From assembly GCA_963713855.1 (NCBI GenBank), contig OY970209.1, forward strand, positions 128,001 to 192,000: a stretch of 64,000 nt of DNA. The letters are read 5' to 3'. The notes beneath the pieces were generated by a model. It saw nothing but the letters and a program-made list of their open reading frames with translations, was not told the origin of the DNA and did no database searches. The stretch comes from an uncultured bacterium (GTDB lineage: Bacteria; Babelota; Babeliae; Babelales; Babelaceae). A program made the translations under genes and the position numbers. Positions 1-64,000 of this stretch are shown here, one piece after another (positions within the stretch are counted from its first letter, which is position 1; each line of letters starts with the position of its first letter).

Positions 1-1150
1 TGTTTTGTTCTAATAAAGTATCAAGAGCAAATAAATCAGCCCTTTTTTCCGCTATTCGTGATCTTAGAAGCTCATTATAGTCTTCGCGCGATGGGGGTAT
101 CTCCCACAAAGCAGGTTTTTTAGCAATAATTTCGCGCATGTTTCGACCAATAGATGTCGTATCATCTAACACGTTTTTCCCAAGTTCGCGGTAGTGATTA
201 ACTCGCTTAAGATCTTTTCGAACATCAGGCCGTCGGTTTACTGTGCTCGGTGAAAGCTTACCTTCTTCAATTTCCTTATAAATTCTGTGGTCATCATGAA
301 TGATATGACCCAACTCATGGTAAATAGTAAATAGCATGGCATCTAAATCGGGTTCCTGACAAAGCGCTATATAAGCCTTGCTTTTGGAAACGGTTCCTAC
401 TTGTCCACCGGTGGTAATATCAGGGTACCATAAGGTCAGGAGCTTATCTTTGAGCCCAATAATGGCCTGCGCCTCTTTTACCAGTTGCTTTTGGGCAAGT
501 GTTGCAGGTAGTGCGCCTGTCAACAAGGATCCTATTTCCAGAGCCTCTGCTACATTCTTTATCTCCTTTTCCGCGCTAAGACCTTTCAAGTGCAACGTTT
601 GAAGCCATTCTTTGTCGACATGGTGTATCGTTTTTGCAAGCGGTGCGTGAAGAAGCTCTCTCAAAAAGTTATAGGCAAAAAGGTAGCTTCTCGAGATCTC
701 CAGTTTTTCCGTATGAAAGATTGCTTGTTCAAGATCTGACTGTTCCTCGCTTATAAGCCACAGAAGGTTTGCTATTTGAGCTTCTAAAAAGATATAGCCA
801 TCATCACGCCATCCTAGCTTTTTAAGTTCTTTCCAGATTGTGAAATCACGGCGCTTAAGCCATACCGACTTAATATCCTCAATGCCTTTTACTTGCTCAA
901 CGTGAGCTAAGCTGCGCAATCGATTGTAACTATCAAGCGCTTTTTGTTCGTGATTGCCAGCTTCTTGATAAGGGTCATTCTTCATATCCTCAAGAGCTTC
1001 CTCAACTGATTGAATAAGACCCTCTTGCTCTATAAGAAGGCTTTTCTCGTCAGTTTTTTGGGCTAATGCTTCTTGTACATGTACATTCTGAGTAGCTGAA
1101 CAGGCAATAAGTATCAAACACAGCGCAACTACTTTTCGTATTATTTTCAT
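1..1150 (-). CDS. Secreted zinc metallopeptidase-like protein (M48/HtpX-like motifs); runs off the window edge and is absent from the ORF track
   Basis: Manual translation from ATG at 1150: MKIIRKVVALCLILIACSATQ signal peptide, no stop to base 1, FTIYHELGH (HExxH, 319-305) and downstream AEKRADLFA (E-x-x-A-D as in M48 peptidases). Confidence 0.75.
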   Translation of the reverse strand, partial: MKIIRKVVALCLILIACSATQNVHVQEALAQKTDEKSLLIEQEGLIQSVEEALEDMKNDPYQEAGNHEQKALDSYNRLRSLAHVEQVKGIEDIKSVWLKRRDFTIWKELKKLGWRDDGYIFLEAQIANLLWLISEEQSDLEQAIFHTEKLEISRSYLFAYNFLRELLHAPLAKTIHHVDKEWLQTLHLKGLSAEKEIKNVAEALEIGSLLTGALPATLAQKQLVKEAQAIIGLKDKLLTLWYPDITTGGQVGTVSKSKAYIALCQEPDLDAMLFTIYHELGHIIHDDHRIYKEIEEGKLSPSTVNRRPDVRKDLKRVNHYRELGKNVLDDTTSIGRNMREIIAKKPALWEIPPSREDYNELLRSRIAEKRADLFALDTLLEQN

Positions 1151-1415
1151 TATCCACCTATCGAACAATTAACGGCTTTTATTTCTAATCGTATAATAAA
1201 TTATTATATTAAATCAAGAGTAGAACCTTTAAATAGAGACCCGTGCTAAGCCGCAATGGGCACATACTAGGAGGTCTCGATGGAAAAATCTACATTTAAT
1301 CGCTTTGCAATTTTTAATCTAAGTCGAGAAAGTAAGGTTAGATTGAGAAGGTTTAACAAAAAAGCAGTATGTACTATACTAAAAATAATACACCTTCGAA
1401 ACTGTCAAGGAATTC

Positions 1416-2822
1416 ATGAATCGTCGTCCAGTTGTTCGCTTTGCACCTTCACCAACAGGATTTATGCATCTAGGAAACGTACGCGCTGCTCTTCTTAACT
1501 TTCTTTTTGCTCGCCAAAAAGAAGGCACATTTATTCTTAGAATCGAGGATACCGATCCCCAAAGAAATGTGGACGTTGGCGCAAAGCATATTCTTGACGA
1601 TCTTTCTTGGCTGAACCTGACCTATGACCAAGGCCCTATTAAGGGTGGTCCCAATGCTCCTTACTTTCAGTCTGAACGAACAAACTATTATAAAACGTAC
1701 TTAGAAAAGCTTAAAGCCAAAAACATGGTATATTCCTGTTTTTGCAGTCCAGAAGAGCTTGAAACAAAAAGGCAGAGGCAAATCGCTTTACGCCAGCCAC
1801 CGCGTTACGATAGAGCGTGCCTTCGATTAAGCCCTCAAGAAAGAACCGCGCGAGAGGCGTCTTCAGGCTGCATTTGGAGATTTATGCTTCCCGATGAAAC
1901 AGTTTCCATTAACGATCTAGGGCGAGGAACCGTTGTTTTTGATTTTAAGCATTTTTCAGATTTTCCCTTAACGCGCCAGGATGGTTCTTTTACCTTTATT
2001 TTTGCAAACTTTGTTGACGATCTTTTGATGGGCATTACCCACGTAATACGCGGTGAAGACCACCTTACCAATACTGCATTACAGGCAGCCCTTTACCAAG
2101 CGTTTGATCATGAGCTTCCTAGTTTTTGGCACCTACCTATTATATGTAACGCTCAAGGCAAAAAACTATCAAAGCGAGATTTTGGTTTTTCATTGAGTGA
2201 TTTACGGATGAATGGGTTTCTGCCTGAGGCTATCTGTAACTACTTGGCGATACTTGGTGGTTCTTTTGAGCAAGAGATCATGAGTTTTGACGAGCTTATT
2301 AAAACGCTTGATTTTAACCATACGTCCTCTGCAAGCACTATCAAATATGACACTGAAAAGCTACGCTGGATGAATCATAAGTGGCTATCAAAAATTTCTC
2401 TTGATGAGCTTGCAACTCGCTGTCGACCGTATCTTATTCATGCGTACAAGAACGCGGAGCATATTTCGCAGGAAAAACTTATGTTCATCCTCTCTTTCGT
2501 ACGCACAGAAATGGTAACGCTTCACGACTGCGTTAACGCTTTAGCCTTCTACTTTAAAGAGCCAAAAATAGTTTCACCCATTAATCAGACAGCTCTTTCC
2601 ATTCTAAAAAAGATATTAAAAAGCCCCGAAGATCTTGCGGATAGTGAAGCATTCATTGAGCGCTTACGTAAAGAAGGAAAGACACAAAACCTTTCTACCA
2701 AAGAGCTTTTTGCAGCGCTGAGGCAGGGACTTACAGGCCAAATGCATGGTCCGAGCATCAAAGAACTCATTGAACTTCTAGGCGCTCAAGAATCGTACGA
2801 ACGCCTAAACAATATTGGGTAA
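1416..2822 (+). CDS. gltX: Glutamate--tRNA ligase
   Basis: RFAPSPTG-HLGN (HIGH), LRIEDTD, THVIRGEDH and KLSKR motifs. Confidence 0.97.
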   Translation: MNRRPVVRFAPSPTGFMHLGNVRAALLNFLFARQKEGTFILRIEDTDPQRNVDVGAKHILDDLSWLNLTYDQGPIKGGPNAPYFQSERTNYYKTYLEKLKAKNMVYSCFCSPEELETKRQRQIALRQPPRYDRACLRLSPQERTAREASSGCIWRFMLPDETVSINDLGRGTVVFDFKHFSDFPLTRQDGSFTFIFANFVDDLLMGITHVIRGEDHLTNTALQAALYQAFDHELPSFWHLPIICNAQGKKLSKRDFGFSLSDLRMNGFLPEAICNYLAILGGSFEQEIMSFDELIKTLDFNHTSSASTIKYDTEKLRWMNHKWLSKISLDELATRCRPYLIHAYKNAEHISQEKLMFILSFVRTEMVTLHDCVNALAFYFKEPKIVSPINQTALSILKKILKSPEDLADSEAFIERLRKEGKTQNLSTKELFAALRQGLTGQMHGPSIKELIELLGAQESYERLNNIG

Positions 2823-2877
2823 TAATTACAATTAAGCTTCAAGTTCACTTTTAGTGAGCTCTTTAACTGAGGTAAAA

Positions 2878-4434
2878 ATGAATAAAATTATTTTTTACAT
2901 TGCTGTCGTGGCAGCTTTTACCACCTTTTATTCAGCCCATACAATGGAAGAAGGCTTTCTTGAAGAATGTAAAAAGCTTAGTGAGCCGACAAATGATGAT
3001 GAGCAAAACGAACGAGACTCTAATCCAATAGCTCCGGAAGATCTTATTGAACAGGCTAGAGACCTTATCGGTGATCCTACAGCTCTATTAACTGACCTCT
3101 ATCAGGACGAATATTTTGTAATAAACAGCGCTCAAATTATTCTCAGTCTTCTTGAACAAGGAGCTAACCCAAACATTTATTCCCCTGATGGAGGTGGACT
3201 TCTCAATAATGCCGCGCACTATAATCCTACTCTGGTGCCCATTCTACTAAGTTTTGGTGCAGAGTTAGAAAACGTTAGCGAGCGAGACAAACTCGAATTC
3301 CTCGCACAAAATGGTATTACAGTTGAAGACGTAAATATGCTTGATGACAAGTACCTAACGATGCTTTTAAGAGTTCTTAAAGAAGCCGTCAAACAAGATA
3401 CCACGTGTCTCAAAGAGGCTTTACTTGGACAGCATTACGATACAGCAGATGAGCTTTGTTTACATGGAGCATCTTTGAGTCTCTTAAATAACTTTAGTCA
3501 GTTAAAACGGATAGACATGGATTGCGCGGTAAAAATTGCCCATTGGATGTTACTACATGGCTGCGAAATTTCTGTGGAATTTAGAAATATTATTTTTAGT
3601 CGCGTTGGGAAATTAACGTTGTTTGTTCTTATTGACGAAATTAATGACGCACAACTAGCTCTTAATGATTTCAACAATGAGCCATCTGCCTCACAAATTT
3701 CCGATCTTACAAATGCTTTTTTGCTTATGGCAGCTAGAGGTCAGCAAACACTAATTGATGAGACCTTAAGGTTAGCTAATTATCTTGACAGAAAAACTAT
3801 TAAAGATGCTCTTACACTGAGTGCTTTACACGGACAGTTACCGACATTTACCAACTTATTCAGAGCCATTGAAGGAAGGCTACAGTTGCAGCCATTAAGC
3901 TCCCAAAATTTTCTAAAAGCAATTACTAGAAGCTTCCAAGCGAGCGTAAGCTTGCTTTATAACGCTCTGCAACAAAGGTTTTTGTCAAACCGTGCGCCCG
4001 AAGTTCTTATGTCTCAGGAAGAATTTGAGGAAGCTCTAGGAAAAGCTCTTGCATGGGCAGTATTGCATAACAAAGAACCGATAATTAATTTTATTTTAGA
4101 TAGTGGCATCATGTTTTTTAGCACCTCGCTATTACTTCCCGCGCTTATGGTGAGTGCGAGGCAAAATAATGTACCTATGCTTCGAAGACTCATAAGCCTT
4201 TCAGAAATATATTTAACGACTGAAGAATTTAAAAATGCACTAGCTGGAGCTTATAGATGGGGAGTTTTACGAATAAATGAGCCCATAATCAATGAGCTTC
4301 AAGCATATGCGGCTAATCACGGTATTGATCTTAGTATTTTTGCCGAAGCTAATCGTATTGGAGCATTCATGCGCAATTGGCGCTTTTCTTACCTAGACAG
4401 ACTCGTACCTGCATCTCAAGAAAAAATACCTTAG
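2878..4434 (+). CDS. Secreted protein with degenerate ankyrin repeats
   Basis: ATG 2878 after GAGGT; signal peptide ending SAHT-ME; ankyrin-like segments LLEQGANPN, AARGQ, SALHGQ, AVLHNK. Confidence 0.7.
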   Translation: MNKIIFYIAVVAAFTTFYSAHTMEEGFLEECKKLSEPTNDDEQNERDSNPIAPEDLIEQARDLIGDPTALLTDLYQDEYFVINSAQIILSLLEQGANPNIYSPDGGGLLNNAAHYNPTLVPILLSFGAELENVSERDKLEFLAQNGITVEDVNMLDDKYLTMLLRVLKEAVKQDTTCLKEALLGQHYDTADELCLHGASLSLLNNFSQLKRIDMDCAVKIAHWMLLHGCEISVEFRNIIFSRVGKLTLFVLIDEINDAQLALNDFNNEPSASQISDLTNAFLLMAARGQQTLIDETLRLANYLDRKTIKDALTLSALHGQLPTFTNLFRAIEGRLQLQPLSSQNFLKAITRSFQASVSLLYNALQQRFLSNRAPEVLMSQEEFEEALGKALAWAVLHNKEPIINFILDSGIMFFSTSLLLPALMVSARQNNVPMLRRLISLSEIYLTTEEFKNALAGAYRWGVLRINEPIINELQAYAANHGIDLSIFAEANRIGAFMRNWRFSYLDRLVPASQEKIP

Positions 4435-4739
4435 ATTCTATCAGATCAATTTATGCGAGAAGAGTGGGACAATAAAAATTACCTCAGTTAAAGAGAAAAG
4501 GATTCTTTAATGGTGCTTTCCTGAAAGCATGCTTTTCATGATCACTGCATGAACAATTTGATATACGAAAAGCTCGGTGCCCTCTCTGCAAAAACAAGCA
4601 TAAAAAACCCGTGGAAGAAAAGAGGCCAGCAGACTGGTGGTTAACGGTTTTAGACTTTTTCCTAACTAACCTGACTTCGATCAAACGAAGCCCAATCCTT
4701 GTAATATTTTTGAGCCCCTTACTTTCACGGCTAAGCTAA
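4435..4739 (+). pseudogene. Decayed RING-H2 zinc-finger coding remnant
   Basis: In the frame of the upstream gene: VLS*KHAFHDHCM (TGA 4522-4524 where Cys is expected); after a frameshift, RCPLCK (CPLC at 4578-4589) runs to TAA 4739. Confidence 0.65.
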
Positions 4740-4766
4740 CTCATAACTGCTTACTTAAGACTTTTT

Positions 4767-4803
4767 GGGCAAGCTGGTCAGGAATAACCCTGACTGCTTG
4801 CCC
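4767..4803. terminator. Stem-loop between convergent genes
   Basis: GGGCAAGC-TGGTCAGG...CCCTGACT-GCTTGCCC inverted repeat; two small hairpins follow. Confidence 0.55.
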
Positions 4804-4849
4804 GACAATAGGTGTCGTCTTCGAGAAACTCGAAAATCAGATCTCATGC

Positions 4850-5302
4850 CTATTTAACGGCCGTGCGTTCTGTTTTACTTGAAGAAGCAAGTGGCTTTCC
4901 TGCTCGGCATTTGCTATCAGCCCCCACTTTATACGACACAATCCATTTATTCTGCGGCCCACTAGTAATATAGAAAGTAACCGCTTGAGGCCCTTTATCA
5001 ATAGGTAACTTTACAGTCTTGGATAATGAGCTTTTAACCTCAATATCTTCATCGCCTGTGGCTCTGTAAACTTTAGACTTATTTAAATCAATAACATTGC
5101 ATCCCTGCCTTGCGCACCAATCAGCTCCCACCATGAAGCTACCTTTCGGCTCCATCCGAAGGGGGTGCCAAAAATGGCTAAGCCAGAAAGCTATCTTTTC
5201 ATTGGTTAGGTTGCAGATATAGTACTCGATATTATCGGCGTTGCAGGAATGAACAAACCCAGCCAGAACCGCGAGCATCAGTAATCTTTTTAAAAATACC
5301 AT
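4850..5302 (-). CDS. Hypothetical secreted protein
   Basis: 150 aa, signal peptide (..VHSCNA-D), AAGGAG RBS. Confidence 0.7.
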   Translation of the reverse strand: MVFLKRLLMLAVLAGFVHSCNADNIEYYICNLTNEKIAFWLSHFWHPLRMEPKGSFMVGADWCARQGCNVIDLNKSKVYRATGDEDIEVKSSLSKTVKLPIDKGPQAVTFYITSGPQNKWIVSYKVGADSKCRAGKPLASSSKTERTAVK

Positions 5303-5960
5303 AGATATTCTCCTTAATTATCGCTTTTTATTGAGACTTCTTGATAGCTGCAGCATACCAAAAATCATGGCCAAATTGCAATATTATGACGAATCATGGC
5401 TTTATAATGGGATTACTTTATTATTAGAGTTTTGCGTAATAAGATGGGTTCTGAGGGATATTTGGGCGGCCTTCGGGCGTCTCTTTTGGCGGCCTTTACA
5501 AAAAAGTACTTTTTAGAGGATAATAAGTGATAATAAAAGGGTAATCCAACGAGAGTTTTCTATGATACAAAATCTGCACCCCCTGTCCTTTGAGTTGAAA
5601 GCCAATTGTGCTTGCAGTAATTTAACGATATCAACAAAGCGGGAAGTGCGGGTAATACGCAAAATTAAGGAAGCTGCAGAATTAAGATCTTTCCTTTATT
5701 CAAGGAAAGATTTGCGTTAAACTTTCCTAAAATAAAGGAAAGTTAGCAGTGAACCACATGGATACAAATGTTATACGTCAGATCTTGCCAGGAGAATTTC
5801 GCGATAGGCTTTCTTCTCTTGAAAATATTGTTGCCCTGACATCGTATTTCCGTGCCAACTAAGATAAAAATTATTATTGCTATGCGGCGTACAGGAAAAA
5901 CGTATTTTGTGTATCTTAACGTCCTTTTTATTTTTGCCATCTAGCAATCGACTACCAGTA

Positions 5961-6203
5961 CTAAAGAGTTTGAAAGCGATTTGGAAGTTTAACAAGCTGT
6001 GAAACTATAGCTCGCTTTTTAAGAGAGTCCATGATACTGCAAAAAAGCTCTTCTTGGCTTTCGGGCACAAAGAACTCAAAGAGCGATTGCTCTTTGTCGA
6101 GTGTACGATCAAAGGCCAGATGTTCATGGCTTCTTAAAAACGAAACGAGCAACCACGTGTCTTTACGTACAACCCGAGCTTGATAATAAGCACAATACGG
6201 CAT
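5961..6203 (-). CDS. Small conserved-looking protein (DUF4911-like)
   Basis: Probable start MPYCAYY at 6203 after AGAGG; EHLAFDRTLD..LFEFFVP resembles DUF4911. Confidence 0.6.
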   Translation of the reverse strand: MPYCAYYQARVVRKDTWLLVSFLRSHEHLAFDRTLDKEQSLFEFFVPESQEELFCSIMDSLKKRAIVSQLVKLPNRFQTL

Positions 6204-6252
6204 ACAATTTCCTCTAAGGTTATACTGTGTATTATACCAAACGGAAAGAAAC

Positions 6253-7428
6253 ATGACTACTAAATCACCAGCTAAAATGAGCACCTTTATGGCCACGATC
6301 GTAGGTATGAATGCCATGATCGGTGCTGGCATTTTCACCATACCCGAACAACTTCAGCGAACTGTAGGACCAGCTGCTCTTCTTACGTATGCATTTGTTA
6401 TCGGTGCTGTATGGAGCATAGCTTATTCTCTATCTCGAGTCGCTTATCATTATCCCCAAGAAGGCTCTTTCTACACCTACATTCAAGCATGGGCAGGAAA
6501 AAAAGTTGGTCTTGCAGCTGCTTTTCTTTATTGCACAGGTCTCGTTGTAGCCCTGGGGCTTCTTACTTATATGACGGGTATTTACCTTTATCGATTCTTT
6601 CCTCAGCTTTCGCCCCAGATACTTGGCAGTATTGCTCTTGGCATATTGGTATTTACCATTTTAGCCGGGACTAAGATCCTTCATTGGGGGCAGATAGTAC
6701 TTATTATTTTTACGATACTGCCATTAGCAGTTATTACTGTTTTATGTTTAAGCAAGGCGGATGTACGTAACCTTACGCCGTTCATGCCTTATGGACCACA
6801 AGCAATTTTTCGTGCCGCTAGAATAGTGATCTTTGGATTTTTTGGATTTGAATCTGTTGCAGCACTACACGCACTCGTTGCTCATCCTACGCGTACAGTA
6901 CCACGCGCTATAACTGCCTCCATCATTGCTGTAAGCATTGTATATGTAACATTTATACTCGCCACCCTCTTGGGCATACCACGTGCGATGGTATTACAGG
7001 GTGGGACCTTGCCCGACTTTCTATATAAATTGTTTCCAACATATTCATGGCTCATTACCCTAATCAATTGGGGTATAATCATTACCATCATGGGAACAAT
7101 ACATTCAATGATTTGGTCAGTCGGTACTCTTTTGCAATCCTTGACACGAATGACTACTCACTCTTTCTATTTAAGCTCCAGACAAGCTACACTCATCTTA
7201 AGTTTTTTTGTATGGCTAAGCAGTATTATGTTTAAAAGTCTTGATTTATTTTTCAATATTGCAGCACTTTGTATTATTATTGCACTGACTGGAGCGATTT
7301 GGCCCCTTGCAAGCAATATGATTCCAAGTACGAAAGGCCAAAGAATGATAGCTTGGGCAGGTATAGTGAGTGCGTTCATTATGTGTACTTATGCACTTGA
7401 AGGAATTTGGAAACATATGCTAAGTTAA
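6253..7428 (+). CDS. APC-family amino acid permease
   Basis: MIGAGIF (TM1), FFGFES (TM6), many TM helices. Confidence 0.9.
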   Translation: MTTKSPAKMSTFMATIVGMNAMIGAGIFTIPEQLQRTVGPAALLTYAFVIGAVWSIAYSLSRVAYHYPQEGSFYTYIQAWAGKKVGLAAAFLYCTGLVVALGLLTYMTGIYLYRFFPQLSPQILGSIALGILVFTILAGTKILHWGQIVLIIFTILPLAVITVLCLSKADVRNLTPFMPYGPQAIFRAARIVIFGFFGFESVAALHALVAHPTRTVPRAITASIIAVSIVYVTFILATLLGIPRAMVLQGGTLPDFLYKLFPTYSWLITLINWGIIITIMGTIHSMIWSVGTLLQSLTRMTTHSFYLSSRQATLILSFFVWLSSIMFKSLDLFFNIAALCIIIALTGAIWPLASNMIPSTKGQRMIAWAGIVSAFIMCTYALEGIWKHMLS

Positions 7429-7452
7429 AGGTGCTTTAAGTATATACAGCTC

Positions 7453-7484
7453 TTTTTTAAGGCGGTCAGTAGCGCCTTAAAAAA
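7453..7484. terminator. Inverted repeat, terminator-like
   Basis: TTTTTTAAGGCG-gtcagtag-CGCCTTAAAAAA. Confidence 0.5.
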
Positions 7485-7504
7485 GGTCGGAAAGGATAGT
7501 AGTA

Positions 7505-9046
7505 ATGTCAGCACGTCGACTTCTCACGTATGCTTTTGTTGTATGCTGCCTTGCATCGCAAACGCTTGAAGGATATTTAACAAGACTTACTAACAACGAT
7601 CCTTATCCGCTTTTTGCCTCAAGTGACCCTTATGAATTTTTAGCGCGCTGCTACAAAAATGACCTAGAAGACTACTGCGAACCTTGCAATGCTGGGTGCT
7701 TTAGAATGGCATTTTCAGGTTTTCGACAATCAGCACTAGCAGGCACTGATATGGAAGAAGTTGAAGACACGCCTTTGGGAGATCTTAAAGGTCGTTGGAA
7801 CATGATCGGGCTCTTTTATGACCCGAATGCCGCCGATGTTCTTATATCCGGCCTTGACCTTGTTACCAGCTTTACCTCATGTATTACAGATTCACCACTT
7901 AATATTAATCTGCTGACCGATCCTGCTGGAGCTGACCCTAAGCAACAATTCGGTTTTCTTTCTGTGCCAATACTCTACCGCAAGTACGGAAGCCGCTTTA
8001 TTGGTGAATTTGCTCTCCCATGCGGCTTTAGCTTAGAGCTTCGTGGAGGTTTAGTCCAAGTATGGCAAGAACCTAAATTTGTAGACCTTTCCTGCACGGC
8101 AACTGGTCAAACATGTCCAGTGCGTGACTGTACCGGCACTGATAATACAATACAAAATTTTCCGAACAGTTGCCCACCAGTTAATACTCTCAGCGAACAG
8201 GGAGTTACTGCAACAAATTGTGTAAATGCCAACTGTTGCATTGACGTACCACGATGCGAGTGTAAAACGCTGGTTATAGACAAGATTATTAAGCGAAAAG
8301 ACTTAATTGAAGACCTTCTTGGCTTCAAAGCAGATGAAAGCCTCTTCACCTCCGCGCCTTTCGTACAAACGGGACTTGAAGATACTGAAATAAACGTAAA
8401 TTGGCTTCAGCTCTTCCCGGTCAATAAAGGTAGAGCAGACTGGCCATTCTTCGTCCTTATGCCTTTTGCAAGCTTTGGTATTACCATTCCAACGGGCACC
8501 AGAGTTAACAAGGCCAATCTTTTTGCCCTACCTACAAGTAATAATGGACACTGGTCTTATGGTGGCAATTTTGGCATGACTATAGATTTTGTTGATGCTT
8601 TTACCATTGGCGGCGAGCTTGGCTTTACAGGCTTTACGCCTAGAGTGTATAACCGGTTTCCAGCGCCAACACAACAACTTCAATCAGGCGTATTTCCAGA
8701 GATAGTAAGTATGCGCGTAAGTCCTGGATTTAACTGGCATGCTGCCGTGTACTTTGGCTCATATCGCTTTTTAGACAGATTCTCCGCATGGGGTCAATAC
8801 GCTGTAATAAGCCACCAGAGAGACCACTTCCAACTAGTGTCACGAACATTCCACCCCGATAATACTCCTATCTTATTCGATAAACTCAAGCAGGAGTCGA
8901 GTTTTAGGGTACATTATGTTAACGTGGCTCTCAATTACGAGATATCACCTAATTGTCAGCTTGGTGTAGTGTGGCAGATCCCTGTGTTCCAGCAAAATGC
9001 CTATCGCTCTAGTATGGTTATGGGGACATTCCAAATATTCTTTTAA
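7505..9046 (+). CDS. Putative outer-membrane beta-barrel protein with Cys-rich insert
   Basis: Signal peptide, alternating aromatic/hydrophobic beta-strands in the C-terminal half, terminal Phe (GTFQIFF). Confidence 0.6.
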   Translation: MSARRLLTYAFVVCCLASQTLEGYLTRLTNNDPYPLFASSDPYEFLARCYKNDLEDYCEPCNAGCFRMAFSGFRQSALAGTDMEEVEDTPLGDLKGRWNMIGLFYDPNAADVLISGLDLVTSFTSCITDSPLNINLLTDPAGADPKQQFGFLSVPILYRKYGSRFIGEFALPCGFSLELRGGLVQVWQEPKFVDLSCTATGQTCPVRDCTGTDNTIQNFPNSCPPVNTLSEQGVTATNCVNANCCIDVPRCECKTLVIDKIIKRKDLIEDLLGFKADESLFTSAPFVQTGLEDTEINVNWLQLFPVNKGRADWPFFVLMPFASFGITIPTGTRVNKANLFALPTSNNGHWSYGGNFGMTIDFVDAFTIGGELGFTGFTPRVYNRFPAPTQQLQSGVFPEIVSMRVSPGFNWHAAVYFGSYRFLDRFSAWGQYAVISHQRDHFQLVSRTFHPDNTPILFDKLKQESSFRVHYVNVALNYEISPNCQLGVVWQIPVFQQNAYRSSMVMGTFQIFF

Positions 9047-9047
9047 C

Positions 9048-9076
9048 TGGACAATAACGGCTATAGGCTATACAAT
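9048..9076 (+). promoter_or_regulatory. sigma70-like promoter for rpsU-rbfA-pilD
   Basis: TGGACA-17 bp-TACAAT. Confidence 0.5.
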
Positions 9077-9122
9077 AAGGAAAACACCTTTTTTATCTAA
9101 GCTATAAGGAGTATTGATTATA

Positions 9123-9341
9123 ATGGCTACCATGAGACGCAAAGGCAACGTTACTGTTCCTGTGAATGATAACATTGAGCGCGCTTTGCGCCAACTTAAA
9201 AAAAAGATTGAAAGAGAAGGCGTAGTGCGCGATATGAAGCGTTTAGTATACTATGAATCGCCTACTCAAAAGCGTCGTAAAAAGCTCATGCGCGCTATCA
9301 AGCAAAATTGGATTCGCATGGCAGCACATAATATCATTTAA
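9123..9341 (+). CDS. rpsU: 30S ribosomal protein S21
   Basis: NIERALRQLKKKIEREG..YYESPTQKRRKK; AAGGAG upstream of ATG 9123. Confidence 0.92.
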   Translation: MATMRRKGNVTVPVNDNIERALRQLKKKIEREGVVRDMKRLVYYESPTQKRRKKLMRAIKQNWIRMAAHNII

Positions 9342-9344
9342 GCC

Positions 9345-9719
9345 ATGTCCTCCCCTTCGCCGATTCAAAGCATAAAAAAATCACAACGAGAGTCTCAGTT
9401 ACTTAAAGAAGTTACCGAACTACTAAGGCAAGCAGCTCTTGACGATCCGCGGCTCGGTCATGTTTTTGTAAGCAGAGTAGAACTTTCTCCTGACAGTAAA
9501 GTATGTACCGTTTATTTTTATTCGCTTGAAGGCGAAGCTCATTTTGAAAAAACGCTTGAAATATTAAAACTATATAAACCTTCTTTACGAAAAGCCCTCG
9601 CCCAACGCGTTAATAGAAGATATACACCTGAGCTTCTTTTTAAGTTCGACACAAGATTTAAAAAGCAGCAAAAGCTTGAAGAGCTCTTCGAGAAAATAAA
9701 AACGGAAGAATCCTCATAG
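9345..9719 (+). CDS. rbfA: Ribosome-binding factor A
   Basis: DPRL..VSRVELSPD..RYTPELLFKFD. Confidence 0.93.
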   Translation: MSSPSPIQSIKKSQRESQLLKEVTELLRQAALDDPRLGHVFVSRVELSPDSKVCTVYFYSLEGEAHFEKTLEILKLYKPSLRKALAQRVNRRYTPELLFKFDTRFKKQQKLEELFEKIKTEESS

Positions 9720-9721
9720 TT

Positions 9722-10483
9722 TTGTTCATTTTTTTTGGAGCTCTTTGTTGGGGCTCCCTTTTAAACGTTATTGCATATAGTTGGCTCAATGCAGTTTCCT
9801 GGAGCGGCCGCCGCTCTACTTGCCCAAGCTGCAAGCACGCACTTTCTTGGTATGACCTTATTCCGCTCATATCCTGGATATTCCTTAATAGACAATGCCG
9901 TTATTGTAAAACCACCATTTCATGGCTTTATCCCTTGGTTGAAGCTATCACCGCTTTGTCTCTTACGCTCGCTTGGCTCTTATTGCCAATCGAATATATC
10001 CCCGCCTACTGGACGTTCTTTTCTGGGCTTATCATTACACTACGAACAGATTTAGAAGCCTACCTCGTTTTTAGACCTGCAACAATGGGTCTTCTTCCCA
10101 TAGCTTTTTTAACAAGTGCAATCGGGTTCCTACCTTTGACGCTTTTTGAAAGCATATTTGGAGCAATTACAGGTTACGCAATTCTCTGGATCATACGCAC
10201 CTTATTTTTTCGTCTCACGGGAAAAGAAGGGCTTGGAGAAGGGGACCTTGACATCTTAAGCATGGTTGGGGGATTTACCGGTATTACTGGTGTCTGGATA
10301 ACCCTTACCTTAAGCTCCATTTTGGGCTTAGTGGCTACCGGTCTTTATTTACTCTTTTATGGCAAGTCAACTACAACATCTTTTAAAGAGCTTCCTATAC
10401 CTTTCGGTCCATTTTTAGCGCTCGGAGCGATTTCATATGTCCTCTGGGGCAAAACGTTAACATGGTATATTTTGCATTGTTGA
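9722..10483 (+). CDS. pilD: Prepilin peptidase (A24)
   Basis: GSLLNV, RSTCPSC..IPLISW..CRYC zinc motif, GLGEGD, IPFGPFL. Confidence 0.93.
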   Translation: MFIFFGALCWGSLLNVIAYSWLNAVSWSGRRSTCPSCKHALSWYDLIPLISWIFLNRQCRYCKTTISWLYPLVEAITALSLTLAWLLLPIEYIPAYWTFFSGLIITLRTDLEAYLVFRPATMGLLPIAFLTSAIGFLPLTLFESIFGAITGYAILWIIRTLFFRLTGKEGLGEGDLDILSMVGGFTGITGVWITLTLSSILGLVATGLYLLFYGKSTTTSFKELPIPFGPFLALGAISYVLWGKTLTWYILHC

Positions 10484-10584
10484 TTTTTTCCCCAATTATG
10501 ATACCTTATAGTTAATCATATTAGACAATTTTTTGTTTTCTCTAATCGGATCTTCATGTTTTAAAAACAATCGCAGGTTAGTAT

Positions 10585-11688
10585 ATGAATTTATATAATA
10601 AAATATTTTTAGCTATTCTCTTTAGTATTATACCTTTATATGCTATTGCCCAGCATAAAAAAATAGTTACTGTTAACTATGTAAAGGGAATACATTTTGA
10701 TAGCGAAGGTCATTTTTATAGTAATGACGATGCAGTAAGATTTTTAGGGCAAGCAGCCAAAGAAGGCAAGGTTTCCAAAAATTTTAATACCATAAAAGCA
10801 GTACGAAAACTCTCTAAAGAATCTGCTGAAGGCTTGGCAAATGAGCAATTACTTTTAGTTAAATGTCAACAAGATGACTATATTATTAAAGAAATTAGAA
10901 GAGATAAAGATCCGCGTGGAGAAATTGCACGGTTAGAACACGCTCGCCAAGCTCAGAGCCTACAAGAGTATATTCATCCCAAAAATAAAGGAAAATTACA
11001 ATTTATCTTTCCGCTTAGTTATTTACGATATATCTATAATGACAAAGAACACATTTTAGTAGTGATGCCACGAGCAAAGGGTGAACGTTTGCAATCGATT
11101 ATGGAGAAGTTTAAGAATAATCCCTATGATCGAAATGTTATTGCTTTAGCATGTAGAGCATATGACGATCTTGGTAATGCAATGGGCAAATTTTACCAAC
11201 ATCAAGGTAATCTCGATCATACTATAGTTCATAATGATTTTCATCACGGTAATATTATGTATGATGCAAAGCAGCATCTAATTACGCTCGTTGATAATGA
11301 GCGAATTTCTCGATCACTTAATTCTCCTACAGATATAAGTAGTGATTTGGGTTATCTATTTGTTACTTCGCCTTTTGTTATTGAATGGGCCCATCCAGAG
11401 TTCATTAAAGGTTTAGACGTTCATCGTTGGTATAAAATTTCGTTAACAAGCTTTATACTTGGCTTTATGCGGGCTTATCCACATGAACAACGCCTTGACG
11501 TATTTAAAAAAGTGATGTCATTATTACTCAGATGGAATGTTGAAGTAAATAAAGATGCTTCACGAGAAATGCGTGGTATTATCAAAGAAATTCTTATTAA
11601 TAATGACAAAAACGATCAGAATCTTGAGCGGCAGTTATTACACGAAGGGAAGAGTCTGCAGGAAATCCGAATTTGGATACAGCGGTAA
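10585..11688 (+). CDS. Secreted protein-kinase-like/APH-type phosphotransferase
   Basis: Signal peptide; YIIKE, VHNDFHHGNIM catalytic loop, LVDNE Mg-binding motif. Confidence 0.75.
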   Translation: MNLYNKIFLAILFSIIPLYAIAQHKKIVTVNYVKGIHFDSEGHFYSNDDAVRFLGQAAKEGKVSKNFNTIKAVRKLSKESAEGLANEQLLLVKCQQDDYIIKEIRRDKDPRGEIARLEHARQAQSLQEYIHPKNKGKLQFIFPLSYLRYIYNDKEHILVVMPRAKGERLQSIMEKFKNNPYDRNVIALACRAYDDLGNAMGKFYQHQGNLDHTIVHNDFHHGNIMYDAKQHLITLVDNERISRSLNSPTDISSDLGYLFVTSPFVIEWAHPEFIKGLDVHRWYKISLTSFILGFMRAYPHEQRLDVFKKVMSLLLRWNVEVNKDASREMRGIIKEILINNDKNDQNLERQLLHEGKSLQEIRIWIQR

Positions 11689-11869
11689 AAATTACGCTTA
11701 ACGAAAACAGTAGAGCATTTAACAAAAAAGACTTAGAGGCAATATTTGTTGCATGAGTGCCTATCTTAATTGAAGCACACGACAATCAGCTATTTGAAGC
11801 GGCCCATGAAAAGGAAGAGCGGAATTTATAAGATCGGTTGTTGACTTAAGAGATTGAAAGAGGCTCATT

Positions 11870-12617
11870 TTAAAATGAGCCTCTTTTTTCTTGTTTAATT
11901 TCTTTTTTTCTTAAAGTGGAATATCTAAAACAGGTCTTTCTGTCAAAATACGGATGTATCGTTTCAAATTGTAGATGTGCAAGGGCCGCTTTTATAAGAG
12001 GCGGAGTTTGCACGCCGTTGATATACTTTTCCAGATCGCTCATAAGCTCAGCAATTCGCGCTGGCGGAGGTAGAATAAGCCTACCAACACGTACCGCTCG
12101 CTTTCTATAGAAGCCGGGATCAGCTTCATCCTCGATGCCACCAAGAAGTGCCCTGTGCGCGTCCAATATGACTTGTGAATTGATGGATATATGTTCTTGT
12201 TGGATGCTATTAAGAGCACTCGTAAGAGCAGAAATATAATTCATAACAACTGACTACCTTTATCAGGCGTCGTAGATGATAGTCGCTACAAATATCAGAT
12301 ATAGTAGCGTAGATCTTTTCGATAGCAGACGAAAATACTGCTTCTTTAATAACGAATGCTTGTGCAAAATGATCTACGTTAGGCAAACGCTTTACCAGTT
12401 CATCAAGCCTTGTTACGCATATCAGAGCTTCATCATGAAGCGGCGATGGCTTAAAATCGAGCTCATCATAGGAAGGAAGATCGTATGGCACAAAGTGCTT
12501 TATCTCATTAATCACTTCATAAAAACCAGCCGTAGTACCTTGGCCCTCACCCTTACATAAAATAAGCAAACTTAAGACAACAAGCATCGTTCTTGTAATC
12601 ACAGCATATACTTTCAA
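11870..12617 (-). pseudogene. Fic-family protein, frameshifted and truncated
   Basis: Fic N-terminal part (KEAVFSSAIE) in ORF 12210-12617; Fic core (PGFYR..AALAHLQFETIHPYFD) in another frame; motif breaks off after HPYFD, with no GNGR. Confidence 0.8.
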
Positions 12618-12712
12618 TAACGTCTAAAATACCTTAGCGAAATCTCGATGACGTTGTAAAGATGGTGGTAGTAAAGGAAAGAATCAATAACATTTATTAA
12701 TCAAAAAAAAGC

Positions 12713-13501
12713 TCACATTAGACACCGATAAAGAAAAGCGCTATAAAGTATCGCAAGACCCACGAGTGCTGTTGAACAAACGTACTCCTTAAGCACCTTA
12801 TTGCTAATCTCATCCATCTCTTCAGTTAACTTTCTTAGACTCGTCGCTTTCTCAAGAAAAAATAGAGCATCTAACTCTTTTGAATTCGCTTTTTTTAAGT
12901 ACTCTTCAGCAATTTGATATTTCTCTTTCAGAAGATAGAGCGCGCCAAGTTCTACGTATATCCTCGGATAAATGCGAGGATCAGCATTTGAGTTTCTCAT
13001 TGATTTTAGGAGATATTCCTCAGCAATATCTAATTCTTGGCGCTTTAAATGTTTAACCCCGATAAACCCTTGTGCGTAACTGTCACCTTGATCAGCTGCC
13101 AATTTAAAATAGTAGTATGCCAATTCATCATTTTTCTCTTCGCTATAAAGGGAGGCCACAAATCCTTGAGCTTTTAAATGTCCCCGATCAGCAGCTAATT
13201 TTGCATAGTGCTTACATTGTTCAGTTTGACCATTTTTATAATATAGACCTGCGAGTAAATATTGAGCATGTGAAACCCCAAAAACATCCGCCACATGTTT
13301 AAGGACTTCTTCATTGCCCTGGTCATAAAAGTACCCTAGTTTTGATTTTATCTCATCGTCAACAGCGCCTCTCAAGACCTTAATTTCTTCAAAGAGTTGT
13401 GACAGCTCTTTTTCAGCATCTGACACTTTTGAATGTCCAAAGACGTTTGAGCTGATTAACGAAAACAGACATATCACTTTTAAGGTATTTTTGCCGCTCA
13501 T
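12713..13501 (-). CDS. Sel1/TPR-repeat protein with signal peptide and C-terminal TM helix
   Basis: AQYLLA..KLAADRGH.KAQ..KLAADQGD.YAQ repeats; probable start MSGKN at 13501. Confidence 0.8.
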   Translation of the reverse strand: MSGKNTLKVICLFSLISSNVFGHSKVSDAEKELSQLFEEIKVLRGAVDDEIKSKLGYFYDQGNEEVLKHVADVFGVSHAQYLLAGLYYKNGQTEQCKHYAKLAADRGHLKAQGFVASLYSEEKNDELAYYYFKLAADQGDSYAQGFIGVKHLKRQELDIAEEYLLKSMRNSNADPRIYPRIYVELGALYLLKEKYQIAEEYLKKANSKELDALFFLEKATSLRKLTEEMDEISNKVLKEYVCSTALVGLAILYSAFLYRCLM

Positions 13502-13550
13502 ACTATTTCTCAATTCCACCATTTTCAATTTATGAAGCTGCTTAAGCATC

Positions 13551-14003
13551 TTAAGATAGATCATCCCGTTCTATTTTAATAACGCCATTTTGATCAATGG
13601 TAAGAACATCTAGCTCCGAGTCGCCATCAATGTCTCCAGCAGCAGCTATTTTAAATCTGTCCTTATTCACACTTGCTCCTTTAAGAGCACTTGATGAAGC
13701 TTTTGAAGATCCAATAACATTATTAATTCCCCCTTTTCCGCTAAACCCATACGTATAGAGGGGTTGACCTTCTGTTTTCCAGCCGAGGCTTTCGGGACCT
13801 GTAAGGCGATCGGTGTAACGACCATGTTCTGCGAAATAAGCTTTTTGAGCTATGTATAAAGCCCTTAAATGAGTATACGCCTCAGTTCTTTTAGCTTTTG
13901 CAAAAAAACGTGTAAAACTGGGCAATGCGATTATGGATAAAAAAGCAATGATTGCTATGACCACCATGAGCTCAAGTAAGGTAAATCCATTTTTTGGGCT
14001 CAT
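13551..14003 (-). CDS. Type IV pilin
   Basis: Prepilin site KNG^FTLLELMVVIAII, AKRTEA, GDIDGD. Confidence 0.9.
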   Translation of the reverse strand: MSPKNGFTLLELMVVIAIIAFLSIIALPSFTRFFAKAKRTEAYTHLRALYIAQKAYFAEHGRYTDRLTGPESLGWKTEGQPLYTYGFSGKGGINNVIGSSKASSSALKGASVNKDRFKIAAAGDIDGDSELDVLTIDQNGVIKIERDDLS

Positions 14004-14192
14004 AATATCCTTTTTAGGTCAACTTTTACGGAATTCGGGCACCGAATAAGCCCGGTTTTAAGATGTAAAGTTTAATAACTATAAAAAAAGCTAACGAATT
14101 GTAAAGGGGCAACGCGCTTAAGATGGGCGGTTATTAACATTTATATTTATTTGAAAATTTAAAATTCGGTCCATAATTAAACTATTTTTTCT

Positions 14193-14220
14193 TTGACATT
14201 TTAATAAATAACGATAGATT
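14193..14220 (+). promoter_or_regulatory. sigma70-like promoter
   Basis: TTGACA-16 bp-TAGATT upstream of the folC-like gene. Confidence 0.45.
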
Positions 14221-14287
14221 ATTCAAAAATACCTTTTTTACCTTCGGGTAAAAATACTATTAAGAGCAGCCCAAATGGAGATACAGT

Positions 14288-15712
14288 ATGATGGATACGA
14301 TTAAGCAATCCGTACCTAAAGGAGTGTTAGGAGCAAACAAGCAGCGCACGTATTCAGAGATTAATGATTTTTTGGATAAGCGCTGGAATGTACCGCAGGA
14401 CAAGCATTGCCTTGAGCGCATGAAAGCTTTAGATGCTGCGCTTGGGCTTCCTTCGCAAAAAATACCTACCATTCTTGTTGCTGGAACCAATGGTAAAAGT
14501 TTGACCATTCAGTTCACCACTCAGCTTCTAAAAACTGAAGGGTTGAAAGTTGGTTCATTTTATGCACCGCATGTATTGACCTACAACGAGCGTTTTAGCA
14601 TTAACAATGAGACTATTTCTAATAAAAGCTTTACCGAAATAGCGAATGAGGTTCTTAATGCCGCTGAGGGCCTTGAGCTCAAAGCTGGTGCTCAAGAACT
14701 TTTAACGATGATAGCTCTTTGTTATTTTGTGCAGCAGAAGGTTGAGGCGGCCGTTCTTGAGGTTGACAAGCTTACAAGCTTTAACCCTGCGGCAATTTGT
14801 ACGCCAAAAATTGTTACAATTACACGTATCACACCAACAAATACCAGTATTGATGATGCAAAGCTTGAAGAAATAACGCGTGAAATTATGAGCCTTGTTA
14901 AAAAAGGTACTCATGTCATCGCTGGTGATCAGAGCAAAAACCATCTACACATCATGCAGGAATCGACGGAAAAGCTCCATGCTCATTGGGCTATGCCGAT
15001 ACGTAAACTTGCTGCACTCATTTATCCATTTGAGCAATTGCACGGCCGCTGTGCTGCTTTAGCTGAGCGAACTGCTCAGATCTTTGTTGAAAAAATACTT
15101 GCCCGTAATGCCACCCTTGTTATGGACAGCCTTCTTACCAAGCAAAAGGGCCAGCGCGGAAGGCCAACAATCGAGGAAAAGCGTCGCGCAGAACTGTACC
15201 CTAAAAAGACTATCGATCAATTCTGGAAAGAGACAACTAATGAGTTGCCCTGCCGTTTCCAGCTTCTTGATAAAGAAAAACCAAGTATACTTCTTGATAA
15301 TGCGAGAAACCTAGACGCATTCAAAAATCTTCTTCTTGGTATTCGCTTGCTTCATTACCAAAGACCGCTTAAAGGCTTGAGCATCGTTGTTGCTGCTGCG
15401 CACAATACGCTGCACAACGAAGAGTTTCTCAAACTCCTTCGCTATTTCTTCAAAAAGACTTCAGGTCAACTTTTCATTTGCCCTATTGAGGATGCTCTAC
15501 CTGGACTTCAAGAAGAGACCACTTGGAATGTTGAGCAAGTGACCAATGATGTTAAAAGCATGAAGATTAAAGCTCGAGCATGTAAGAATTTTGAAGAAGC
15601 GCTCGATCTTGCTAAAAAGTCTGTTGATGAGCGTAGTGGATTGGTTGTTGTTACCGGTTCACAATCGATTATCTACCAGTACTGGAAGCAAAAAGGCATC
15701 AAAAAGCTATAA
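14288..15712 (+). CDS. folC: FolC/Mur-ligase-family protein (divergent folylpolyglutamate synthase-like)
   Basis: VAGTNGKS P-loop, PHVLTYNERF, AVLEV, PCRFQ..ILLDNARN, VVTGS. Confidence 0.7.
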   Translation: MMDTIKQSVPKGVLGANKQRTYSEINDFLDKRWNVPQDKHCLERMKALDAALGLPSQKIPTILVAGTNGKSLTIQFTTQLLKTEGLKVGSFYAPHVLTYNERFSINNETISNKSFTEIANEVLNAAEGLELKAGAQELLTMIALCYFVQQKVEAAVLEVDKLTSFNPAAICTPKIVTITRITPTNTSIDDAKLEEITREIMSLVKKGTHVIAGDQSKNHLHIMQESTEKLHAHWAMPIRKLAALIYPFEQLHGRCAALAERTAQIFVEKILARNATLVMDSLLTKQKGQRGRPTIEEKRRAELYPKKTIDQFWKETTNELPCRFQLLDKEKPSILLDNARNLDAFKNLLLGIRLLHYQRPLKGLSIVVAAAHNTLHNEEFLKLLRYFFKKTSGQLFICPIEDALPGLQEETTWNVEQVTNDVKSMKIKARACKNFEEALDLAKKSVDERSGLVVVTGSQSIIYQYWKQKGIKKL

Positions 15713-15719
15713 CCCCTTC

Positions 15720-15752
15720 GAGGCAGGGTTATGCACCCTGCCTCTTTTTTTT
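15720..15752 (+). terminator. Rho-independent terminator
   Basis: GAGGCAGGGT-tatgc-ACCCTGCCTC followed by a T-run. Confidence 0.8.
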
Positions 15753-15754
15753 GC

Positions 15755-15910
15755 CCTTTTTTGCACGAAGTGCTTGCATGTAACGTAAGACACGTGTCGT
15801 GTCTTACGTTTATTTACGGGCAACGCCCGACTGGCTTGAGGTGCAGGAGGCACATAAGCGCGGGACCCTCGCTTTATGTTCCCGCCGCTGAACGCGTAGT
15901 TCGCTTTTTT
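15755..15910 (+). repeat. Structured dispersed element, copy E1
   Basis: Aligns end to end with the reverse complement of 26341-26470; shares its core with 29865-29993 and 32332-32660. Confidence 0.85.
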
Positions 15911-16009
15911 TGTAGTTTGCTTTTTTTAAAGCCACTATTTTAACAGTTGCATGCTTACGACCTTCCTCTTATACTGTTAAAAAGGCCTTTACCAAAGGAC
16001 ATAACTACT

Positions 16010-16744
16010 GTGCAATCGATGGAACTTTTTGAGCAACATACCTGGCGACCCTTTGAGGCTATGGGTTTTACGCATTCTTTTTGGTCTCTCAACAGAGAAA
16101 CGATCCTTTACACATGGGTTGTCTTAGGCATACTTACAGTATTTGCCCTTTTTGTGCGCTATTTTATACGCAGGCCTGATACGATTCCTGGAACTATTGC
16201 GGAGACGTATGTACGTTCGTTCATGCAAATGATTACGCAGACGCTTGAGTATTTTGAGTATCGTTACTGTGCTTTTATCGGATCACTTTTTACGTTCATT
16301 TTCGTATGTAACGTGCTCATTCTTTTTCCCTACATGGAAGAGCCGACCAAGGATATTAACACGACGCTGGCACTTGCGATTATTTCATTTTTATACGTAC
16401 AGAAAGAGTCTATTCGTGCTCATGGTATTGGTGGCTATATTAAGGAATTTTTTAAGCCCTTTTTCATTTTTTTCCCACTAGAAGTACTTGGGCGGCTAGC
16501 GACTGTTGTATCACTTTCATTTCGCCTTTTTGGAAACATTTTTGGCGGCTCCATTATTAGCACCATGTGGAATTACGCTATATCAGGCTCGATTTTAGCT
16601 CAGATTGCTGGTACTTTGCTTGGTATAAACATTGTAATCATGCTTTTTTTTGGTATTTTTGAAGGCTTTATCCAGGCCTTTGTATTTTCTATTTTAAGCT
16701 TAACGTACCTTTCTATGGCAGTTTCTGAGGAGCAACATGAATGA
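16010..16744 (+). CDS. atpB: F0F1 ATP synthase subunit a
   Basis: PTKDINTTLALA, SLSFRLFGNI (conserved Arg), EGFIQAFVF; probable GTG start at 16010. Confidence 0.95.
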   Translation: MQSMELFEQHTWRPFEAMGFTHSFWSLNRETILYTWVVLGILTVFALFVRYFIRRPDTIPGTIAETYVRSFMQMITQTLEYFEYRYCAFIGSLFTFIFVCNVLILFPYMEEPTKDINTTLALAIISFLYVQKESIRAHGIGGYIKEFFKPFFIFFPLEVLGRLATVVSLSFRLFGNIFGGSIISTMWNYAISGSILAQIAGTLLGINIVIMLFFGIFEGFIQAFVFSILSLTYLSMAVSEEQHE

Positions 16745-17675
16745 CCTAGCCCACTCATTCACAGTCGCGTCATTGGTTGTTCTGCCTGCCTTAGGTGTAG
16801 GCATTGGCCAAGGTCGCGTGAACAAGGCTGCTGTTGAAGCGATTAACGAGCAGCCTGCTGTTGAAAGCGCTATTAGGCGATTAGCACTTATTTCACTCAC
16901 CTTAAGTGAAACGGCTGTACTTTTAGGCGTCGTTATGGCGAGTCTGATTCTTCGTGGCCCTGTTTTAAAAGCACCGCTTAATCTTTCTTACATCGGAATC
17001 ATCTTTGGCTGCGCTATTCCTGGCTTTATGGTCGGTCTTGTATCTGCGGGTCCTGGTATTGCTGCTCTAAAAGCTGCAGCGCGTCAGCCGCTTTTCATTG
17101 CCAAAATTACTCAACTTTTACTGATTAGCCAGGCCGTTATTCAAACTTCGACCATTTTTGGCTTTATTATAGCGCTCGTTTTACGAAGCCAGGCTTCGAC
17201 AGGAAACTCATCTGATGGCATACGCCTATGTATGAGTGGGGTATGCTTTGGTATTGCGGTTATCGGACCACTTTTGGGCCTAGGCTTTTTTACGAAAGCG
17301 GTGTGCACTGTTGCAGGCCTTAACAGAGCTATTTACCCGCGCCTTAGAACCTTTGCTTTTATAAGCCAAGCGCTTATAGAAGCACCGGTCGTTTTTTCGC
17401 TTATCATCGCACTTGTTTTAGCTATAAGCGGATCTAAAAGCCCCTCTATTGCAAGAAACGCAGCTTTTATAGCGGCAGCATTTATTATGGGACTTACAAC
17501 GCTTGCAACAGGCCTTAATTCAAGCCGCACTGCAACAACCACCGCCAAACTTCTTTCTAAATACCCTGATCAGTACCCTACCCTATCGAAAATGAGCATG
17601 GTCACCCAAACCTTCATCGACACTTCAGCAATTTACGGGCTTCTTGATTGCCTTATCATACTCTGGGCAAGCTAA
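16737..17675 (+). CDS. atpE: ATP synthase subunit c, four tandem fused hairpins (8 TM)
   Basis: Four ~79-aa repeats: GVGIGQG..EQP..E58; RQP..Q136; E215; KYP..D295; overlaps the atpB stop. Confidence 0.88.
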   Translation: MNDLAHSFTVASLVVLPALGVGIGQGRVNKAAVEAINEQPAVESAIRRLALISLTLSETAVLLGVVMASLILRGPVLKAPLNLSYIGIIFGCAIPGFMVGLVSAGPGIAALKAAARQPLFIAKITQLLLISQAVIQTSTIFGFIIALVLRSQASTGNSSDGIRLCMSGVCFGIAVIGPLLGLGFFTKAVCTVAGLNRAIYPRLRTFAFISQALIEAPVVFSLIIALVLAISGSKSPSIARNAAFIAAAFIMGLTTLATGLNSSRTATTTAKLLSKYPDQYPTLSKMSMVTQTFIDTSAIYGLLDCLIILWAS

Positions 17676-17753
17676 AAATCGGACATTAATCATTGATTTT
17701 TATCTATAATTTATTCTAATATAAAATTATAAGTTTTATTAAACGGAGAATGT

Positions 17754-17975
17754 ATGAAAAAGCACGTACTATGCTTGACGCTCTTTCTTTTCATGTCTTC
17801 TGGAGTGCAAGCACTTCATGAGGCATCTTACACTAAATCAAACTCATGGGCCACGGCCATTGAAAAATTACTGTCTCCACTCTTTCAAGAATTAATGCCC
17901 GCAGATGAAGTTACAAGTTGGATCTCATGGGCTAGCGGATTAGTCAAAAAAGTCGCATCAACAATAAGCGAATAA
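17754..17975 (+). CDS. Small secreted hypothetical protein
   Basis: GGAG RBS, MKKH..VQA signal peptide. Confidence 0.6.
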   Translation: MKKHVLCLTLFLFMSSGVQALHEASYTKSNSWATAIEKLLSPLFQELMPADEVTSWISWASGLVKKVASTISE

Positions 17976-18067
17976 AAGCTGCCCTTTGTTATTTTTAAAA
18001 AACGGTAAATCACACCAAATTGAACTGTCACCTAAATATTCCCAAGCAGATGTGCCAAAGCAAAATT

Positions 18068-19348
18068 TTAACTATTAATCAACTGAGCATTCTCTCCCGT
18101 GCGCCGATTGTGCAGGTATCTCTTGAGAATGAACCCGGAAACCACTGCCGCAGCAACAAAAACAACGGCAGCACCGGCTCCCACACTAACACCTATAACA
18201 CAATCCATATTACAACTCTTGTTACTGTTATTTCCATTATTGCTCTTGCCACAGCCGAATACAGTGACATCATTTGAATTCTCATTAGCAGTAGCAATAT
18301 ATAAGCTGCCTGGTGAAAAGGCGATTGAATTCGCGCCGCTCGACTCAGATGGTAAATTAGTCACTTCACTTTTGCTCAATCTACCTTCATTGTCTACGTC
18401 AAACAGTGCTATTGCGCTAGAAGAACCACCAATAACAATAGCCAGGTACATACCATTTGGTGAAAATGCCGCAGCAGTGAAATAGCCGTAAAAGGAAGGT
18501 AATGCGTATGAGGTGCCCTTACTCAGGGAGCCATCTGGCTCCACACTAAATATGGTTACGTCAGCTGAAAGAATATTAGCAGTAACAAGATACGAGCCGT
18601 TGGGTGAAAAAGATACGGAATTGGGAGTTTTAGAGCCGGAGGGTAATGCATATGATTTTCCTGTGCTCAGTTTGCCGTCTGGGCCGACACCAAAAATCGT
18701 CACATCGCGCGAATTCTGATTAGCGATAGCTAAAAGGGCACTATTTGGTGAAAATGCTATCGACGTAGGAGTAGCTGTCCCCGATGGTAATGCATATGAT
18801 ATTCCACCCGTTAGAATACCGCCAATTCCTACAGTAAACACGCTAATATTAGTTGAACCGATATTAGCAGTAGCAAGATATGAGCCATTGGGCGAAAATG
18901 CTAGGGCAATAGGTTGATAAGAACCAGAAGGCAGCGAATACGAAGCAGCAACTTTCGAGACACTCCCATCTCCTACAATATTAAACACTGTTACATCATT
19001 TGATTCACTATTGGCAGTAGCGAAATACCGGCTATCGGGCGCAAATGCTGCTGCACAAGGATTTTTAGAGCCCGACGGTAAAGGAAGCGAAATAGGTGTA
19101 CTTAGCACTCCAGACTCTTCGACGTTAAACACTGTTACATTATTTGAAACAGGAGGTGGAAAACTTCCTTTGTAAATAGTTGCTGTAACAAGGTATGAGC
19201 CATCGGGTGAATATACTACTGATGAAGGTGCTGAAGACCCGACTGGTAACGCATAGGAAGTGCCGCCATTATTTAGGGAGCAATCAGCATTGAGTCTTCC
19301 GTTTGTTGCCATTACTAGTAGCGTAGCAAGTAAAGTTGTGTTGTTCAT
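18068..19348 (-). CDS. 7-bladed beta-propeller (lactonase-like) surface protein with C-terminal TM anchor
   Basis: Seven ~45-aa repeats SY.LPSGS..P.S..FSPNG.YL.TAN..S.DVT.F; hydrophobic C-terminal helix followed by basic residues. Confidence 0.85.
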   Translation of the reverse strand: MNNTTLLATLLVMATNGRLNADCSLNNGGTSYALPVGSSAPSSVVYSPDGSYLVTATIYKGSFPPPVSNNVTVFNVEESGVLSTPISLPLPSGSKNPCAAAFAPDSRYFATANSESNDVTVFNIVGDGSVSKVAASYSLPSGSYQPIALAFSPNGSYLATANIGSTNISVFTVGIGGILTGGISYALPSGTATPTSIAFSPNSALLAIANQNSRDVTIFGVGPDGKLSTGKSYALPSGSKTPNSVSFSPNGSYLVTANILSADVTIFSVEPDGSLSKGTSYALPSFYGYFTAAAFSPNGMYLAIVIGGSSSAIALFDVDNEGRLSKSEVTNLPSESSGANSIAFSPGSLYIATANENSNDVTVFGCGKSNNGNNSNKSCNMDCVIGVSVGAGAAVVFVAAAVVSGFILKRYLHNRRTGENAQLINS

Positions 19349-19976
19349 CCTGTTCTTTCCCAGTAGATTACTTGACAGTTTTCACGGCACTATATAAGCA
19401 CTGTTGACTCTAATGGGGTAAAATTTTAATGTCAACAATCGCATACATCTAGATTGGGTATCACAAGAAAAAGAAATATGCCGCTATGGGTGAAGAATCT
19501 TCAGCTATGAAGCAAGTACCTGATAGCTAATGAAAGTAATTAGCCTTTAGACGCCGAACTCATACGCACATGACCTAAAATTTGATGAATGATTTTTCTG
19601 GCAATGTTTCAAATATAGTTCCTGCCTGTGCACCATATAACCCTTGATGAGCCCCAGCTATCGTTTGACCCAGGTAGTTAGCTCGTTGGTGGGTAGTCGA
19701 TGAGCGTGTTTTGAATGAACTTGAGGCTATGAAGGTGCAAAACATCTTCTAAGACCGTTTACTTAACGCTATTGTTTTTAGAAAGTTTAGCGAGATTTTG
19801 AATTTGTTAAAGGAGAAAACTAGTATAGAAAATATAAGCAGTCTGAAGTATTCCATTACTATTACAAAATTACAATGCTGAAATTTTAACCACTTTCACT
19901 ATTTTAGTACCAAATAAATAGTCGAAACATAAGTTCGAATAAAATGCGCGCACGCCTTGCGGCTCAGAATAAGCGA

Positions 19977-20699
19977 CTATGTCATACTGCGATCTTTCAA
20001 CACATAGAGTTTATGAACATCAATATATTTGATTACCTTGGAGTCAACAAACTCATAAACACTTAAACCGCGCGATATCATCGAGCGAACGGCTGAAGAG
20101 CTTATGGTGTTTTCAAAAGGCGAAGGTACGACAAACAAAGCATTTTGGTGCTTTTTTAATATTTCGTTATTGTTAATAAGCGCAGTAAGAGGAATACCAA
20201 AGCGAGGTATTACGAGTATCCCATGGTTATCATCCATCAGCGTTTCTTGATCCTCTAATGACCATAGCCCTGGGGTATTAAACGAGCTTAAAAGATCAGC
20301 CCCGCATACGAGAAAAACTCGGACGTCTCGTTTGTAACAGTCATTTAAACCTTTGCGTAAGTGCTCAATAACTGAAACTGTGGTCTGATACTTTTCTTGC
20401 TCAGCTTCCCAAGTATCAAGCGCTATCCAAGAAGAACGTTCTAGTGCTAATTGCGCCATAGCGATTCTATCAGCAGATGGAGCAAGCCCTTCTTTTTTGT
20501 AGGCGTCTGATACTGGAGATATAAAGCCACCTACAACGTATATATCGGGACGCACGCGACTCAAATGATTTTTACCACTTTCAAGCATTTCGAGGTGAAA
20601 AAGGGTAATGGGCGAAAAAGAGCCACAAGCTATAAGAACGGCGGGTTTTCGCGCATCCCATTCTAAGATTGGCGCCAATTTTGAGCAATCAATGGACAT
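19977..20699 (-). CDS. Nicotinamide/nicotinate mononucleotide adenylyltransferase, eukaryotic NMNAT type
   Basis: CGSFSPITLFH, SPVSDAYKK.GL, DTWE..Q, CGADLL.SF..PGLW, N.ISSS.VR. Confidence 0.9.
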   Translation of the reverse strand: MSIDCSKLAPILEWDARKPAVLIACGSFSPITLFHLEMLESGKNHLSRVRPDIYVVGGFISPVSDAYKKEGLAPSADRIAMAQLALERSSWIALDTWEAEQEKYQTTVSVIEHLRKGLNDCYKRDVRVFLVCGADLLSSFNTPGLWSLEDQETLMDDNHGILVIPRFGIPLTALINNNEILKKHQNALFVVPSPFENTISSSAVRSMISRGLSVYEFVDSKVIKYIDVHKLYVLKDRSMT

Positions 20700-20721
20700 A
20701 GTCTTTATAAATCTTTAGCTT

Positions 20722-21627
20722 TTAATAACCATATACCGACTTGCGATCAGCATCATTCATAAAGGTGACGTGCTTTTTAGCTTGTTCTAGAAGATCTGCT
20801 TCGTACTCAGAAAGCGCAACCTTAAAGCGTTCAGCACGAATAGTTGCTTCGATTTTTTTATAACGCTTTTCATCAGTCTCTTTATGACCTGTTTTTAAAG
20901 GTATTAAACGATCTTCGGTTTTTTCTTTAAGTTTAGTGACTTCAAAGCCACCAGCTGCGGGCTCGATAAAAACGATGTTACCGATGGCCTCATTTTTTAT
21001 AAACCCTTTATCTTTAGGCAAATCTCGAGCTTTAATCACAAACGGCTCACTCCACGCAATCGCTGATTTAAGCGTTTTATTTTTGATCGCGCTTTCAAAT
21101 TCAGTAGCGGGTAGCGTACTTGGCACAAAAGCGTTCAAGAGCGTAAACGTGGCTTCCTCGCGGTCTCCGTGCTTATCCCAATAAGCATCAACATCGCCCT
21201 CTTTTAGCGTTGGCATTTTATTTCTTAAGCGATAAGATTGTGCCTGCTCGATTTCTTGTTGACGCTTTAGCTGCTCTTTTCCTTCCTTGACGGTGTATCC
21301 GACAGCTTTAAAAATAGCCTCAATTTGCTCAAAACCACAATTATTTATCTTTTGCAGTTCTTTAAGAAATTTATCAACCTCTTCATCAGTCACCTTGATT
21401 GCAAGCGTGCGTGCATCAAAAGCCTTGAGCTGCTCAAGAACCATGTCGCGCAAAGTACGTTGTTCACCATTAAGGTTGGGGCGAATATCAAGGGTGGTAA
21501 TAATAACCTTTTCTTGCTGAGGACCAAAAATGATAGCTCGCGTCTGATTGAAAATGATATCTTCGCCAAATGCGCTGACTGACCACAACAATAAGCAGCC
21601 TAAAAACAGTAAAACTTTTGTGTGCAT
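20722..21627 (-). CDS. SurA-like periplasmic chaperone
   Basis: Signal peptide; IKVTDEEVDKFL..N SurA N-domain pattern. Confidence 0.65.
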   Translation of the reverse strand: MHTKVLLFLGCLLLWSVSAFGEDIIFNQTRAIIFGPQQEKVIITTLDIRPNLNGEQRTLRDMVLEQLKAFDARTLAIKVTDEEVDKFLKELQKINNCGFEQIEAIFKAVGYTVKEGKEQLKRQQEIEQAQSYRLRNKMPTLKEGDVDAYWDKHGDREEATFTLLNAFVPSTLPATEFESAIKNKTLKSAIAWSEPFVIKARDLPKDKGFIKNEAIGNIVFIEPAAGGFEVTKLKEKTEDRLIPLKTGHKETDEKRYKKIEATIRAERFKVALSEYEADLLEQAKKHVTFMNDADRKSVYGY

Positions 21628-21648
21628 AAAAGGTCCCCCTCGAAAGCC

Positions 21649-21678
21649 AGCGAGTAAAAGAGTGATCCTTTACTCGCT
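21649..21678. terminator. Intergenic stem-loop
   Basis: AGCGAGTAAA...TTTACTCGCT. Confidence 0.5.
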
Positions 21679-21690
21679 AGACTAATTTGT

Positions 21691-22743
21691 TTAGCCAACC
21701 TGCGGCTTTATCGGTTGTGGTAAAGCAGTAGGTTGCGTTGACTGTTCTACAGCCTTCTTTTTACGTTTTTGAACGTAATCCTTATTAACTACTAGTTTAT
21801 ATTTTTCTTTAAGTTCGGCCAGCTTTTTCTCATGCAGCTCATTAAATTTCTTATTTTTAATGACGTGTTGGACTGCTTCTTTGACAGACTCGAAATCGGC
21901 ATACTTAGGCTCTTGGCGGCTTAATAGCTCTATGACACGATACTTGTCATCTGAGCCTTTTACGATTATTATCGTCGGCAAGGTCGCTTTATTTTCAAGA
22001 ATGACGTCTTTTACCGTCTCGTCTAAAAAGCTGCTTCTATTAACAAGGCCATAGTCAACCACGTGCTTATTAGCTTCTTTAGCTACTTGAGCAAAAGTAC
22101 TTGCGCGGGCTTTTTGAGCAAGCTCACCAGCTTCTTTCTCATCTGATACCTCAAAACCCTCAGCCTTTATACCACCAGCCGTTATTAGAAAGGGAGGCTG
22201 CTGAAGCATAGGTTCGGTACTGCGCTCCTGATAGAACTTCTGAGCTTCAGCATCACTGACCGTGACTTCTTTAAGAACCTGATTTTCAAAGGCCCTTAAA
22301 GCCAGGTCTCCATCAACTGCCTCGTGAATCCGAGAAGCATTGCGGACGTATTCAGGCTGATGGTCAAGGCCCGTATCATGTACCCAGTGCATCATAAGCT
22401 CTTTTATGGCCTTGCCCTCGATAATGCGTCCAAATATTTCATCTTGTTGGTCCTCCGGAATAAGAGGCATAAGCTCTTTTATAGAAGGCTCCGTCTGCAT
22501 CATCAGCAGGATATCTCTTTCAGTATCTTCTCCAGTTACTACTGGTTTTTCGTTTAAAGAAACGACCGTTTCACGAAGCAAAACAGGATCATATCCTTCA
22601 AGTTTTACGTCTTCATGCGCGTGAGGGCAACCGCACGAAGCATTTTTGACCATTTTCCACGGCCAGTAATCACAACCAGGTAGCAGCGCAATTGCTGACA
22701 GTAACAGTACATGACTTAGAAAATAACGTGAACGCTTTATCAT
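21691..22743 (-). CDS. PrsA/PpiC-like lipoprotein chaperone (degenerate parvulin)
   Basis: Lipobox LLPGC, VTVSDAEAQKFY, FAQVAKE, FESVKE; probable start MIKRS at 22743. Confidence 0.7.
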   Translation of the reverse strand: MIKRSRYFLSHVLLLSAIALLPGCDYWPWKMVKNASCGCPHAHEDVKLEGYDPVLLRETVVSLNEKPVVTGEDTERDILLMMQTEPSIKELMPLIPEDQQDEIFGRIIEGKAIKELMMHWVHDTGLDHQPEYVRNASRIHEAVDGDLALRAFENQVLKEVTVSDAEAQKFYQERSTEPMLQQPPFLITAGGIKAEGFEVSDEKEAGELAQKARASTFAQVAKEANKHVVDYGLVNRSSFLDETVKDVILENKATLPTIIIVKGSDDKYRVIELLSRQEPKYADFESVKEAVQHVIKNKKFNELHEKKLAELKEKYKLVVNKDYVQKRKKKAVEQSTQPTALPQPIKPQVG

Positions 22744-22827
22744 AAGTGCCTCAATGTTTATTGAATAATAGGTCCTGTTTACGCTGTGTAGCGTATCACA
22801 GAACTTTACATACTGCAAAAGCGGTAG

Positions 22828-23475
22828 CTAGACCGCTCTACAAGCAACAACAGCAGAAAGGCTATTAAGCTCTAAATGTTCTAATGCCTCTGCTGCTGCT
22901 CGAAGCGTTGACCCAGTCGTTACAAGGTCATCAACCAAGATTATGCTTTTCGATTGCCAGTGCGCTCGCATGGCATTACTCATAAAAGCACCCGAACTAT
23001 TTTCATGCCTTTGTAAAATCGTCAAACCCGACTGAAAATCTGTCTCTTTTGGCCGTAAAAGTAAGGAAACTACAGGTATCTGCCACGCTTTTGAAAGCAC
23101 ATGGGCTATGGTAGAAGCCTGGTTAAAACCCCTTGCAGCATACCGTTTCCAATGAAGTGGAATCGGCACTAAAGCATCAGCTTTCTGGAGCTCTAATTGC
23201 TCGGCCATTAAAATACCAAGATGCTCTGACGCCGCTTGCACCCCAGAATGTTTTGCAAGAACAAAAGTTTTTAAAGGCTCTTTATATGCTCCAAGAGAAG
23301 ATACCTGCATCACCTTACCGCTAGAAATCGGGATGCAAAACGGAAGCGTGCCTTCTATAGCGTTCTTACATACTCCACATAAAGGCGTATCCTTTTTTGT
23401 CAACGCGTGACAATAAAAACAGACATAAGGCAAAAAAGCGTCCCTAAAACAGGCAACTAGTGATTCAAGCATCAT
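22828..23475 (-). CDS. comF: ComF-family competence protein (zinc ribbon + PRTase)
   Basis: CFYC..LCGVC, VPIPLH..RGFNQA, ILVDDLVTTGST; start MMLES overlaps the restored lspA stop. Confidence 0.88.
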   Translation of the reverse strand: MMLESLVACFRDAFLPYVCFYCHALTKKDTPLCGVCKNAIEGTLPFCIPISSGKVMQVSSLGAYKEPLKTFVLAKHSGVQAASEHLGILMAEQLELQKADALVPIPLHWKRYAARGFNQASTIAHVLSKAWQIPVVSLLLRPKETDFQSGLTILQRHENSSGAFMSNAMRAHWQSKSIILVDDLVTTGSTLRAAAEALEHLELNSLSAVVACRAV

Positions 23476-23930
23476 TAAAATGGGTTGAAAAAAGCATAAC
23501 AAGAGCACCGACCACAATAGCAACATCAGCTGCATTAAAAAGCGTGGGAAATTGCCATTGGCCAAGAGCCACGCTGCAAAAAATCCACCACGGCACCATA
23601 CCAAACTCTGTCGATCAAGTTACTCACAGCCCCTGCAAGAATAAGGACCTCGCCAAAGAGAGTTTTGTGCGTTTTATAGCGCTCATACGCATGGACGCAT
23701 AAAGCGAGTATAATAAACGCCAAACCAATCGAGAGCAAAAACCAGGAGAGCCACGTCCTTGCTTGAAACATCCCCCAAGAAATGCCTTTGTTATAAAGAA
23801 GCTCGCATGTCAGGCCCGGAAATAATGTACGAGGAGAGGCACAGTAATAAATAGCCGCCAGTTTTGATAATCGGTCAATAAGGAAAATACTGATAAAAAG
23901 TAACAAGTACCTTTCTATCTGGCTCTTCAT
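23465..23930 (-). pseudogene. lspA: Lipoprotein signal peptidase II with an apparent frameshift in a T6 run
   Basis: DRLSK, NKGISWG, GAVSNLIDR, AVVDF in one frame; FPTLFNAADVAIVVG..NDA* (stop 23467-23465) in a shifted frame; break at the A6 run 23578-23583. Confidence 0.85.
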
Positions 23931-26242
23931 CGTATCGTTGCTCCTTTTTGACGTAATCGCTCAGAGACCCTACTACTTACCTCGTCGATTTCGTCTTTGG
24001 TTAACGTCTTATCAGCATCACACAGCCTGTAGCGTAATGTTATCGCGCGCTGGGCGAACCACTCCGAACGCTCATAATAATCAACAAGCTGTACATGCCT
24101 AATACGTTCATCCTCATTATATATCGCCCGTTCAAGCTCGCTCACGGTCATTTCTACTGGTATAAATATGCTGACATCAAGCTCAGTGCAAGGATACTTT
24201 AGCAATTGCTGTACCTGAACTCTCGGTTTTGCAAATTGTTTAAGAAAAGTACCATCGAGCTCAGCAATACAGGTAAAACCCGCAATCTCTTCTACTTTTG
24301 TAGATCCGATACCAACATAGCCTACATGCTGACGATCACAAAATAACGCAGCTATTTGGTTTGGGCTATACCAAAAAGGTATCTCTCCCGTAGGCTTTAC
24401 CCACTCAATAGATGCTCCAATAAGGTCGAATAAGGAAGAGACAGCTGCTTTAAATTCATAAAAATTGGGTTGCTGCGCACTGTGCCATATAAAGCTGAGT
24501 GAAGACCCTTCACGTATGCTCTCTTTTTCCAAAGACCATAGACGATTCCATTCAAAAAACCGTACATCGTGCGCCTGTGTTTTATTCATTGTTACAGCTT
24601 TAATAAGGTGCGGAACGAGCGAAGCGATGAGGCGCCGCGCGTTTTGCGATACTGGATTATTAAGCTCAATGTCTTGATCGGGTTTAAAGCCCAGTACACG
24701 TAAAAAATCTTCATCGTAAAAAGGGTAACTTGCTATTTCATGCATTCCAAGAGAAAACGCGCAATGATTTTTTAAAGCTCGTATACGATTTACTACATGA
24801 TTGTCAACAGGACGCATTAAGCGCGCTGGAACCGTTGCATGAATATTGCTGTAGCCAATTAATCGAGCAACTTCTTCAACGGCATCTTCGCGTAAGCGAA
24901 TATCGCCTTGCCTAAAAGTAGGTACCAAAATTGTATACTCTATTCCTGAAGAAAGAAATTTCTCTTGAACGCCAAATCCCAACTTAGAAAGCGTTGCGCG
25001 AACATCTTCTGGCAAAAGCGCGCTACCAATTTTTTTAGTAATATACTCATGCGTTACGGTAATGGTGCGTTCAACGGCGGGAAGGCCCAAAGAAACAATG
25101 TCCGGTGAACTATCAGCTTTAATACCCCACGCTTTAATAAGGTATAAAAAGCGCATAAGAGCAGTAACATTTTGATTCGGATCAAGACCTTTTTCAAAGC
25201 GCGACGAAGCTTCTGTTCTCTTTTTGTGTTCAATCGAACTGCGCCGTATGGCTACGGGACGAAAATGCGCACCTTCAACGACAATCCTGACACTTGAAGT
25301 GCGTACAGCAGCATAAGATCCCCCCATAACGCCTGCGAGCGCAAGCGGCTTTGTTGAATCTGCTATAACACAATCTTTTTCGTTAAGCTCAAGCACGGTA
25401 CCATCGAGTAATTCGATACGCTCTGAAGGCTTTGCCATGCGTGCTTTCAACTGAGCTTCCTTAATAGCAAGGCCATCAAAAGCATGCAGTGGTTGGCCAA
25501 GATCATACATCACATAATTGGTAGCATCGACGATTGCATTGACGGGTTTACCTCCAACCAGCACCAGGCGCTGTGCCACAAAAGGTATCGATGACACATT
25601 ACTAACGTGATTTAACGTGAGAGCTGCAAATCGATCGCATACTGGTTGAGCGTCAATGCGCAGCGTAAGACCGTCAATTACGCCAGTCTGCTCATAATTT
25701 TTAACTAAACGGGAAGCAATAAGTTGGTCTTCAGGCACGAGAGTTACTGAAAGCAATGCGGCAATTTCACGAGCAAACCCGCGGTGACCCCATAAATCAG
25801 GTCTGTGCGTAAGAGACTTATTGTCGATTGTTATAATGTAGTCCTCTTTTTGCAAAGAGGCCTTCCATAAGCCTTCTTTGTCCGATGCGGGAACATAAAG
25901 AGCCGGCATCAGGCCTTCTTTTTCGCCGTGAAAATCGAGCACAGTAGCATACGAAACTTTTTCACCTTCGCGGCGCACTAAATAAAGACCGTCCAAAACT
26001 GCATCAGGACGTAATGGCAAGCGTACCTCTTTTTGCATTTCCGGCATAAAAAAGAGTGCTTGACCCTTCTCTATGCTTTTAAGCTCAGCAAGAGCAAAGG
26101 CGCTTAAATCAAAAGAAACTTTACAATACGAATCAATTTCTGCTGTAGAGGTACTCAGTTTCTGAATGAGCTTATCTACGGACACATCCTGTAACCGCAC
26201 ATCAAGAATATGGTCAAAAATCCACGCAAGGGATAATTTCAT
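23927..26242 (-). CDS. pheT: Phenylalanine--tRNA ligase beta subunit
   Basis: THRPDLWGHRGFAREIAA, GQPLHAFD, SSRFEKG, DAVEEVARLIGY, C-terminal ferredoxin-fold anticodon domain. Confidence 0.95.
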   Translation of the reverse strand: MKLSLAWIFDHILDVRLQDVSVDKLIQKLSTSTAEIDSYCKVSFDLSAFALAELKSIEKGQALFFMPEMQKEVRLPLRPDAVLDGLYLVRREGEKVSYATVLDFHGEKEGLMPALYVPASDKEGLWKASLQKEDYIITIDNKSLTHRPDLWGHRGFAREIAALLSVTLVPEDQLIASRLVKNYEQTGVIDGLTLRIDAQPVCDRFAALTLNHVSNVSSIPFVAQRLVLVGGKPVNAIVDATNYVMYDLGQPLHAFDGLAIKEAQLKARMAKPSERIELLDGTVLELNEKDCVIADSTKPLALAGVMGGSYAAVRTSSVRIVVEGAHFRPVAIRRSSIEHKKRTEASSRFEKGLDPNQNVTALMRFLYLIKAWGIKADSSPDIVSLGLPAVERTITVTHEYITKKIGSALLPEDVRATLSKLGFGVQEKFLSSGIEYTILVPTFRQGDIRLREDAVEEVARLIGYSNIHATVPARLMRPVDNHVVNRIRALKNHCAFSLGMHEIASYPFYDEDFLRVLGFKPDQDIELNNPVSQNARRLIASLVPHLIKAVTMNKTQAHDVRFFEWNRLWSLEKESIREGSSLSFIWHSAQQPNFYEFKAAVSSLFDLIGASIEWVKPTGEIPFWYSPNQIAALFCDRQHVGYVGIGSTKVEEIAGFTCIAELDGTFLKQFAKPRVQVQQLLKYPCTELDVSIFIPVEMTVSELERAIYNEDERIRHVQLVDYYERSEWFAQRAITLRYRLCDADKTLTKDEIDEVSSRVSERLRQKGATIR

Positions 26243-26340
26243 GCTTTAATACCCTTTATTACGCTCTAAAAAGCTCATTTATATACAGAATACGCAAAAA
26301 GCACAAAAGCAGCAACTTGATCAACCTTAGAGAACTTTAA

Positions 26341-26470
26341 AAAAACGAACTACGCGTTCAGCGGAAGGAGGCTAGCCTCCTTCACCTCAAGCAAGTATGG
26401 CGTTGCCAGTAGATAAATTTAAGACACGGCACGTGTCTTAAATTGCATGCAGCACTTCGTGCAAAAAAGG
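26341..26470 (-). repeat. Structured dispersed element, copy E2
   Basis: Reverse complement matches E1 with compensatory stem changes. Confidence 0.85.
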
Positions 26471-26705
26471 ATAGCGAAAACCTAGAGCACATGACTTACG
26501 CTCTGAGGCGTTTGGATGTAATCAATTACTTAGCTCTTTTAAGAATGAGCTCTCCCAATTTTCTACTAGTGCTCACGTTCAGCTCATGAGCTTTTTTCAG
26601 TTCACCCTTCTCCCAAAAGAATTGCCGTACTAAACACGTGCTTTTTAAAAGCCTATGAAAATCGATCAGCACGTGTTATGATTTTCACAAACCTTAGGAT
26701 TTAAT

Positions 26706-27875
26706 ATGTTTTTAGAAAGAGATATAGCAGACCGCGTACGAAGCGGGGCGAGGAAAATGCCTATAGTAGCCATCATTGGCCCGCGACAATCTGGCAAAAG
26801 TATGCTTGTAAAAGAGTTATTCAAGAATCATAGGTATATAGATATGCAAGATCCTGAGCTTTCGGATTATGCAAACAAGGATCCTAAGGGTTTTTTAAGC
26901 ACTTTCAATACTGAGCATGGTCTAATTCTTGATGAGATACACTATGCTCCCAAGTTGCTTTCTCAATTAAAAATGGAGGTGGAAAAAAATTCGCGGCCGG
27001 GGTATTACATTCTTTTAGCACCGCATGATTTTTTTCTTGATGAAATTTTAAGCGAGTCTCTTGCAGGGATCATGTACCTCTATATATTACTTCCTCTTTC
27101 TATAAGTGAGCTTAAAAAATCACGGCTACTACTCGAGTGTGCGGAGGAACAGCTATTACATGGTTTCTACCCTCGTGTTTACGAATCAGCTATCGATACA
27201 CGTGAGTATTACGAACAGTATATCTCAGTGCGCATTGAGAGAGATATAAGGATGGTAAAAAATTTTGAAAAGAGCGTAGCGTTTAGAAGGTTTATACAGC
27301 TTTGCGCTCTTCGTATTGGCTCACCGATCAATTTCAGCGAGCTTGCACGGGATGCACGTATCAGCATTAATACTGCCAAGAGTTGGCTTTCTCTCCTTCA
27401 AACAAGCTTTACAGTATTTTTCCTTCCGTCTTACTATAAGAACCTGTCTCGAAGGATTATCAAGTCGCCAAAGCTGTATTTTTATGATGTTGGGCTTGCT
27501 TTAATGTTCCTGAACGCCAACAAGGAAACGTTTACAAAAAAACGGGACCTTTATGGTTCATTGTTTGAAAACATGCTCATTGCTGATGCTTTAAAAAATT
27601 GTCACAACCGCGGACTTGATTCGAGGTTATCATTTTTTAGGGATACGAATCAAAATGAGATCGACCTCATAATCGAATCAGCGAGCGTAACTGTACCGGT
27701 GGATATCACGGAAATAAAGAGCGTAGACAGTGTTTCTGGCACCTTAACATGGTTTATAAAACAAACAGGTGGTGATCAAAAACCCCTAGTTTTCTACGGC
27801 GGTGATCAAGAACTAGAGCTTTCAGGTTCCAAAGCTATGCCATGGAACTATATAGACTCGACGCTTTTTGTGTGA
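26706..27875 (+). CDS. AAA_14 ATPase with DUF4143 domain
   Basis: GPRQSGKS, ILDE, KSPKLYFYDVGL, FEN, EIDLII. Confidence 0.88.
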   Translation: MFLERDIADRVRSGARKMPIVAIIGPRQSGKSMLVKELFKNHRYIDMQDPELSDYANKDPKGFLSTFNTEHGLILDEIHYAPKLLSQLKMEVEKNSRPGYYILLAPHDFFLDEILSESLAGIMYLYILLPLSISELKKSRLLLECAEEQLLHGFYPRVYESAIDTREYYEQYISVRIERDIRMVKNFEKSVAFRRFIQLCALRIGSPINFSELARDARISINTAKSWLSLLQTSFTVFFLPSYYKNLSRRIIKSPKLYFYDVGLALMFLNANKETFTKKRDLYGSLFENMLIADALKNCHNRGLDSRLSFFRDTNQNEIDLIIESASVTVPVDITEIKSVDSVSGTLTWFIKQTGGDQKPLVFYGGDQELELSGSKAMPWNYIDSTLFV

Positions 27876-27963
27876 GCATTCGGGGCTTTAAATCTCGGAT
27901 TTGGGCTGTTAAAAAAGCGTATAAGTTATAGTATACTGGAAGCATAATTTAACTGAGTCCATT

Positions 27964-28884
27964 ATGGAAAAAATCATCCTTTATTACAAGTATGTACCTA
28001 TCGAGCATACGGACGTTATTGCCCTGTGGCAAAAAGAGCTTTGCCAAAAACTTGACCTTAAGGGGCGGATCATTATAGCTCCGGAAGGGATTAATGGGAC
28101 ACTTGGAGGCCAAGAATACGCTATAAAAGACTATCAAGCTGTTATGGCCGCTCATCCGCTTTTTGGCGACATAGATTTTAAAAGTAGCTCAGGCTGTCGT
28201 GATGATTTTCCTCGCCTACAAGTTTCTGTAAAAAAAGAGATTGTGCGGCTTGGTATAAGTCCTGAAACTGTTAGATCAGAAAACGCGGCCGTTCACTTAA
28301 GCCCCCAGAAAGCGCATAAGCTTATAGCAAAGAAAGATAAGCATCTTGTTATCTTCGATGCTCGTAATGTCTATGAATCTGATATTGGTGCCTTTGAGGG
28401 AGCGATAACTCCTGATATTAAAACCTTTAGAGAACTTCCGGGCTATATTGACGCTCATCTTGAGCTTTTTAAGGACAAGGATGTTCTTATGTACTGCACA
28501 GGTGGTGTTCGGTGTGAACGGGCATCTGCATATCTTGCTACTAAGAATGTAGCGCGCAGTATTACGCAAATAGCTGGAGGGATACATCGCTACTTAGAGG
28601 AATATCCGGAAGGCTTTTTTAAAGGTAAAAATTTTGTTTTTGACGGCCGTATGGCTCTTAAGGCCACCGATGACGTTCTTGGGCGCTGTAAAGAGTGTAA
28701 TCGACCATATGATATTCATAAGCCTTGTTCATATACCCATTGCCATGGACTTATATTGTTGTGCCCGGACTGTGCGAAAGTATCAGATAGCACCTGTAGT
28801 CCTTCGTGCAGCAGCCTAATTAGCCAAGATGGCACCAAAAAAAGGCCTGACACTCAAAAAACCGTTGGAGCCCATGGAATATGA
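27964..28884 (+). CDS. trhO: Rhodanese-domain tRNA uridine(34) hydroxylase (UPF0176)
   Basis: LYYKY, KGRIIIAPEGINGT, YCTGGVRCE, NFVFDGR. Confidence 0.88.
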   Translation: MEKIILYYKYVPIEHTDVIALWQKELCQKLDLKGRIIIAPEGINGTLGGQEYAIKDYQAVMAAHPLFGDIDFKSSSGCRDDFPRLQVSVKKEIVRLGISPETVRSENAAVHLSPQKAHKLIAKKDKHLVIFDARNVYESDIGAFEGAITPDIKTFRELPGYIDAHLELFKDKDVLMYCTGGVRCERASAYLATKNVARSITQIAGGIHRYLEEYPEGFFKGKNFVFDGRMALKATDDVLGRCKECNRPYDIHKPCSYTHCHGLILLCPDCAKVSDSTCSPSCSSLISQDGTKKRPDTQKTVGAHGI

Positions 28885-29822
28885 GTATCTGCATACAGCA
28901 CAATGTTTCTTTAGCAGAAAAGACGTGGTTTAGGACGGGTGGACCTGCCCGCTTTTACACGGAGCCGCGTTCGGCGGAAGAATTTCGGCGAGCGCTGACG
29001 CACGCAAAGCACTATGATTTACCGCTTTTCATTTTGGGAGAGGGAGCGAATGTCCTTATAAGTGATGAGGGGTTTTCGGGGCTTGTCATTAAACCTGGCA
29101 TTACCTCGCTTTCACACTTTTATACCGAGGAAGGAAGCTACGTAAAAGCGGGGGCTGGTGTAGCTTTTAGGGATTTAATCAGTTATTGCCTGGAACATGA
29201 GCTTATTGGTCTTGAAGAATTTAGTGGGATACCTGGAACTGTTGGCGGCTCAGTGTTTATTAACATACACTATTTTGAGTTTCTTTTAAGTTCTTTTTTG
29301 ACGCATGGGACGGTCATTGAAAAAGCGACAGGTTCTATTATATCTGTTGATCGTCCTTGGTTTAATTTTTCCTATAACTATTCGACGCTTCAGGAGGGCA
29401 AGCATTATCTTGTTGATGCTACATTTGCTTTAAAAAAGGGTTCACCTTTCGATGCTTTTTACGCCAAAGGGCGAAGTGATGAAATTGTTAGGCACCGGAT
29501 GCGTAGGTATCCGCTTGAAAGAACATGTGGGAGTTTTTTTAGAAACTTTTTTGAGCATGAGCTTCTAGAGAGCAAACACCCGCATAAAATCGTCCACGTT
29601 GCCTACTATTTCGATACCTTAGGCTTTAAGGGACAACTTAGCAGTGGTCATGCTTTTGTATCTCACAAGCATGCAAACATGATTGTAACGAACCCCCAAG
29701 CATCATCTAAAGATGTTATTAATCTTGCTCGCACGATGCAAACGCTGGTTCACCAAAATTTTGGTATTACTCCGCAACCGGAATGCGTACTTTTAGGCTT
29801 TAAAGAGCATCCGCTGCTATAA
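28881..29822 (+). CDS. murB: UDP-N-acetylmuramate dehydrogenase
   Basis: GGPA, LGEGAN, GIPGTVGG, CGSFFRN, KHANMIV. Confidence 0.93.
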   Translation: MSICIQHNVSLAEKTWFRTGGPARFYTEPRSAEEFRRALTHAKHYDLPLFILGEGANVLISDEGFSGLVIKPGITSLSHFYTEEGSYVKAGAGVAFRDLISYCLEHELIGLEEFSGIPGTVGGSVFINIHYFEFLLSSFLTHGTVIEKATGSIISVDRPWFNFSYNYSTLQEGKHYLVDATFALKKGSPFDAFYAKGRSDEIVRHRMRRYPLERTCGSFFRNFFEHELLESKHPHKIVHVAYYFDTLGFKGQLSSGHAFVSHKHANMIVTNPQASSKDVINLARTMQTLVHQNFGITPQPECVLLGFKEHPLL

Positions 29823-29864
29823 AAGCGAACTATTAGTTATTATTATTTGTTCTCCAGAGAATCT

Positions 29865-29993
29865 ATCCGCCGAGGGCGGATTGCTATTGCCTCAAGAACA
29901 AATGTTCTTGAGGTATAATTTCAAGATTTAAATCAACGGGTGCAGGGCGCAGCACTGCCGCTCTACGCGGAGTAGCGCCCGCTGCGTAAGCGC
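29865..29993 (+). repeat. Structured dispersed element, copy E3
   Basis: Two hairpins, then GGTGCAG..CTGCCGCT-CTAC-GCGGA-GTAG and CGCT-GCGTA-AGCG. Confidence 0.7.
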
Positions 29994-30007
29994 GACTTTA
30001 GCTTTTT

Positions 30008-30469
30008 TTAAAATTCGGCCCATGATCCATCCTCGTACGCGGCGCGACTTACGTAGGTATGTGCGGCGATGGTTGTAGAAATGCGGTAGAAGCATGCCCC
30101 TTCTTTATTACTCAGGTAAACGGAGCCTGCATCGGTGTGTCCACTTGGGTAAAAAACTACTCGATCGTGGCTAAACGTAAGAGCTCTAGAAGATGGTGCT
30201 TTAAACATCACTGGATCTTGTAGGTGGTGTATCAGCCCATCTTTGACCTTATAGGCGTTTTGGTTTTTTAAAAACGTGAGCGTGACCTCTTTGTTGCTCG
30301 AGACTGCCTCCTGCTGGAGGGAAAGAAAAATGAGATAGAGCCTGTTGCAAGCCATTCGCACACGTAGTTCACCAAAAACTCGAAACGACACGGAGGTGCA
30401 AAACGCCAAAAAGCTAACAAGAACGCAAACAAGGACAAGCTCTAGGAGCATGAACCCTTTTCGCGCCAT
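30008..30469 (-). CDS. Minor pilin/pseudopilin (GspH/FimT-like)
   Basis: RKG^FMLLELVLV prepilin motif; VVFYPSG..AGSVYL. Confidence 0.8.
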   Translation of the reverse strand: MARKGFMLLELVLVCVLVSFLAFCTSVSFRVFGELRVRMACNRLYLIFLSLQQEAVSSNKEVTLTFLKNQNAYKVKDGLIHHLQDPVMFKAPSSRALTFSHDRVVFYPSGHTDAGSVYLSNKEGACFYRISTTIAAHTYVSRAAYEDGSWAEF

Positions 30470-32184
30470 TATACTTCGACGTCCTGGGAGGTAGTAGCGG
30501 CCACAGATAGAACTTCCTCAATTGTTGTAAGTCCCATCTTAATTTTTCGAATACCGTCATCGAGGAGTAGGGTCATTCCTTCTTTCATGGCCTCTTTTTG
30601 TATTACTGAGGCATCGGCTCTTTCAACGGTAAGTCGTGCGATAGGATTGGTCATAGGCATTACTTCAAAGATAGCCATACGTCCTTTGTATCCCGTATTA
30701 GAGCATTCCTCGCAGCCTACGGCCTCATAAAACTTGATCGTCTTAGCCTCAGATGCGGATATACCTAACCGTTTTAATAAGTCTGGATCTGGCTTATATT
30801 CCTTTTTACAATACGGGCAGAGTTTACGAACAAGGCGCTGTGCAATGACGCACGTAAGCGTTGATGCAATTAAGAAGGGCTCTATTCCCATATCAAGAAG
30901 TCGAGTAATGCTTGCTGCAGCGCTATTCGTGTGTAGGGTACTTAACACAAGGTGTCCGGTCAAAGCGGATTGTATAGCAATCTGTGCGGTTTCTCGGTCA
31001 CGAGTTTCACCGATCATGATTATATCGGGGTCTTGACGCAAAATGGACCTAAGAGCGGCTGCGAATGTTAGACCTATGCTCTCACGTACTTGCACTTGCC
31101 CGACACCCTGCATTTGGTACTCGACCGGGTCTTCAACGGTGATTATATTGACTCCGGGCTTATTGAGCCTTCCTAAAATTGCGTAGAGCGTTGTCGTTTT
31201 ACCAGAACCTGTTGGACCTGTAATAAGAACGATGCCATTTGGCTGCTCGATGCTGTAAAGCACTCCTTTATAATCATGCTCGCTAAAGCCAAGATCTTTA
31301 AGGTCGGCAAAGCTTTTGCTTTTATCTAAAAGTCGCATTACGATACGCTCACCAAAGGTGACGGGTAGAACGGATACACGTATGTCGATTGGTTTATCGG
31401 CTATCTTTATCTGAATACGTCCATCTTGCGGTTGGCGTTTTTCAGCAATGTTAAGGTTTGCCATGATTTTAATACGCGACGTAATAGCTGCTTGTGCACG
31501 CTTTGGGGGGGACATGACTGGATACAAAACACCATCGATACGATAGCGCACCTGTAGCTCTTTTTCAAAAGGCTCGATATGTATGTCGGACGCATCGCGC
31601 TTTACTGCTTGATAGAGGATATGATTAACCAGCTTTATGATAGGCGCCTCATTAGCCATACCGAGTATGTCTTCTTCCTCAATCGCGCCAAGGTCCATCT
31701 CGGATGCAAGCTCTTTTTCCTCTTCAAGCTCCGCTATCATCTGCTTTGTACCTTCTAGGGGGTAATAGCGATTAATAGCATCAATGATGGTTGATCGCGC
31801 TGCGACTGCTCGAGTCGTATTCCCACCAAGTAGCATATTCAATTCGTCTGCTGGCTGATAATTAAGAGGATCAGTAAGCGCAATAACGACTGAACCGTCA
31901 GGGTTTCGAACCGGTATAATGCTATTTTCTCGTAAAAACTTTAAGGGGATTCTTCCAAGAAGTTCAGCATCCGCCATCTTATCAGTTATGGCTTCAAGAT
32001 AGGGCAATTGAAATTTTAAAGCTCGCGCAGAGGCTAAATCTTTGTCGCTGACCAAATTATTGGCGGTTAAGTAAGCCTCAAGCGTCAGCCCAGCAGCCTG
32101 ACTTTCTTTACGGTACTCATCATACCGCTCTTTCGTAAGCGCTCCCTGCTCACGCAAGATCTCCCCTAGAGTTTTTTCTACCAT
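30469..32184 (-). CDS. gspE: Type II secretion/type IV pilus assembly ATPase (GspE/PilB)
   Basis: ASDIHIEP, GPTGSGKTTT, EDPVE, LRQDPD, STLHTN, CxxC..CxxC; probable start MVEKT at 32184. Confidence 0.93.
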   Translation of the reverse strand: MVEKTLGEILREQGALTKERYDEYRKESQAAGLTLEAYLTANNLVSDKDLASARALKFQLPYLEAITDKMADAELLGRIPLKFLRENSIIPVRNPDGSVVIALTDPLNYQPADELNMLLGGNTTRAVAARSTIIDAINRYYPLEGTKQMIAELEEEKELASEMDLGAIEEEDILGMANEAPIIKLVNHILYQAVKRDASDIHIEPFEKELQVRYRIDGVLYPVMSPPKRAQAAITSRIKIMANLNIAEKRQPQDGRIQIKIADKPIDIRVSVLPVTFGERIVMRLLDKSKSFADLKDLGFSEHDYKGVLYSIEQPNGIVLITGPTGSGKTTTLYAILGRLNKPGVNIITVEDPVEYQMQGVGQVQVRESIGLTFAAALRSILRQDPDIIMIGETRDRETAQIAIQSALTGHLVLSTLHTNSAAASITRLLDMGIEPFLIASTLTCVIAQRLVRKLCPYCKKEYKPDPDLLKRLGISASEAKTIKFYEAVGCEECSNTGYKGRMAIFEVMPMTNPIARLTVERADASVIQKEAMKEGMTLLLDDGIRKIKMGLTTIEEVLSVAATTSQDVEV

Positions 32185-32331
32185 ACATTCTCCCCAAAAT
32201 CTTTCACAAAGTAGAATATCATAGCACATGCTATTTGCTAGAGCACGCCAATAATCGTAAACCTGTGTTCAAAAAAATTATATTCTCTTATAAATATATT
32301 ACAAAAGTCATTACATTTATAGTCCTTGTTC

Positions 32332-32660
32332 TGTCCCCAAATAAAAAATCAGGGAAGTAAGCGCCTACGCGGCGTGCGGCAGGACATTGTCCTGCACCTG
32401 TTGCTTGTTTTGCATGTTACACATGCTTATTGTCTATGAGATAGACCGGAAAATCCGGTCTATCTCATTAGGCACATTTACTAAGAAAGGGAATTCCCTT
32501 TCTTAGTAAATTAAACAACCATAAAAAGTTTAAGAAGGGTGTGGGGCAAGGGTCATAAAGCCTGAGTCCAGGCTTATGAGCCCTTTCATAAGAGTCAATA
32601 CTATGACTCTTATGATGCCGCGTAGGCGCCTCTTTCTCTTTGACTTACTATTTAGGGACA
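32332..32660. mobile_element. MITE/REP-like fold-back element, copy E4
   Basis: Imperfect ~42-bp terminal inverted repeats (TGTCCC[C/T]AAATA...GCGCCTACGCGGC), six internal hairpins, 36-bp perfect palindrome at 32476-32511, no ORF. Confidence 0.7.
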
Positions 32661-32782
32661 CTCTTTAGAAACAAAAAACGAGCCAAATAACGGCCTACTT
32701 GCTTGATTATCCAATGTATACTAACCTAAAAGAAGAAAGCTACTAATAATCAGCATTTAATCTTTTTAACCAGAAATCACCT

Positions 32783-33640
32783 ATGAACATTTTTCCCTTT
32801 TTTCTAGCATCCGCTCTTTTGTGCCTTTTGGGGTGTGGGGCGTCTTCTAACCGTAAGCACGTTCGACAAGTTGATGCTGCCTATCGTGCGCTTCCCTCAA
32901 AAGCTATTAGGCAGACAACCCAGGATGAAGCTCTGAGTGCCAAAAAATATCATAAAGAGCACGGGGACTTGGATTTGGCTACAAAGTATCTTGAGCACGC
33001 TTTAGCAAAAACAACTGACCATCAGCAACGAAAGGATTTTATCTTGGAGCTTGCTGACATGTACATGGAGCTCGGAGTTAAGGATAAAGCCAGTAGGCTC
33101 TACTCTCAATATAAGACCCTCTACCCGGGTAGCCCGCTTATCAAATATGTACTCTATCAAGAAGTTGCCGCAAATTACGGTGATACCCTTTCAAGCGCTA
33201 AAGACCAGACAAAAACAAAAGAAGTTATAAAGCTTGCAAAAACGTTCCTTGAAGAATTTCCGGACGATGCTGAATATGCGGCTAAAGTGAATACCATTCT
33301 TGGCGAGGCTTCATTAAAAATTCTAAGAAATGAGTTTATAACGGTTACATTCTATTTACATAAATACACCTATGCTCCAGATGCGAGTTTACTTAAAGCT
33401 GCAAAACAGCGCTTGGCCCATCTTATAAAAGAGTATCTTCACCTTATTCCGGACAACAATGAGCTTTTAAAGCTTGATGACTCTCTAAAAGCTCAAGATG
33501 ATGCACCGACATACGCCGGTCTTAAAACGATAGCCGATACCATTGAAGCGTATCTTGGTCAGCATCCAGAAGTTGAAGATACTTTTCTAGCGCGCTTTTT
33601 TACCAGTAGGCGTCATGAGCAATCGGCAAATCGGGCATGA
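32783..33640 (+). CDS. bamD: Outer membrane protein assembly factor BamD-like lipoprotein
   Basis: Lipobox LLGC, TPR helices, LYPGS..YVLYQ, DQTKT..FLEEFP. Confidence 0.8.
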   Translation: MNIFPFFLASALLCLLGCGASSNRKHVRQVDAAYRALPSKAIRQTTQDEALSAKKYHKEHGDLDLATKYLEHALAKTTDHQQRKDFILELADMYMELGVKDKASRLYSQYKTLYPGSPLIKYVLYQEVAANYGDTLSSAKDQTKTKEVIKLAKTFLEEFPDDAEYAAKVNTILGEASLKILRNEFITVTFYLHKYTYAPDASLLKAAKQRLAHLIKEYLHLIPDNNELLKLDDSLKAQDDAPTYAGLKTIADTIEAYLGQHPEVEDTFLARFFTSRRHEQSANRA

Positions 33641-33992
33641 AGGAGAGCGCTTTGTGGGCAGCTATCTTGAGGCGCTGGGCTTTACAATAAAAGCTTATAA
33701 CTATCAACAGCGTTGCGGGGAGATTGACGTTATAGCACTTAAAAAAGACCTGCTTTTATTTGTGGAAGTAAAAGTAAGAAAAGAGCTTTACGGCACGATA
33801 GCAGACCTTATAGGACCTTCTAAGCAGCACAAAATTATTAAAACTGCAGTTTCTTATGTCGTCAGAGAGCATCCTTCGAAAGATCTTGTCTACCGGTTTG
33901 ATGTGGCCGTTTTAAAGCCAGAAGGCGCCTCTTATCGTCTCACGTATATACCAAATGCCTTTACCCCGACGGATAACCATAGGTTTATATGA
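33615..33992 (+). CDS. yraN: YraN-family endonuclease-like protein
   Basis: GEIDVIA..FVEVK.R, RFDV, NAF. Confidence 0.9.
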   Translation: MSNRQIGHEGERFVGSYLEALGFTIKAYNYQQRCGEIDVIALKKDLLLFVEVKVRKELYGTIADLIGPSKQHKIIKTAVSYVVREHPSKDLVYRFDVAVLKPEGASYRLTYIPNAFTPTDNHRFI

Positions 33993-34633
33993 AATTTGGC
34001 CTTGAATTTGCACAACGTGTTACGACAAGTATTATACTCATGTATGTACTTGTTGCGAGCTATCTTGTTGCTCCGTGGTGGATGGTGTCAGTGCTTTTAG
34101 GAACGGCACTCATGTACATCCTGGTCAAAGAGTGGCCCCATTTTCGAATTCTTTGGCTTACACCACTGTATCCGGTTCTACCTTTCTTGTGCTTGATTGC
34201 CCTTAACGAGGGCACAACAAACATGCTTCTTCCCTTTTTGTTTGTAAATGTAGCAAGTTATGACGCAGGTGCTTACTGTGTCGGTAAATTACTCGGAAGC
34301 CGCAAGCTCGTACCAAGCATTAGCCCAGGAAAAACATGGGAGGGTGCCTTAGGCGGTTTTACGATTTCTTCACTCATAACGTACGCATTCTTACTTTCTC
34401 ACCAGTACAGCCCCAGTTTTTTAAACGTGTGCTTGTCTTCGCTTATAATAAACATTGCAAGCACAAGTGGCGATATATTTGAATCATACCTAAAACGCCA
34501 GGCTGGACTTAAAGATGCCGGCTCCTTGCTTCCTGGGCATGGGGGGCTTCTTGACAGGTTTGATGGCATTTTGGGAGCCGCGCTTATTGTTTATCCTCTA
34601 CGCTCTTTTTTCATAAAGCTTGTAGGATTGTAG
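33989..34633 (+). CDS. cdsA: Phosphatidate cytidylyltransferase
   Basis: ISPGKTWEG, GDIFES.LKR..KD.G..LPGHGG.LDRFD. Confidence 0.94.
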   Translation: MKFGLEFAQRVTTSIILMYVLVASYLVAPWWMVSVLLGTALMYILVKEWPHFRILWLTPLYPVLPFLCLIALNEGTTNMLLPFLFVNVASYDAGAYCVGKLLGSRKLVPSISPGKTWEGALGGFTISSLITYAFLLSHQYSPSFLNVCLSSLIINIASTSGDIFESYLKRQAGLKDAGSLLPGHGGLLDRFDGILGAALIVYPLRSFFIKLVGL

Positions 34634-34637
34634 CAAA

Positions 34638-35324
34638 ATGAATGAATTCATTTTTATTCTCTATGTGTTTACGTTGATTCTTTTTAACTCATGGGCGCTT
34701 ATCCTTGGAAAGTCTGCTTTAATAAGCCTTATTGCGCTTGAGTGGGTGCTTGCTAATCTTTTTGTAACAAAACAGATAACACTTATTGGATTGAATGCAA
34801 CAGCATCAGACGCGCTAGCTGTTGGCGCTACACTCGGTCTTAACCTCATACAGGAAGAGTACGGAAAGCCTGCTACGAGAAAAGCCATCATCATTAGCTT
34901 TACCTGCCTTCTTTTTTACACGATTACCTCACTTCTTCATTTAAGTTATATAAAAAGCCCGAGCGATCTATCGCAGGAACACTTTTTATTCATTCTTTCC
35001 CCAATGCCACGGCTTATTTTTGCAAGCCTTATAACTAGCTTAGTTGTGCAATATAGCGAATACCGCATCTACGGCTTTTTTTCTTCACTATTAAAAAAGC
35101 GCTTTTTTGTCCTGAGAAATTATGCATCGGTCAGCGTTACACAAGCCATCGATACGGTCTTATTTACTTTTTTAGGGCTTTATGGGGTACTGGAACACAT
35201 TGGTGATATACTTTTTATAAGCTATACGATAAAGCTCGTCACTCTTTTTCTTACAGCTCCATTTTTAGCACTTGCAAGAAAGCTAGCTCATTCGTTTTTA
35301 AAACTTACAAAACCCAATAATTAA
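34638..35324 (+). CDS. yhhQ: Queuosine precursor transporter (YhhQ/VUT family)
   Basis: ANLFVTK, EEYG, RLIFASL, RN..S..TQAIDT.LF; adjacent to tgt. Confidence 0.85.
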   Translation: MNEFIFILYVFTLILFNSWALILGKSALISLIALEWVLANLFVTKQITLIGLNATASDALAVGATLGLNLIQEEYGKPATRKAIIISFTCLLFYTITSLLHLSYIKSPSDLSQEHFLFILSPMPRLIFASLITSLVVQYSEYRIYGFFSSLLKKRFFVLRNYASVSVTQAIDTVLFTFLGLYGVLEHIGDILFISYTIKLVTLFLTAPFLALARKLAHSFLKLTKPNN

Positions 35325-35330
35325 AGGCTT

Positions 35331-36455
35331 ATGTTTAAATTCGAAATTATTCACACTTCTTCCCGATCGAGAGCACGCGTTGGTCGTATACACACTTCGC
35401 ATGGCATCATAGACACGCCCACATTTGTACCCGTGGGAACAAACGCAACCGTAAAAGCGCTTGATAGTGAGCTTTTAAAACAAACAAAGACCCAACTCCT
35501 TTTTTGCAACACATACCACCTTCTCGTGCATCCCGGCCCAGAAACTATACGTTCCGCAGGCGGACTTCACACTTTTATGAATTACGACGCACCGATTATC
35601 ACCGATTCCGGCGGTTTTCAAATTTTTAGCCTAGCCTACGGTACCGTACATGACGAGCTTAAAAGTAAGGGAACAAAAAAGAACGAGGGCGCTGTCATAA
35701 GAATAACTGAAGAAGGTGTCACTTTTAGGTCATATAGAGATGGTAGTATAATTCATATAACACCAGAATCGTCGATCCAAGCACAGAAGGATTACGCTGC
35801 TGATATTATCATCCCGCTCGACGAGCTTCCACCTTATCACATTAACCCGAAAAAGCTACGAGAATCACTTGATCGTACACACCGCTGGGAAAAACGATCA
35901 TTAGAGGAGCACTTGAAAAATTCGGCCGGTCAAGGCCTTTATGCAGTAATTCATGGAGGACTCGACAAAGATTTACGCCAACATAGTTGTAGCGTACTCG
36001 GTGCATGCCCTTTTGATGGATTTGCCATTGGCGGAAGCCTTGGTAAAAACCGCCAAGAAATGATCGAAATGCTTACACCGCTAATGCCATTCATACCGCT
36101 CGAAAAACCTACCCACTTACTTGGCATTGGCGATCTTGCATCTTTAGAAAGCTCCATTCCGCTAGGTATCGACTCATTTGATAGCTCACATCCGACTCGC
36201 TGTGCCCGCCACGGGTTGCTTTTTACGAGTAAGGGAGATGTAAAAATTCTACAGTCTACCTACAAAAATGATTTTTCTTCACTCGACCCGGCATGCTCTT
36301 GCACAACCTGCCGCCATTACACAAAAGCGTACCTCCATCATCTCTTTAAAGCACGAGAAATAACAGCTTATATTTTGGCCACATTGCACAATGTTACCTT
36401 CATGGCAGACCTTATGGCATCTTACAGGAAAAAAATTCTCGAGGACCAATTATGA
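35331..36455 (+). CDS. tgt: tRNA-guanine transglycosylase
   Basis: TPTFVPVGT, NTYHL, TDSGGFQ, HLLG, D.FD, CSC..C zinc site. Confidence 0.95.
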   Translation: MFKFEIIHTSSRSRARVGRIHTSHGIIDTPTFVPVGTNATVKALDSELLKQTKTQLLFCNTYHLLVHPGPETIRSAGGLHTFMNYDAPIITDSGGFQIFSLAYGTVHDELKSKGTKKNEGAVIRITEEGVTFRSYRDGSIIHITPESSIQAQKDYAADIIIPLDELPPYHINPKKLRESLDRTHRWEKRSLEEHLKNSAGQGLYAVIHGGLDKDLRQHSCSVLGACPFDGFAIGGSLGKNRQEMIEMLTPLMPFIPLEKPTHLLGIGDLASLESSIPLGIDSFDSSHPTRCARHGLLFTSKGDVKILQSTYKNDFSSLDPACSCTTCRHYTKAYLHHLFKAREITAYILATLHNVTFMADLMASYRKKILEDQL

Positions 36456-37216
36456 AACAACTGACATCAGTACAAAATAGCCTGGTAAAAAAAGTGTCTT
36501 CATTAAAAGATAAAAAAGGCCGCACAGAACATCAAGCATTTATAGCCGAAGGCTGGCGTTGCGTCGAGTCATTTTTAAGCAATGGTTGGATACCGGAAAA
36601 CATCTTTGTTACACGTGATGTACATTCACAGCTTTCTTTTTTACATGCGCCTGATATGCCTATAGTACTTGTAGGACAAGAAATTATTAATAGAATAAGC
36701 TCAACTAAAACACCAAGCGGCGTTGTAGCAGTTTTTTCGATACCACAGAGAAAAAAAGCTTTTAAACTAAAGCCGGGAATCGTATTAGCCGATATTTGCG
36801 ACTCCGGCAACATGGGTACACTCATTCGTACAGCTGCTGGATTTGGTCATCCAGCTGTCGTCATCGTTGAGGGATGTGACCCCTGGAGCCCAAAGGTAGT
36901 TCAAGCATCCGCAGGTGCACTCGCTTTTATAAGCATTATTCAGTTATCGTGGCAGGAGCTGTTACATGAAAAGGGAGACCTTAAACTTTGCGCATTAGTA
37001 GCTCCGACAAATACGAAAACGATCAAACCGGATCTTTGTAATGCGCTTTTAGTTGTTGGAAACGAGGCACACGGTATTTCCGATGAATGGCTTTCTACAT
37101 GCGATACTACTTTTAGTCTGCCAATGCCAGGTAAAACAGAAAGCTTCAATGCGGCTGTAGCTGGGAGTATCGCCCTTTATATACAATACGAAGCATGCTC
37201 AAGAACAACACGCTAA
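36452..37216 (+). CDS. TrmH/SpoU-family RNA methyltransferase
   Basis: GNMGTLIRTA, VGNEAHG, ESFNAAVA. Confidence 0.92.
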   Translation: MKQLTSVQNSLVKKVSSLKDKKGRTEHQAFIAEGWRCVESFLSNGWIPENIFVTRDVHSQLSFLHAPDMPIVLVGQEIINRISSTKTPSGVVAVFSIPQRKKAFKLKPGIVLADICDSGNMGTLIRTAAGFGHPAVVIVEGCDPWSPKVVQASAGALAFISIIQLSWQELLHEKGDLKLCALVAPTNTKTIKPDLCNALLVVGNEAHGISDEWLSTCDTTFSLPMPGKTESFNAAVAGSIALYIQYEACSRTTR

Positions 37217-37226
37217 AGGCCCCACG

Positions 37227-38648
37227 ATGCTATCAGGTAAATGTTCATACTTCACCCTTTTTATAAGCTGTGTCTTACTAAGTTGCACGGCTTTTGGTAT
37301 GGAGGAAAAAAAGAAAAAAAGGCGCAAACCAAAACCGGCCGCTACACGCGTATGCAGTGAAACAAATTCGGGGTCTGATGATGGTGAGCAAGAAGCGAGT
37401 CAATCACTATGCAGACTGCTATCGGAAAGCGTGCTCAATCCTCAAGAATCAGTAACTGTTTTTATTGATTGTCTTAATATAAGACTTCTTATTCATTGCT
37501 TATTTGCTTTAAAAGATACTGAAAGAGCGAAAGCCATGATTCGTGCATTTGAAAATAAAAATCAATGCAAAGTCGCTGAGATAGCGTCGAGCATAGCGTT
37601 TTCGCAAGACTTTTTTGAGCATGCGCACAACCTACTTGAAGCCATACAAGCAGAAAATCGTCCGAAAATAGACCAGATGATTTTCGATGGTCAGGGAGAG
37701 CCCTTTCTATTATCGGCAATCGGCAATGAAGCGGTGTACGATGAAAAACTCCTAGCAGCAGAATGGCTTTTCGAGCAAGGTGTCACTTTTCTTCCCCATA
37801 GGCTGCATGCTTTAAGCACTGCTAGCATACTATGGTTTTATCAGCACCAAATAAAGATGCCCGCTCATCAAGATCAGTTGCTACGTTTACCTATGATTAT
37901 TACTGCCGCGATGCAAAGCAGCTACCAAAGCATGGAAACAGCTATAAGGCAGACGCAGCCTCTTGAAATTGAAATCGTTGGAGCACTACTTATCACTATA
38001 GCTCTTGGAGACCATAACCTTACTGAGCAACTTTTAAAAGCGTACGCAAACCTTGTGAGTCAAGCCTACCAAGAACTACTTATAATAAGAGCTGCTGCAT
38101 TTGGCCATATCGATATTCTCCACTTGGTAATAGAAACTTTCGGTGCTTCCGATTACGCTTTGCAGGAAAGCTTGCAATTTGCTGCGAGTCGGGGTCAACT
38201 GCACATGCTACGTTTTTTACTAAAAAACTACAAAAAAGAAGTTGAAAAAGTCATTGACTGCGCTTTTATAAGATCGGTATTGACTGGTCACAGCGCCGTT
38301 GCCCAATACTTATCGAAAAAAGTAGATAAGGAAACTGAACGCCATCTTGATATAAAACAAGCATTCAAGCAAGCACTCTATTTTGCAGCAACACATCGAA
38401 GATGGGGCTTTTTTTGCTGGGTACTCGATGCTGCACTGACTTATGGCATAAAATTAAGTAAGCTCCGCAAACATTTTACGTTTTTACTCAGTGAAAGTGA
38501 CGTCAGCCAATGGGTCAAAAAACATATCACCGTCGCGCTTATCTTTCTTAGAGATGAGTTTATTGAAGAAACAAGGCTTTATGGTACCCTATTCCTCTTG
38601 CCAAAAGATGTCCGCGAGATAGTCCTACAAAAACTGACTGCTTTCTGA
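37227..38648 (+). CDS. Secreted ankyrin-repeat protein with F-box-like C-terminus
   Basis: Signal peptide + GME, KKKKRRKPK, ankyrin segments AAAFGHIDIL/AASRGQL, C-terminal LLPKDVREIVLQKL. Confidence 0.75.
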   Translation: MLSGKCSYFTLFISCVLLSCTAFGMEEKKKKRRKPKPAATRVCSETNSGSDDGEQEASQSLCRLLSESVLNPQESVTVFIDCLNIRLLIHCLFALKDTERAKAMIRAFENKNQCKVAEIASSIAFSQDFFEHAHNLLEAIQAENRPKIDQMIFDGQGEPFLLSAIGNEAVYDEKLLAAEWLFEQGVTFLPHRLHALSTASILWFYQHQIKMPAHQDQLLRLPMIITAAMQSSYQSMETAIRQTQPLEIEIVGALLITIALGDHNLTEQLLKAYANLVSQAYQELLIIRAAAFGHIDILHLVIETFGASDYALQESLQFAASRGQLHMLRFLLKNYKKEVEKVIDCAFIRSVLTGHSAVAQYLSKKVDKETERHLDIKQAFKQALYFAATHRRWGFFCWVLDAALTYGIKLSKLRKHFTFLLSESDVSQWVKKHITVALIFLRDEFIEETRLYGTLFLLPKDVREIVLQKLTAF

Positions 38649-38721
38649 AAAGCTTTTTTAGTTTTTTAAGAAACTAAATAATATATCTGCGCTCACGCCC
38701 ATGGTCACCAAATGTTAGAAA

Positions 38722-39366
38722 TTAGTACGAATTATACGGATATAAGGCGGCATTACCATTTTGCTGATTATTTCCAAGCACAGCGTTTCTCACTCTTTCC
38801 TGCTCTGAAAGTATGAAAAGCCACACATTAGCATGGCCCGCATAAGGTCGACTTGTCCTTTCTAGTGACTCTAAATAGCTCTTGAGCTTTGCATGCAATG
38901 GCAGTTCTGTCGCGGCATAAAGTCTACCGGTGGCATCAGTGATTCGAGGATTAGCTTTATTTTCGATCAATAAGTTTAATATTTCAATTCGCAAATCGCA
39001 ATCTTGATCAGATGAGGGATCCGAAGCACCTACTACCAGGCGAGCTGCTTCGTCCATTAAGTAGCCGAGGGTTACGTTCTTAAGCAGCCATCTTAAGATA
39101 GAGAGATGACCTTTTTCAGCCGCAAGCAAAAAACATTCTTTGCTAATCCGCTCGTTTTCATCTTTATCGAGTTGAGTAGATAAAATGATCTTTCTTACTG
39201 TCCTCACATCATCGTTTTTTTCAAGGTGTTTTCTCATAGCGGTGTCTAAGGCGGAATTCTCGGACTCTCCATTTACGGGTCCGTGCTTTTTTTCTTCCAT
39301 TCCAGATACATTCAAAAATAGATTCGAGATTAGTAAAAAATAAAAAAATAAGTGCTTTATTTCCAT
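38722..39366 (-). CDS. Secreted ankyrin-repeat protein
   Basis: Signal peptide + GME; LAAEKGHLSILRWLL, LLIENKANP. Confidence 0.75.
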   Translation of the reverse strand: MEIKHLFFYFLLISNLFLNVSGMEEKKHGPVNGESENSALDTAMRKHLEKNDDVRTVRKIILSTQLDKDENERISKECFLLAAEKGHLSILRWLLKNVTLGYLMDEAARLVVGASDPSSDQDCDLRIEILNLLIENKANPRITDATGRLYAATELPLHAKLKSYLESLERTSRPYAGHANVWLFILSEQERVRNAVLGNNQQNGNAALYPYNSY

Positions 39367-39420
39367 TATAGACCTTTCATCATTTTGATACCTAATAGTA
39401 TTACATTTTTAATAAAACTC

Positions 39421-39586
39421 AAGTTGCAGTTGCTCACTGCTTTGTACTTTTTTTAACTTTTCATAGTTGTTAGTCCCAGTGATACAAGTTAGAGATAAGC
39501 TAACTAAGCTCTTAGCCACGGCGGGTCATTGGAACTATTGAAACTCCGTTAAGCCAAACAACTTGAGCAATTGGAGCTTCTTTTTA
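39421..39586 (+). ncRNA. Candidate rod-shaped ncRNA (6S-like)
   Basis: Long closing stem with G-U pairs, central bubble, inner stems, upstream TTGATA-17-TTTAAT, 3' U-tract. Confidence 0.4.
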
Positions 39587-39691
39587 GTTGATGGTGCTTT
39601 TGCTTGCGTACTATTTTGACTTCTTGATCGCCTTAAGAAAATCTGATAAAATATACATAACTAACTAATGATTTACGCGAGGATTTACAAC

Positions 39692-40054
39692 ATGTCAAAA
39701 TCGACGTTTTTGTGCACAGTCTTCTTATTCTTAGTTTCAGCGAACTTTTATACTACTTTATTAGCAAAAAAAGGGTGCGAAATATATCAAAATTATGATA
39801 ACGCAGAGGTCCGTTATAAAGACCTTCAACGTTTTCTAGCGCGTATGATAGCTAGTTCTTTAGAAGCTCATAGGAAGGTTAATCTTAAACATAAAAGATC
39901 GGGAAAAGAAATCTGCTCCGAACTGTCTTGGCTACATTGTAGTAAAGAAATAAAACGTATGGCGCCAGCTTATGAGCCTGATGATTTGATAACTATAACA
40001 AGCTATCAAGTAAAAGATACCTGCAACGAAAGCACTATTTCAGACGAGCTTTAA
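39692..40054 (+). CDS. Hypothetical secreted protein
   Basis: GAGG RBS, hydrophobic N-terminus. Confidence 0.6.
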   Translation: MSKSTFLCTVFLFLVSANFYTTLLAKKGCEIYQNYDNAEVRYKDLQRFLARMIASSLEAHRKVNLKHKRSGKEICSELSWLHCSKEIKRMAPAYEPDDLITITSYQVKDTCNESTISDEL

Positions 40055-40123
40055 ACGCAAGCCAATCATCATTTGGTTTTATAAATAACTGCGATCATAA
40101 GCGTACTACGACAATTCTCAAAC

Positions 40124-41188
40124 CTAGCGTATTTTAAGCGTCATAAGTGACACAAGACAAAGAATTAATGAAACGAGCGCAAAACGAACGGTAATTTGTG
40201 CCTCAGGCCACCCGAGAAGCTCGAAGTGATGATGGAGTGGCGCCATTCTAAAGATGCGCTTTTTGCGTAACTTGTATGACCAGACCTGCAATATCACTGA
40301 AAGCGTTTCTAAGACAAAAAGGCCCCCCGAAATAGCTAAAAGCAGTTCTTGCTTTGCCATGAGCGCCATAAGCGCTAAGCCGCTACCTAAGGCTAAAGAT
40401 CCGACGTCCCCCATAAAAATCTGAGCAGGGTACGCGTTATACCACAAAAACCCAAGCGAGGCACCAATAAGCGTAGCTCCTATTACAGCAACCTCGGCAT
40501 TGCCCATAAAAGGTATATGAAGGTAGTTTGAAAAAATCGCATGTCCGGACACATATAAAAGACCGGTAAATGTGGCAAAATTAGAAACAAGCGACCCAAT
40601 AGCAAGACCGTCAAGGCCATCTGTTAGATTGACCGCGTTACTAGCACCTACCAAGAGAAACATAGCCCAAGGAACAAATAAAAGGCCCAGCTCCGGCATA
40701 CAGTGCTTAAAAAAAGGAAGGCATAAGGCTGTTGACGGGCTGCACCAGTAGATCCAAGCCATCGTAATGATAAGAGCAACAGCTATCTGAGCCAACAACT
40801 TTTTTCTCTCAGAAATGCCTCTATGCCCTTTAATTTTGGACCAGTCGTCCCAAAGACCTATCGCTCCAAACCCGCAAAGGCACGCTAGAAAAACCCAAAC
40901 GGCAGGCTTTAACCAGTTGCACCACAACAGACTCGAAAGAAGAACAACACCCAAAATAAAAAGGCCGCCCATGGTGGGCATACCATCTTTTGCCTTATGC
41001 GTTTTAGGGGCATGTTCACGAGCCTTAGAGCGGAACCACAAACGCGATTGCCTTATAAACCAATTTCCCCAGATAAAAGAAAAGAGAAGCGAAGTTAATA
41101 GAGCTGCCATCGTTCGAAAACTTACGTAATGAACAACGTTAAAAACGCTCAATGAAGGTTTTAAAACGAGTGCTAGATGGTATAACAT
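40124..41188 (-). CDS. mraY: Phospho-N-acetylmuramoyl-pentapeptide transferase
   Basis: PTMGG, WDD, NAVNLTDGLDGL, FMGDVGS, MAPLHHHFE. Confidence 0.97.
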   Translation of the reverse strand: MLYHLALVLKPSLSVFNVVHYVSFRTMAALLTSLLFSFIWGNWFIRQSRLWFRSKAREHAPKTHKAKDGMPTMGGLFILGVVLLSSLLWCNWLKPAVWVFLACLCGFGAIGLWDDWSKIKGHRGISERKKLLAQIAVALIITMAWIYWCSPSTALCLPFFKHCMPELGLLFVPWAMFLLVGASNAVNLTDGLDGLAIGSLVSNFATFTGLLYVSGHAIFSNYLHIPFMGNAEVAVIGATLIGASLGFLWYNAYPAQIFMGDVGSLALGSGLALMALMAKQELLLAISGGLFVLETLSVILQVWSYKLRKKRIFRMAPLHHHFELLGWPEAQITVRFALVSLILCLVSLMTLKIR

Positions 41189-41330
41189 GTTTTTAGCCAG
41201 TTAAGGTTGTACCTTGTAAGTATATCAGACATTACCCGACGACTGTAAGCTTGCGAATTTTGATTTTCCCCCAAAATGAGATATAGTTATTAGAAATTCA
41301 TTTAGTGAAAAAATGTAAAATAGGCAGAAC

Positions 41331-42017
41331 ATGAAAAACATTACTAGACTATTTTTTATTACGATCATGTTACTATCGGGCGTTCATGTAATTCAAGGTA
41401 TGGAAAAAGGAGAAAACGAAGTTAAAAAGCAAGAAGCTCGTTGTCTTTTGTGCTTTCAGAAAATAGACTCCTCGCCTGATTGCTTAATTCTTTTAGCCTT
41501 CCATAGGGATTGCTTAAACGCCTTCTTAGCCTCGCTCAATGATGAAGTTGATGCAGATAAAGTGGTACGAATTTTTGAAGAACAGTGCAATCAAATTGAG
41601 AACAATCAAAGAGAAAATCCGAACGAAGAAGTAACAAGAAGACATCTTACAAGATCAGAGCTCAAAGATTTAGTTGACACCTATCTAAGAGACACGCGAC
41701 AAGTAAGAGACGATAATAATAGCGCGATTGCTAATGCTCATTCATTAGCGACGGTACCAAGCCCATCTGGAAATGCTATAAGCACAGTTATGGTATTTAA
41801 CACCACATTAAACATTTCTGACACGGGAATGGTAAGATCTAACTCTCAGACACTTAACGGCAGTATGTATTGTGCCATGGCAAACACCAGTTTAAATAAT
41901 ATAACAATATATAGCGTAAACAACTCCACCTTCAATCTTATTTCAACCATCCCTGTTTCAAGCGTCTTACCAAGAGTACAGGAAAAAACCGGTGATGAAG
42001 AGATCTTACCTTTTTAG
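41331..42017 (+). CDS. Secreted protein with partial RING-like motif
   Basis: Signal peptide + GME; CLLC..FHRDC; Asn/Ser/Thr-rich C-terminus. Confidence 0.6.
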   Translation: MKNITRLFFITIMLLSGVHVIQGMEKGENEVKKQEARCLLCFQKIDSSPDCLILLAFHRDCLNAFLASLNDEVDADKVVRIFEEQCNQIENNQRENPNEEVTRRHLTRSELKDLVDTYLRDTRQVRDDNNSAIANAHSLATVPSPSGNAISTVMVFNTTLNISDTGMVRSNSQTLNGSMYCAMANTSLNNITIYSVNNSTFNLISTIPVSSVLPRVQEKTGDEEILPF

Positions 42018-42208
42018 CGATGAGCATCAGAATTGAACTTAATGATTTGCTAATAATCTGTGTTCAGGTTTTCCTCTTAAAACTAGATTGGGTATTCTTA
42101 AAGAAGATAGATGACTTTCAGCTGGTATAGTAAAAGCTGTTGCTTGAACTTTAAAAATTCTGCTAAGGTACTGGCAAGATACTATACCTACTTTCTGAAG
42201 GAGTGCTC

Positions 42209-43114
42209 ATGTATACGCGCAAGATAGCCCTTCTCATAGCACTTATTATCTGCCATTCACTCTATTGCAAGAAGGCAGTGGATCAAAGCTGGAGCGGCGA
42301 TTACTACAATGAGCACTCAGACCCTCAATATAAAGTAGCCATGTCTATGCTTAAAGATAATAAGCTCCGGGATTACCAAAACATATTAGATATTGGCTGT
42401 GGTAGCGGAAAAATAACAGAAAAGATCGCTTCAATGTCACCAAATGCTACTATCGAAGCGATTGATGCTTCAGAAAATATGGTTAATGCGGCACGCAGGA
42501 AATACACAAAACTTGATAAGGTACGTTTTAGTGTTGAGGACGCTCAAAAGTTACCTTATAAAGAAAAATTTGATTTAGTGATCTCGTGCTCATGCATACA
42601 CTGGATTAAGGACAAAAAAGCACTTTTCGATGGAATTGCAAAGGCTCTAAAACCAGAGGGCATGGTTCTTATTGTTGGTTGTGCAAAAAGCGATAAAAAC
42701 CCTATATCCAAAGCAATACTAGAGCTTAAAGATATACTGCCCTGGAGCTTATTCCTTGCAGATGTTGACCCTGATACACAATTTTTCCCCATAGAAAAAG
42801 AATCAGCAGAAAAAGCTCTTACAAAAGCAGGCTTGGAGCCCCTGGAAGTTAATGAAATTTTCTTCCCGCTCACCTTCAAGAACAAGGATGACATGGCTAA
42901 CTGGATATTCGGGTGGCTCGGTGGGGTGAGTGCTCTTTCAAAGTTGACGGATGAGAATAGAAAACTGTTTGCTCAAACGGTGGCAGAACATTACTCTATG
43001 AAGGCGCCAAGAGGTAAGAGAGGTTCAATTATCTATAACTGGCCACTAGCCATTATAAAAGCAAAAAAACAACCAGCTACCAGCCATGCTCAGAATAGCA
43101 CACCCCCTTCTTGA
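42209..43114 (+). CDS. Class I SAM-dependent methyltransferase (Tam-like) with signal peptide
   Basis: ILDIGCGSG, IDAS, FDLV..HW, LKPEG. Confidence 0.88.
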   Translation: MYTRKIALLIALIICHSLYCKKAVDQSWSGDYYNEHSDPQYKVAMSMLKDNKLRDYQNILDIGCGSGKITEKIASMSPNATIEAIDASENMVNAARRKYTKLDKVRFSVEDAQKLPYKEKFDLVISCSCIHWIKDKKALFDGIAKALKPEGMVLIVGCAKSDKNPISKAILELKDILPWSLFLADVDPDTQFFPIEKESAEKALTKAGLEPLEVNEIFFPLTFKNKDDMANWIFGWLGGVSALSKLTDENRKLFAQTVAEHYSMKAPRGKRGSIIYNWPLAIIKAKKQPATSHAQNSTPPS

Positions 43115-43523
43115 CAGACTCTATCATCTGCTTATTTGCAGGTATAATGTCTTCAGGTAAGTCATCTAGCCCGAACCACTCGATGACACTGTGTTTATGG
43201 GGCTCTTTATTATAAGGAACGCCTTGCCACCTTTGCACTTTAAACACAAATGCAACAAGCTCCTCGTGAGTTCCTTTTCTATGCAAAGCATGCGCGAATA
43301 CAAGATCTTCTTCTTCAATTAATATCCCTACTTCCTCAAAAGCCTCCCTTGTTGCAGCTTTACGAAAAGTCTCCCCTTTTTCTACTTTACCACCTATGAG
43401 CGAATACTGATTGTTTGCAAAAAGAGCATTCGTTCTTTTAAGAAGGAGCACCTTGTTATCACAAAGCGCAAGCACCAGGACAAACGGTACAACGGTATGC
43501 ATGACTTGAACCTTTAAAAACAC
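43077..43523 (-). CDS. Nudix hydrolase
   Basis: GGKVEKGE..AATREAFEEVG; NKEPHKH. Confidence 0.9.
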   Translation of the reverse strand: MFLKVQVMHTVVPFVLVLALCDNKVLLLKRTNALFANNQYSLIGGKVEKGETFRKAATREAFEEVGILIEEEDLVFAHALHRKGTHEELVAFVFKVQRWQGVPYNKEPHKHSVIEWFGLDDLPEDIIPANKQMIESVKKGVCYSEHGW

Positions 43524-43613
43524 TCTCTTTTATAGTCTAGCTTTTTTTATGGAAATACCCCACTTTTTCGCCCTGTTATTTTTTTGATTTACTCGATGAA
43601 AAAAGTATTCTGC

Positions 43614-43641
43614 TTGACATAAAATTTAAATAAACTACAAT
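43614..43641 (+). promoter_or_regulatory. sigma70-like promoter
   Basis: TTGACA-16 bp-TACAAT. Confidence 0.6.
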
Positions 43642-43701
43642 TACACATGTGATATATAAGCAAATATTATTTCACTTAAGATCTAGAAAAGGAAATTTGA
43701 C

Positions 43702-44307
43702 ATGTTAAAGTCATTCACTGTTAAAGCAGTTGCTTATAGCATTGCTCTGGCGTTAGCTCTTCCTATGATGAGCTCAACAGCTTTTGCAAGGCCTCGTAAA
43801 GCTACTAAAACAGCAACAACTAAGACAACAAGAAAGCCGGCGGCAAAAAAAGCAGCTCCTTCGAGAAAGCCAGCTGCAAAACGTCCAGCAACTGCGGCAA
43901 AAAACCAAACACGCGGTAAAAAGCCTGCAGCAAAACCAGCAAAACCGGCAAAGCCAGCCCCAAAAGCAGCTCCTGGTAATCCAGAATCAGAAGCACAAGA
44001 GCTTGTTGCCCGATTTCTCGATGACAAAGACAACAGCATCAGCTGGTTGTGCACCGTAGATAAGCTGACAACAATTCTTAAAGGGCAAAGAAAATACAAC
44101 GCTGCTCTTGCAAGCTTAAAAGCAACACGTAACGTACAAAATCCTATTGCTATAGGAAAAAAGCTTGAAGCTCAATTCAAATCACCTGCTGGTATTGATC
44201 TTCTAAATGAAAAATCATCAACTCTCATCTATAGCTACTCTAAGATACAGCTTCTCAACCTCATGAAAAAGCGTATTAAGCTTAACGGCAAAGTACCTTG
44301 TTCTTAA
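43702..44307 (+). CDS. Secreted protein with Lys/Ala/Pro-rich basic tail; paralogue 1 of a triad
   Basis: Signal peptide (..TAFA), KPAAK repeats, C-terminal domain shared with the next two genes. Confidence 0.75.
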   Translation: MLKSFTVKAVAYSIALALALPMMSSTAFARPRKATKTATTKTTRKPAAKKAAPSRKPAAKRPATAAKNQTRGKKPAAKPAKPAKPAPKAAPGNPESEAQELVARFLDDKDNSISWLCTVDKLTTILKGQRKYNAALASLKATRNVQNPIAIGKKLEAQFKSPAGIDLLNEKSSTLIYSYSKIQLLNLMKKRIKLNGKVPCS

Positions 44308-44371
44308 ATTCTTTCGTAGCACGCCCTCTTTAAAATTGGGCGTGCTCGTCTTTAATGTAGAAAGGAACATA

Positions 44372-44794
44372 ATGGTTCGTTATACACGTATAAGTGCATT
44401 ATTGCTGATCAGCGCCCTGTTATGCAACGGAATACAGGCTTTGGCAACGGTAAAATGCAAGCCTCATACTGAAAACAAAATGAAAACCCTTTTTAATAAA
44501 CTCGTTACCGTCGGAAACACATACGGCTGGAAAGAGTTCAGCCATCAAGCAAGCGAGGCCTTTGCTCAAGATGCAATCTGTAAAGACATGGCCGAAGTCT
44601 TTAAAAGTTTAGAAAACTCTCAAAACCCGATATGGGTGGGAGTAAAATTAAACGCTTATTTAAATAGGCTACCTAAAGAAATTGATGCGACGATCAAAGC
44701 ATTAGGCGTACTGAAGCTTAAAAGTATCATAGAAGAAAAAATGGCAATTAAAAAACCAGCTTCAACGCACCATCATCGCCACGACGAGCTTTAA
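44372..44794 (+). CDS. Secreted protein; paralogue 2 of the triad
   Basis: AAGGA RBS, signal peptide, WKEF..QNPIWVGVKL. Confidence 0.72.
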   Translation: MVRYTRISALLLISALLCNGIQALATVKCKPHTENKMKTLFNKLVTVGNTYGWKEFSHQASEAFAQDAICKDMAEVFKSLENSQNPIWVGVKLNAYLNRLPKEIDATIKALGVLKLKSIIEEKMAIKKPASTHHHRHDEL

Positions 44795-44850
44795 AGATCT
44801 TACTTCCAGGAGCAGGTTCTAGCCTGCTCCTACAAAAAGATAAAACAGTT

Positions 44851-45285
44851 ATGATAGCAAAAAAATCTCTCCTTTTGAGCTTAGCTTTGATTTCTAACTG
44901 TTTATATGCATTTCCAGAAAAATCCCCTGTTTTACCAAAACCAGTTGTAGCTGAAGTGAAAGCCGCACCTAGCCCCATTGAAAAGATAGATGATGAGGCA
45001 TGCTTTCTTATCAATAAACTTATCAATCTTGAAGACAAAAGCCTTAACTGGAAGGATTTTTGTAACCAGATGGCCACGATTTACGATAAGGACGTAAAGT
45101 TTAAAAGTCTTTCAGAAACCTTCAGATCACTTTCATTATCGACAAATACTTATTACATTGGTTACCAGCTTTCCTGGTATAAAAGCATATTACCACCAAA
45201 AACGTATACTTTACTCTATAAATACTCCTCTAGCGAGCTCAGTCATTTTATAGCTGAACGGATCAAGCTTAACCCAAGGCCTTAA
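44851..45285 (+). CDS. Secreted protein; paralogue 3 of the triad
   Basis: Signal peptide, WKDF..TNTYYIGYQL..RIKLN. Confidence 0.72.
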   Translation: MIAKKSLLLSLALISNCLYAFPEKSPVLPKPVVAEVKAAPSPIEKIDDEACFLINKLINLEDKSLNWKDFCNQMATIYDKDVKFKSLSETFRSLSLSTNTYYIGYQLSWYKSILPPKTYTLLYKYSSSELSHFIAERIKLNPRP

Positions 45286-45377
45286 CCGATTAGCGCGATA
45301 CGTATTCTTACGATATACTATGTAGTATGATAATACTGTCTTTAAGGATGAACCCATCTACGCTCTTGATATAACCT

Positions 45378-47231
45378 ATGAGTAAGAACTTTTGCGCCTC
45401 CTTTGATGTTATCGTTGTTGGTGGTGGTCACGCCGGTATTGAAGCTGCTTATGCTGCAGCTCGTATGGGCTCTAGCACACTTATGATTACCCTTAATATT
45501 GACCGTATTGGGCATATGCCCTGTAACCCGGCTATAGGCGGTATTGGTAAAGGGCACATGGTATTTGAGATTAGTGCCTTAGGTGGGCTTATGCCAAAGC
45601 TTGCAACAAAGTCATACCTTCAAGCGCGCATGCTCAACACCCGAAAAGGCCCAGCTGTCCAAGGTTTACGTCTCCAGATAGATAAGTTTGCTTACAACAA
45701 GTTAAGCAAAGAATACCTTGCCCACGTTCCAAATTTAACAATAGTCATGGGCATGGTTGAAGAGGTACTTCTTGCAGCCGATGGATCAATAGAAGGTATA
45801 CGCACACGTGAAGGAGCAGCGTACAAGGGCAAAACAGTTGTTTTGACGACAGGAACTTTCTTGAATGGCCTTATTCACGTTGGTCAAACGAATTACACCG
45901 CAGGACGCCAGGGCGAAGAAGCTTCTACCTCGCTTTCCCACTTTCTAAAGGGCTTGACGCTTGATCTTGGCCGATTAAAAACGGGAACACCTGCACGCTT
46001 ATTGCGATCAAGTCTCGATTTTTCAAAAATGGAATGCCAGGGGTCAGATGATCTTGAGTATCTTTTTGAATTTAAACCACATAAGGTCAAGCACGTCTTA
46101 CCGTGCTATATTACGTACACAAATCAAAACACGCATGATATCATTAGCCAAAATGCAGCCCATTCTCCCATTTATAGCGGCAAAATCAAGGGAATAGCCC
46201 CGCGCTATTGTCCATCAATTGAAGATAAAATTTCACGATTTGCCCACAAGTCGAGCCATCACGTTTTTGTAGAGCCTGAAGGGCTTAATAGCGAAGAGAT
46301 GTATCCTAACGGTCTATCGACATCGCTTCCTCTTGCTGTCCAAAATGAATTTTTACGCACTATAGAAGGTTTTCAAAACGTTATTATCACAAGGCCAGGT
46401 TACGCGATCGAGTACGACTTTGTGTTGCCGTCACAACTAAAACACACACTTGAGCTTAAAAAGCTCGCGGGGCTTTTTCTTGCCGGCCAAATAAACGGTA
46501 CGACCGGTTACGAAGAAGCTGCCGGTCAAGGTATTATGGCGGGCATCAACGCACACCTGACCGCTCACAACAAAAAACCGTTCATTTTAGAAAGGCACGA
46601 TGGCTACATAGGTATTATGATCGATGACCTTGTCACCATGGGTGTCGATGAGCCTTATAGAATGTTCACCTCAAGAGCCGAATGCCGACTGACAATACGA
46701 CAAGATAATACTTTTAAGCGCCTATCTAAGCGAGCTTACGAGCTTGGGTTAATTGATTCTGAACTCTATGACGACATTGCCCAGGAAAATGAAGCTATCG
46801 ACAAGCGAGTGGATGTTGTGCAAAAAAAATACGGCATAGAAATTACACGTATGCTCTCACAAGGAGACGTAGAAGCTGTTATGAAGCTCATTGAAGGCGC
46901 GGAAGAAAGTCCGTTGTCAAAAAGGGCCCTTCAGAGTGTTTATGCAGAACTACTCTATGCTCCATACTTAAAACGGGAAGCGCGTGAAATTGAAAAGAGC
47001 CAGGCCTATCAAGAGCTTCCAGTACCGGCAGATATGAACTTTAAAAACGTGCCCGGACTATCTATAGAATTACAACAAAAACTAGCAAAATATCGCCCTT
47101 TAACGATTGCCGCTGCTGCCCGCATTCCAGGAATGACACCTGCTGCAATAGCACTTCTTATTTTTAGAATACGCGAGTGTGCAAAAGATAGTGACCTTCA
47201 ATGCCCTAACGATCCCCAAGACAATGATTAA
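45378..47231 (+). CDS. mnmG: tRNA uridine-5-carboxymethylaminomethyl modification enzyme
   Basis: GGGHAG, CNPAIGG, KTGTP, RYCPSIEDK, GQINGTTGYEEA, PYRMFTSRAE. Confidence 0.97.
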   Translation: MSKNFCASFDVIVVGGGHAGIEAAYAAARMGSSTLMITLNIDRIGHMPCNPAIGGIGKGHMVFEISALGGLMPKLATKSYLQARMLNTRKGPAVQGLRLQIDKFAYNKLSKEYLAHVPNLTIVMGMVEEVLLAADGSIEGIRTREGAAYKGKTVVLTTGTFLNGLIHVGQTNYTAGRQGEEASTSLSHFLKGLTLDLGRLKTGTPARLLRSSLDFSKMECQGSDDLEYLFEFKPHKVKHVLPCYITYTNQNTHDIISQNAAHSPIYSGKIKGIAPRYCPSIEDKISRFAHKSSHHVFVEPEGLNSEEMYPNGLSTSLPLAVQNEFLRTIEGFQNVIITRPGYAIEYDFVLPSQLKHTLELKKLAGLFLAGQINGTTGYEEAAGQGIMAGINAHLTAHNKKPFILERHDGYIGIMIDDLVTMGVDEPYRMFTSRAECRLTIRQDNTFKRLSKRAYELGLIDSELYDDIAQENEAIDKRVDVVQKKYGIEITRMLSQGDVEAVMKLIEGAEESPLSKRALQSVYAELLYAPYLKREAREIEKSQAYQELPVPADMNFKNVPGLSIELQQKLAKYRPLTIAAAARIPGMTPAAIALLIFRIRECAKDSDLQCPNDPQDND

Positions 47232-48009
47232 GATTTATCCACTTACACTGCCCCTTTTTGGTTCGATTGCCATCCAAGGCTACGGGCTCATGGTGGCTCT
47301 TGGTGTGGGACTTGCTTACTGGGCAATCGAACGTGATTTTAAACGCTTTAAGGTCATGGCACCGGCTACGTTCAGTACTCTTTTTGCGTGGGCCATTGGC
47401 TTTGCCATCCTCGGTGGTCGCTTTCTGTACGTTCTTGAAAAAGCTCACACCTTCACGAGCTGGAGGGACATTTTTTTTGTCTGGCAGGGCGGACTTTCCG
47501 TTCTTGGCGCGGTCATTCTTATAATAGCCTACGCCTTTTTTATTCTGCGGCACTTGAAAATCCCCTATTTTCCGTGTCTTGATATTGTCGCTATTTATGC
47601 ACCGTTAATGCATGCTTTTGGTCGCCTTGGCTGCTTGTGGGCGGGATGCTGTTACGGAGGTACTACAAATATGCCCTGGGCGATCATGTATGGAGGTAAC
47701 CCTTCGGAAGCTCCGGTGCACATACCTCTGCACCCTACACAGGCATACAGCGCTCTTATTTTTTTTGTTCTCTTTGGTATTCTAGTATGGCTTTCAAAAA
47801 AACGTCAGGTGACGACCTTGCGTGAAGGACTTCTTAGTTGCATCTACCTTTTTGGGATGTCAAGTGAGCGGTTTTTAGTTGATTTTCTGCGTGATGATCG
47901 CAGTTTATGGTTTCAAATGCTCTCACTTCACCAGCTTTTTGCGCTTTTGGTGGGTGGACTTTCGGTGGGGGTATTGGTAATGAGTAGAAAGCGTACGATA
48001 ACTACCTAA
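47224..48009 (+). CDS. lgt: Prolipoprotein diacylglyceryl transferase
   Basis: YGLM, GGRF.Y, W.GG, GRLGC..AGCCYG, HPTQ.Y, RF..DF.R. Confidence 0.92.
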   Translation: MIKIYPLTLPLFGSIAIQGYGLMVALGVGLAYWAIERDFKRFKVMAPATFSTLFAWAIGFAILGGRFLYVLEKAHTFTSWRDIFFVWQGGLSVLGAVILIIAYAFFILRHLKIPYFPCLDIVAIYAPLMHAFGRLGCLWAGCCYGGTTNMPWAIMYGGNPSEAPVHIPLHPTQAYSALIFFVLFGILVWLSKKRQVTTLREGLLSCIYLFGMSSERFLVDFLRDDRSLWFQMLSLHQLFALLVGGLSVGVLVMSRKRTITT

Positions 48010-48017
48010 AGGTGGGC

Positions 48018-49745
48018 ATGAACATTTTCGCTTTTATAAAGTCACGAGTCTCTATTACTGACGTTGTTCAAGAGTACGTGACGCTCAAAAAAATGGGCTT
48101 GTACCTAAAAGGGCAGTGTCCTTTTCATCATGAGCGCACCGGCTCTTTTACGGTCAGTCCCCACAGGGACATATTTTATTGCTTTGGCTGCCATAAGGGC
48201 GGGGATGTCATTTCTTTTATAAGCGAAGCGGAGCACTGTACACCGTTTGAAGCAGTACAGCACTTAGCTGAGCGGTACCATATTGCTTTACCAGAAGATT
48301 CGTATAACCAAGAAAAGCACGAACTCAAAACACATAAGTTAAAACGCTACAATGAACTGTGTCATCATTTTGCCCAATGGTGCCATAATCAGTTGTCGGC
48401 AGAAAACAATAATGGCGCGCTCGATTATTGCTTAAAAAGAGGCATATCGGTCGAAAGCATCAAGCACTTTACTCTAGGCTACTTTACCGAAAACGCGCTA
48501 GCAGACTTGCTTGAATACCTTAGAAGTAAAGGTTTTATCGCTCAAGACCTTATAGATGCGCACATCCTGCATAAAGGAAAGCAAGGGTTATATTCGCCCT
48601 TTAACCAGAGAATTATTTTTCCTATACGGGACTACTTGGGGAGAGTATGTGGCTTTGGTGGCAGGATATTTAAAAGTGACGATGTTCGACCCAAGTATTA
48701 CAATTCTCAGGATCATCCCTTTTTTACCAAAGGGCATGTCCTCTTTGGCCTTGATCGCGCAAAAAAAGCTATACAAAATGAGCAAAGCGCTTTTTTGGTT
48801 GAAGGGTACCTTGATTGTATAGCAATGGCCCAAGCTGGATACACCTCAACAGTTGCCACCTTGGGGACAGCAACCACCATAGACCACTTAAAACTTTTAG
48901 GACGGTATGCCCAAAGACTGTACATAGTATTTGATGGAGATAACGCCGGTCAACAAGCTATTACTAAACTTACTCACCTTTCTTGGGCTTCAGGTATGGA
49001 ATTATCAGTCATAACTCTACCCGAAAAAGAAGATCCTGCTTCACTTTTACAAAAAGAAAAAAGCATGAGCGGCCCTATAGAAAATGCACAAGATATATTC
49101 ATATTCTTTATGCAACGCTTAGGTTCAGGATACCAAACAAAGCCTATGCAAGAGCGTTTAGCCATTCTGGAAGAGCTTTTAGAGGCTATCCACTGCGTTC
49201 AAGATCCGCTTAAACGTTCATTCTTATTGCAAAAAGCGTCAGCTACCTTCAGTATACCACTCGAGGTACTCGAGCGCCCCGTTTTACCTCAAGCTGAAAA
49301 GCCTTTACCAGATCAAAAAGTATTAATACTTCCTTTAGAAAGGCAACTTTTTATGACCATATTCCGAAAAGGCCTTTCTATTAAGAAAGAGGATGAAGAA
49401 CTCATTCATAAAAACTGCAGAGAAGATGTCTCTTTACTTATTGGAAAATTACTGTTATATATTAAAGATAAAAACCCTTATCAAGAAAATGATTTTTTAG
49501 CTATGCTCTCTAATGAAGAAAGGGAGTGTGCGATTAGCCTTATTATGCATGGCGAGGAAGACCCTGAGGCGGAGATGGACGAGCTTTTAAAACCCTTATG
49601 GAAAAAAGAATGGAGAACTCAGGCGACAACCATCAAACTTCAGCTGCATCAGGCGGAGCAAACGGGCAGCCATATGGCGGTACAAGAAATTATGAAAGCA
49701 TTTACCAATTTAAAAGCGAAGATGAGAGAAAAGGGGATCTTATGA
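48018..49745 (+). CDS. dnaG: DNA primase
   Basis: CPFH..CFGC zinc finger, FGGR, KY.NS, EGYLD, FDGD.AG. Confidence 0.96.
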
Positions 49746-51640
49746 CAACAAGCAAGAAAAGCAAGAAGGTTGAGCCGCGCGCAAAGGCAAAACAAGCTGC
49801 TCCTGGAAAAGAGGAAGAGCCCCAACTTGCTGATGAACTTATCGAAGGTCTTCTTGAGAAGGGCAAAAAATCGGGCATATTGACCTATGAGGAGGTCATT
49901 GCCTTTGGTGAGCGTCATCACATTCCTGAAGCTGGGCTTAATGATGTCTTTAAAATAATCGACCGAGAAAATATTGAACTTGTAATGCAAGCTGAGCTTG
50001 ATAACGATGCTGAAGCAGTCCCCTTTGAAGCTGAAGAAGTTGAACAGCGAGCACCGCTACGTACCCATATAGTTGAGAATCTCGAGTTTGTTGAAGAAGA
50101 AGCTGAAGAGCCTGAGAGTGAGGATGAAGAACGGGAGACTGTTCGCGAAACTGGCGATTTTGGCTACATTGCAGACAGTGTAAAGGGGTATTTGAGGGAT
50201 ATCGGTAAGATACCACTTCTTAACAAAAAGACGGAAACTGTTATAGCTGAGCAAATAGCAACATGTAAGCGCAAGTCAATTGAGGCGATCTCAAAATTTC
50301 CTTTTCTCCATAAAGAGCTTTTACAAATTGGTGAAAAGGTGTCTAAAGATACCATGCCGCTCAAAGATGTCATTCAATTTTCTGAGTATGATGAAGAAAA
50401 TCTCCCCAAATATGAGGAAGAAAAAAAGGCATTTCTTGATACGATTGAGAACGTTAAGATGCTCATACAAAATGAGCAAAGTATTTATGAAAGCTATAGG
50501 GGAAAGCTTGATACACCTTCAAAAAAGCAAGAGATGCTTAGTAAAGTCCGCAAAAACCGTGAACTTATTAGCACAACTATTCAGAGTATTAAGCTTTCGA
50601 ATAAGATTGTGCGCAAATTTTCAAAACGGATAGAGCGCATCATCTTTAAGATTGAGGAACGTAACACTTTCATCAAAGCTCACGAAAATGCACAGCTTTC
50701 AACGAAAAACACCAAAGAAGAAGCTGAAGAGCTTGAACGTCAAATACGGGGCGCTCAAAAAGGAATCAGGAAGCTTGAGCAGGAAGCTGGCCTTCTACTT
50801 GATAAGATTCGATTTTACCATGAACAGCTTATTGAATGTCAAATTAAAGATAAAAGGGCAAAAGACGATCTTGCTCGCGCTAACCTGCGTTTGGTCGTAA
50901 ACATTGCAAAAAAGTATGTAAACAGGGGACTCCACTTCCTTGATCTTATTCAGGAAGGAAACATAGGCCTTTTAAAAGCCGTAGAAAAGTTTGAGTTTGA
51001 ACGAGGATACAAGTTTTCAACCTACGCGACCTGGTGGATAAGACAGGCTATTACACGAGCTATCGCGGACCAGTCACGCACCATTCGTGTACCTGTTCAC
51101 ATGGTCGAAACGCTCAATAAAATTAACAAAATTAAGCGCACCTTTATTCAGGAACATGGAAGAGAGCCGACTTACGCAGAGCTTGCAAAAGAGCTTAATA
51201 TCGATGAGAAAAAAATAAAAAATATCATCAAAATATCTAAAGAGCCAATCTCTCTTGAAACACCTGTTGGTGATAGCGAAGACGCATTTATTAAAGACTT
51301 TATAGAAAATGAAAATGAGCTATCGCCAGCTGAAGCAGTGGTAAGCAATGACTTAAAGGAGCGCGTACGAAAAGTCCTTAAAACACTTACCCCACGGGAA
51401 GAGAAGGTGCTTAAAATGCGCTTTGGTATAGACGTCGCTTCAGAGCATACTCTTGAAGAGGTTGGTAAAGACTTTGGCGTTACAAGAGAGCGGGTTCGCC
51501 AAATTGAAGTAAAAGCGCTCAGAAAATTGCGCCATCCTTCGCGCTCTAAGGAACTTCTGCCCTTTCTTGAAAAAGAACTTGAGCTTCTTGAGGGAGCTGA
51601 AGAGCAGATAGACGATATAGAGGAAGAGGATGAGGAATAA
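49742..51640 (+). CDS. rpoD: RNA polymerase sigma factor RpoD
   Basis: [42 protein letters not shown]; start MTTSKK overlaps the dnaG stop. Confidence 0.97.
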
Positions 51641-51661
51641 AATTGATTGCTTTTTAGTTTT

Positions 51662-51697
51662 TATAGAGAAAAAAGTCAAAATACCTTTTTCTCTATA
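51662..51697. terminator. Stem-loop after rpoD
   Basis: TATAGAGAAAAA...TTTTTCTCTATA. Confidence 0.45.
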
Positions 51698-51784
51698 GAT
51701 AACTTTTTGCTTTTTTAAAACAGTTGATTACATTAAGAAAACGGTTTTGAGGAATTTTTATAACAAGGAAACTAGAAAAGATTT

Positions 51785-53098
51785 ATGAGTAGTTACACTA
51801 GTCCCAATTTAATGACAGACGTCATAGTTTTTGCCGCTTCACTTTCTTTTTGCGGATTAACTGCATTCTTAGAAACAACGGTGACTACGCTCCGTCTTTT
51901 TCAACTCAAAGAGCTCGCCCAAACAACGGGTAGATATCGCGCTCTGCTTGATTCCTTAGAAAAAAATCACAGCCGTGTTTTAACAACAATTTTAATTGCA
52001 AAAAACTTAGCGGATGTCACAGCAGCCACATTTGGCGCGGGACTTATGAGCCAACTTTTAGCGCCACTTCCTGAACACGTAGCGCTCTGGCTTGGTATCG
52101 CAATCGTTACGATACTTATCCTCATATTTGGAGAAATTATACCTAAGATCATTGCAAAAGCTTACGGAGAGCGCTTTTTTTCTTCAACGCTTGGTATTAC
52201 CAACGTTATTTACTATGTTCTTTACCCGCTTGTTAATTTTCTTGTTCCTTTAGCTGATTGGATAGTCAATAAGCTTCTTGGAAGCAAAAAGCATGAAACG
52301 AGCGAGTATGTAACATCTGAAAAAGAAGTCCGTTTTTTAATCGATTACATAACCAAAAAAGGGCTTATGGAAGGTGAAAAAACGGTTATGATCAAGAGCA
52401 TTTTTGAGCTTGGAACAACACCAGTTCGTGAGATCATGGTACCGGCAACTTCCATAGTATCGATTGATGTCAATACAAATATGCAGGAGGCTCTTGATAT
52501 TTTTAGCAGGTATCAATTTTCACGACTACCAACTTATGTTGATACAGTGGACAATGTGATAGGCATGCTTCACCTTAAAGACCTATGCTCGCTTATTGCA
52601 AAAGGAGAAGACAAGCCCATACGCGAAATTATACGTCCGATCCTCTTCATTCCTGAAACGAGTAAGGTAAATCAGCTTCTTAAAGAATTTAAGCATCAAC
52701 ACATGCATATAGCGATGGTAATCAATGAATATGGCAGCATCATAGGACTTGTTTCGTTGGAGGACGTGCTTGAAGAAATTGTCGGAGAAATTAGGGATGA
52801 ATATGAGCTGGTACCTCAAAAAGTACTCAACCTAAAGCCCGATAGCTGGCTTGTTGATGCTAGCGTTGAGCTTGATGATCTGACTCCACTCCTTGATATA
52901 TCTTTTGAAACTGAAAACTCTCAAACCCTTGCTGGATTTTTAAATGAGCAGTTTCAGCACATTCCAAGAAAAGGTGAACGCCTTGTCTATAAAGACTACT
53001 GCTTTCAAATACAACAAGCGGGTGTCAAAAGAGTTCTACAGGTTCTCATTTTTAAAGAACCACTCGTTGTTGAAGATACGAGCATCGCAGCACAATAA
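51785..53098 (+). CDS. DUF21-CBS-CorC (TlyC/CNNM-type) membrane protein
   Basis: FGEIIPK, FSRLP, NEYG..GLVSLED.LEEIVGEI.DE. Confidence 0.92.
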   Translation: MSSYTSPNLMTDVIVFAASLSFCGLTAFLETTVTTLRLFQLKELAQTTGRYRALLDSLEKNHSRVLTTILIAKNLADVTAATFGAGLMSQLLAPLPEHVALWLGIAIVTILILIFGEIIPKIIAKAYGERFFSSTLGITNVIYYVLYPLVNFLVPLADWIVNKLLGSKKHETSEYVTSEKEVRFLIDYITKKGLMEGEKTVMIKSIFELGTTPVREIMVPATSIVSIDVNTNMQEALDIFSRYQFSRLPTYVDTVDNVIGMLHLKDLCSLIAKGEDKPIREIIRPILFIPETSKVNQLLKEFKHQHMHIAMVINEYGSIIGLVSLEDVLEEIVGEIRDEYELVPQKVLNLKPDSWLVDASVELDDLTPLLDISFETENSQTLAGFLNEQFQHIPRKGERLVYKDYCFQIQQAGVKRVLQVLIFKEPLVVEDTSIAAQ

Positions 53099-53171
53099 CG
53101 ATCAAATAGAGGGTAGTCAGCTTTCTATTTAGATGCTAAAGTAATAGCAGATTCTACTTTCAGTACTTTAT

Positions 53172-54590
53172 ATGAATTTGCAAAGTCTCTGTATGGCCCT
53201 TTTTACCTCTATGCACGTTAATAGCCCGATTGAACATGTACCAAAGGTGACCGTTATTGGTGCAGGGCTAGCCGGCCTTACCGCTGCTTATTACTTACAT
53301 AAAGCAGGCATCGAGGTCGAGGTATATGAAGCAAGAAAAAGAGTAGGCGGACGCATACATAGCGTCTACCTTGATGGCAATACTGTCGAGCTCGGGGGAC
53401 AAAATATCACTGACGGCGGCAAGAATCGGCATTTTATTAACCTCATGGATGAGCTTGGACTCGAAAGCGTATCCTCTTTGCAAGCTTTAAATGGCCACTG
53501 TATCAATAACAAAACATGTATCTCCATAAAAGAGCTGATTCAAAAACGCGGATGGAAAGCGGAAAGCCTTAAAAAACGATTGTTTAATACTGCTCAAAAA
53601 GCTCATACCATGCAGGACGTCATCGATGATATGTTCGATGCGGATGATCCCTTGTATACAGTTTCACGTGTAAGATTGGCAGCATACGAGGGAGGGCTAC
53701 CCGAGAATCTTTCGACAGTTTATACAGATACGCTCTATCACGTATTACTGGGAAGCATCAGCGCGGTACACAATGATACTAACTATATAGAGCATTCAAA
53801 CATTAAAGGCGGCAATAGTCTTTTACCTGCAAGGCTTTCGCGTGCACTAGGAACGCGAGTTCATCTTGGTATGCCTCTTAAAGTCGTACAGAAAGATGCA
53901 AATGGGACATACAAGCTCACTTTTGAAAATGGTTTTGAGACCTCTGCCCACATACTGGTTCTTGCTATCCCTTGTTCAGTTTACGAGAGCATCGACTTTC
54001 AAGAAACAGTGTTTCCTAAAGAAAAACTTGCTTCCATTAAACAGATACGCTACGGGCAGAACGCAAAAATTATTGTTCCTTTAACTGACGCGGCTAAAGA
54101 AAGAAGATACTTTCTTACCGATTACATGATCAGCTTTTTAAATAAAGATAACAACATTTTAACTCTTTACTATGTTGGAAACTCATCGCACTTTTCAGCA
54201 ACCAGTGTCAAAGCTCTTTATCAAAAGAGTATCGAGGACCTAAAAGTCGCTTTTCCTGTAAAAATGTTTCCTACACTTACTCCTGTTTTAGCTACGGATG
54301 AAGCTTTTGGATGTTATAAAGGACCTGTTGGATATAGCTGGCCGAATGATACCTATGCTCGTGGCTCATATGCGTATATTTCGCCAGGACAGGAATCTTT
54401 ATTAAAAGCAGTGCATGAAGAAGAGGGGTATCCGGTAAAAACCCTTTTTGGATCAATCGATCAAACACTCTACTTTGCTGGAGAGCATACATCAAACTTA
54501 TTCGACGTACCCGGAACTATGGAAGCAGCCTGCCAGTCGGGTAAAAGTGTTGCCGACATTATAGGTAAAAGACTTTCAATCAAAATCTAA
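53172..54590 (+). CDS. Flavin-containing amine oxidase family protein
   Basis: VIGAGLAGL, EAR.RVGGR, RGSY, FAGEHT, GTMEAA..SG. Confidence 0.88.
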   Translation: MNLQSLCMALFTSMHVNSPIEHVPKVTVIGAGLAGLTAAYYLHKAGIEVEVYEARKRVGGRIHSVYLDGNTVELGGQNITDGGKNRHFINLMDELGLESVSSLQALNGHCINNKTCISIKELIQKRGWKAESLKKRLFNTAQKAHTMQDVIDDMFDADDPLYTVSRVRLAAYEGGLPENLSTVYTDTLYHVLLGSISAVHNDTNYIEHSNIKGGNSLLPARLSRALGTRVHLGMPLKVVQKDANGTYKLTFENGFETSAHILVLAIPCSVYESIDFQETVFPKEKLASIKQIRYGQNAKIIVPLTDAAKERRYFLTDYMISFLNKDNNILTLYYVGNSSHFSATSVKALYQKSIEDLKVAFPVKMFPTLTPVLATDEAFGCYKGPVGYSWPNDTYARGSYAYISPGQESLLKAVHEEEGYPVKTLFGSIDQTLYFAGEHTSNLFDVPGTMEAACQSGKSVADIIGKRLSIKI

Positions 54591-54628
54591 ATTTTCTGAA
54601 CAAGTTAAGCTCATACCATGTATGGATC

Positions 54629-55330
54629 TTAATTGCTTTCTTGATGATCAAGATGGTTACCCGTTTTTGGCTTCGGGCAATCAGTGGTGCAGCAAGAATA
54701 CCCGATAGCAGTAATTCCAGCGGTCATACGCGCCTTACTTTTACAGCACACTCCATTATGCATTGACGGATATTCTTCTGGGCAGCACTGTTTTGAACTG
54801 CTATTATAGGCGGCAGGGCAACAGGTTTTTGTTATTGGATTATAGCTTTCAGGAGCACAGCAAAAACCCTTTCCACTTTCATTACTAGGGTTGTAGTAAT
54901 TTTGGCAAACTGGCGTTGTTTCCCCCATAAGGCCTTTGACCATGAACTTATTCGGACAACATTGTCGAGTATCAGGGTTATACTTTTCGATGGCACAGCA
55001 TACGTGGCTTACTGGTGAATATATCTGAGAATATCCAGGACAACAGACTCCAGGGTTTTGTTGCTCTTTTAACCATTGTTCCGGGGTGAACCTTAGGTCG
55101 GGCACTCCGGATCGATTCTTCACACGTGTTTTTACCGTTTCGAAATCTTCAGGTCTAGCGTAATAGCCGTTGGGACATCTTGGGATTATTACCAAGCCGC
55201 CACGAAGCACGTCTAGGGTAGGGTCGGTGGGTATATCTGCGCACGTATTTACCCATGCCTGTTGCACACCACTTATACAGCTAAAAACAGATAAAAATAC
55301 AAAGAAACTTAATGTCCATATCCGGTTCAT
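54629..55330 (-). CDS. Cys-rich secreted protein with CC repeats
   Basis: Signal peptide; repeated Y(N/S)P....CC(P/A) units. Confidence 0.7.
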   Translation of the reverse strand: MNRIWTLSFFVFLSVFSCISGVQQAWVNTCADIPTDPTLDVLRGGLVIIPRCPNGYYARPEDFETVKTRVKNRSGVPDLRFTPEQWLKEQQNPGVCCPGYSQIYSPVSHVCCAIEKYNPDTRQCCPNKFMVKGLMGETTPVCQNYYNPSNESGKGFCCAPESYNPITKTCCPAAYNSSSKQCCPEEYPSMHNGVCCKSKARMTAGITAIGYSCCTTDCPKPKTGNHLDHQESN

Positions 55331-55505
55331 TGTTTCTCCTTCAGAGTGTTCATTAAGAAATTTAATTTTAATTATATAACTTTAGATTAATTTTTTGCAA
55401 TATTTTCATTTATGCAATTACAATATGTTTTGAAATTGAAAAATTTACATCGACGAAATCTATTTCTTGGGGCAATCTATTAGATATTTAATGAGCGAGG
55501 GCCGC

Positions 55506-55745
55506 ATGTACAGAATTTTGATAGTAATAAGTGCTTTTTTGATAAGCTTCTGCGGACATGGAAAACGGGCAGAATTCACTGAGCTAATCAAGTACCTGCA
55601 GCATTCAAAAATTATCTACAGGAAGGATTGGAGCGAAGAAGAATTGCAAAAAGTCCATGATCATGCTCTTTCATATATTCAAGGTCTCGCACCAGAAGCC
55701 GCATGCGCTTTAGAGAGCGATGAGTTTACTATCCATCAGATGTGA
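55506..55745 (+). CDS. Short secreted hypothetical protein (possibly truncated)
   Basis: GAGG RBS, MYRILIVISAFL hydrophobic N-terminus. Confidence 0.45.
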   Translation: MYRILIVISAFLISFCGHGKRAEFTELIKYLQHSKIIYRKDWSEEELQKVHDHALSYIQGLAPEAACALESDEFTIHQM

Positions 55746-55750
55746 GAGAT

Positions 55751-56182
55751 TTAAAAACCATGCAAGCGAGTTATAAATGCATGTGCAACATCAAGCAGTT
55801 TAACGCCGTTTTCGTACGTCAATAACTGTCTAGCAGCTTCATAGGGTAGCCATTTAAAGTCGGCATGCTCTTCGGATAATACTACTTCTTTGGTGTGAGC
55901 TTGAGCGGCAAAGAAGGTTACTTGCTTACTGACAAGTTCGCCCTCGCGTCCCTTAAAACGATAGAAAAGTCTTTGCTCAAAACCGGGATCAAGTTGCACC
56001 GAAATACCTGTTTCCTCATGAATCTCACGGCAGGCAGCCTGCTCATTGGTCTCAGCGGCTTCTAATTTCCCTTTAGGAAAATCCCAGCGGCCGTTACCGT
56101 AATATAAAATAAGATATTCAATTGTCAGCTCAGCTTCATTTTTATAGTAGACGACTGCGCCTGCCGAAAATTCTTTTCTCAT
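55751..56182 (-). CDS. Nudix hydrolase, Ap4A-hydrolase-like
   Basis: SAGAVV, WDFPKG..E...A.REI.EETG, LS.EH. Confidence 0.88.
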   Translation of the reverse strand: MRKEFSAGAVVYYKNEAELTIEYLILYYGNGRWDFPKGKLEAAETNEQAACREIHEETGISVQLDPGFEQRLFYRFKGREGELVSKQVTFFAAQAHTKEVVLSEEHADFKWLPYEAARQLLTYENGVKLLDVAHAFITRLHGF

Positions 56183-56322
56183 ATCTTACCCTTGCTTATG
56201 CACGTACTTTTGGTAGGTGCTATGAGCTTTACTCTACGAAAATATTAAAAGCATATCTTCATAACATACACCTTCAAGCTTACTATAGCAACTTTAGGCT
56301 ACAGAAACTGCTCGAGAAGTGC

Positions 56323-57006
56323 TCAAAGAGAAGACTCCTTCCTCAATTTTGCATTTTCCAAAACAAAATTAATATTCATAGCTCCAGCTACATAGGGGTC
56401 ATGGCATGTCACTATTAACCCTCGCCCTTTCTGCTTGCTTGAACGAAGCAAAAGATTAACTATAGTTTCTTTATTAACCGCATCAAGGTGCGCTGTCGGC
56501 TCATCGGCTAGTAAAAATTGCGGATTAGTGAATAGCGCACGAGCTATAGCAACTCTTTGTTGTTCGCCACCAGATAGCACAGCGACTGAAGAAGTTGCTC
56601 TATCCTCGAGCCCGACCTCCTTGAGTAAAGCATAGCCTTGCTCTTTTGCACTATGCGATGACTGGCCGGCAATTAAGCCTTTAATAATCACGTTTTCTAA
56701 AACTGTTAATTCTTTTAAAAGGTGCGGCTTTTGAAAAACTATACCAATGGTTTCATGAAAAAACGAACGGGGAAAACGACCAGCAAGCAAGGCAGTCTTA
56801 AGACCGCCTATCGTAATGCTGCCCTTTGTCGGCTCTTCAAGACCTGCTAAAACCGAAAGAAAGGTAGATTTACCGCTTCCAGAAATACCTTTAAGGGCAT
56901 ACGTTTGACCCTGCTCAAAGATAACGGATATATCGCTCAGGATGGTAAAGATCCCCCCAGGAGAGGTAACCATTTTTGTAACATTTTCACAGAGTAATTG
57001 AGTCAT
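56323..57006 (-). CDS. ABC transporter ATP-binding protein (LolD-like)
   Basis: GISGSGKST, LSGGEQQRVAIARA, LLADEPT. Confidence 0.9.
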   Translation of the reverse strand: MTQLLCENVTKMVTSPGGIFTILSDISVIFEQGQTYALKGISGSGKSTFLSVLAGLEEPTKGSITIGGLKTALLAGRFPRSFFHETIGIVFQKPHLLKELTVLENVIIKGLIAGQSSHSAKEQGYALLKEVGLEDRATSSVAVLSGGEQQRVAIARALFTNPQFLLADEPTAHLDAVNKETIVNLLLRSSKQKGRGLIVTCHDPYVAGAMNINFVLENAKLRKESSL

Positions 57007-57670
57007 TCAAAGGTGCTCTTGAAGGTTGTGAAGGTAAAGCAATAAAAGCACGTATCTGATCTAAAATACGAGTTCGCTCATTGATATCTGTTTCAAACTC
57101 AGCATCAGTAGAAAGTGTGAGCACAGGAACAGTTTTGAGTACTGGTAAAATGTCATGGCGGGCAAGTAAAAAGTCGTCATGGCGCCTATGTATTTGTTCT
57201 AAATAAGACTTAGGAACGCTAGATTCGGCCGCTCTGCTTCTTTTTTTAACGCGCTCAAAAGCTCGCTCGGGGCTCACTCTTAGATAAATAAATCCTTGGG
57301 GGGCCTTGGTGAGTCGAGGTATGAGGAAGTTAAACCAGTTCGAACACATATTCCATTCAAGTGGGGACATAAACCCATTTTCATAACTGTTACGTGCAAA
57401 ACAATAGTAGCCAGAGTAGACTGAACGCTCGGAAATTACGCAACTTTTGTAGCCTTCTTGGTCTCGAATACGAGATAACATGGTAAATGTCTCCATGGTA
57501 TACGCCCACCGCGGCGGATTCTGATAAAAATGCCCAAGCAAGGAATTTCCCTCTATAGGACGTTGCCAATCCTGAGGTTCTTGCGCTACCATAAGATGCG
57601 CTATTTCTTGGCCGATAAGCTTTATAAGAGTGGATTTACCTGCACCCATATTTCCTTCAAGCAAGTACAT
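56987..57670 (-). CDS. Deoxynucleoside kinase (dCK/dGK-like)
   Basis: EGNMGAGKST, EP..W, ERSVYS, R..KRSR..E lid, YLEQIH. Confidence 0.9.
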   Translation of the reverse strand: MYLLEGNMGAGKSTLIKLIGQEIAHLMVAQEPQDWQRPIEGNSLLGHFYQNPPRWAYTMETFTMLSRIRDQEGYKSCVISERSVYSGYYCFARNSYENGFMSPLEWNMCSNWFNFLIPRLTKAPQGFIYLRVSPERAFERVKKRSRAAESSVPKSYLEQIHRRHDDFLLARHDILPVLKTVPVLTLSTDAEFETDINERTRILDQIRAFIALPSQPSRAPLNDSITL

Positions 57671-57827
57671 ATCTTAGCTTTCTTTTAAATAAGGAAAACA
57701 ACCATGACTCAATTATAAGTATAAAACAATATTGACTTTTTAATAGCAAGGCTCAAAGTATCTATTGCCAAAAATGCTGAACTATGGTTCTATTTTAGGA
57801 AAGAAAGACGTGAAAAAAGGAGCAAGC

Positions 57828-58541
57828 ATGACACATAAGTATCTTTCAGTCGTACCGTACCTTATATTCTCTTTAACCCTGTCGCTCTCTATACGAGCTA
57901 ATGAAGGTGAAGTTACCGTTACGATACCTGCAAATGGCAGCAAGGCGCCTTCATTTAAAGCCCATTCAACCGAGGGCATGATTACGTTTCCACAAGATTA
58001 CGCTGGAAAATGGGTCATTTTTTTTAGCCATCCAGGCGATTTTACCCCTGTATGCGAGAGGGAAGTGATGAAAGTCGCAGCCGCTGTGTCAAAACTTAAG
58101 CGTTTTAATATAGACTTTCTCGGCTTATCGACCGACTCAACCTACGTACATCACCTGTGGAAAGAAAGCCTTGAAAAAAAGATGGGCGGCAAATATAGAA
58201 AAATCGAGTTTCCTATCATTGCGGACACCAATCGTACTATTTCAAAAAAATATGGCATGATTCACTCACCAATAAGCACCGACGAAACCGTTAGAGCCGT
58301 ATTCATTATAGACCCAGAAGGAATTGTTCGAACTTCATTGTTCTACCCAGTAACCAATGGACGTAGCTTTGTTGAAATTAGAAGAATTGTGCAAGCTCTT
58401 CAAGAAACGGATAGGAAAAAAGTTATTACTCCTCCAGAATGGCAACCAGGCGAATACGCGATAAAACCGCCTATTCCTGAAGCTATTGAAGCCAAGAAAG
58501 AAAACGCGAGCAAGGCATTCATTGTAGCAGCTGGAAAATGA
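57828..58541 (+). CDS. Peroxiredoxin (Prx6/1-Cys type) with N-terminal signal peptide
   Basis: FSHPGDFTPVC, TVRAVFIIDP, YP...GR, P.EW.PG; AAGGAG RBS before ATG 57828. Confidence 0.88.
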   Translation: MTHKYLSVVPYLIFSLTLSLSIRANEGEVTVTIPANGSKAPSFKAHSTEGMITFPQDYAGKWVIFFSHPGDFTPVCEREVMKVAAAVSKLKRFNIDFLGLSTDSTYVHHLWKESLEKKMGGKYRKIEFPIIADTNRTISKKYGMIHSPISTDETVRAVFIIDPEGIVRTSLFYPVTNGRSFVEIRRIVQALQETDRKKVITPPEWQPGEYAIKPPIPEAIEAKKENASKAFIVAAGK

Positions 58542-59041
58542 TTTCCTATATTCCATTGCTCATATTACTAGCTAGCGGGTTTTTATTTGGCGTAGGGCTC
58601 TTTGTCATCAAAAAATCTGATTCTCATAAGTCCGTAAAAAGACGCTGGATCATTATTTTAGTAACCTGTTTTGCTATTGCTGGTATTCTTAGCGTGCTGA
58701 ATTTAAAACAAAAAGAACGGATTGTAATTCAGCTACTGGTCACTAGTTTATTTCTTGGTGCAACGCTTTGGAACAGCTTTATTACATGGAACTCCCTGCG
58801 CAGACACCATGAACGCCTTTTAAAGCTTTCTGCCGGCATAATAAGTATCGGGCTTATTGTCATTTGCTGCTTTTTTTTAAAAGATATACAGGAAGTCGTA
58901 CCTTTATTAAAGTATTCATGGCAAGGACAAACTTGGAATTCTCTGGGGCTCAGAGTTGGTGCCCCTTTACTACCAGCAGCTATCTTAGGCTTAGCTCTTG
59001 AGAAAATAAAGCAAAAAGCCTTAAAACGCAGAAAACAATGA
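58538..59041 (+). CDS. Hypothetical membrane protein
   Basis: About 5 TM helices; ATGA overlap with the Prx gene. Confidence 0.65.
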   Translation: MISYIPLLILLASGFLFGVGLFVIKKSDSHKSVKRRWIIILVTCFAIAGILSVLNLKQKERIVIQLLVTSLFLGATLWNSFITWNSLRRHHERLLKLSAGIISIGLIVICCFFLKDIQEVVPLLKYSWQGQTWNSLGLRVGAPLLPAAILGLALEKIKQKALKRRKQ

Positions 59042-59068
59042 AAAGCGGGGGTATTTTCCCCCGCTTTC
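59040..59068. terminator. Bidirectional terminator between convergent genes
   Basis: AAAGCGGGG-gtattt-CCCCGCTTT. Confidence 0.75.
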
Positions 59069-59850
59069 TATACAAAATCAAGTCTTCTTTTAATGCGCTT
59101 TATTGCGTTGTACCCAAATCCCAAAATACAAATCAGAACTGCCAATGCCGTTACCCAAAAAGGTAAATAGCCTGATGGGCCAAGCACAGTCGCTCGCGTT
59201 CCTTCCATGACATAGGTCATGGGATTTATAAGCCCGACATAACCGAGCGCAGGAAAAACGCTATAAAGAGCTTTCCATGAAAATTGAAAACCTCCTAAAA
59301 ACCACATGGGAAATATAAAGCGCATCCAGACGTTGCCCATTTTCTCTATTGATTCCGCCCTACTTGCTATCCACAAGGTAAATACGCCGTAAAAAACGCT
59401 AACGAGAACCATGAAAAATAGAAAATGGGGCCATGAAACTGCTGTAAGGTCAAACTGATTCCAGAGTACAAGCTTACCCATTGGTATGACGCAAAGGCTC
59501 AGTGTTAGAGCGTTGAGGGCGTAATAGGTTATCGTTTTAATCAACACCAGCCACGAAGGCAAGGGAAGTGTCAAGTGATAAGAAATTATCCGATCACCAG
59601 AAAAATCTTGCACTAAACTCATCGCACTTGGATAGACTTCAAATAAACCAGCGCTTGCTATAAGTCCTGCAAGCTGGAAGGGCCCGAAATTAGTTAGTCC
59701 GAAGGCTGGCATAATATACCCCATAACAACAAGCGTAATGCCCACCCAGATAAAAAGGTTAACCAATTTATCTTTAAGTGATTCGTAAAAAATAATGAGA
59801 TCGGCAGCAAGAAGTTGCTTAAAAATGTAAGCATGCAACGAAAATGACAT
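59068..59850 (-). CDS. ABC-2 type permease
   Basis: 6 TM helices, PMWFLGG, NPMTYVMEG.R. Confidence 0.88.
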   Translation of the reverse strand: MSFSLHAYIFKQLLAADLIIFYESLKDKLVNLFIWVGITLVVMGYIMPAFGLTNFGPFQLAGLIASAGLFEVYPSAMSLVQDFSGDRIISYHLTLPLPSWLVLIKTITYYALNALTLSLCVIPMGKLVLWNQFDLTAVSWPHFLFFMVLVSVFYGVFTLWIASRAESIEKMGNVWMRFIFPMWFLGGFQFSWKALYSVFPALGYVGLINPMTYVMEGTRATVLGPSGYLPFWVTALAVLICILGFGYNAIKRIKRRLDFV

Positions 59851-59862
59851 AAAAATTCCTTT

Positions 59863-60621
59863 TTAACAAACAACCTGGTTTTCATTCATCAATGCAACAA
59901 AAACGTCCTCGAGATTGGCTTTATTAAAATCTGACAAAAGCTTATCGGGTCTTTCAACAAGCCTTACCTTACCAGCATCCAAAATGCATACTCTGTCCGA
60001 AAGCTCTTCAGCTTCGTCAAGGTAGTGCGTCGTAAGGATCACCGTAATTCCATCATTTTTAAGCTCCCTAATAAGCTGCCACAGTTGACGTCGAATATGT
60101 GGGTCGAGGCCCACTGTAGGCTCATCAAGCAAGACAATTTTAGGACCATGCATAAGGCTTCGAGCAATCATAAATCGTTGCTTATATCCTCCAGAAAGAA
60201 CAAAGGCCTTTTGATGCAGGTAACTGGTCAGCTCAAATTGCTTTGCAAGTACTGAAAGCCTTTCATTAATTTTACTCTCGCTCATTCCGTAAAAGCGACC
60301 GGCAAAGCGCAAGTTGTTATCGAGAGTAAGACTCGGATGTAAGTTTGGACGTTGCGGACAAAAGCCCAACCGTAAGCGATAAGAATCAAGATCTTCATAG
60401 ATAGAAACACCATTCATCAAAATATCGCCACTAGTCGGGGGGTGCAAGGTAGCAATAATTGATGAAAGCGTCGTTTTACCAGCGCCGTTAACTCCAAGTA
60501 AACCAAAAATTTCGCCACTTTTTATGTCGAGTGAAACACCTTTTAAAGCCTCTGTTTCAAGCTTTTTCTTGTTATAATAGTTTTTTTTAATATTTTTAAT
60601 CGTTAATAAGATGTCGGACAT
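59863..60621 (-). CDS. ABC transporter ATP-binding protein (DrrA-like)
   Basis: GVNGAGKTT, LSGG, LLDEPTVGLD, TTHYLDEAE. Confidence 0.93.
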   Translation of the reverse strand: MSDILLTIKNIKKNYYNKKKLETEALKGVSLDIKSGEIFGLLGVNGAGKTTLSSIIATLHPPTSGDILMNGVSIYEDLDSYRLRLGFCPQRPNLHPSLTLDNNLRFAGRFYGMSESKINERLSVLAKQFELTSYLHQKAFVLSGGYKQRFMIARSLMHGPKIVLLDEPTVGLDPHIRRQLWQLIRELKNDGITVILTTHYLDEAEELSDRVCILDAGKVRLVERPDKLLSDFNKANLEDVFVALMNENQVVC

Positions 60622-60890
60622 ACAATTCCTTTAAGCTTTTAGCTTGTTTCTCGCGCGCACAATATGCCGCTGCAAAATGCAAGCAAAAAAGCGAAGAAAA
60701 TAAACACTAAATATGATATTGGGAATTCGTACAAAGATCGCACTCGATCTTCAAACAAAAAAGATCGTTTTCAGCGCGTTGCGAGGATACGCAAAATTGG
60801 AGAGACTTTCATGCCAAAAACTCCTGACTATAAAATAAAGATGCTATTAAGTATACGTATAAAAACGGCTTAAAGTCAAGAGGGGCACCG

Positions 60891-62021
60891 TTAATCAACT
60901 AAAAGTCTCGGAATAGTTCGATCTATCCCTGCTAAAAGCTCATTAACCCTTTTTTGAGCCATTAAAGCTACTGCATAGACATCAATACCAGGCGTAGTAC
61001 CGATCAGTGTAACGATATCATCGGGCTTTACGTTTGGAAATCGTGTTACATCAGCTACCAAAAAAGACTTAGCAAGACTTCCAACAAGTGGTGCTTTATT
61101 TCCACCTACCTCAACGGAAGCCTTTCCTATAAGCGAGTAGGGATATCCCGAGGCCGAGCTTACAGGAATAAGTGCCAGAAGCTGATCTTTTTTACTTATA
61201 AGGTCTGTAACACGAGATTTCCAAGAAAGAACTTGTCTTAAAGAAAGTGATTTCAGCGCTATCCCATGAGCATCTGAGCTTTTTAGTAATCCATAGGCAT
61301 AGCTTCCTATTCGTATAAGGGAGCCTTTTATTTCACGTTGCAAACGTAGATGAGCAGTAATACCTGCTGATGCTAATGCATGCACGTGCGGCACAAGAAT
61401 GCCATTATCTTGAAGCTCTTTTAAGCACCGCTCAAAAACACCAAGCTCTTCTTGCATGTCTTCAGGATTCTTGCCGACGTTGTCAGATAGATGCGTGCAT
61501 ATACCCGCATATTCTATAGAAGGCATACTGTAAAGCATTTTAGAAAAAGCAATAACACGATCTGGTGCTATACCCCTTCGTGAAAGTCCCACATCAACTT
61601 TGACGTGTACGCGAGCAACCGTTGAAAATTGGCGCGCGTGAAAAGCAAACTCGCCGACATTAGCAGTATCATCAATAACGACGTCAATCGAGTGACGTAC
61701 TGCATCTTGAGCCTTTCCGTCACAGGTATAAGACATTGCAAGGATGCGTTTTGTAACGCCATAGGATCGTAATAAAAGAGCCTCTTCGATACCAGCAGTA
61801 CAAAGCCAGGAAACGTGAGGATACTCAGCAACAAGCTTGCTTATTACCTCTATACCGTGCCCATACGCATTAGCTTTAACAACAACACCAAGCTGCGAAT
61901 CGGGACATAAGGACGTGATTGCGGCAATATTGTGCGATAATGCCGATTGACTGATTTCTATCCACTGTAACAAACGTTTGCTCAAAAAGCGGAGAAGGGA
62001 AGTTTGACTTCCCTTCTCCAT
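60891..62021 (-). CDS. alr: Alanine racemase homologue with degenerate C-terminal domain
   Basis: VVKANAYGHG PLP-Lys motif, HVKVD.G..R.G, TH, IRIG; the catalytic Tyr loop is missing. Confidence 0.8.
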   Translation of the reverse strand: MEKGSQTSLLRFLSKRLLQWIEISQSALSHNIAAITSLCPDSQLGVVVKANAYGHGIEVISKLVAEYPHVSWLCTAGIEEALLLRSYGVTKRILAMSYTCDGKAQDAVRHSIDVVIDDTANVGEFAFHARQFSTVARVHVKVDVGLSRRGIAPDRVIAFSKMLYSMPSIEYAGICTHLSDNVGKNPEDMQEELGVFERCLKELQDNGILVPHVHALASAGITAHLRLQREIKGSLIRIGSYAYGLLKSSDAHGIALKSLSLRQVLSWKSRVTDLISKKDQLLALIPVSSASGYPYSLIGKASVEVGGNKAPLVGSLAKSFLVADVTRFPNVKPDDIVTLIGTTPGIDVYAVALMAQKRVNELLAGIDRTIPRLLVD

Positions 62022-62026
62022 GTATT

Positions 62027-62692
62027 TTATTTAATGTCGATAGCTTTAGATTGATACGATTCTGCTTTAATACGAAGTGTGCCGTTTGCGTACTCCGCAA
62101 CTAAATGCGCAGGATCTATGACGCGAGGAAGCGAGCGACTATACATATTAGCAGCTTTATAGGTTGAGCTACTTAATATTTCCCCCTTTGGATTCTTCTT
62201 TTCTTCAGTGACATCCATCTGAGCCATAACGTCGATGCTATTTCTATAGACCTTTATACCCATCAATGTATCATCTGAAGTGAATGTAAAAAGGGCAAAT
62301 TGACCACCCGCGCCTACCTGTCCTTTAATGTCCTCTTTTTTAGCCGACAGACCTTTTATTTCTATCACCAAACCCTGACCATCTTTCTCAGGAAGAAACT
62401 CTACTTTTGGCAACTTTACAACGTTCCTGTCGAACATACGCTGGGTACCAACTCTTTCTGACCAAAATGGAGACACAAACCAGCTAGAAGCCATTCGCTC
62501 AAAATTCTGAGCAAGGTCTTCGGCCTCAGCCGCAAAACCTCGAGTTACTTCTGGGCTTTCTGGCTTATTTTCTTGGGCCACCATTTGAGCTTTTTCTTCG
62601 GTGCGCTTTTTGGCTTCTTTTGCTTTAATCGCACCAAAGCATAAAACTATAACCAAAGTGGCAGGAATAACGCTTTTGACTGCTCTGTTCAT
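62027..62692 (-). CDS. Hsp20/alpha-crystallin-like protein with signal peptide
   Basis: IKGL..KEDI, YSRSLP..ID...AEYANGTL.I, C-terminal I-D-I motif. Confidence 0.7.
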   Translation of the reverse strand: MNRAVKSVIPATLVIVLCFGAIKAKEAKKRTEEKAQMVAQENKPESPEVTRGFAAEAEDLAQNFERMASSWFVSPFWSERVGTQRMFDRNVVKLPKVEFLPEKDGQGLVIEIKGLSAKKEDIKGQVGAGGQFALFTFTSDDTLMGIKVYRNSIDVMAQMDVTEEKKNPKGEILSSSTYKAANMYSRSLPRVIDPAHLVAEYANGTLRIKAESYQSKAIDIK

Positions 62693-62862
62693 AAAAACCT
62701 CCTCATGTAGTCAAGAATAAAAACTATGCAGGTCCCGCTTAACCCCCGTTTTCTCTCTAGTTTAGAAAAAATAACGCATTTTTCAATAAACTATTGCATT
62801 TTTAACATTTCAGTTGTTAAATTATTACCACTGTAATCTGAATGTTATTCGTAAGGGAAATA

Positions 62863-63462
62863 ATGAAGCAGACATATATTTTCTTTATCGTAGTTATAGC
62901 AAGTACATATATACCTGACTCATGGGCAAGAAGGCAACATTCATCGTATAGGGCAGGTGGGCGGACTTCTACTTTTAGGTCTCGATCACCACATTCTACC
63001 CGCTCATACTATGGACGTGGAACGACTAGACTGTCTGCTAACCGGTTTAACACCGGTTCTAGAAGAGGATCTTCAACCCAAACTATGAGAAATTTTGCCG
63101 GAAACAGAATGCCTTCTAAAACAAGAGCCGGTTATTATTCTAGACCTGACTATGCACATAACGCACGTCGGCATAATCGCACTCACACACATCATCACAA
63201 TCATAAAAACCGACATCCATTCTCGAGGCGTAATTTTGGCTTTAACGGCGGGGGTTTTGGCGGCGGTGGCTTTGGTGGAGGCTGTGGCTGGGGCGATTGC
63301 GGATTTGGCTTAGGATGGGGACCATTCTGGGGCTGGGGCCCAGGATACGGCGGATACGCAGATCAAGCACCATCTCCAACCTATATAATAAACGACCAGC
63401 GCACATGCGATAATTGTTCTCCTTCAGACTACTACGATGAAGAAGAGGAACTTTATACATAA
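62863..63462 (+). CDS. Secreted low-complexity Arg/His/Gly-rich protein
   Basis: Signal peptide (..DSWA), R/S-rich block, His block, GFGGG/WG block, acidic tail. Confidence 0.65.
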   Translation: MKQTYIFFIVVIASTYIPDSWARRQHSSYRAGGRTSTFRSRSPHSTRSYYGRGTTRLSANRFNTGSRRGSSTQTMRNFAGNRMPSKTRAGYYSRPDYAHNARRHNRTHTHHHNHKNRHPFSRRNFGFNGGGFGGGGFGGGCGWGDCGFGLGWGPFWGWGPGYGGYADQAPSPTYIINDQRTCDNCSPSDYYDEEEELYT

Positions 63463-63538
63463 GCATTCCAAATAAGCTAGGCGAAAAAGACCGTTGAGTA
63501 TTTATTGGAGCAAATAACTCATTTAAGAGGTATCGGCG

Positions 63539-63576
63539 ACAAATGCATTTGCTCATATGCGCATTTGTGATATAGT
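63539..63576 (+). promoter_or_regulatory. Putative promoter/operator of the toxin-antitoxin locus
   Basis: ACAAATGC-N14-GCATTTGT inverted repeat overlapping TTGCTC-16 bp-TATAGT. Confidence 0.45.
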
Positions 63577-63603
63577 AGGAAATAATCACTTTTTTGGAAA
63601 AAT

Positions 63604-63870
63604 ATGAAAAATGAAGAAACAGTAAGGCTAACTCTGGAAATCCCCAAAAAATATCATAGAAAGCTTAAGAGCTTTGCAGCCATGCATGGCAAAACCATAA
63701 AAGAGGTTGTTCTTGATTCTACTGGCTATGTCATGGCTCAAGAAGAACAGATTGAGGAATGCAAACGTTGCCATGAGCCTAATGAAGATACTATTAAAGT
63801 CATTGAGGAAATGTTGCAGGGCAAAAATATAGCAAGGGCAAAAGACATTAAGGATCTTTTCAAAAATTAA
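63604..63870 (+). CDS. Ribbon-helix-helix antitoxin (DinJ/RelB-like C-terminus)
   Basis: RLTLEIP..H..LK..AA..G.TIKE RHH; EPNEDTIKVIEE and DIKDLF as in DinJ-type antitoxins. Confidence 0.75.
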   Translation: MKNEETVRLTLEIPKKYHRKLKSFAAMHGKTIKEVVLDSTGYVMAQEEQIEECKRCHEPNEDTIKVIEEMLQGKNIARAKDIKDLFKN

Positions 63871-63878
63871 GAGCTTAA

Positions 63879-63926
63879 ATGTTGGACGGTATCTATACCA
63901 AAAAATTTTCGGATCTTTTTAGATAG
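63879..63926 (+). pseudogene. 5' stub of a YafQ/RelE-like toxin
   Basis: MLDGIYTKKFSDLFR* immediately after the antitoxin; resembles the YafQ start ML...YT..F.KD. Confidence 0.5.
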
Positions 63927-64000
63927 ACTTTGCTCTCTTTAGCACAACGCAATACTAAAAATCCAAGTTCTTAAAAAATGCTTCTTTTTCTGGATTTCTG

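Follow-up and report, generated by a model that had tools for sequence, protein, structure and literature searches.

Many bacteria carry REP-like hairpin repeats without a known transposase. The family described here resembles the REP/BIME (REPIN) repeats with TnpA-REP (RAYT) in its short extragenic hairpins, which stand singly, in tandem or as inverted doublets in many copies, and also in its preference for convergent spacers and in being targeted by IS110 (PMC6006769; bioRxiv 2021.07.10.451892), a family whose elements are reported to insert in REPs (PMC12288879). The likeness to IS-derived MITEs such as MITECca01 of Cardinium, which derives from an IS982 parent, lies in a size of <350 nt, the lack of a transposase, ends and a little inner sequence from the parental IS, and an intergenic, lineage-specific occurrence in a host-associated lineage; Correia elements of Neisseria offer a MITE reported to invert (PMC9769881 and PMC10969869). 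Hairpin ends and orientation bias are shared with IS200/IS605 and IS91, for which a strong bias relative to replication is reported that IS5 groups mostly lack (PMC3971601). Finally, hairpins or cruciforms are described at DGR targets (PMC3240598) and in microvirus intergenic regions, where a complementary-strand signal is treated as expected but uncertified (PMC9865509).

The window, that is the whole stretch of 64,000 nucleotides analysed, holds four elements, E1 to E4 (Table 1), which are genuine members of a hairpin-repeat family with 24 loci in the 1.52-Mb genome. They lie where the initial annotation had placed them, with the stems that it quoted, but its expectation for the genome, drawn from their spacing, needs correcting in that the window is denser than the genome (four loci in 17 kb versus 24 in 1.52 Mb). 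Common to all four is a terminal unit of ~40 nt, consisting of a GGTGCAGG hairpin, a CGCYN linker and a 4-bp stem with a GCRNA loop, which sits at one end (E1-E3) or faces outward at both, as it does in the E4 family and, in two relatives, in pairs that lack a shell. In the unit alignment GGT stands before stem 1 and CGCY before stem 2; the tetranucleotide GTAG/GTGG is absent 0-2 nt 5' of the hairpin foot, GTAG occurring only in the loop and 3' arm. The shared core claimed by the annotation gave 16 matches in the genome against one in a reversed-genome control, the core with its loop 18 against three, and a 12-mer 42 against two. DNA folding z-scores were -4.8 for E1, -4.9 for E2, -4.1 for E3 and -14.1 for E4. 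The upstream hairpins, supposed to be common to all four, proved to be shared by E1 and E2 (86.6% identity over 97 nt), with which E3 and E4 do not align, and stem 1 pairs as quoted save for one mismatch each in E1 and E3.

Table 1. Features of the four elements, with matches of the covariance model built on the terminal unit
Feature	Positions	Strand	Description	Covariance model match
Intrinsic-terminator-like hairpin and T run	15720..15744	+	3' of the 474-aa Mur-ligase-like gene; host sequence, outside the repeat	
E1	15755..15910	+	One-ended, shell-less; three upstream hairpins and terminal unit with ~30-nt insert; T runs flanking	15838-15903, 27 bits
E2	26341..26470	-	One-ended, shell-less; sister of E1; upstream of pheT	26346-26388, 46.5 bits; E2 in training set
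E3	29865..29993	+	One-ended, shell-less; ends in two tandem GCRNA hairpins	29937-29976 and 29977-29992
E4 shell, tail B	32328..32361	+	IS5-family left end; outer TA/CTAG decayed in E4	
E4 terminal two-hairpin unit	32361..32400	-	GGTGCAGG hairpin, linker, GCGTA hairpin	55 bits; in training set
E4 interior	32362..32628	-	267-nt hairpin cassette; perfect 12-nt inverted repeat at bounds	
E4 shell, tail A	32629..32668	+	Probably final codons and stop of a transposase plus IS5-family right end	

The core does covary, as had been proposed: across 24 units from several genomes, most of which were found through a pattern in which part of stem 1 is fixed, and among which kin are not independent, 97.7% of cells pair, both sides change in 6 of 11 pairs, and the score is 0.310 against 0.091 when shuffled (0/500) and at most 0.058 when slid. 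Template-switch repair can also yield compensatory changes in perfect palindromes, and covariation alone is therefore no proof of selection. The covariance model placed 33 of its 34 genome matches inside the 24 loci (150 of 288 candidates scored) and detected the unit at both interior ends, the second of which was absent from training. Rfam gave no match at gathering score in the window and nothing beyond sub-threshold chance matches at seven loci. In the freely readable papers searched, neither the motif nor a repeat of this kind in the phylum is described; the unit could be listed among the supplementary REP tables of PMC6006769.

Within the genome, only E1-E3 lack a shell and are one-ended, and no full-length copies of E1/E2 or of E3 occur elsewhere in it. 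The ending of E3 is a form common in the congener G001. E1 directly follows its terminator-like hairpin in a spacer of 235 nt; at the congener's site, with a spacer of 89 nt, there is a terminator-like hairpin without the element. All ten syntenic junctions tested were empty in the congener (0/4 and 0/6 occupied in the other genome). Taken with the 24 loci, the lack of an Rfam match and a patchy presence (the exact pattern occurs in 3 of 261 genomes of the phylum), this upholds the proposal of a structure-selected mobile repeat.

E4 had been listed without its outer shell. Its core lies on the minus strand, and the element is two-ended. It belongs to 20 two-ended copies, plus one partial, in which units face outward at both ends of a ~250-nt interior. 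Decayed IS5-family ends enclose this interior, which stands where the transposase gene would be, and the composite measures ~280-370 nt. Tail B of E4 agrees at 21 of 22 nt with the IS5 left end at G001:C2:1252022; against that end, 16/20 copies exceed the 99th control percentile. For tail A, a first test against the IS right end was passed by 0/20 copies; in a second, against the 36-nt IS5 right end, 9/20 lie above the 99th control percentile, E4 matching at 23/36 ungapped (percentile value 19) and the family majority at 24/36. Tail A reads L-S-L-stop-L-T-I-stop in E4 and I-x-L-W-x-T-I-stop in better copies, beside I-L-L-W-L-K-N-stop in the IS. The G001 IS5 element encodes DUF4096 and DDE_Tnp_1, and no tblastn match to an IS5 transposase was found in the present genome (G000). 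Among 30 IS5 loci of the phylum, 11 start with TAGGTTCTGT and none carries the unit. Many shell ends carry TA/CTAG, and related IS5 elements are bordered by TA. No shell without an interior was encountered, nor any empty allele showing a target duplication, the nearest genome, at 56% mean protein identity, being too distant to align empty sites. Convergent genes flank ten of the 20 copies, the corresponding figure for adjacent pairs being 233 of 1222, and the 3' ends of 17 genes come within 42 nt of an interior.

Besides this shell and the two-ended, REPIN-like build, the initial annotation overlooked the two interior orientations and their replication polarity. The interior lies in either orientation within the shell (13/7 across the 20 copies; 'reverse' in E4). 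Interiors are 86.8% alike (86% in the unpaired linker) versus 63% and 49% for the tails, core identity is uncorrelated with tail identity, and the copies at 1197393 and 1503951 share an identical 137-nt core in opposite orientation between tails that are 49/55% alike. Ends and interior thus do not appear to have been inherited together, as an IS5 MITE would have it, E1-E3 moreover lacking IS5 ends. On a tree, interior orientation requires six changes, the same as in shuffles. With origin and terminus inferred from GC skew alone, a dnaA motif search having found nothing, the interior runs against the leading strand in 18/20 copies (p=4e-4), a count that excludes the partial copy at 578152 and E1-E3 and becomes 21/24 with them, while the shells give 13/20 in the same test (p=0.26). 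Polarity in G001 is 23/33 (p=0.035). The GC skew of a Binatia chromosome was too noisy for replichore assignment.

Beyond this genome, shell-less cassettes occupy ~40 dispersed, non-orthologous sites in G001, and G052 has 50 model matches; inverted unit pairs occur in both, and the unit is also present in other phyla and in P2-like prophages. A loose 13-mer scan over 41 genomes was dropped as too unspecific. Hairpin 1 was found in 79 viral loci, among them 20 of the Zot cluster, nine of microviruses and eight of DGRs. By eye, it lies on the coding strand in 9/9 microvirus and 18/20 Zot loci, and it stands just downstream of DGR variable repeats. Loci of ssDNA phages and DGRs score 17-25 bits in the model, essentially for hairpin 1 alone, and their loops depart from the GRNA consensus of PMC3240598; hairpin 2 is mostly absent from the microvirus and DGR loci. 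Nothing came from scanning viruses for the exact E4 core or for the IS end, blastn against plasmids and phages gave weak or single matches only, and a metagenome scan gave 13 loci without a close relative, of which two have a related hairpin context and 11 fall in coding sequence or are chance matches for other reasons.

No mobilising enzyme for the cassette was found. The annotation's statement that the window holds no cognate enzyme was confirmed by a Pfam scan of 60 ORFs, which gave no transposase-like family, while its suggestion that copies might flank a HUH/RAYT, GIY-YIG or reverse transcriptase gene was not borne out: across 88 loci the unit does not consistently flank Y1, DUF559, GIY-YIG, RT or TnpB genes, model matches there lie beside UvrC-length or other genes, hundreds of bases off, and a flanking unit pair never sits tight on a small nuclease. 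The Y1 transposase (PF01797) is absent from the incomplete genomes G000 (91% complete), G262 and G263, two of the five unit-rich genomes being without it, and no tnpA-REP gene flanked by the unit (a REPtron) occurs among the Y1 loci searched. The Y1 elements of G001, considered as a partner, are plain IS200-type elements with other ends. Clustering of 549 neighbouring ORFs from 84 loci revealed, by eye, no recurring mobile-element protein in the 25 largest clusters, and Pfam on 25 non-orthologous G001 neighbours gave one IS3-type remnant.

The account that we favour, and consider probable, is that of a gene-less hairpin cassette within decayed IS5 ends which some enzyme moves or copies anew, in single-stranded form, at the replication fork; it is best read as a non-autonomous, REPIN-like single-strand cassette sitting within an IS5 MITE. 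An IS5 transposase, since lost, may have carried the composite, as a MITE, into TA sites, many of them at the 3' ends of genes; interiors would later have been replaced, or else inverted by way of the 12-nt inverted repeat, and the direction of the fork would have set their orientation. The first hairpin may serve some host or phage protein as a signal on single strands, perhaps in second-strand priming, because the same hairpin recurs just downstream of DGR variable repeats and, in microviruses and inoviruses, on the coding strand.

Gene conversion with loss of one orientation accounts for the same patterns without a mobile single strand. It is possible, if rather unlikely, that the family is an ordinary IS5 MITE with a captured REP-like doublet, its interiors homogenised by host recombination and flipped by template switching at the inverted repeat, and that copies oriented unfavourably at the fork are lost. 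Such a MITE needs no unknown enzyme and agrees with the IS5 ends, the lack of empty shells and the folding of the whole element as one long panhandle, and repeat edges would be expected to be less converted than centres. Against it stand the same polarity in G001 and the shell-less copies, dispersed in that genome and numerous in G052, from which it follows that the cassette spreads without IS5 ends. A bolder proposal, which we put forward as an unlikely one, is that the GGTGCAGG hairpin is an undescribed, widespread ssDNA signal, for instance a priming site for the second strand, that microviruses, inoviruses and DGRs use and that a gene-less repeat captured; this repeat would home between landing pads on one fork strand via host or phage proteins alone, as an enzyme-free, replication-polarised mobile cassette, here in IS5 shells.

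That an IS110-family recombinase targeting hairpin 2 also integrates or inverts the cassette there seems improbable. In G052 one IS110 element does lie inside hairpin 2 of a copy, its two junctions showing the same four bases, and the border of interior and shell in G000 is hairpin 2; yet IS110 is lacking in G000 and G263, the unit occurs in one of five IS110 loci, and insertion into a repeat is targeting rather than mobilisation. A domesticated element under RNA-structure selection, be it a small RNA, a terminator or a stabiliser of mRNA 3' ends, is likewise improbable, the ncRNA alternative of the initial annotation having found no support in this analysis: the excess in convergent spacers, the nearby gene 3' ends, the T runs that end E1-E3 and RNA z-scores of -2.1 to -4.1 speak for it, but no position is common to both genomes, orientation tracks the replichore even between convergent genes, many loops are of 3 nt, Rfam is silent and a terminator scan does not call the terminal units.

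Set against the described systems, the single-strand cassette that we favour differs from each. Firstly, unlike REP/BIME repeats, it has a two-hairpin unit with a GCRNA loop, no GTAG/GTGG guide and no REPtron that could be found, is nested in IS5 ends, and shares its unit with several phyla and with phages; where BIMEs were assembled at ≤150 nt, its spacer measures 200-450 nt. Secondly, the interior is, in contrast to MITECca01, a foreign hairpin cassette that is younger than the ends, is found in either orientation and also occurs where IS ends are lacking; the present genome retains no parent transposase. Whereas inversion of the element is described for Correia, here the orientation of the interior varies within asymmetric ends, with a replichore bias; and in contrast to IS200/IS605 and IS91, no HUH gene is linked and the ends are unlike the IS200-type ends of G001. 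Hairpin 1 occupies the positions of the DGR target hairpin and of microvirus intergenic hairpins in eight DGR and nine microvirus loci; the published DGR hairpin is independent of stem sequence with a GRNA loop (PMC3240598), whereas in the present hairpin it is the stem whose sequence is kept, the loop being variable. In microviruses and inoviruses, where it lies on the coding strand, this hairpin is a concrete candidate for the complementary-strand signal. The family further has an internal control that is missing from other such repeats: its asymmetric, older shell serves as a reference from which the core's orientation and age can be told. The core moves or flips without being tied to the shell and keeps to the direction of replication, and its route of spread is therefore testable.

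The hairpin elements E1-E4 of the window belong to a directional hairpin cassette that occupies non-orthologous sites in related genomes and that, in the source genome G000, is nested within IS5 ends and polarised by replichore. All four carry the stems quoted in the initial annotation, fold much more strongly than shuffled sequences, and have in common a terminal unit of ~40 nt: GGT, a 7-bp stem starting GCAGG (hairpin 1) and, past a CGCYN linker, a 4-bp stem capped by a GCRNA loop (hairpin 2). The covariation proposed for these stems holds across 24 units, with 6 of 11 pairs altered on both sides and a score reached by no shuffle; as stem 1 was partly fixed by the search pattern used to retrieve the units, the free evidence comes mainly from stem 2, together with stem 1's inner pairs. 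A shared layout of upstream hairpins, also proposed, stands as homology for the E1/E2 pair and falls for the rest. The genes flanking E1-E4 have mutually unrelated housekeeping and pilus functions; no transposase or retroelement protein was found among 60 window ORFs scanned, and E1-E4 had no Rfam match.

The expectation of many copies genome-wide was borne out. In G000 (a single contig of 1.52 Mb, 41% GC, 91% complete, with the window at C1:128001-192000), a covariance model built from the 24 units, with 150 of 288 candidates scored, returned 34 matches, 33 of them inside 24 loci and one, weak, outside. Twenty loci are two-ended copies like E4, one is partial, and three (E1, E2 and E3, the sole such copies) are one-ended and shell-less. 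Two-ended copies have an interior of ~210–310 nt with hairpin 2 on either side as a 12-nt inverted repeat, and at their second end the model also recovered a two-hairpin unit, though this was absent from its training. Spacers between convergent genes hold 10 of the 20 (background 233/1222), and 17 gene 3' ends lie within 42 nt of an interior. All three shell-less copies fall within 14 kb, and E3 resembles the form found in the congener G001; their clustering may reflect local hopping or acquisition of a block from a relative. TnpB-domain matches in G000 number four at three loci (L475, L479, L483, L486), and the genome has no Y1 transposase.

Outside the inverted repeat lie two dissimilar tails of 35–40 nt each, often with a terminal CTAG, which form the IS5-derived shell. 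A pattern drawn from them led to an 814-nt element in G001, presumably of the IS427 subgroup, encoding pieces of DUF4096 and DDE_Tnp_1. The left tail of E4 matches the left end of this element at 21 of 22 bases, and left tails exceed the 99th control percentile in 16 of 20 copies. The right tail matches more weakly (0/20 in a local 26-nt test; 9/20 in an ungapped 36-nt test; 24/36 for the majority sequence) and resembles, in frame, the final codons of the IS5 transposase. Of the 261 genomes of the phylum, 32 encode related transposases, and G000 has none; 11 of 30 fetched IS5 loci start with TAGGTTCTGT. No empty shell was found.

The interior has a history separate from the shell's: it points one way within the shell in 13 copies and the opposite way in seven. 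Interior cores are 86.8% alike, and even their unpaired A-rich linker is 86% alike, where the two tails reach 63% and 49%; pairwise global alignment gives 84% for the cores and 68% and 61% for the tails. Core similarity shows no correlation with tail similarity. One pair of copies has an identical 137-nt core in opposite orientations, between tails just 49/55% alike. On the core tree, in which no branch is strongly supported, copies of like orientation do not group together: 6 changes are needed, against a shuffled mean of 6.0. The interiors are younger than the shells. With origin and terminus placed by cumulative GC skew, the GGTGCAGG strand of 18 of the 20 interiors lies against the leading strand (p=4e-4), whilst shell direction against replichore gives 13/20 (p=0.26); exceptions to the polarity include E4 and E2.

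The main rival, gene conversion with inversion and loss of one orientation, agrees with G000 yet leaves unexplained the spread of shell-less copies in G001 and in G052, a further relative. G001, at a mean protein identity of 56% to G000, carries ~40 related elements (53 model matches); they have the unit, pairs of it facing outward and hairpin 2 in tandem, and lack IS5 tails; G052 has 50 matches, including outward pairs spaced 350–550 nt. At orthologous sites, none of four G000 junctions, E1 and E4 included, is occupied in G001, nor are any of six syntenic G001 junctions occupied in G000. Polarity in G001 has the same direction and is weaker: judged by local skew, it holds for 23/33 (p=0.035), a set in which one or more matches are probably false. 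The exact pattern turned up in 3 of the 261 genomes of the phylum, and the model, run on 149 genomes of the order, added four with one or two weak matches each. As a product of assembly error, the replichore pattern would not be expected.

Locations of elements, neighbouring genes and related features
Feature	Location	Strand	Remarks
E1	window:15755-15910	+	
E2	window:26341-26470	-	
E3	window:29865-29993	+	
E4	window:32332-32660		
Span of shell-less copies	window:15755-29993		
Split or frameshifted Fic gene	window:11870-12617	-	Two overlapping ORFs encode the Fic_N and Fic domains
c subunit with long conserved extension or fusion	window:16737-17675		After atpB; 312 aa, ATP synthase subunit c match confined to residues 10-71; G001 orthologue 314 aa
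Putative replication origin, G000	395,551		
Putative replication terminus, G000	1,196,910		
Interrupted copy, G052	L682:502-535 and about 2090-2140		IS110-family element within hairpin 2; junctions bear identical four bases
Broken copy (L044)	G001:C2:439075-439900		Broken past inner hairpin by a short stretch, which we take to resemble a group IIC intron 5' end, then an IS3-type remnant
RT remnant	G001:C1:278592		
Frameshifted small GIY-YIG gene (L148)	G001:C1:296557-296762		Adjoins palindromes of another repeat class; inserts found in some G001 copies are similar to one of its modules

Under the favoured reading of a nested, independently moving cassette, the shell would have been spread by an IS5 transposase, since lost; interiors may afterwards have been replaced or flipped at hairpin 2 via a single-stranded state at the fork, and hairpin 1 on single-stranded DNA could be read by a host or phage protein. 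No cognate mobilising enzyme was identified across the seven enzyme families searched. A strong bias with respect to replication typifies IS200 and IS91, and IS5 groups for the most part lack it (PMC3971601).

Beyond the phylum, GTDB genomes hold the unit at no fewer than 128 loci, and among the matches listed it is multi-copy in Binatia-type, Clostridia, Planctomycetota and Chloroflexaceae records. A single context is common to 36 of 44 unit loci in IMG/VR (counted by eye; L313 and 35 similar), namely one full two-hairpin unit with a ~308-aa gene lacking any Pfam match on one side and a portal gene on the other; one such locus was verified, flanked by a replication-region gene and by a portal/terminase pair. 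From gene order we read these prophages as P2-like; tested loci score 29–40 bits, and the unit lies where we would expect the cos region. In two Mu-like prophage contigs (L321, L342), the gp27 and terminase genes have two to three units close by, an inverted pair among them.

A relaxed pattern for hairpin 1 alone matched at least 126 loci, and a control with swapped stems matched 28. The 79 flanked loci among the matches listed include 20 Zot-cluster, 9 microvirus and 8 DGR loci (raw counts in IMG/VR), and 4 of the remaining 42 adjoin other inovirus-type genes. The hairpin shares the strand of the Zot-cluster gene at 18 of those 20 loci (by eye), and all nine microvirus loci lie on the coding strand. 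In the eight phage DGRs (L507, L523, L534, L538, L546, L565, L573, L575) a GGGTGCAGGGG hairpin, with variable, non-GRNA loops, lies downstream of the variable repeat. Template adenines account for 120 of the 130 mismatches between repeats. Hairpin 2 is mostly missing from these loci (17–25 bits), and the connection therefore covers half of the unit.

Our literature search, across listings, abstracts and text passages, returned no description of the motif. The hairpin family works like REPINs and BIMEs, but neither of two features that define those, the guide tetranucleotide and the REPtron (PMC6006769), was found here. As an IS5-derived MITE the shell resembles MITECca01 (PMC9769881), but shell and interior are not inherited together. 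The ingredients are familiar; what is unexpected to a specialist is their nesting, the independent, polarised interior, and a hairpin that single-strand replicons also carry.

Follow-up and report, generated by a model that had tools for sequence, protein, structure and literature searches.

A four-hairpin F-type ATP synthase c subunit kept alongside a single-hairpin c subunit in Dependentiae

A 312-aa open reading frame on the forward strand (16737..17675) of the 64,000-nucleotide stretch of Dependentiae DNA analyzed here (the window) encodes an F-type ATP synthase c subunit in which four non-identical hairpins, with eight transmembrane helices in all, are fused. It departs in both size and hairpin number from the usual c subunit, which is a single hairpin of ~70-90 aa. 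This protein, called tetra-c below, is a genuine and strongly conserved F-type c subunit, and it is very probably a real, working rotor component. Tetra-c and a canonical single-hairpin c subunit (called S) are both kept in 189/189 high-quality Dependentiae genomes, and this co-retention suggests a mixed rotor ring, a type of ring so far known from a single bacterium. The explanation we favor, at a probability of roughly 50%, is a hybrid ring of tetra-c and S, resembling the ring of c1 and c2/3 in Acetobacterium woodii.

The first-pass annotation of this DNA had read four c-subunit repeats in the 312-aa ORF. The Pfam model ATP-synt_C (PF00137) matches tetra-c in four stretches and not fewer (E 2.5e-23, 82.5 bits against a cut-off of 24), and a six-frame search of the whole genome placed all four within one stop-free open frame of 323 aa. 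The top NCBIfam matches are all F0F1 subunit C models with three to four stretches each, and F0F1 c models also score highest on every hairpin taken singly. TIGR01260 reaches 45.2, over its cut-off of 43.95, and the single-hairpin NF equivalog models for "F0F1 ATP synthase subunit C" all score under their own cut-offs (e.g., 87.1 vs 128). V-type K models are far under theirs (28 vs 127). The AlphaFold2 model, built from a 35-row alignment, has eight long helices arranged as four hairpins (mean pLDDT 92.9, pTM 0.88). Family models and predicted fold thus bear out the earlier assignment to an F-type c of four fused, non-equivalent hairpins. The gene is encoded with an F0 a subunit in a genome that has F1 and is without a V/A-type enzyme, and its product joins several F-type hairpins, of which at least one is carboxylate-free.

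Site and loop residues were located by aligning the four hairpins with the single c and with E. coli c. The hairpins are arranged as follows.

16737..16970, + strand: hairpin 1, aa 1-78; G-I-G-Q25-G in helix 1, loop E-Q39-P40, site E58-T59-A60
16971..17210, + strand: hairpin 2, aa 79-158; canonical loop R116-Q117-P118, site Q136-T137, without a carboxylate
17211..17444, + strand: hairpin 3, aa 159-236; loop G-L-N196-R197, then Y200; site E215-A216-P217
17445..17672, + strand: hairpin 4, aa 237-312; loop K-Y-P277; site D295-T296-S297, then Y300

Hairpins 1, 3 and 4 have a carboxylate midway along their second helix (E58, E215 and D295), and hairpin 2 has Q136 in its place. The R-Q-P loop is canonical in hairpin 2 only, and reads x-Q-P in hairpin 1, N-R in hairpin 3 and x-P in hairpin 4. 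The residues noted at first pass (E58, Q136, E215, D295, Q25, T59 and D-T-S-A-I-Y) and the loops EQP, RQP, LNR and KYP are all present in the translation and fall in the aligned site and loop columns. The helix-1 ligand column of the alignment holds a hydrophobic residue, L182, in hairpin 3 and S262 in hairpin 4. Only hairpin 4 keeps T, S and Y on the side that faces a neighbor; hairpin 1, in which this side would serve the dead site of hairpin 2, has A60 and L63 there. Hairpin 4 is also the most similar to single c, with the highest hhalign score of the four against the single-c profile (114).

Residues were counted at each position in 93 distinct tetra-c sequences. Position 58 in hairpin 1 is E in 89 and D in 4, with T59 in 87, Q39 in 92 and P40 in 91; position 25 is Q in 64 and E in 25. 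In hairpin 2, position 136 is Q in 91 and E in 2, and the loop is similarly invariant (R116 in 89, Q117 in 91, P118 in 92). E215 of hairpin 3 is present in 93/93, accompanied by P217 (87), N196 (87) and Y200 (83). Hairpin 4 has Q291 in 93/93, T296 in 84 and Y300 in 87, while position 295 is D in 71, E in 18 and N in 4. A census of 202 distinct full-length family members gave Q at position 136 in 175, E in 19 and M, L, V or T in 8. The four-site pattern EQED, whose conservation among orthologs had been proposed as a check, is the commonest in that census (124 of 202), followed by EQEE (38), EEEE (13) and EEED (6), with 21 others.

Tetra-c lies directly downstream of atpB, and the features at this end of the unit are listed here.

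15720..15752, + strand: likely terminator, a G+C-rich inverted repeat followed by a T run, as read from the sequence
15947..16744, + strand: atpB, F0 a subunit (PF00119, 139.3 bits); the longest ORF is 265 aa
16727..16732, + strand: Shine-Dalgarno-like GAGGAG, 4 nt ahead of the tetra-c ATG and inside the 3' end of atpB

The inverted repeat lies just past a folC-like ORF that ends at 15712, and it is likely the upstream edge of the atpB/tetra-c unit. The ATG at 16019 could be the true start of atpB. Its product has the essential Arg within LSFRLFGN, which BLASTP aligns to LGLRLFGN of the E. coli a subunit (E 4e-18). This is the only a-subunit gene, with one match in the whole genome. The atpB stop codon, TGA, is at 16742-16744, and the two ORFs overlap by 8 nt. 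Across 59 distinct loci, atpB is directly upstream of tetra-c on the same strand in every case (59/59); the two genes overlap or abut in 39 and are separated by a gap of 2-33 nt in 20. Tetra-c would be translated together with the sole a subunit, and it very probably serves in the rotor of the one F1Fo ATPase that this organism has.

The remaining F1Fo genes are found elsewhere on the 1.52-Mb contig, in keeping with the first-pass remark that the window holds only atpB and atpE. Another single-hairpin atpE, which that annotation had advised looking for, does exist: S is a canonical single-hairpin c of 85 aa at contig positions 547264-547521 (G000:C1), 403 kb from tetra-c. It heads a c-b'-b-delta-alpha cluster at ~547-550 kb, in which the delta ORF matches PF00213. 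Beta and epsilon are encoded at ~294-296 kb and gamma at ~634 kb. The genome has one atpB, one alpha, one beta, one gamma and one epsilon. No V/A-type A/B subunits were seen, and the PF00006 matches over the cut-off are F-type alpha, F-type beta and Rho. With a single a subunit and a single F1, this genome encodes one enzyme only. The alpha gene in this assembly contains compensated frameshifts and an in-frame TGA; either the enzyme may be broken in this genome or the assembly may have errors there.

In the I. tartaricus ring, Na+ is bound by Glu65 and Gln32 of subunit A and by Ser66, Val63 and Tyr70 of subunit B, with Thr67 acting via water (PMC2359735). S of the window genome has Q32, E65, T66, S67 and F70, a Na+-type ligand set. 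Among 138 S sequences, the corresponding positions are Q in 137, E in 138, T or S in 132, S or T in 110, and Y in 104 or F in 27; S of two deep families is without Q32. S is accordingly a predicted Na+ binder, judged by its match to the I. tartaricus-type ligands. It occurs in 247 of the 251 Dependentiae genomes, including all 189 of high quality. S is more conserved than tetra-c (mean identity 56% vs 42% in 14 matched genomes), and the two genes were never adjacent in the ~70 loci examined.

The best solved relative of tetra-c is A. woodii c1 (PDB 4bem chain J), which ranks first in Foldseek at 23% identity and is a weak match by phmmer (E 3.1e-6). Both are F-type multi-hairpin c subunits in which Gln replaces one carboxylate. 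The two hairpins of c1 align to hairpins 1 and 2 of tetra-c, with E then Q in both proteins, and both genomes also encode a single-hairpin Na+-type c. The multi-hairpin c gene of A. woodii follows atpB, as tetra-c does. The A. woodii c1 and c2/3 genes share an operon, whereas the tetra-c gene does not adjoin the single-c gene and is ~403 kb away from it. Tetra-c further differs in having four hairpins, with three carboxylates of three local chemistries, instead of two hairpins, and in being found phylum-wide in Dependentiae, whereas the c1 type is found in a few acetogens. The A. woodii ring contains nine c2/3 to one c1 (PMC8904574, PMC9171764).

Fused hairpins with fewer carboxylates than hairpins also occur in the two-hairpin V/A proteolipids (E. 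hirae NtpK, PDB 2bl2; V-ATPase c and c''), and the V/A proteolipid fold matches half of the tetra-c model with a target-normalized TM-score of 0.79-0.85. Those proteins have two hairpins and serve a V/A enzyme, whereas tetra-c has four and is encoded in a genome without one. c subunits with 1, 2, 3 and 13 hairpins exist (PMC9171764; preprint 10.64898/2026.10.01.756066). The archaeal c subunits of Methanocaldococcus (3 hairpins) and Methanopyrus kandleri (13 hairpins) resemble tetra-c in carrying more than two hairpins per polypeptide, but they are A-type, whereas tetra-c is a bacterial F-type protein with a canonical c alongside. We know of no second, single-hairpin c gene in Methanocaldococcus or M. 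kandleri. A 406-aa protein from public collections (P0175) has five F-type hairpins, with five stretches matching F0F1 c models, and a carboxylate in the first hairpin only (E/Q/Q/Q/Q). Its best solved relative is also A. woodii c1 (E 5.4e-22), and it shares 27% identity with tetra-c over part of its length. Three look-alike protein clusters of 314, 228 and 323 aa were also found, for which the commonest label is Thermodesulfobacteriota (putative; 4-19 members with a known phylum).

The presence of two conserved c genes in a genome with one a subunit and one F1, together with the A. woodii precedent, makes a hybrid ring the more likely arrangement. One tetra-c, or a few, would assemble with several S into such a ring. 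We infer the joint membership of both proteins in one ring, their ratio, the ion carried and the direction of work. The enzyme would most likely be an ATP-driven ion pump, since the papers on the phylum report no respiratory chain. The first-pass suggestion of ATP-driven pumping in an energy parasite agrees with what has been inferred for this group (PMC4776705, PMC6561590).

Within a hybrid ring, tetra-c would form a chemically asymmetric sector. Hairpin 1 (Q25, E58) and the face of hairpin 4 toward the next hairpin (T296, S297, Y300) would complete Na+-type sites with neighboring hairpins. Hairpin 2 would have an inactive site, because it is without a carboxylate, and would supply the only canonical R-Q-P loop of tetra-c. 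The sites at E215 and D295 look proton-like because Pro and Phe, rather than Ser/Thr and Tyr, would complete them. This ligand pattern fits sites completed by a neighbor; in E. hirae NtpK, the B-side residues are supplied by the N-terminal hairpin (PMC2359735). A more elaborate version, which we consider rather unlikely, is that one tetra-c is a fixed asymmetric sector among Na+-type S subunits, with one Na+-type, one dead and two proton-like sites. Since it would carry the ring's only canonical R-Q-P loop, such a sector could be the one place where gamma and epsilon dock, and it could seed the ring and so set its size. Each turn could then move Na+ and H+ together, and the rotor would have an angular mark with respect to the central stalk.

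A homomeric ring would account just as well for the pairing with atpB and for the ligand pattern, and it is the strongest competitor of the hybrid ring, possible but clearly less probable. Two, three or four copies of tetra-c would give 8, 12 or 16 hairpins with 6, 9 or 12 carboxylates, corresponding to 2, 3 or 4 ions per ATP. S would then either have some other role or build an alternative ring of its own on the same a subunit and F1, perhaps at another life stage or ionic condition. Coupling to atpB and the good Shine-Dalgarno sequence would permit several tetra-c per a subunit. The outer edges are also compatible, with Q25 and E58 of hairpin 1 matched to T296, S297 and Y300 of hairpin 4, so that hairpin 4 of one tetra-c could complete the hairpin-1 site of the next copy. 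To our knowledge, every multi-hairpin proteolipid of the A/V type in prokaryotes forms a homomeric ring. A lower ion/ATP ratio would moreover suit an ATP-driven pump, the role proposed in PMC4776705 and PMC6561590. What argues against a ring of tetra-c only is the retention of a canonical, highly conserved S in all 189 high-quality genomes, which are reduced and have one a subunit and one F1. Coexisting conserved proteolipid paralogs, such as those of A. woodii and of the eukaryotic V-ATPase, share one ring. We know of no bacterial precedent for two alternative rings on one enzyme. The homomeric ring of 8, 12 or 16 hairpins suggested at first pass is therefore weakened by the co-retained S, and we keep it as the second choice.

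Tetra-c could instead lie outside the rotating ring. S alone would then constitute the ring, and tetra-c would be an accessory on the a subunit, whether as a template or chaperone for ring assembly, as an extension of the stator or as a gated leak for ions. S does hold everything that a ring-forming c requires, tetra-c evolves faster than S (by the identities above), and tetra-c is always paired with atpB and not with other rotor or stalk genes. The odd ring of A. woodii, for its part, requires a dedicated factor, AtpI (PMC8904574). However, constraint on tetra-c is strongest at the features of a working rotor, namely E215 (93/93), E or D at position 58 (93/93) and D or E at position 295 (89/93), and the T at +1 and the R-Q-P loop (89-92/93) are also among the most constrained features. 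In other c subunits, the R-Q-P loop contacts gamma and epsilon. All four hairpins keep the c-subunit fold in the AlphaFold2 model. These features make an accessory role improbable, more so than the homomeric ring.

If tetra-c were a redundant copy, its sequence would be expected to show relaxed selection. The gene is found in 246 of 251 Dependentiae genomes across the phylum, including 189/189 of high quality, and in 41/41 near relatives. An alignment query of genome contigs recovered 47 related loci, and a single-protein query gave none. An uninterrupted ORF of about 310-325 aa is present in independent assemblies from many families and sources; one relative instead has the gene as two separate ORFs, 201 and 134 aa long. 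The two pairs with the least saturation give dN/dS values for tetra-c of 0.048 (at dS 0.34) and 0.084 (at dS 0.93), and the corresponding values for atpB are 0.093 and 0.056. Median dN/dS for hairpins 1 to 4 is 0.17, 0.13, 0.12 and 0.11 over 47 pairs from two genera, most of which are saturated (dS >1). The carboxylate-free hairpin 2 is constrained as much as the others, and its mean pairwise identity of 48% is, jointly with that of hairpin 3, the highest of the four. Tetra-c is thus under purifying selection and is not a decaying copy. A canonical atpE elsewhere combined with relaxed selection on tetra-c was named at first pass as a result that would overturn its reading; the canonical gene is present, but the relaxation is not. 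An assembly fusion of separate c genes, or a decaying redundant copy, might draw on the indel-type errors or lesions in the alpha gene and on the relative with two ORFs, but the same unbroken ORF in independent assemblies, dN/dS far under 1 in every hairpin and the separate clade of each hairpin position leave it virtually no probability, and we regard it as refuted as far as comparative data allow.

A tree of 91 hairpins (69 columns) resolves hairpins 1, 2 and 3 each as a clade (SH-aLRT 95-99), indicating that the fusion predates the sampled Dependentiae radiation. Profile scores and the hairpin tree agree, with weak support, in making hairpin 2 the most divergent, in placing hairpins 3 and 4 near each other and in leaving S outside the four; E. 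coli atpE is the only outgroup c that is not a close relative, as the search for S homologs returned close relatives only. Deep Dependentiae families still carry Glu in hairpin 2, so the change from E to Q arose within the phylum. Judging from these residues, the loss in hairpin 2 may be independent of that in A. woodii, and the likeness to c1 may be convergent.

No description of a multi-hairpin c in Dependentiae was found in the openly accessible literature searched. A preprint of October 2026 (10.64898/2026.10.01.756066) describes F-type rings as predominantly single-hairpin and, in its available text, names no F-type case with fused hairpins other than A. woodii. Throughout its sampled radiation, a phylum of intracellular bacteria that scavenge ATP has retained both a four-hairpin F-type c and a normal c, with the four hairpins specialized differently from one another. 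Hairpin fusion with loss of an ion site is the textbook route to an altered ion/ATP ratio and has been linked to synthases becoming pumps. Among F-type enzymes, we know this combination only from the two-hairpin c1 of A. woodii.

Dependentiae thus offer a second, independent test of the hybrid-rotor idea. The lineages themselves form a natural series on the role of a non-equivalent sector, since most of them have Gln in hairpin 2, some have Glu and others Met, Leu or Val. In addition, atpB followed by tetra-c is a simple marker gene pair for Dependentiae. More broadly, the finding bears on how these parasites may energize their membranes from imported ATP.

A c subunit of four hairpins, here called tetra-c (hairpins 1-4 at residues 1-78, 79-158, 159-236 and 237-312; site positions 58, 136, 215 and 295), is encoded in the window beside the F0 a subunit.

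15947..16744, + strand: atpB, F0 a subunit (PF00119, 139.3 bits), directly upstream of tetra-c
16727-16732, + strand: GAGGAG, from reading of the sequence, ahead of tetra-c
16737..17675, + strand: tetra-c ORF, 312 aa, four PF00137 stretches

The atpB stop codon (16742-16744) falls 8 nt inside the tetra-c ORF, and the essential Arg of the a subunit was located in LSFRLFGN, aligned to LGLRLFGN of E. coli. The four fused c repeats described in the first-pass annotation were recovered by the ATP-synt_C profile as four stretches in the 312-aa ORF (Pfam; E 2.5e-23, 82.5 bits), and the site residues and loops it listed are present in the translation, in the expected alignment columns. In NCBIfam, F0F1 subunit C models take all the top places, with 3-4 stretches each, and V-type K models score far below these. 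A six-frame search of the whole 1.52-Mb genome showed one open frame, free of stops, spanning all four stretches. The AlphaFold2 model (35-sequence alignment; mean pLDDT 92.9, pTM 0.88) has eight long helices, forming four hairpins.

Just 3' of tetra-c lies a 73-aa ORF (17754-17975, + strand) with a signal-peptide-like N-terminus and no Pfam match. The − strand at 18068-19348 encodes 426 aa with ~40-aa repeats (S-P-D/N-G-S-Y-L-x-T-A-N), a match to the 7-bladed beta-propeller lactonase family (PF10282, 88 bits) and a terminal hydrophobic stretch; it is probably a surface propeller anchored in the membrane. At 13551-14003 (− strand) lies a gene for a type IV pilin-like protein that has the methylation motif (PF07963) at its N-terminus.

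The remaining enzyme was sought on the 1.52-Mb contig of the source genome (G000:C1). The a subunit, beta (~294-296 kb, epsilon adjacent), gamma (~634 kb) and alpha (~549-550 kb) are each present in single copy. A third ATP-synt_ab match was rejected as a further ATPase subunit, being Rho, and profile searches of the whole genome found no V/A-type or second F-type subunit set. These single copies, with the third match assigned to Rho, thus indicate a single F-type enzyme. Another single-hairpin atpE, for which the first-pass annotation had advised a search, does exist: the PF00137 match at G000:C1:547306-547497 (54.3 bits, the top score in the genome) belongs to an 85-aa ORF (hereafter S), followed in order by two small b-like ORFs, delta (PF00213) and alpha. 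The b-like ORFs (125 and 166 aa; locus L001:1723-2575) have no Pfam match at E 0.01 and were taken for b' and b from their position and N-terminal hydrophobic stretch. The canonical ATP synthase operon is therefore split into four pieces, and after its break-up the a subunit was kept with the four-hairpin c and S with the stalk genes. The alpha gene (G000:C1:548921-550414, equivalent to L009:1060-2553) reads through one frame with 65% identity to its orthologue, and contains an in-frame TGA at 549596 and at least two short stretches that continue in another frame and then return (compensated frameshifts), reflecting either indel errors of the assembly or gene decay. Elsewhere in the source genome the ATP synthase genes are intact.

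Both c genes are conserved across Dependentiae. A tetra-c match was observed in 41/41 near relatives, and nearly all of these matches are full length (frames of 311-349 aa for the 312-aa query). The phylum-wide sample comprised 251 genomes, all of which are placed in one order; tetra-c was found in 246 (the five without a match are 59-78% complete) and S in 247 (the four without are 64-86% complete); each was found in all 189 high-quality genomes. At 59/59 distinct loci atpB lies directly upstream of tetra-c on the same strand, overlapping or abutting in 39 and 2-33 nt apart in 20 by longest-ORF calls, and no S gene occurs in the flanks of the tetra-c loci examined. Protein collections returned 38 word-sharing relatives, and 50%-identity representatives gave 309 matches at E <= 0.001 (105 at E <= 1e-30); among the 150 matches listed, most are 300-325 aa and the rest shorter, except one of 406 aa. 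Record titles of related loci include Candidatus Dependentiae bacterium, Candidatus Babeliales bacterium and Vermiphilus pyriformis; for some, the submitters gave no more than uncultured bacterium or uncultured Pseudomonadota. In one relative tetra-c is split into overlapping 201- and 134-aa ORFs (L020:1092-2049, equivalent to L041:4986-5943), and a second relative has its a subunit in two pieces of 139 and 95 aa (L047:4209-4980); both are probably frameshift errors of those assemblies.

Site anatomy was compared over 93 distinct sequences of 290-360 aa, with fragments, one split gene and duplicates left out.

Site residues, following positions and loops of the tetra-c hairpins (n=93)
Hairpin 1: site E 89, D 4; +1 T 87; +2 A 71; +5 L, I or M; loop N/D-x-Q-P (Q 92, P 91)
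Hairpin 2: site Q 91, E 2; +1 T 86; +2 P 85; +5 F 87; loop R-Q-P (89, 91, 92)
Hairpin 3: site E 93; +1 T 66, A 20, S 7; +2 P 87; +5 F 88; loop G-x-N-R-x-x-Y
Hairpin 4: site D 71, E 18, N 4; +1 T 84; +2 S 34, C 24, N 9; +5 Y 87; loop x-P-E/D-x-Y

Of 146 representatives returned, the 109 with lengths of 295-360 aa were added, which enlarged the set to 202 sequences. The E/Q/E/D pattern singled out earlier proved to be the commonest in this set (EQED, 124/202, site residues in hairpin order), followed by EQEE 38, EEEE 13, EEED 6, DQED 5, EQEN 4, EMED 3, ELED 3 and others 6. On a FastTree tree of these sequences, the hairpin 2 site requires at least seven changes of state, with the Glu state clustered. 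Five genomes from four deep families were also inspected (G107, G142, G129, G115, G161; loci L109-L113, L104-L108): tetra-c has Glu in all four hairpins in family f7 and in both f11 genomes, E/E/E/D in f19 and D/E/S/G in f16. One genus (g25, L116-L125) carries Met at the hairpin 2 site in 10/10 genomes (EMED), and a second genus is EQEE in 10/10. Because deep families carry Glu there and one genus Met, the hairpin 2 carboxylate seems to have been lost within the phylum, its ancestral state being assigned by parsimony on an unrooted tree, and the position seems to have then been free to turn hydrophobic.

S of the source genome has Q32, E65, T66, S67 and F70, with loop G-K-Y-P-E. Across 138 S sequences (21 from loci, 117 from a homologue search, all fairly close relatives of the query), Q32 is found in 137 and E65 in 138, with T or S at +1 (132), S or T at +2 (110), Y (104) or F (27) at +5, and loop K-Y-P-E (132-136). 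For I. tartaricus, the Na+ ligands given in PMC2359735 are Gln32 and Glu65 of subunit A, while subunit B supplies Ser66, Tyr70 and the backbone of Val63, with Thr67 via water. Judged by sequence, this is the ligand set of S. Gln32 is absent from S in 3/5 deep genomes (G-L-G in two f11, G-M-G in f16), the f11 S site (A-E-A-V) has a proton-type look, and the f11 genomes have also lost the hairpin 1 Gln of tetra-c, suggesting a possible switch of ion specificity among Dependentiae.

In E. hirae NtpK, as described in PMC2359735, second-hairpin Glu139 and Gln110 are completed by first-hairpin Thr64, Leu61, Gln65 and Tyr68; the B side of a hairpin (residues +1, +2, +5) therefore contributes to the site of the hairpin after it. 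With helix-1 ligand columns taken from an alignment of the tetra-c hairpins, S and E. coli c, the hairpin 1 site (Q25, E58) would be completed by whatever precedes hairpin 1, and the hairpin 2 site would be dead, its helpers on hairpin 1 having degenerated to A60 and L63. The hairpin 3 site would combine L182 and E215 with T137, P138 and F141, giving a proton-like look, and the hairpin 4 site S262 and D295 with T or A216, P217 and F220, a partial ligand set. Hairpin 4 would present T296, S297 and Y300 to the next hairpin as a complete B side of the Na+ type. Na+-type half-sites would then occur only at the two outer edges of tetra-c, which would explain the chemical heterogeneity of sites already remarked on in the first-pass annotation. 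These edges would match S subunits flanking tetra-c (through Q32/E65 at one edge and T66/S67/Y70 at the other) and the next tetra-c equally well, and would not by themselves decide ring composition.

We put at roughly 0.85-0.9 the probability that tetra-c functions as part of the rotor in the organism's single F1Fo, because its mid-membrane carboxylates, +1 T and R-Q-P loop are constrained and it is paired with atpB. Since small genomes with a single a subunit and a single F1 universally keep both c genes, tetra-c and S may, at about even odds, form a hybrid ring. To our knowledge, coexisting conserved proteolipid paralogues share one ring in every known case; the eukaryotic V-ATPase is one example and A. 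woodii (PMC8904574, PMC9171764) another. The homomeric ring proposed earlier, with tetra-c alone or as an alternative rotor, is the more doubtful arrangement: tetra-c edges would indeed suit a further tetra-c, but S is retained alongside. A place for tetra-c outside the rotor is improbable, given the same constrained residues.

Relaxed selection on tetra-c beside a canonical atpE had also been considered. In the two least saturated pairs, dN/dS is 0.048 (dS 0.34) and 0.084 (dS 0.93) for tetra-c, and 0.093 and 0.056 for atpB. A further 20 genes from two genera (47 pairs, dS 0.05-1.5) gave medians of 0.15 for tetra-c and 0.17, 0.13, 0.12 and 0.11 for hairpins 1-4, rough values as most pairs have dS above 1. 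Over 14 genomes with all three genes, pairwise identity averages 56% in S, 47% in the a subunit and 42% in tetra-c (hairpins 1-4: 38%, 48%, 48% and 45%), so that the carboxylate-free hairpin 2 is among the best conserved. Together, dN/dS and hairpin 2 conservation close the relaxed-selection reading, and artefact or decay is a negligible explanation for this intact, conserved frame.

Profile-profile scores are highest for S-H4 (114; H1-H4 denoting hairpins 1-4), S-H3 (101), H3-H4 (94), S-H1 (84) and H1-H4 (74), and lower for H2-H3 (65), H1-H3 (58), H1-H2 (56), H2-H4 (53) and S-H2 (45). In a low-resolution tree (69 columns) of the 72 hairpins of 18 tetra-c, 18 S and E. coli c, hairpins 1, 2 and 3 each form a clade (SH-aLRT 95, 99 and 99), hairpin 4 is paraphyletic to hairpin 3, and the S clade (SH-aLRT 76) lies outside all four. 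The hairpin clades thus indicate that the fusion was one ancient event, older than the sampled radiation. The best solved sequence relative of tetra-c is A. woodii c1 (4bem_J, E 3.1e-6), whose two hairpins align to hairpins 1 and 2 with Glu then Gln in the same order. The top fold matches (4bem_J, E. hirae NtpK and V-ATPase c) each cover about half of the model (query TM-score ~0.4-0.45), and none is a four-hairpin chain. We class tetra-c as a multi-hairpin proteolipid and, within F-type enzymes, with the c1 type. P0175, the 406-aa protein, is encoded on a 560-kb NCBI contig; of its five F-type c hairpins only the first carries a carboxylate (E/Q/Q/Q/Q), and its best solved relative is also A. 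woodii c1 (E 5.4e-22). The tetra-c family is therefore not alone among F-type c subunits in having more than two hairpins.

Two Dependentiae genome papers mention the ATP synthase only as present and as probably working in reverse, and the available portions of these accounts do not mention the c subunit (PMC4776705, PMC6561590). An October 2026 preprint on rotary ATPase evolution, in the portion available, describes F-type rings as predominantly of single hairpins and names A. woodii as the only F-type case of fused hairpins. We found no description of tetra-c in the literature on Dependentiae ATP synthase or multi-hairpin c subunits.

The A. woodii ring is reported to contain nine c2/3 to one c1 (PMC8904574, PMC9171764). 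In a hybrid ring of tetra-c and S, a single dead site would hardly alter the ion/ATP ratio; a ring of 11 hairpins with 10 sites, for instance, would move 3.3 ions per ATP, the same value as the A. woodii ring. The value of the dead site may therefore lie elsewhere. A tetra-c sector could fix ring size or seed assembly beside the a subunit, and through the only R-Q-P loop it could mark out one sector of the ring for gamma and epsilon to dock on.
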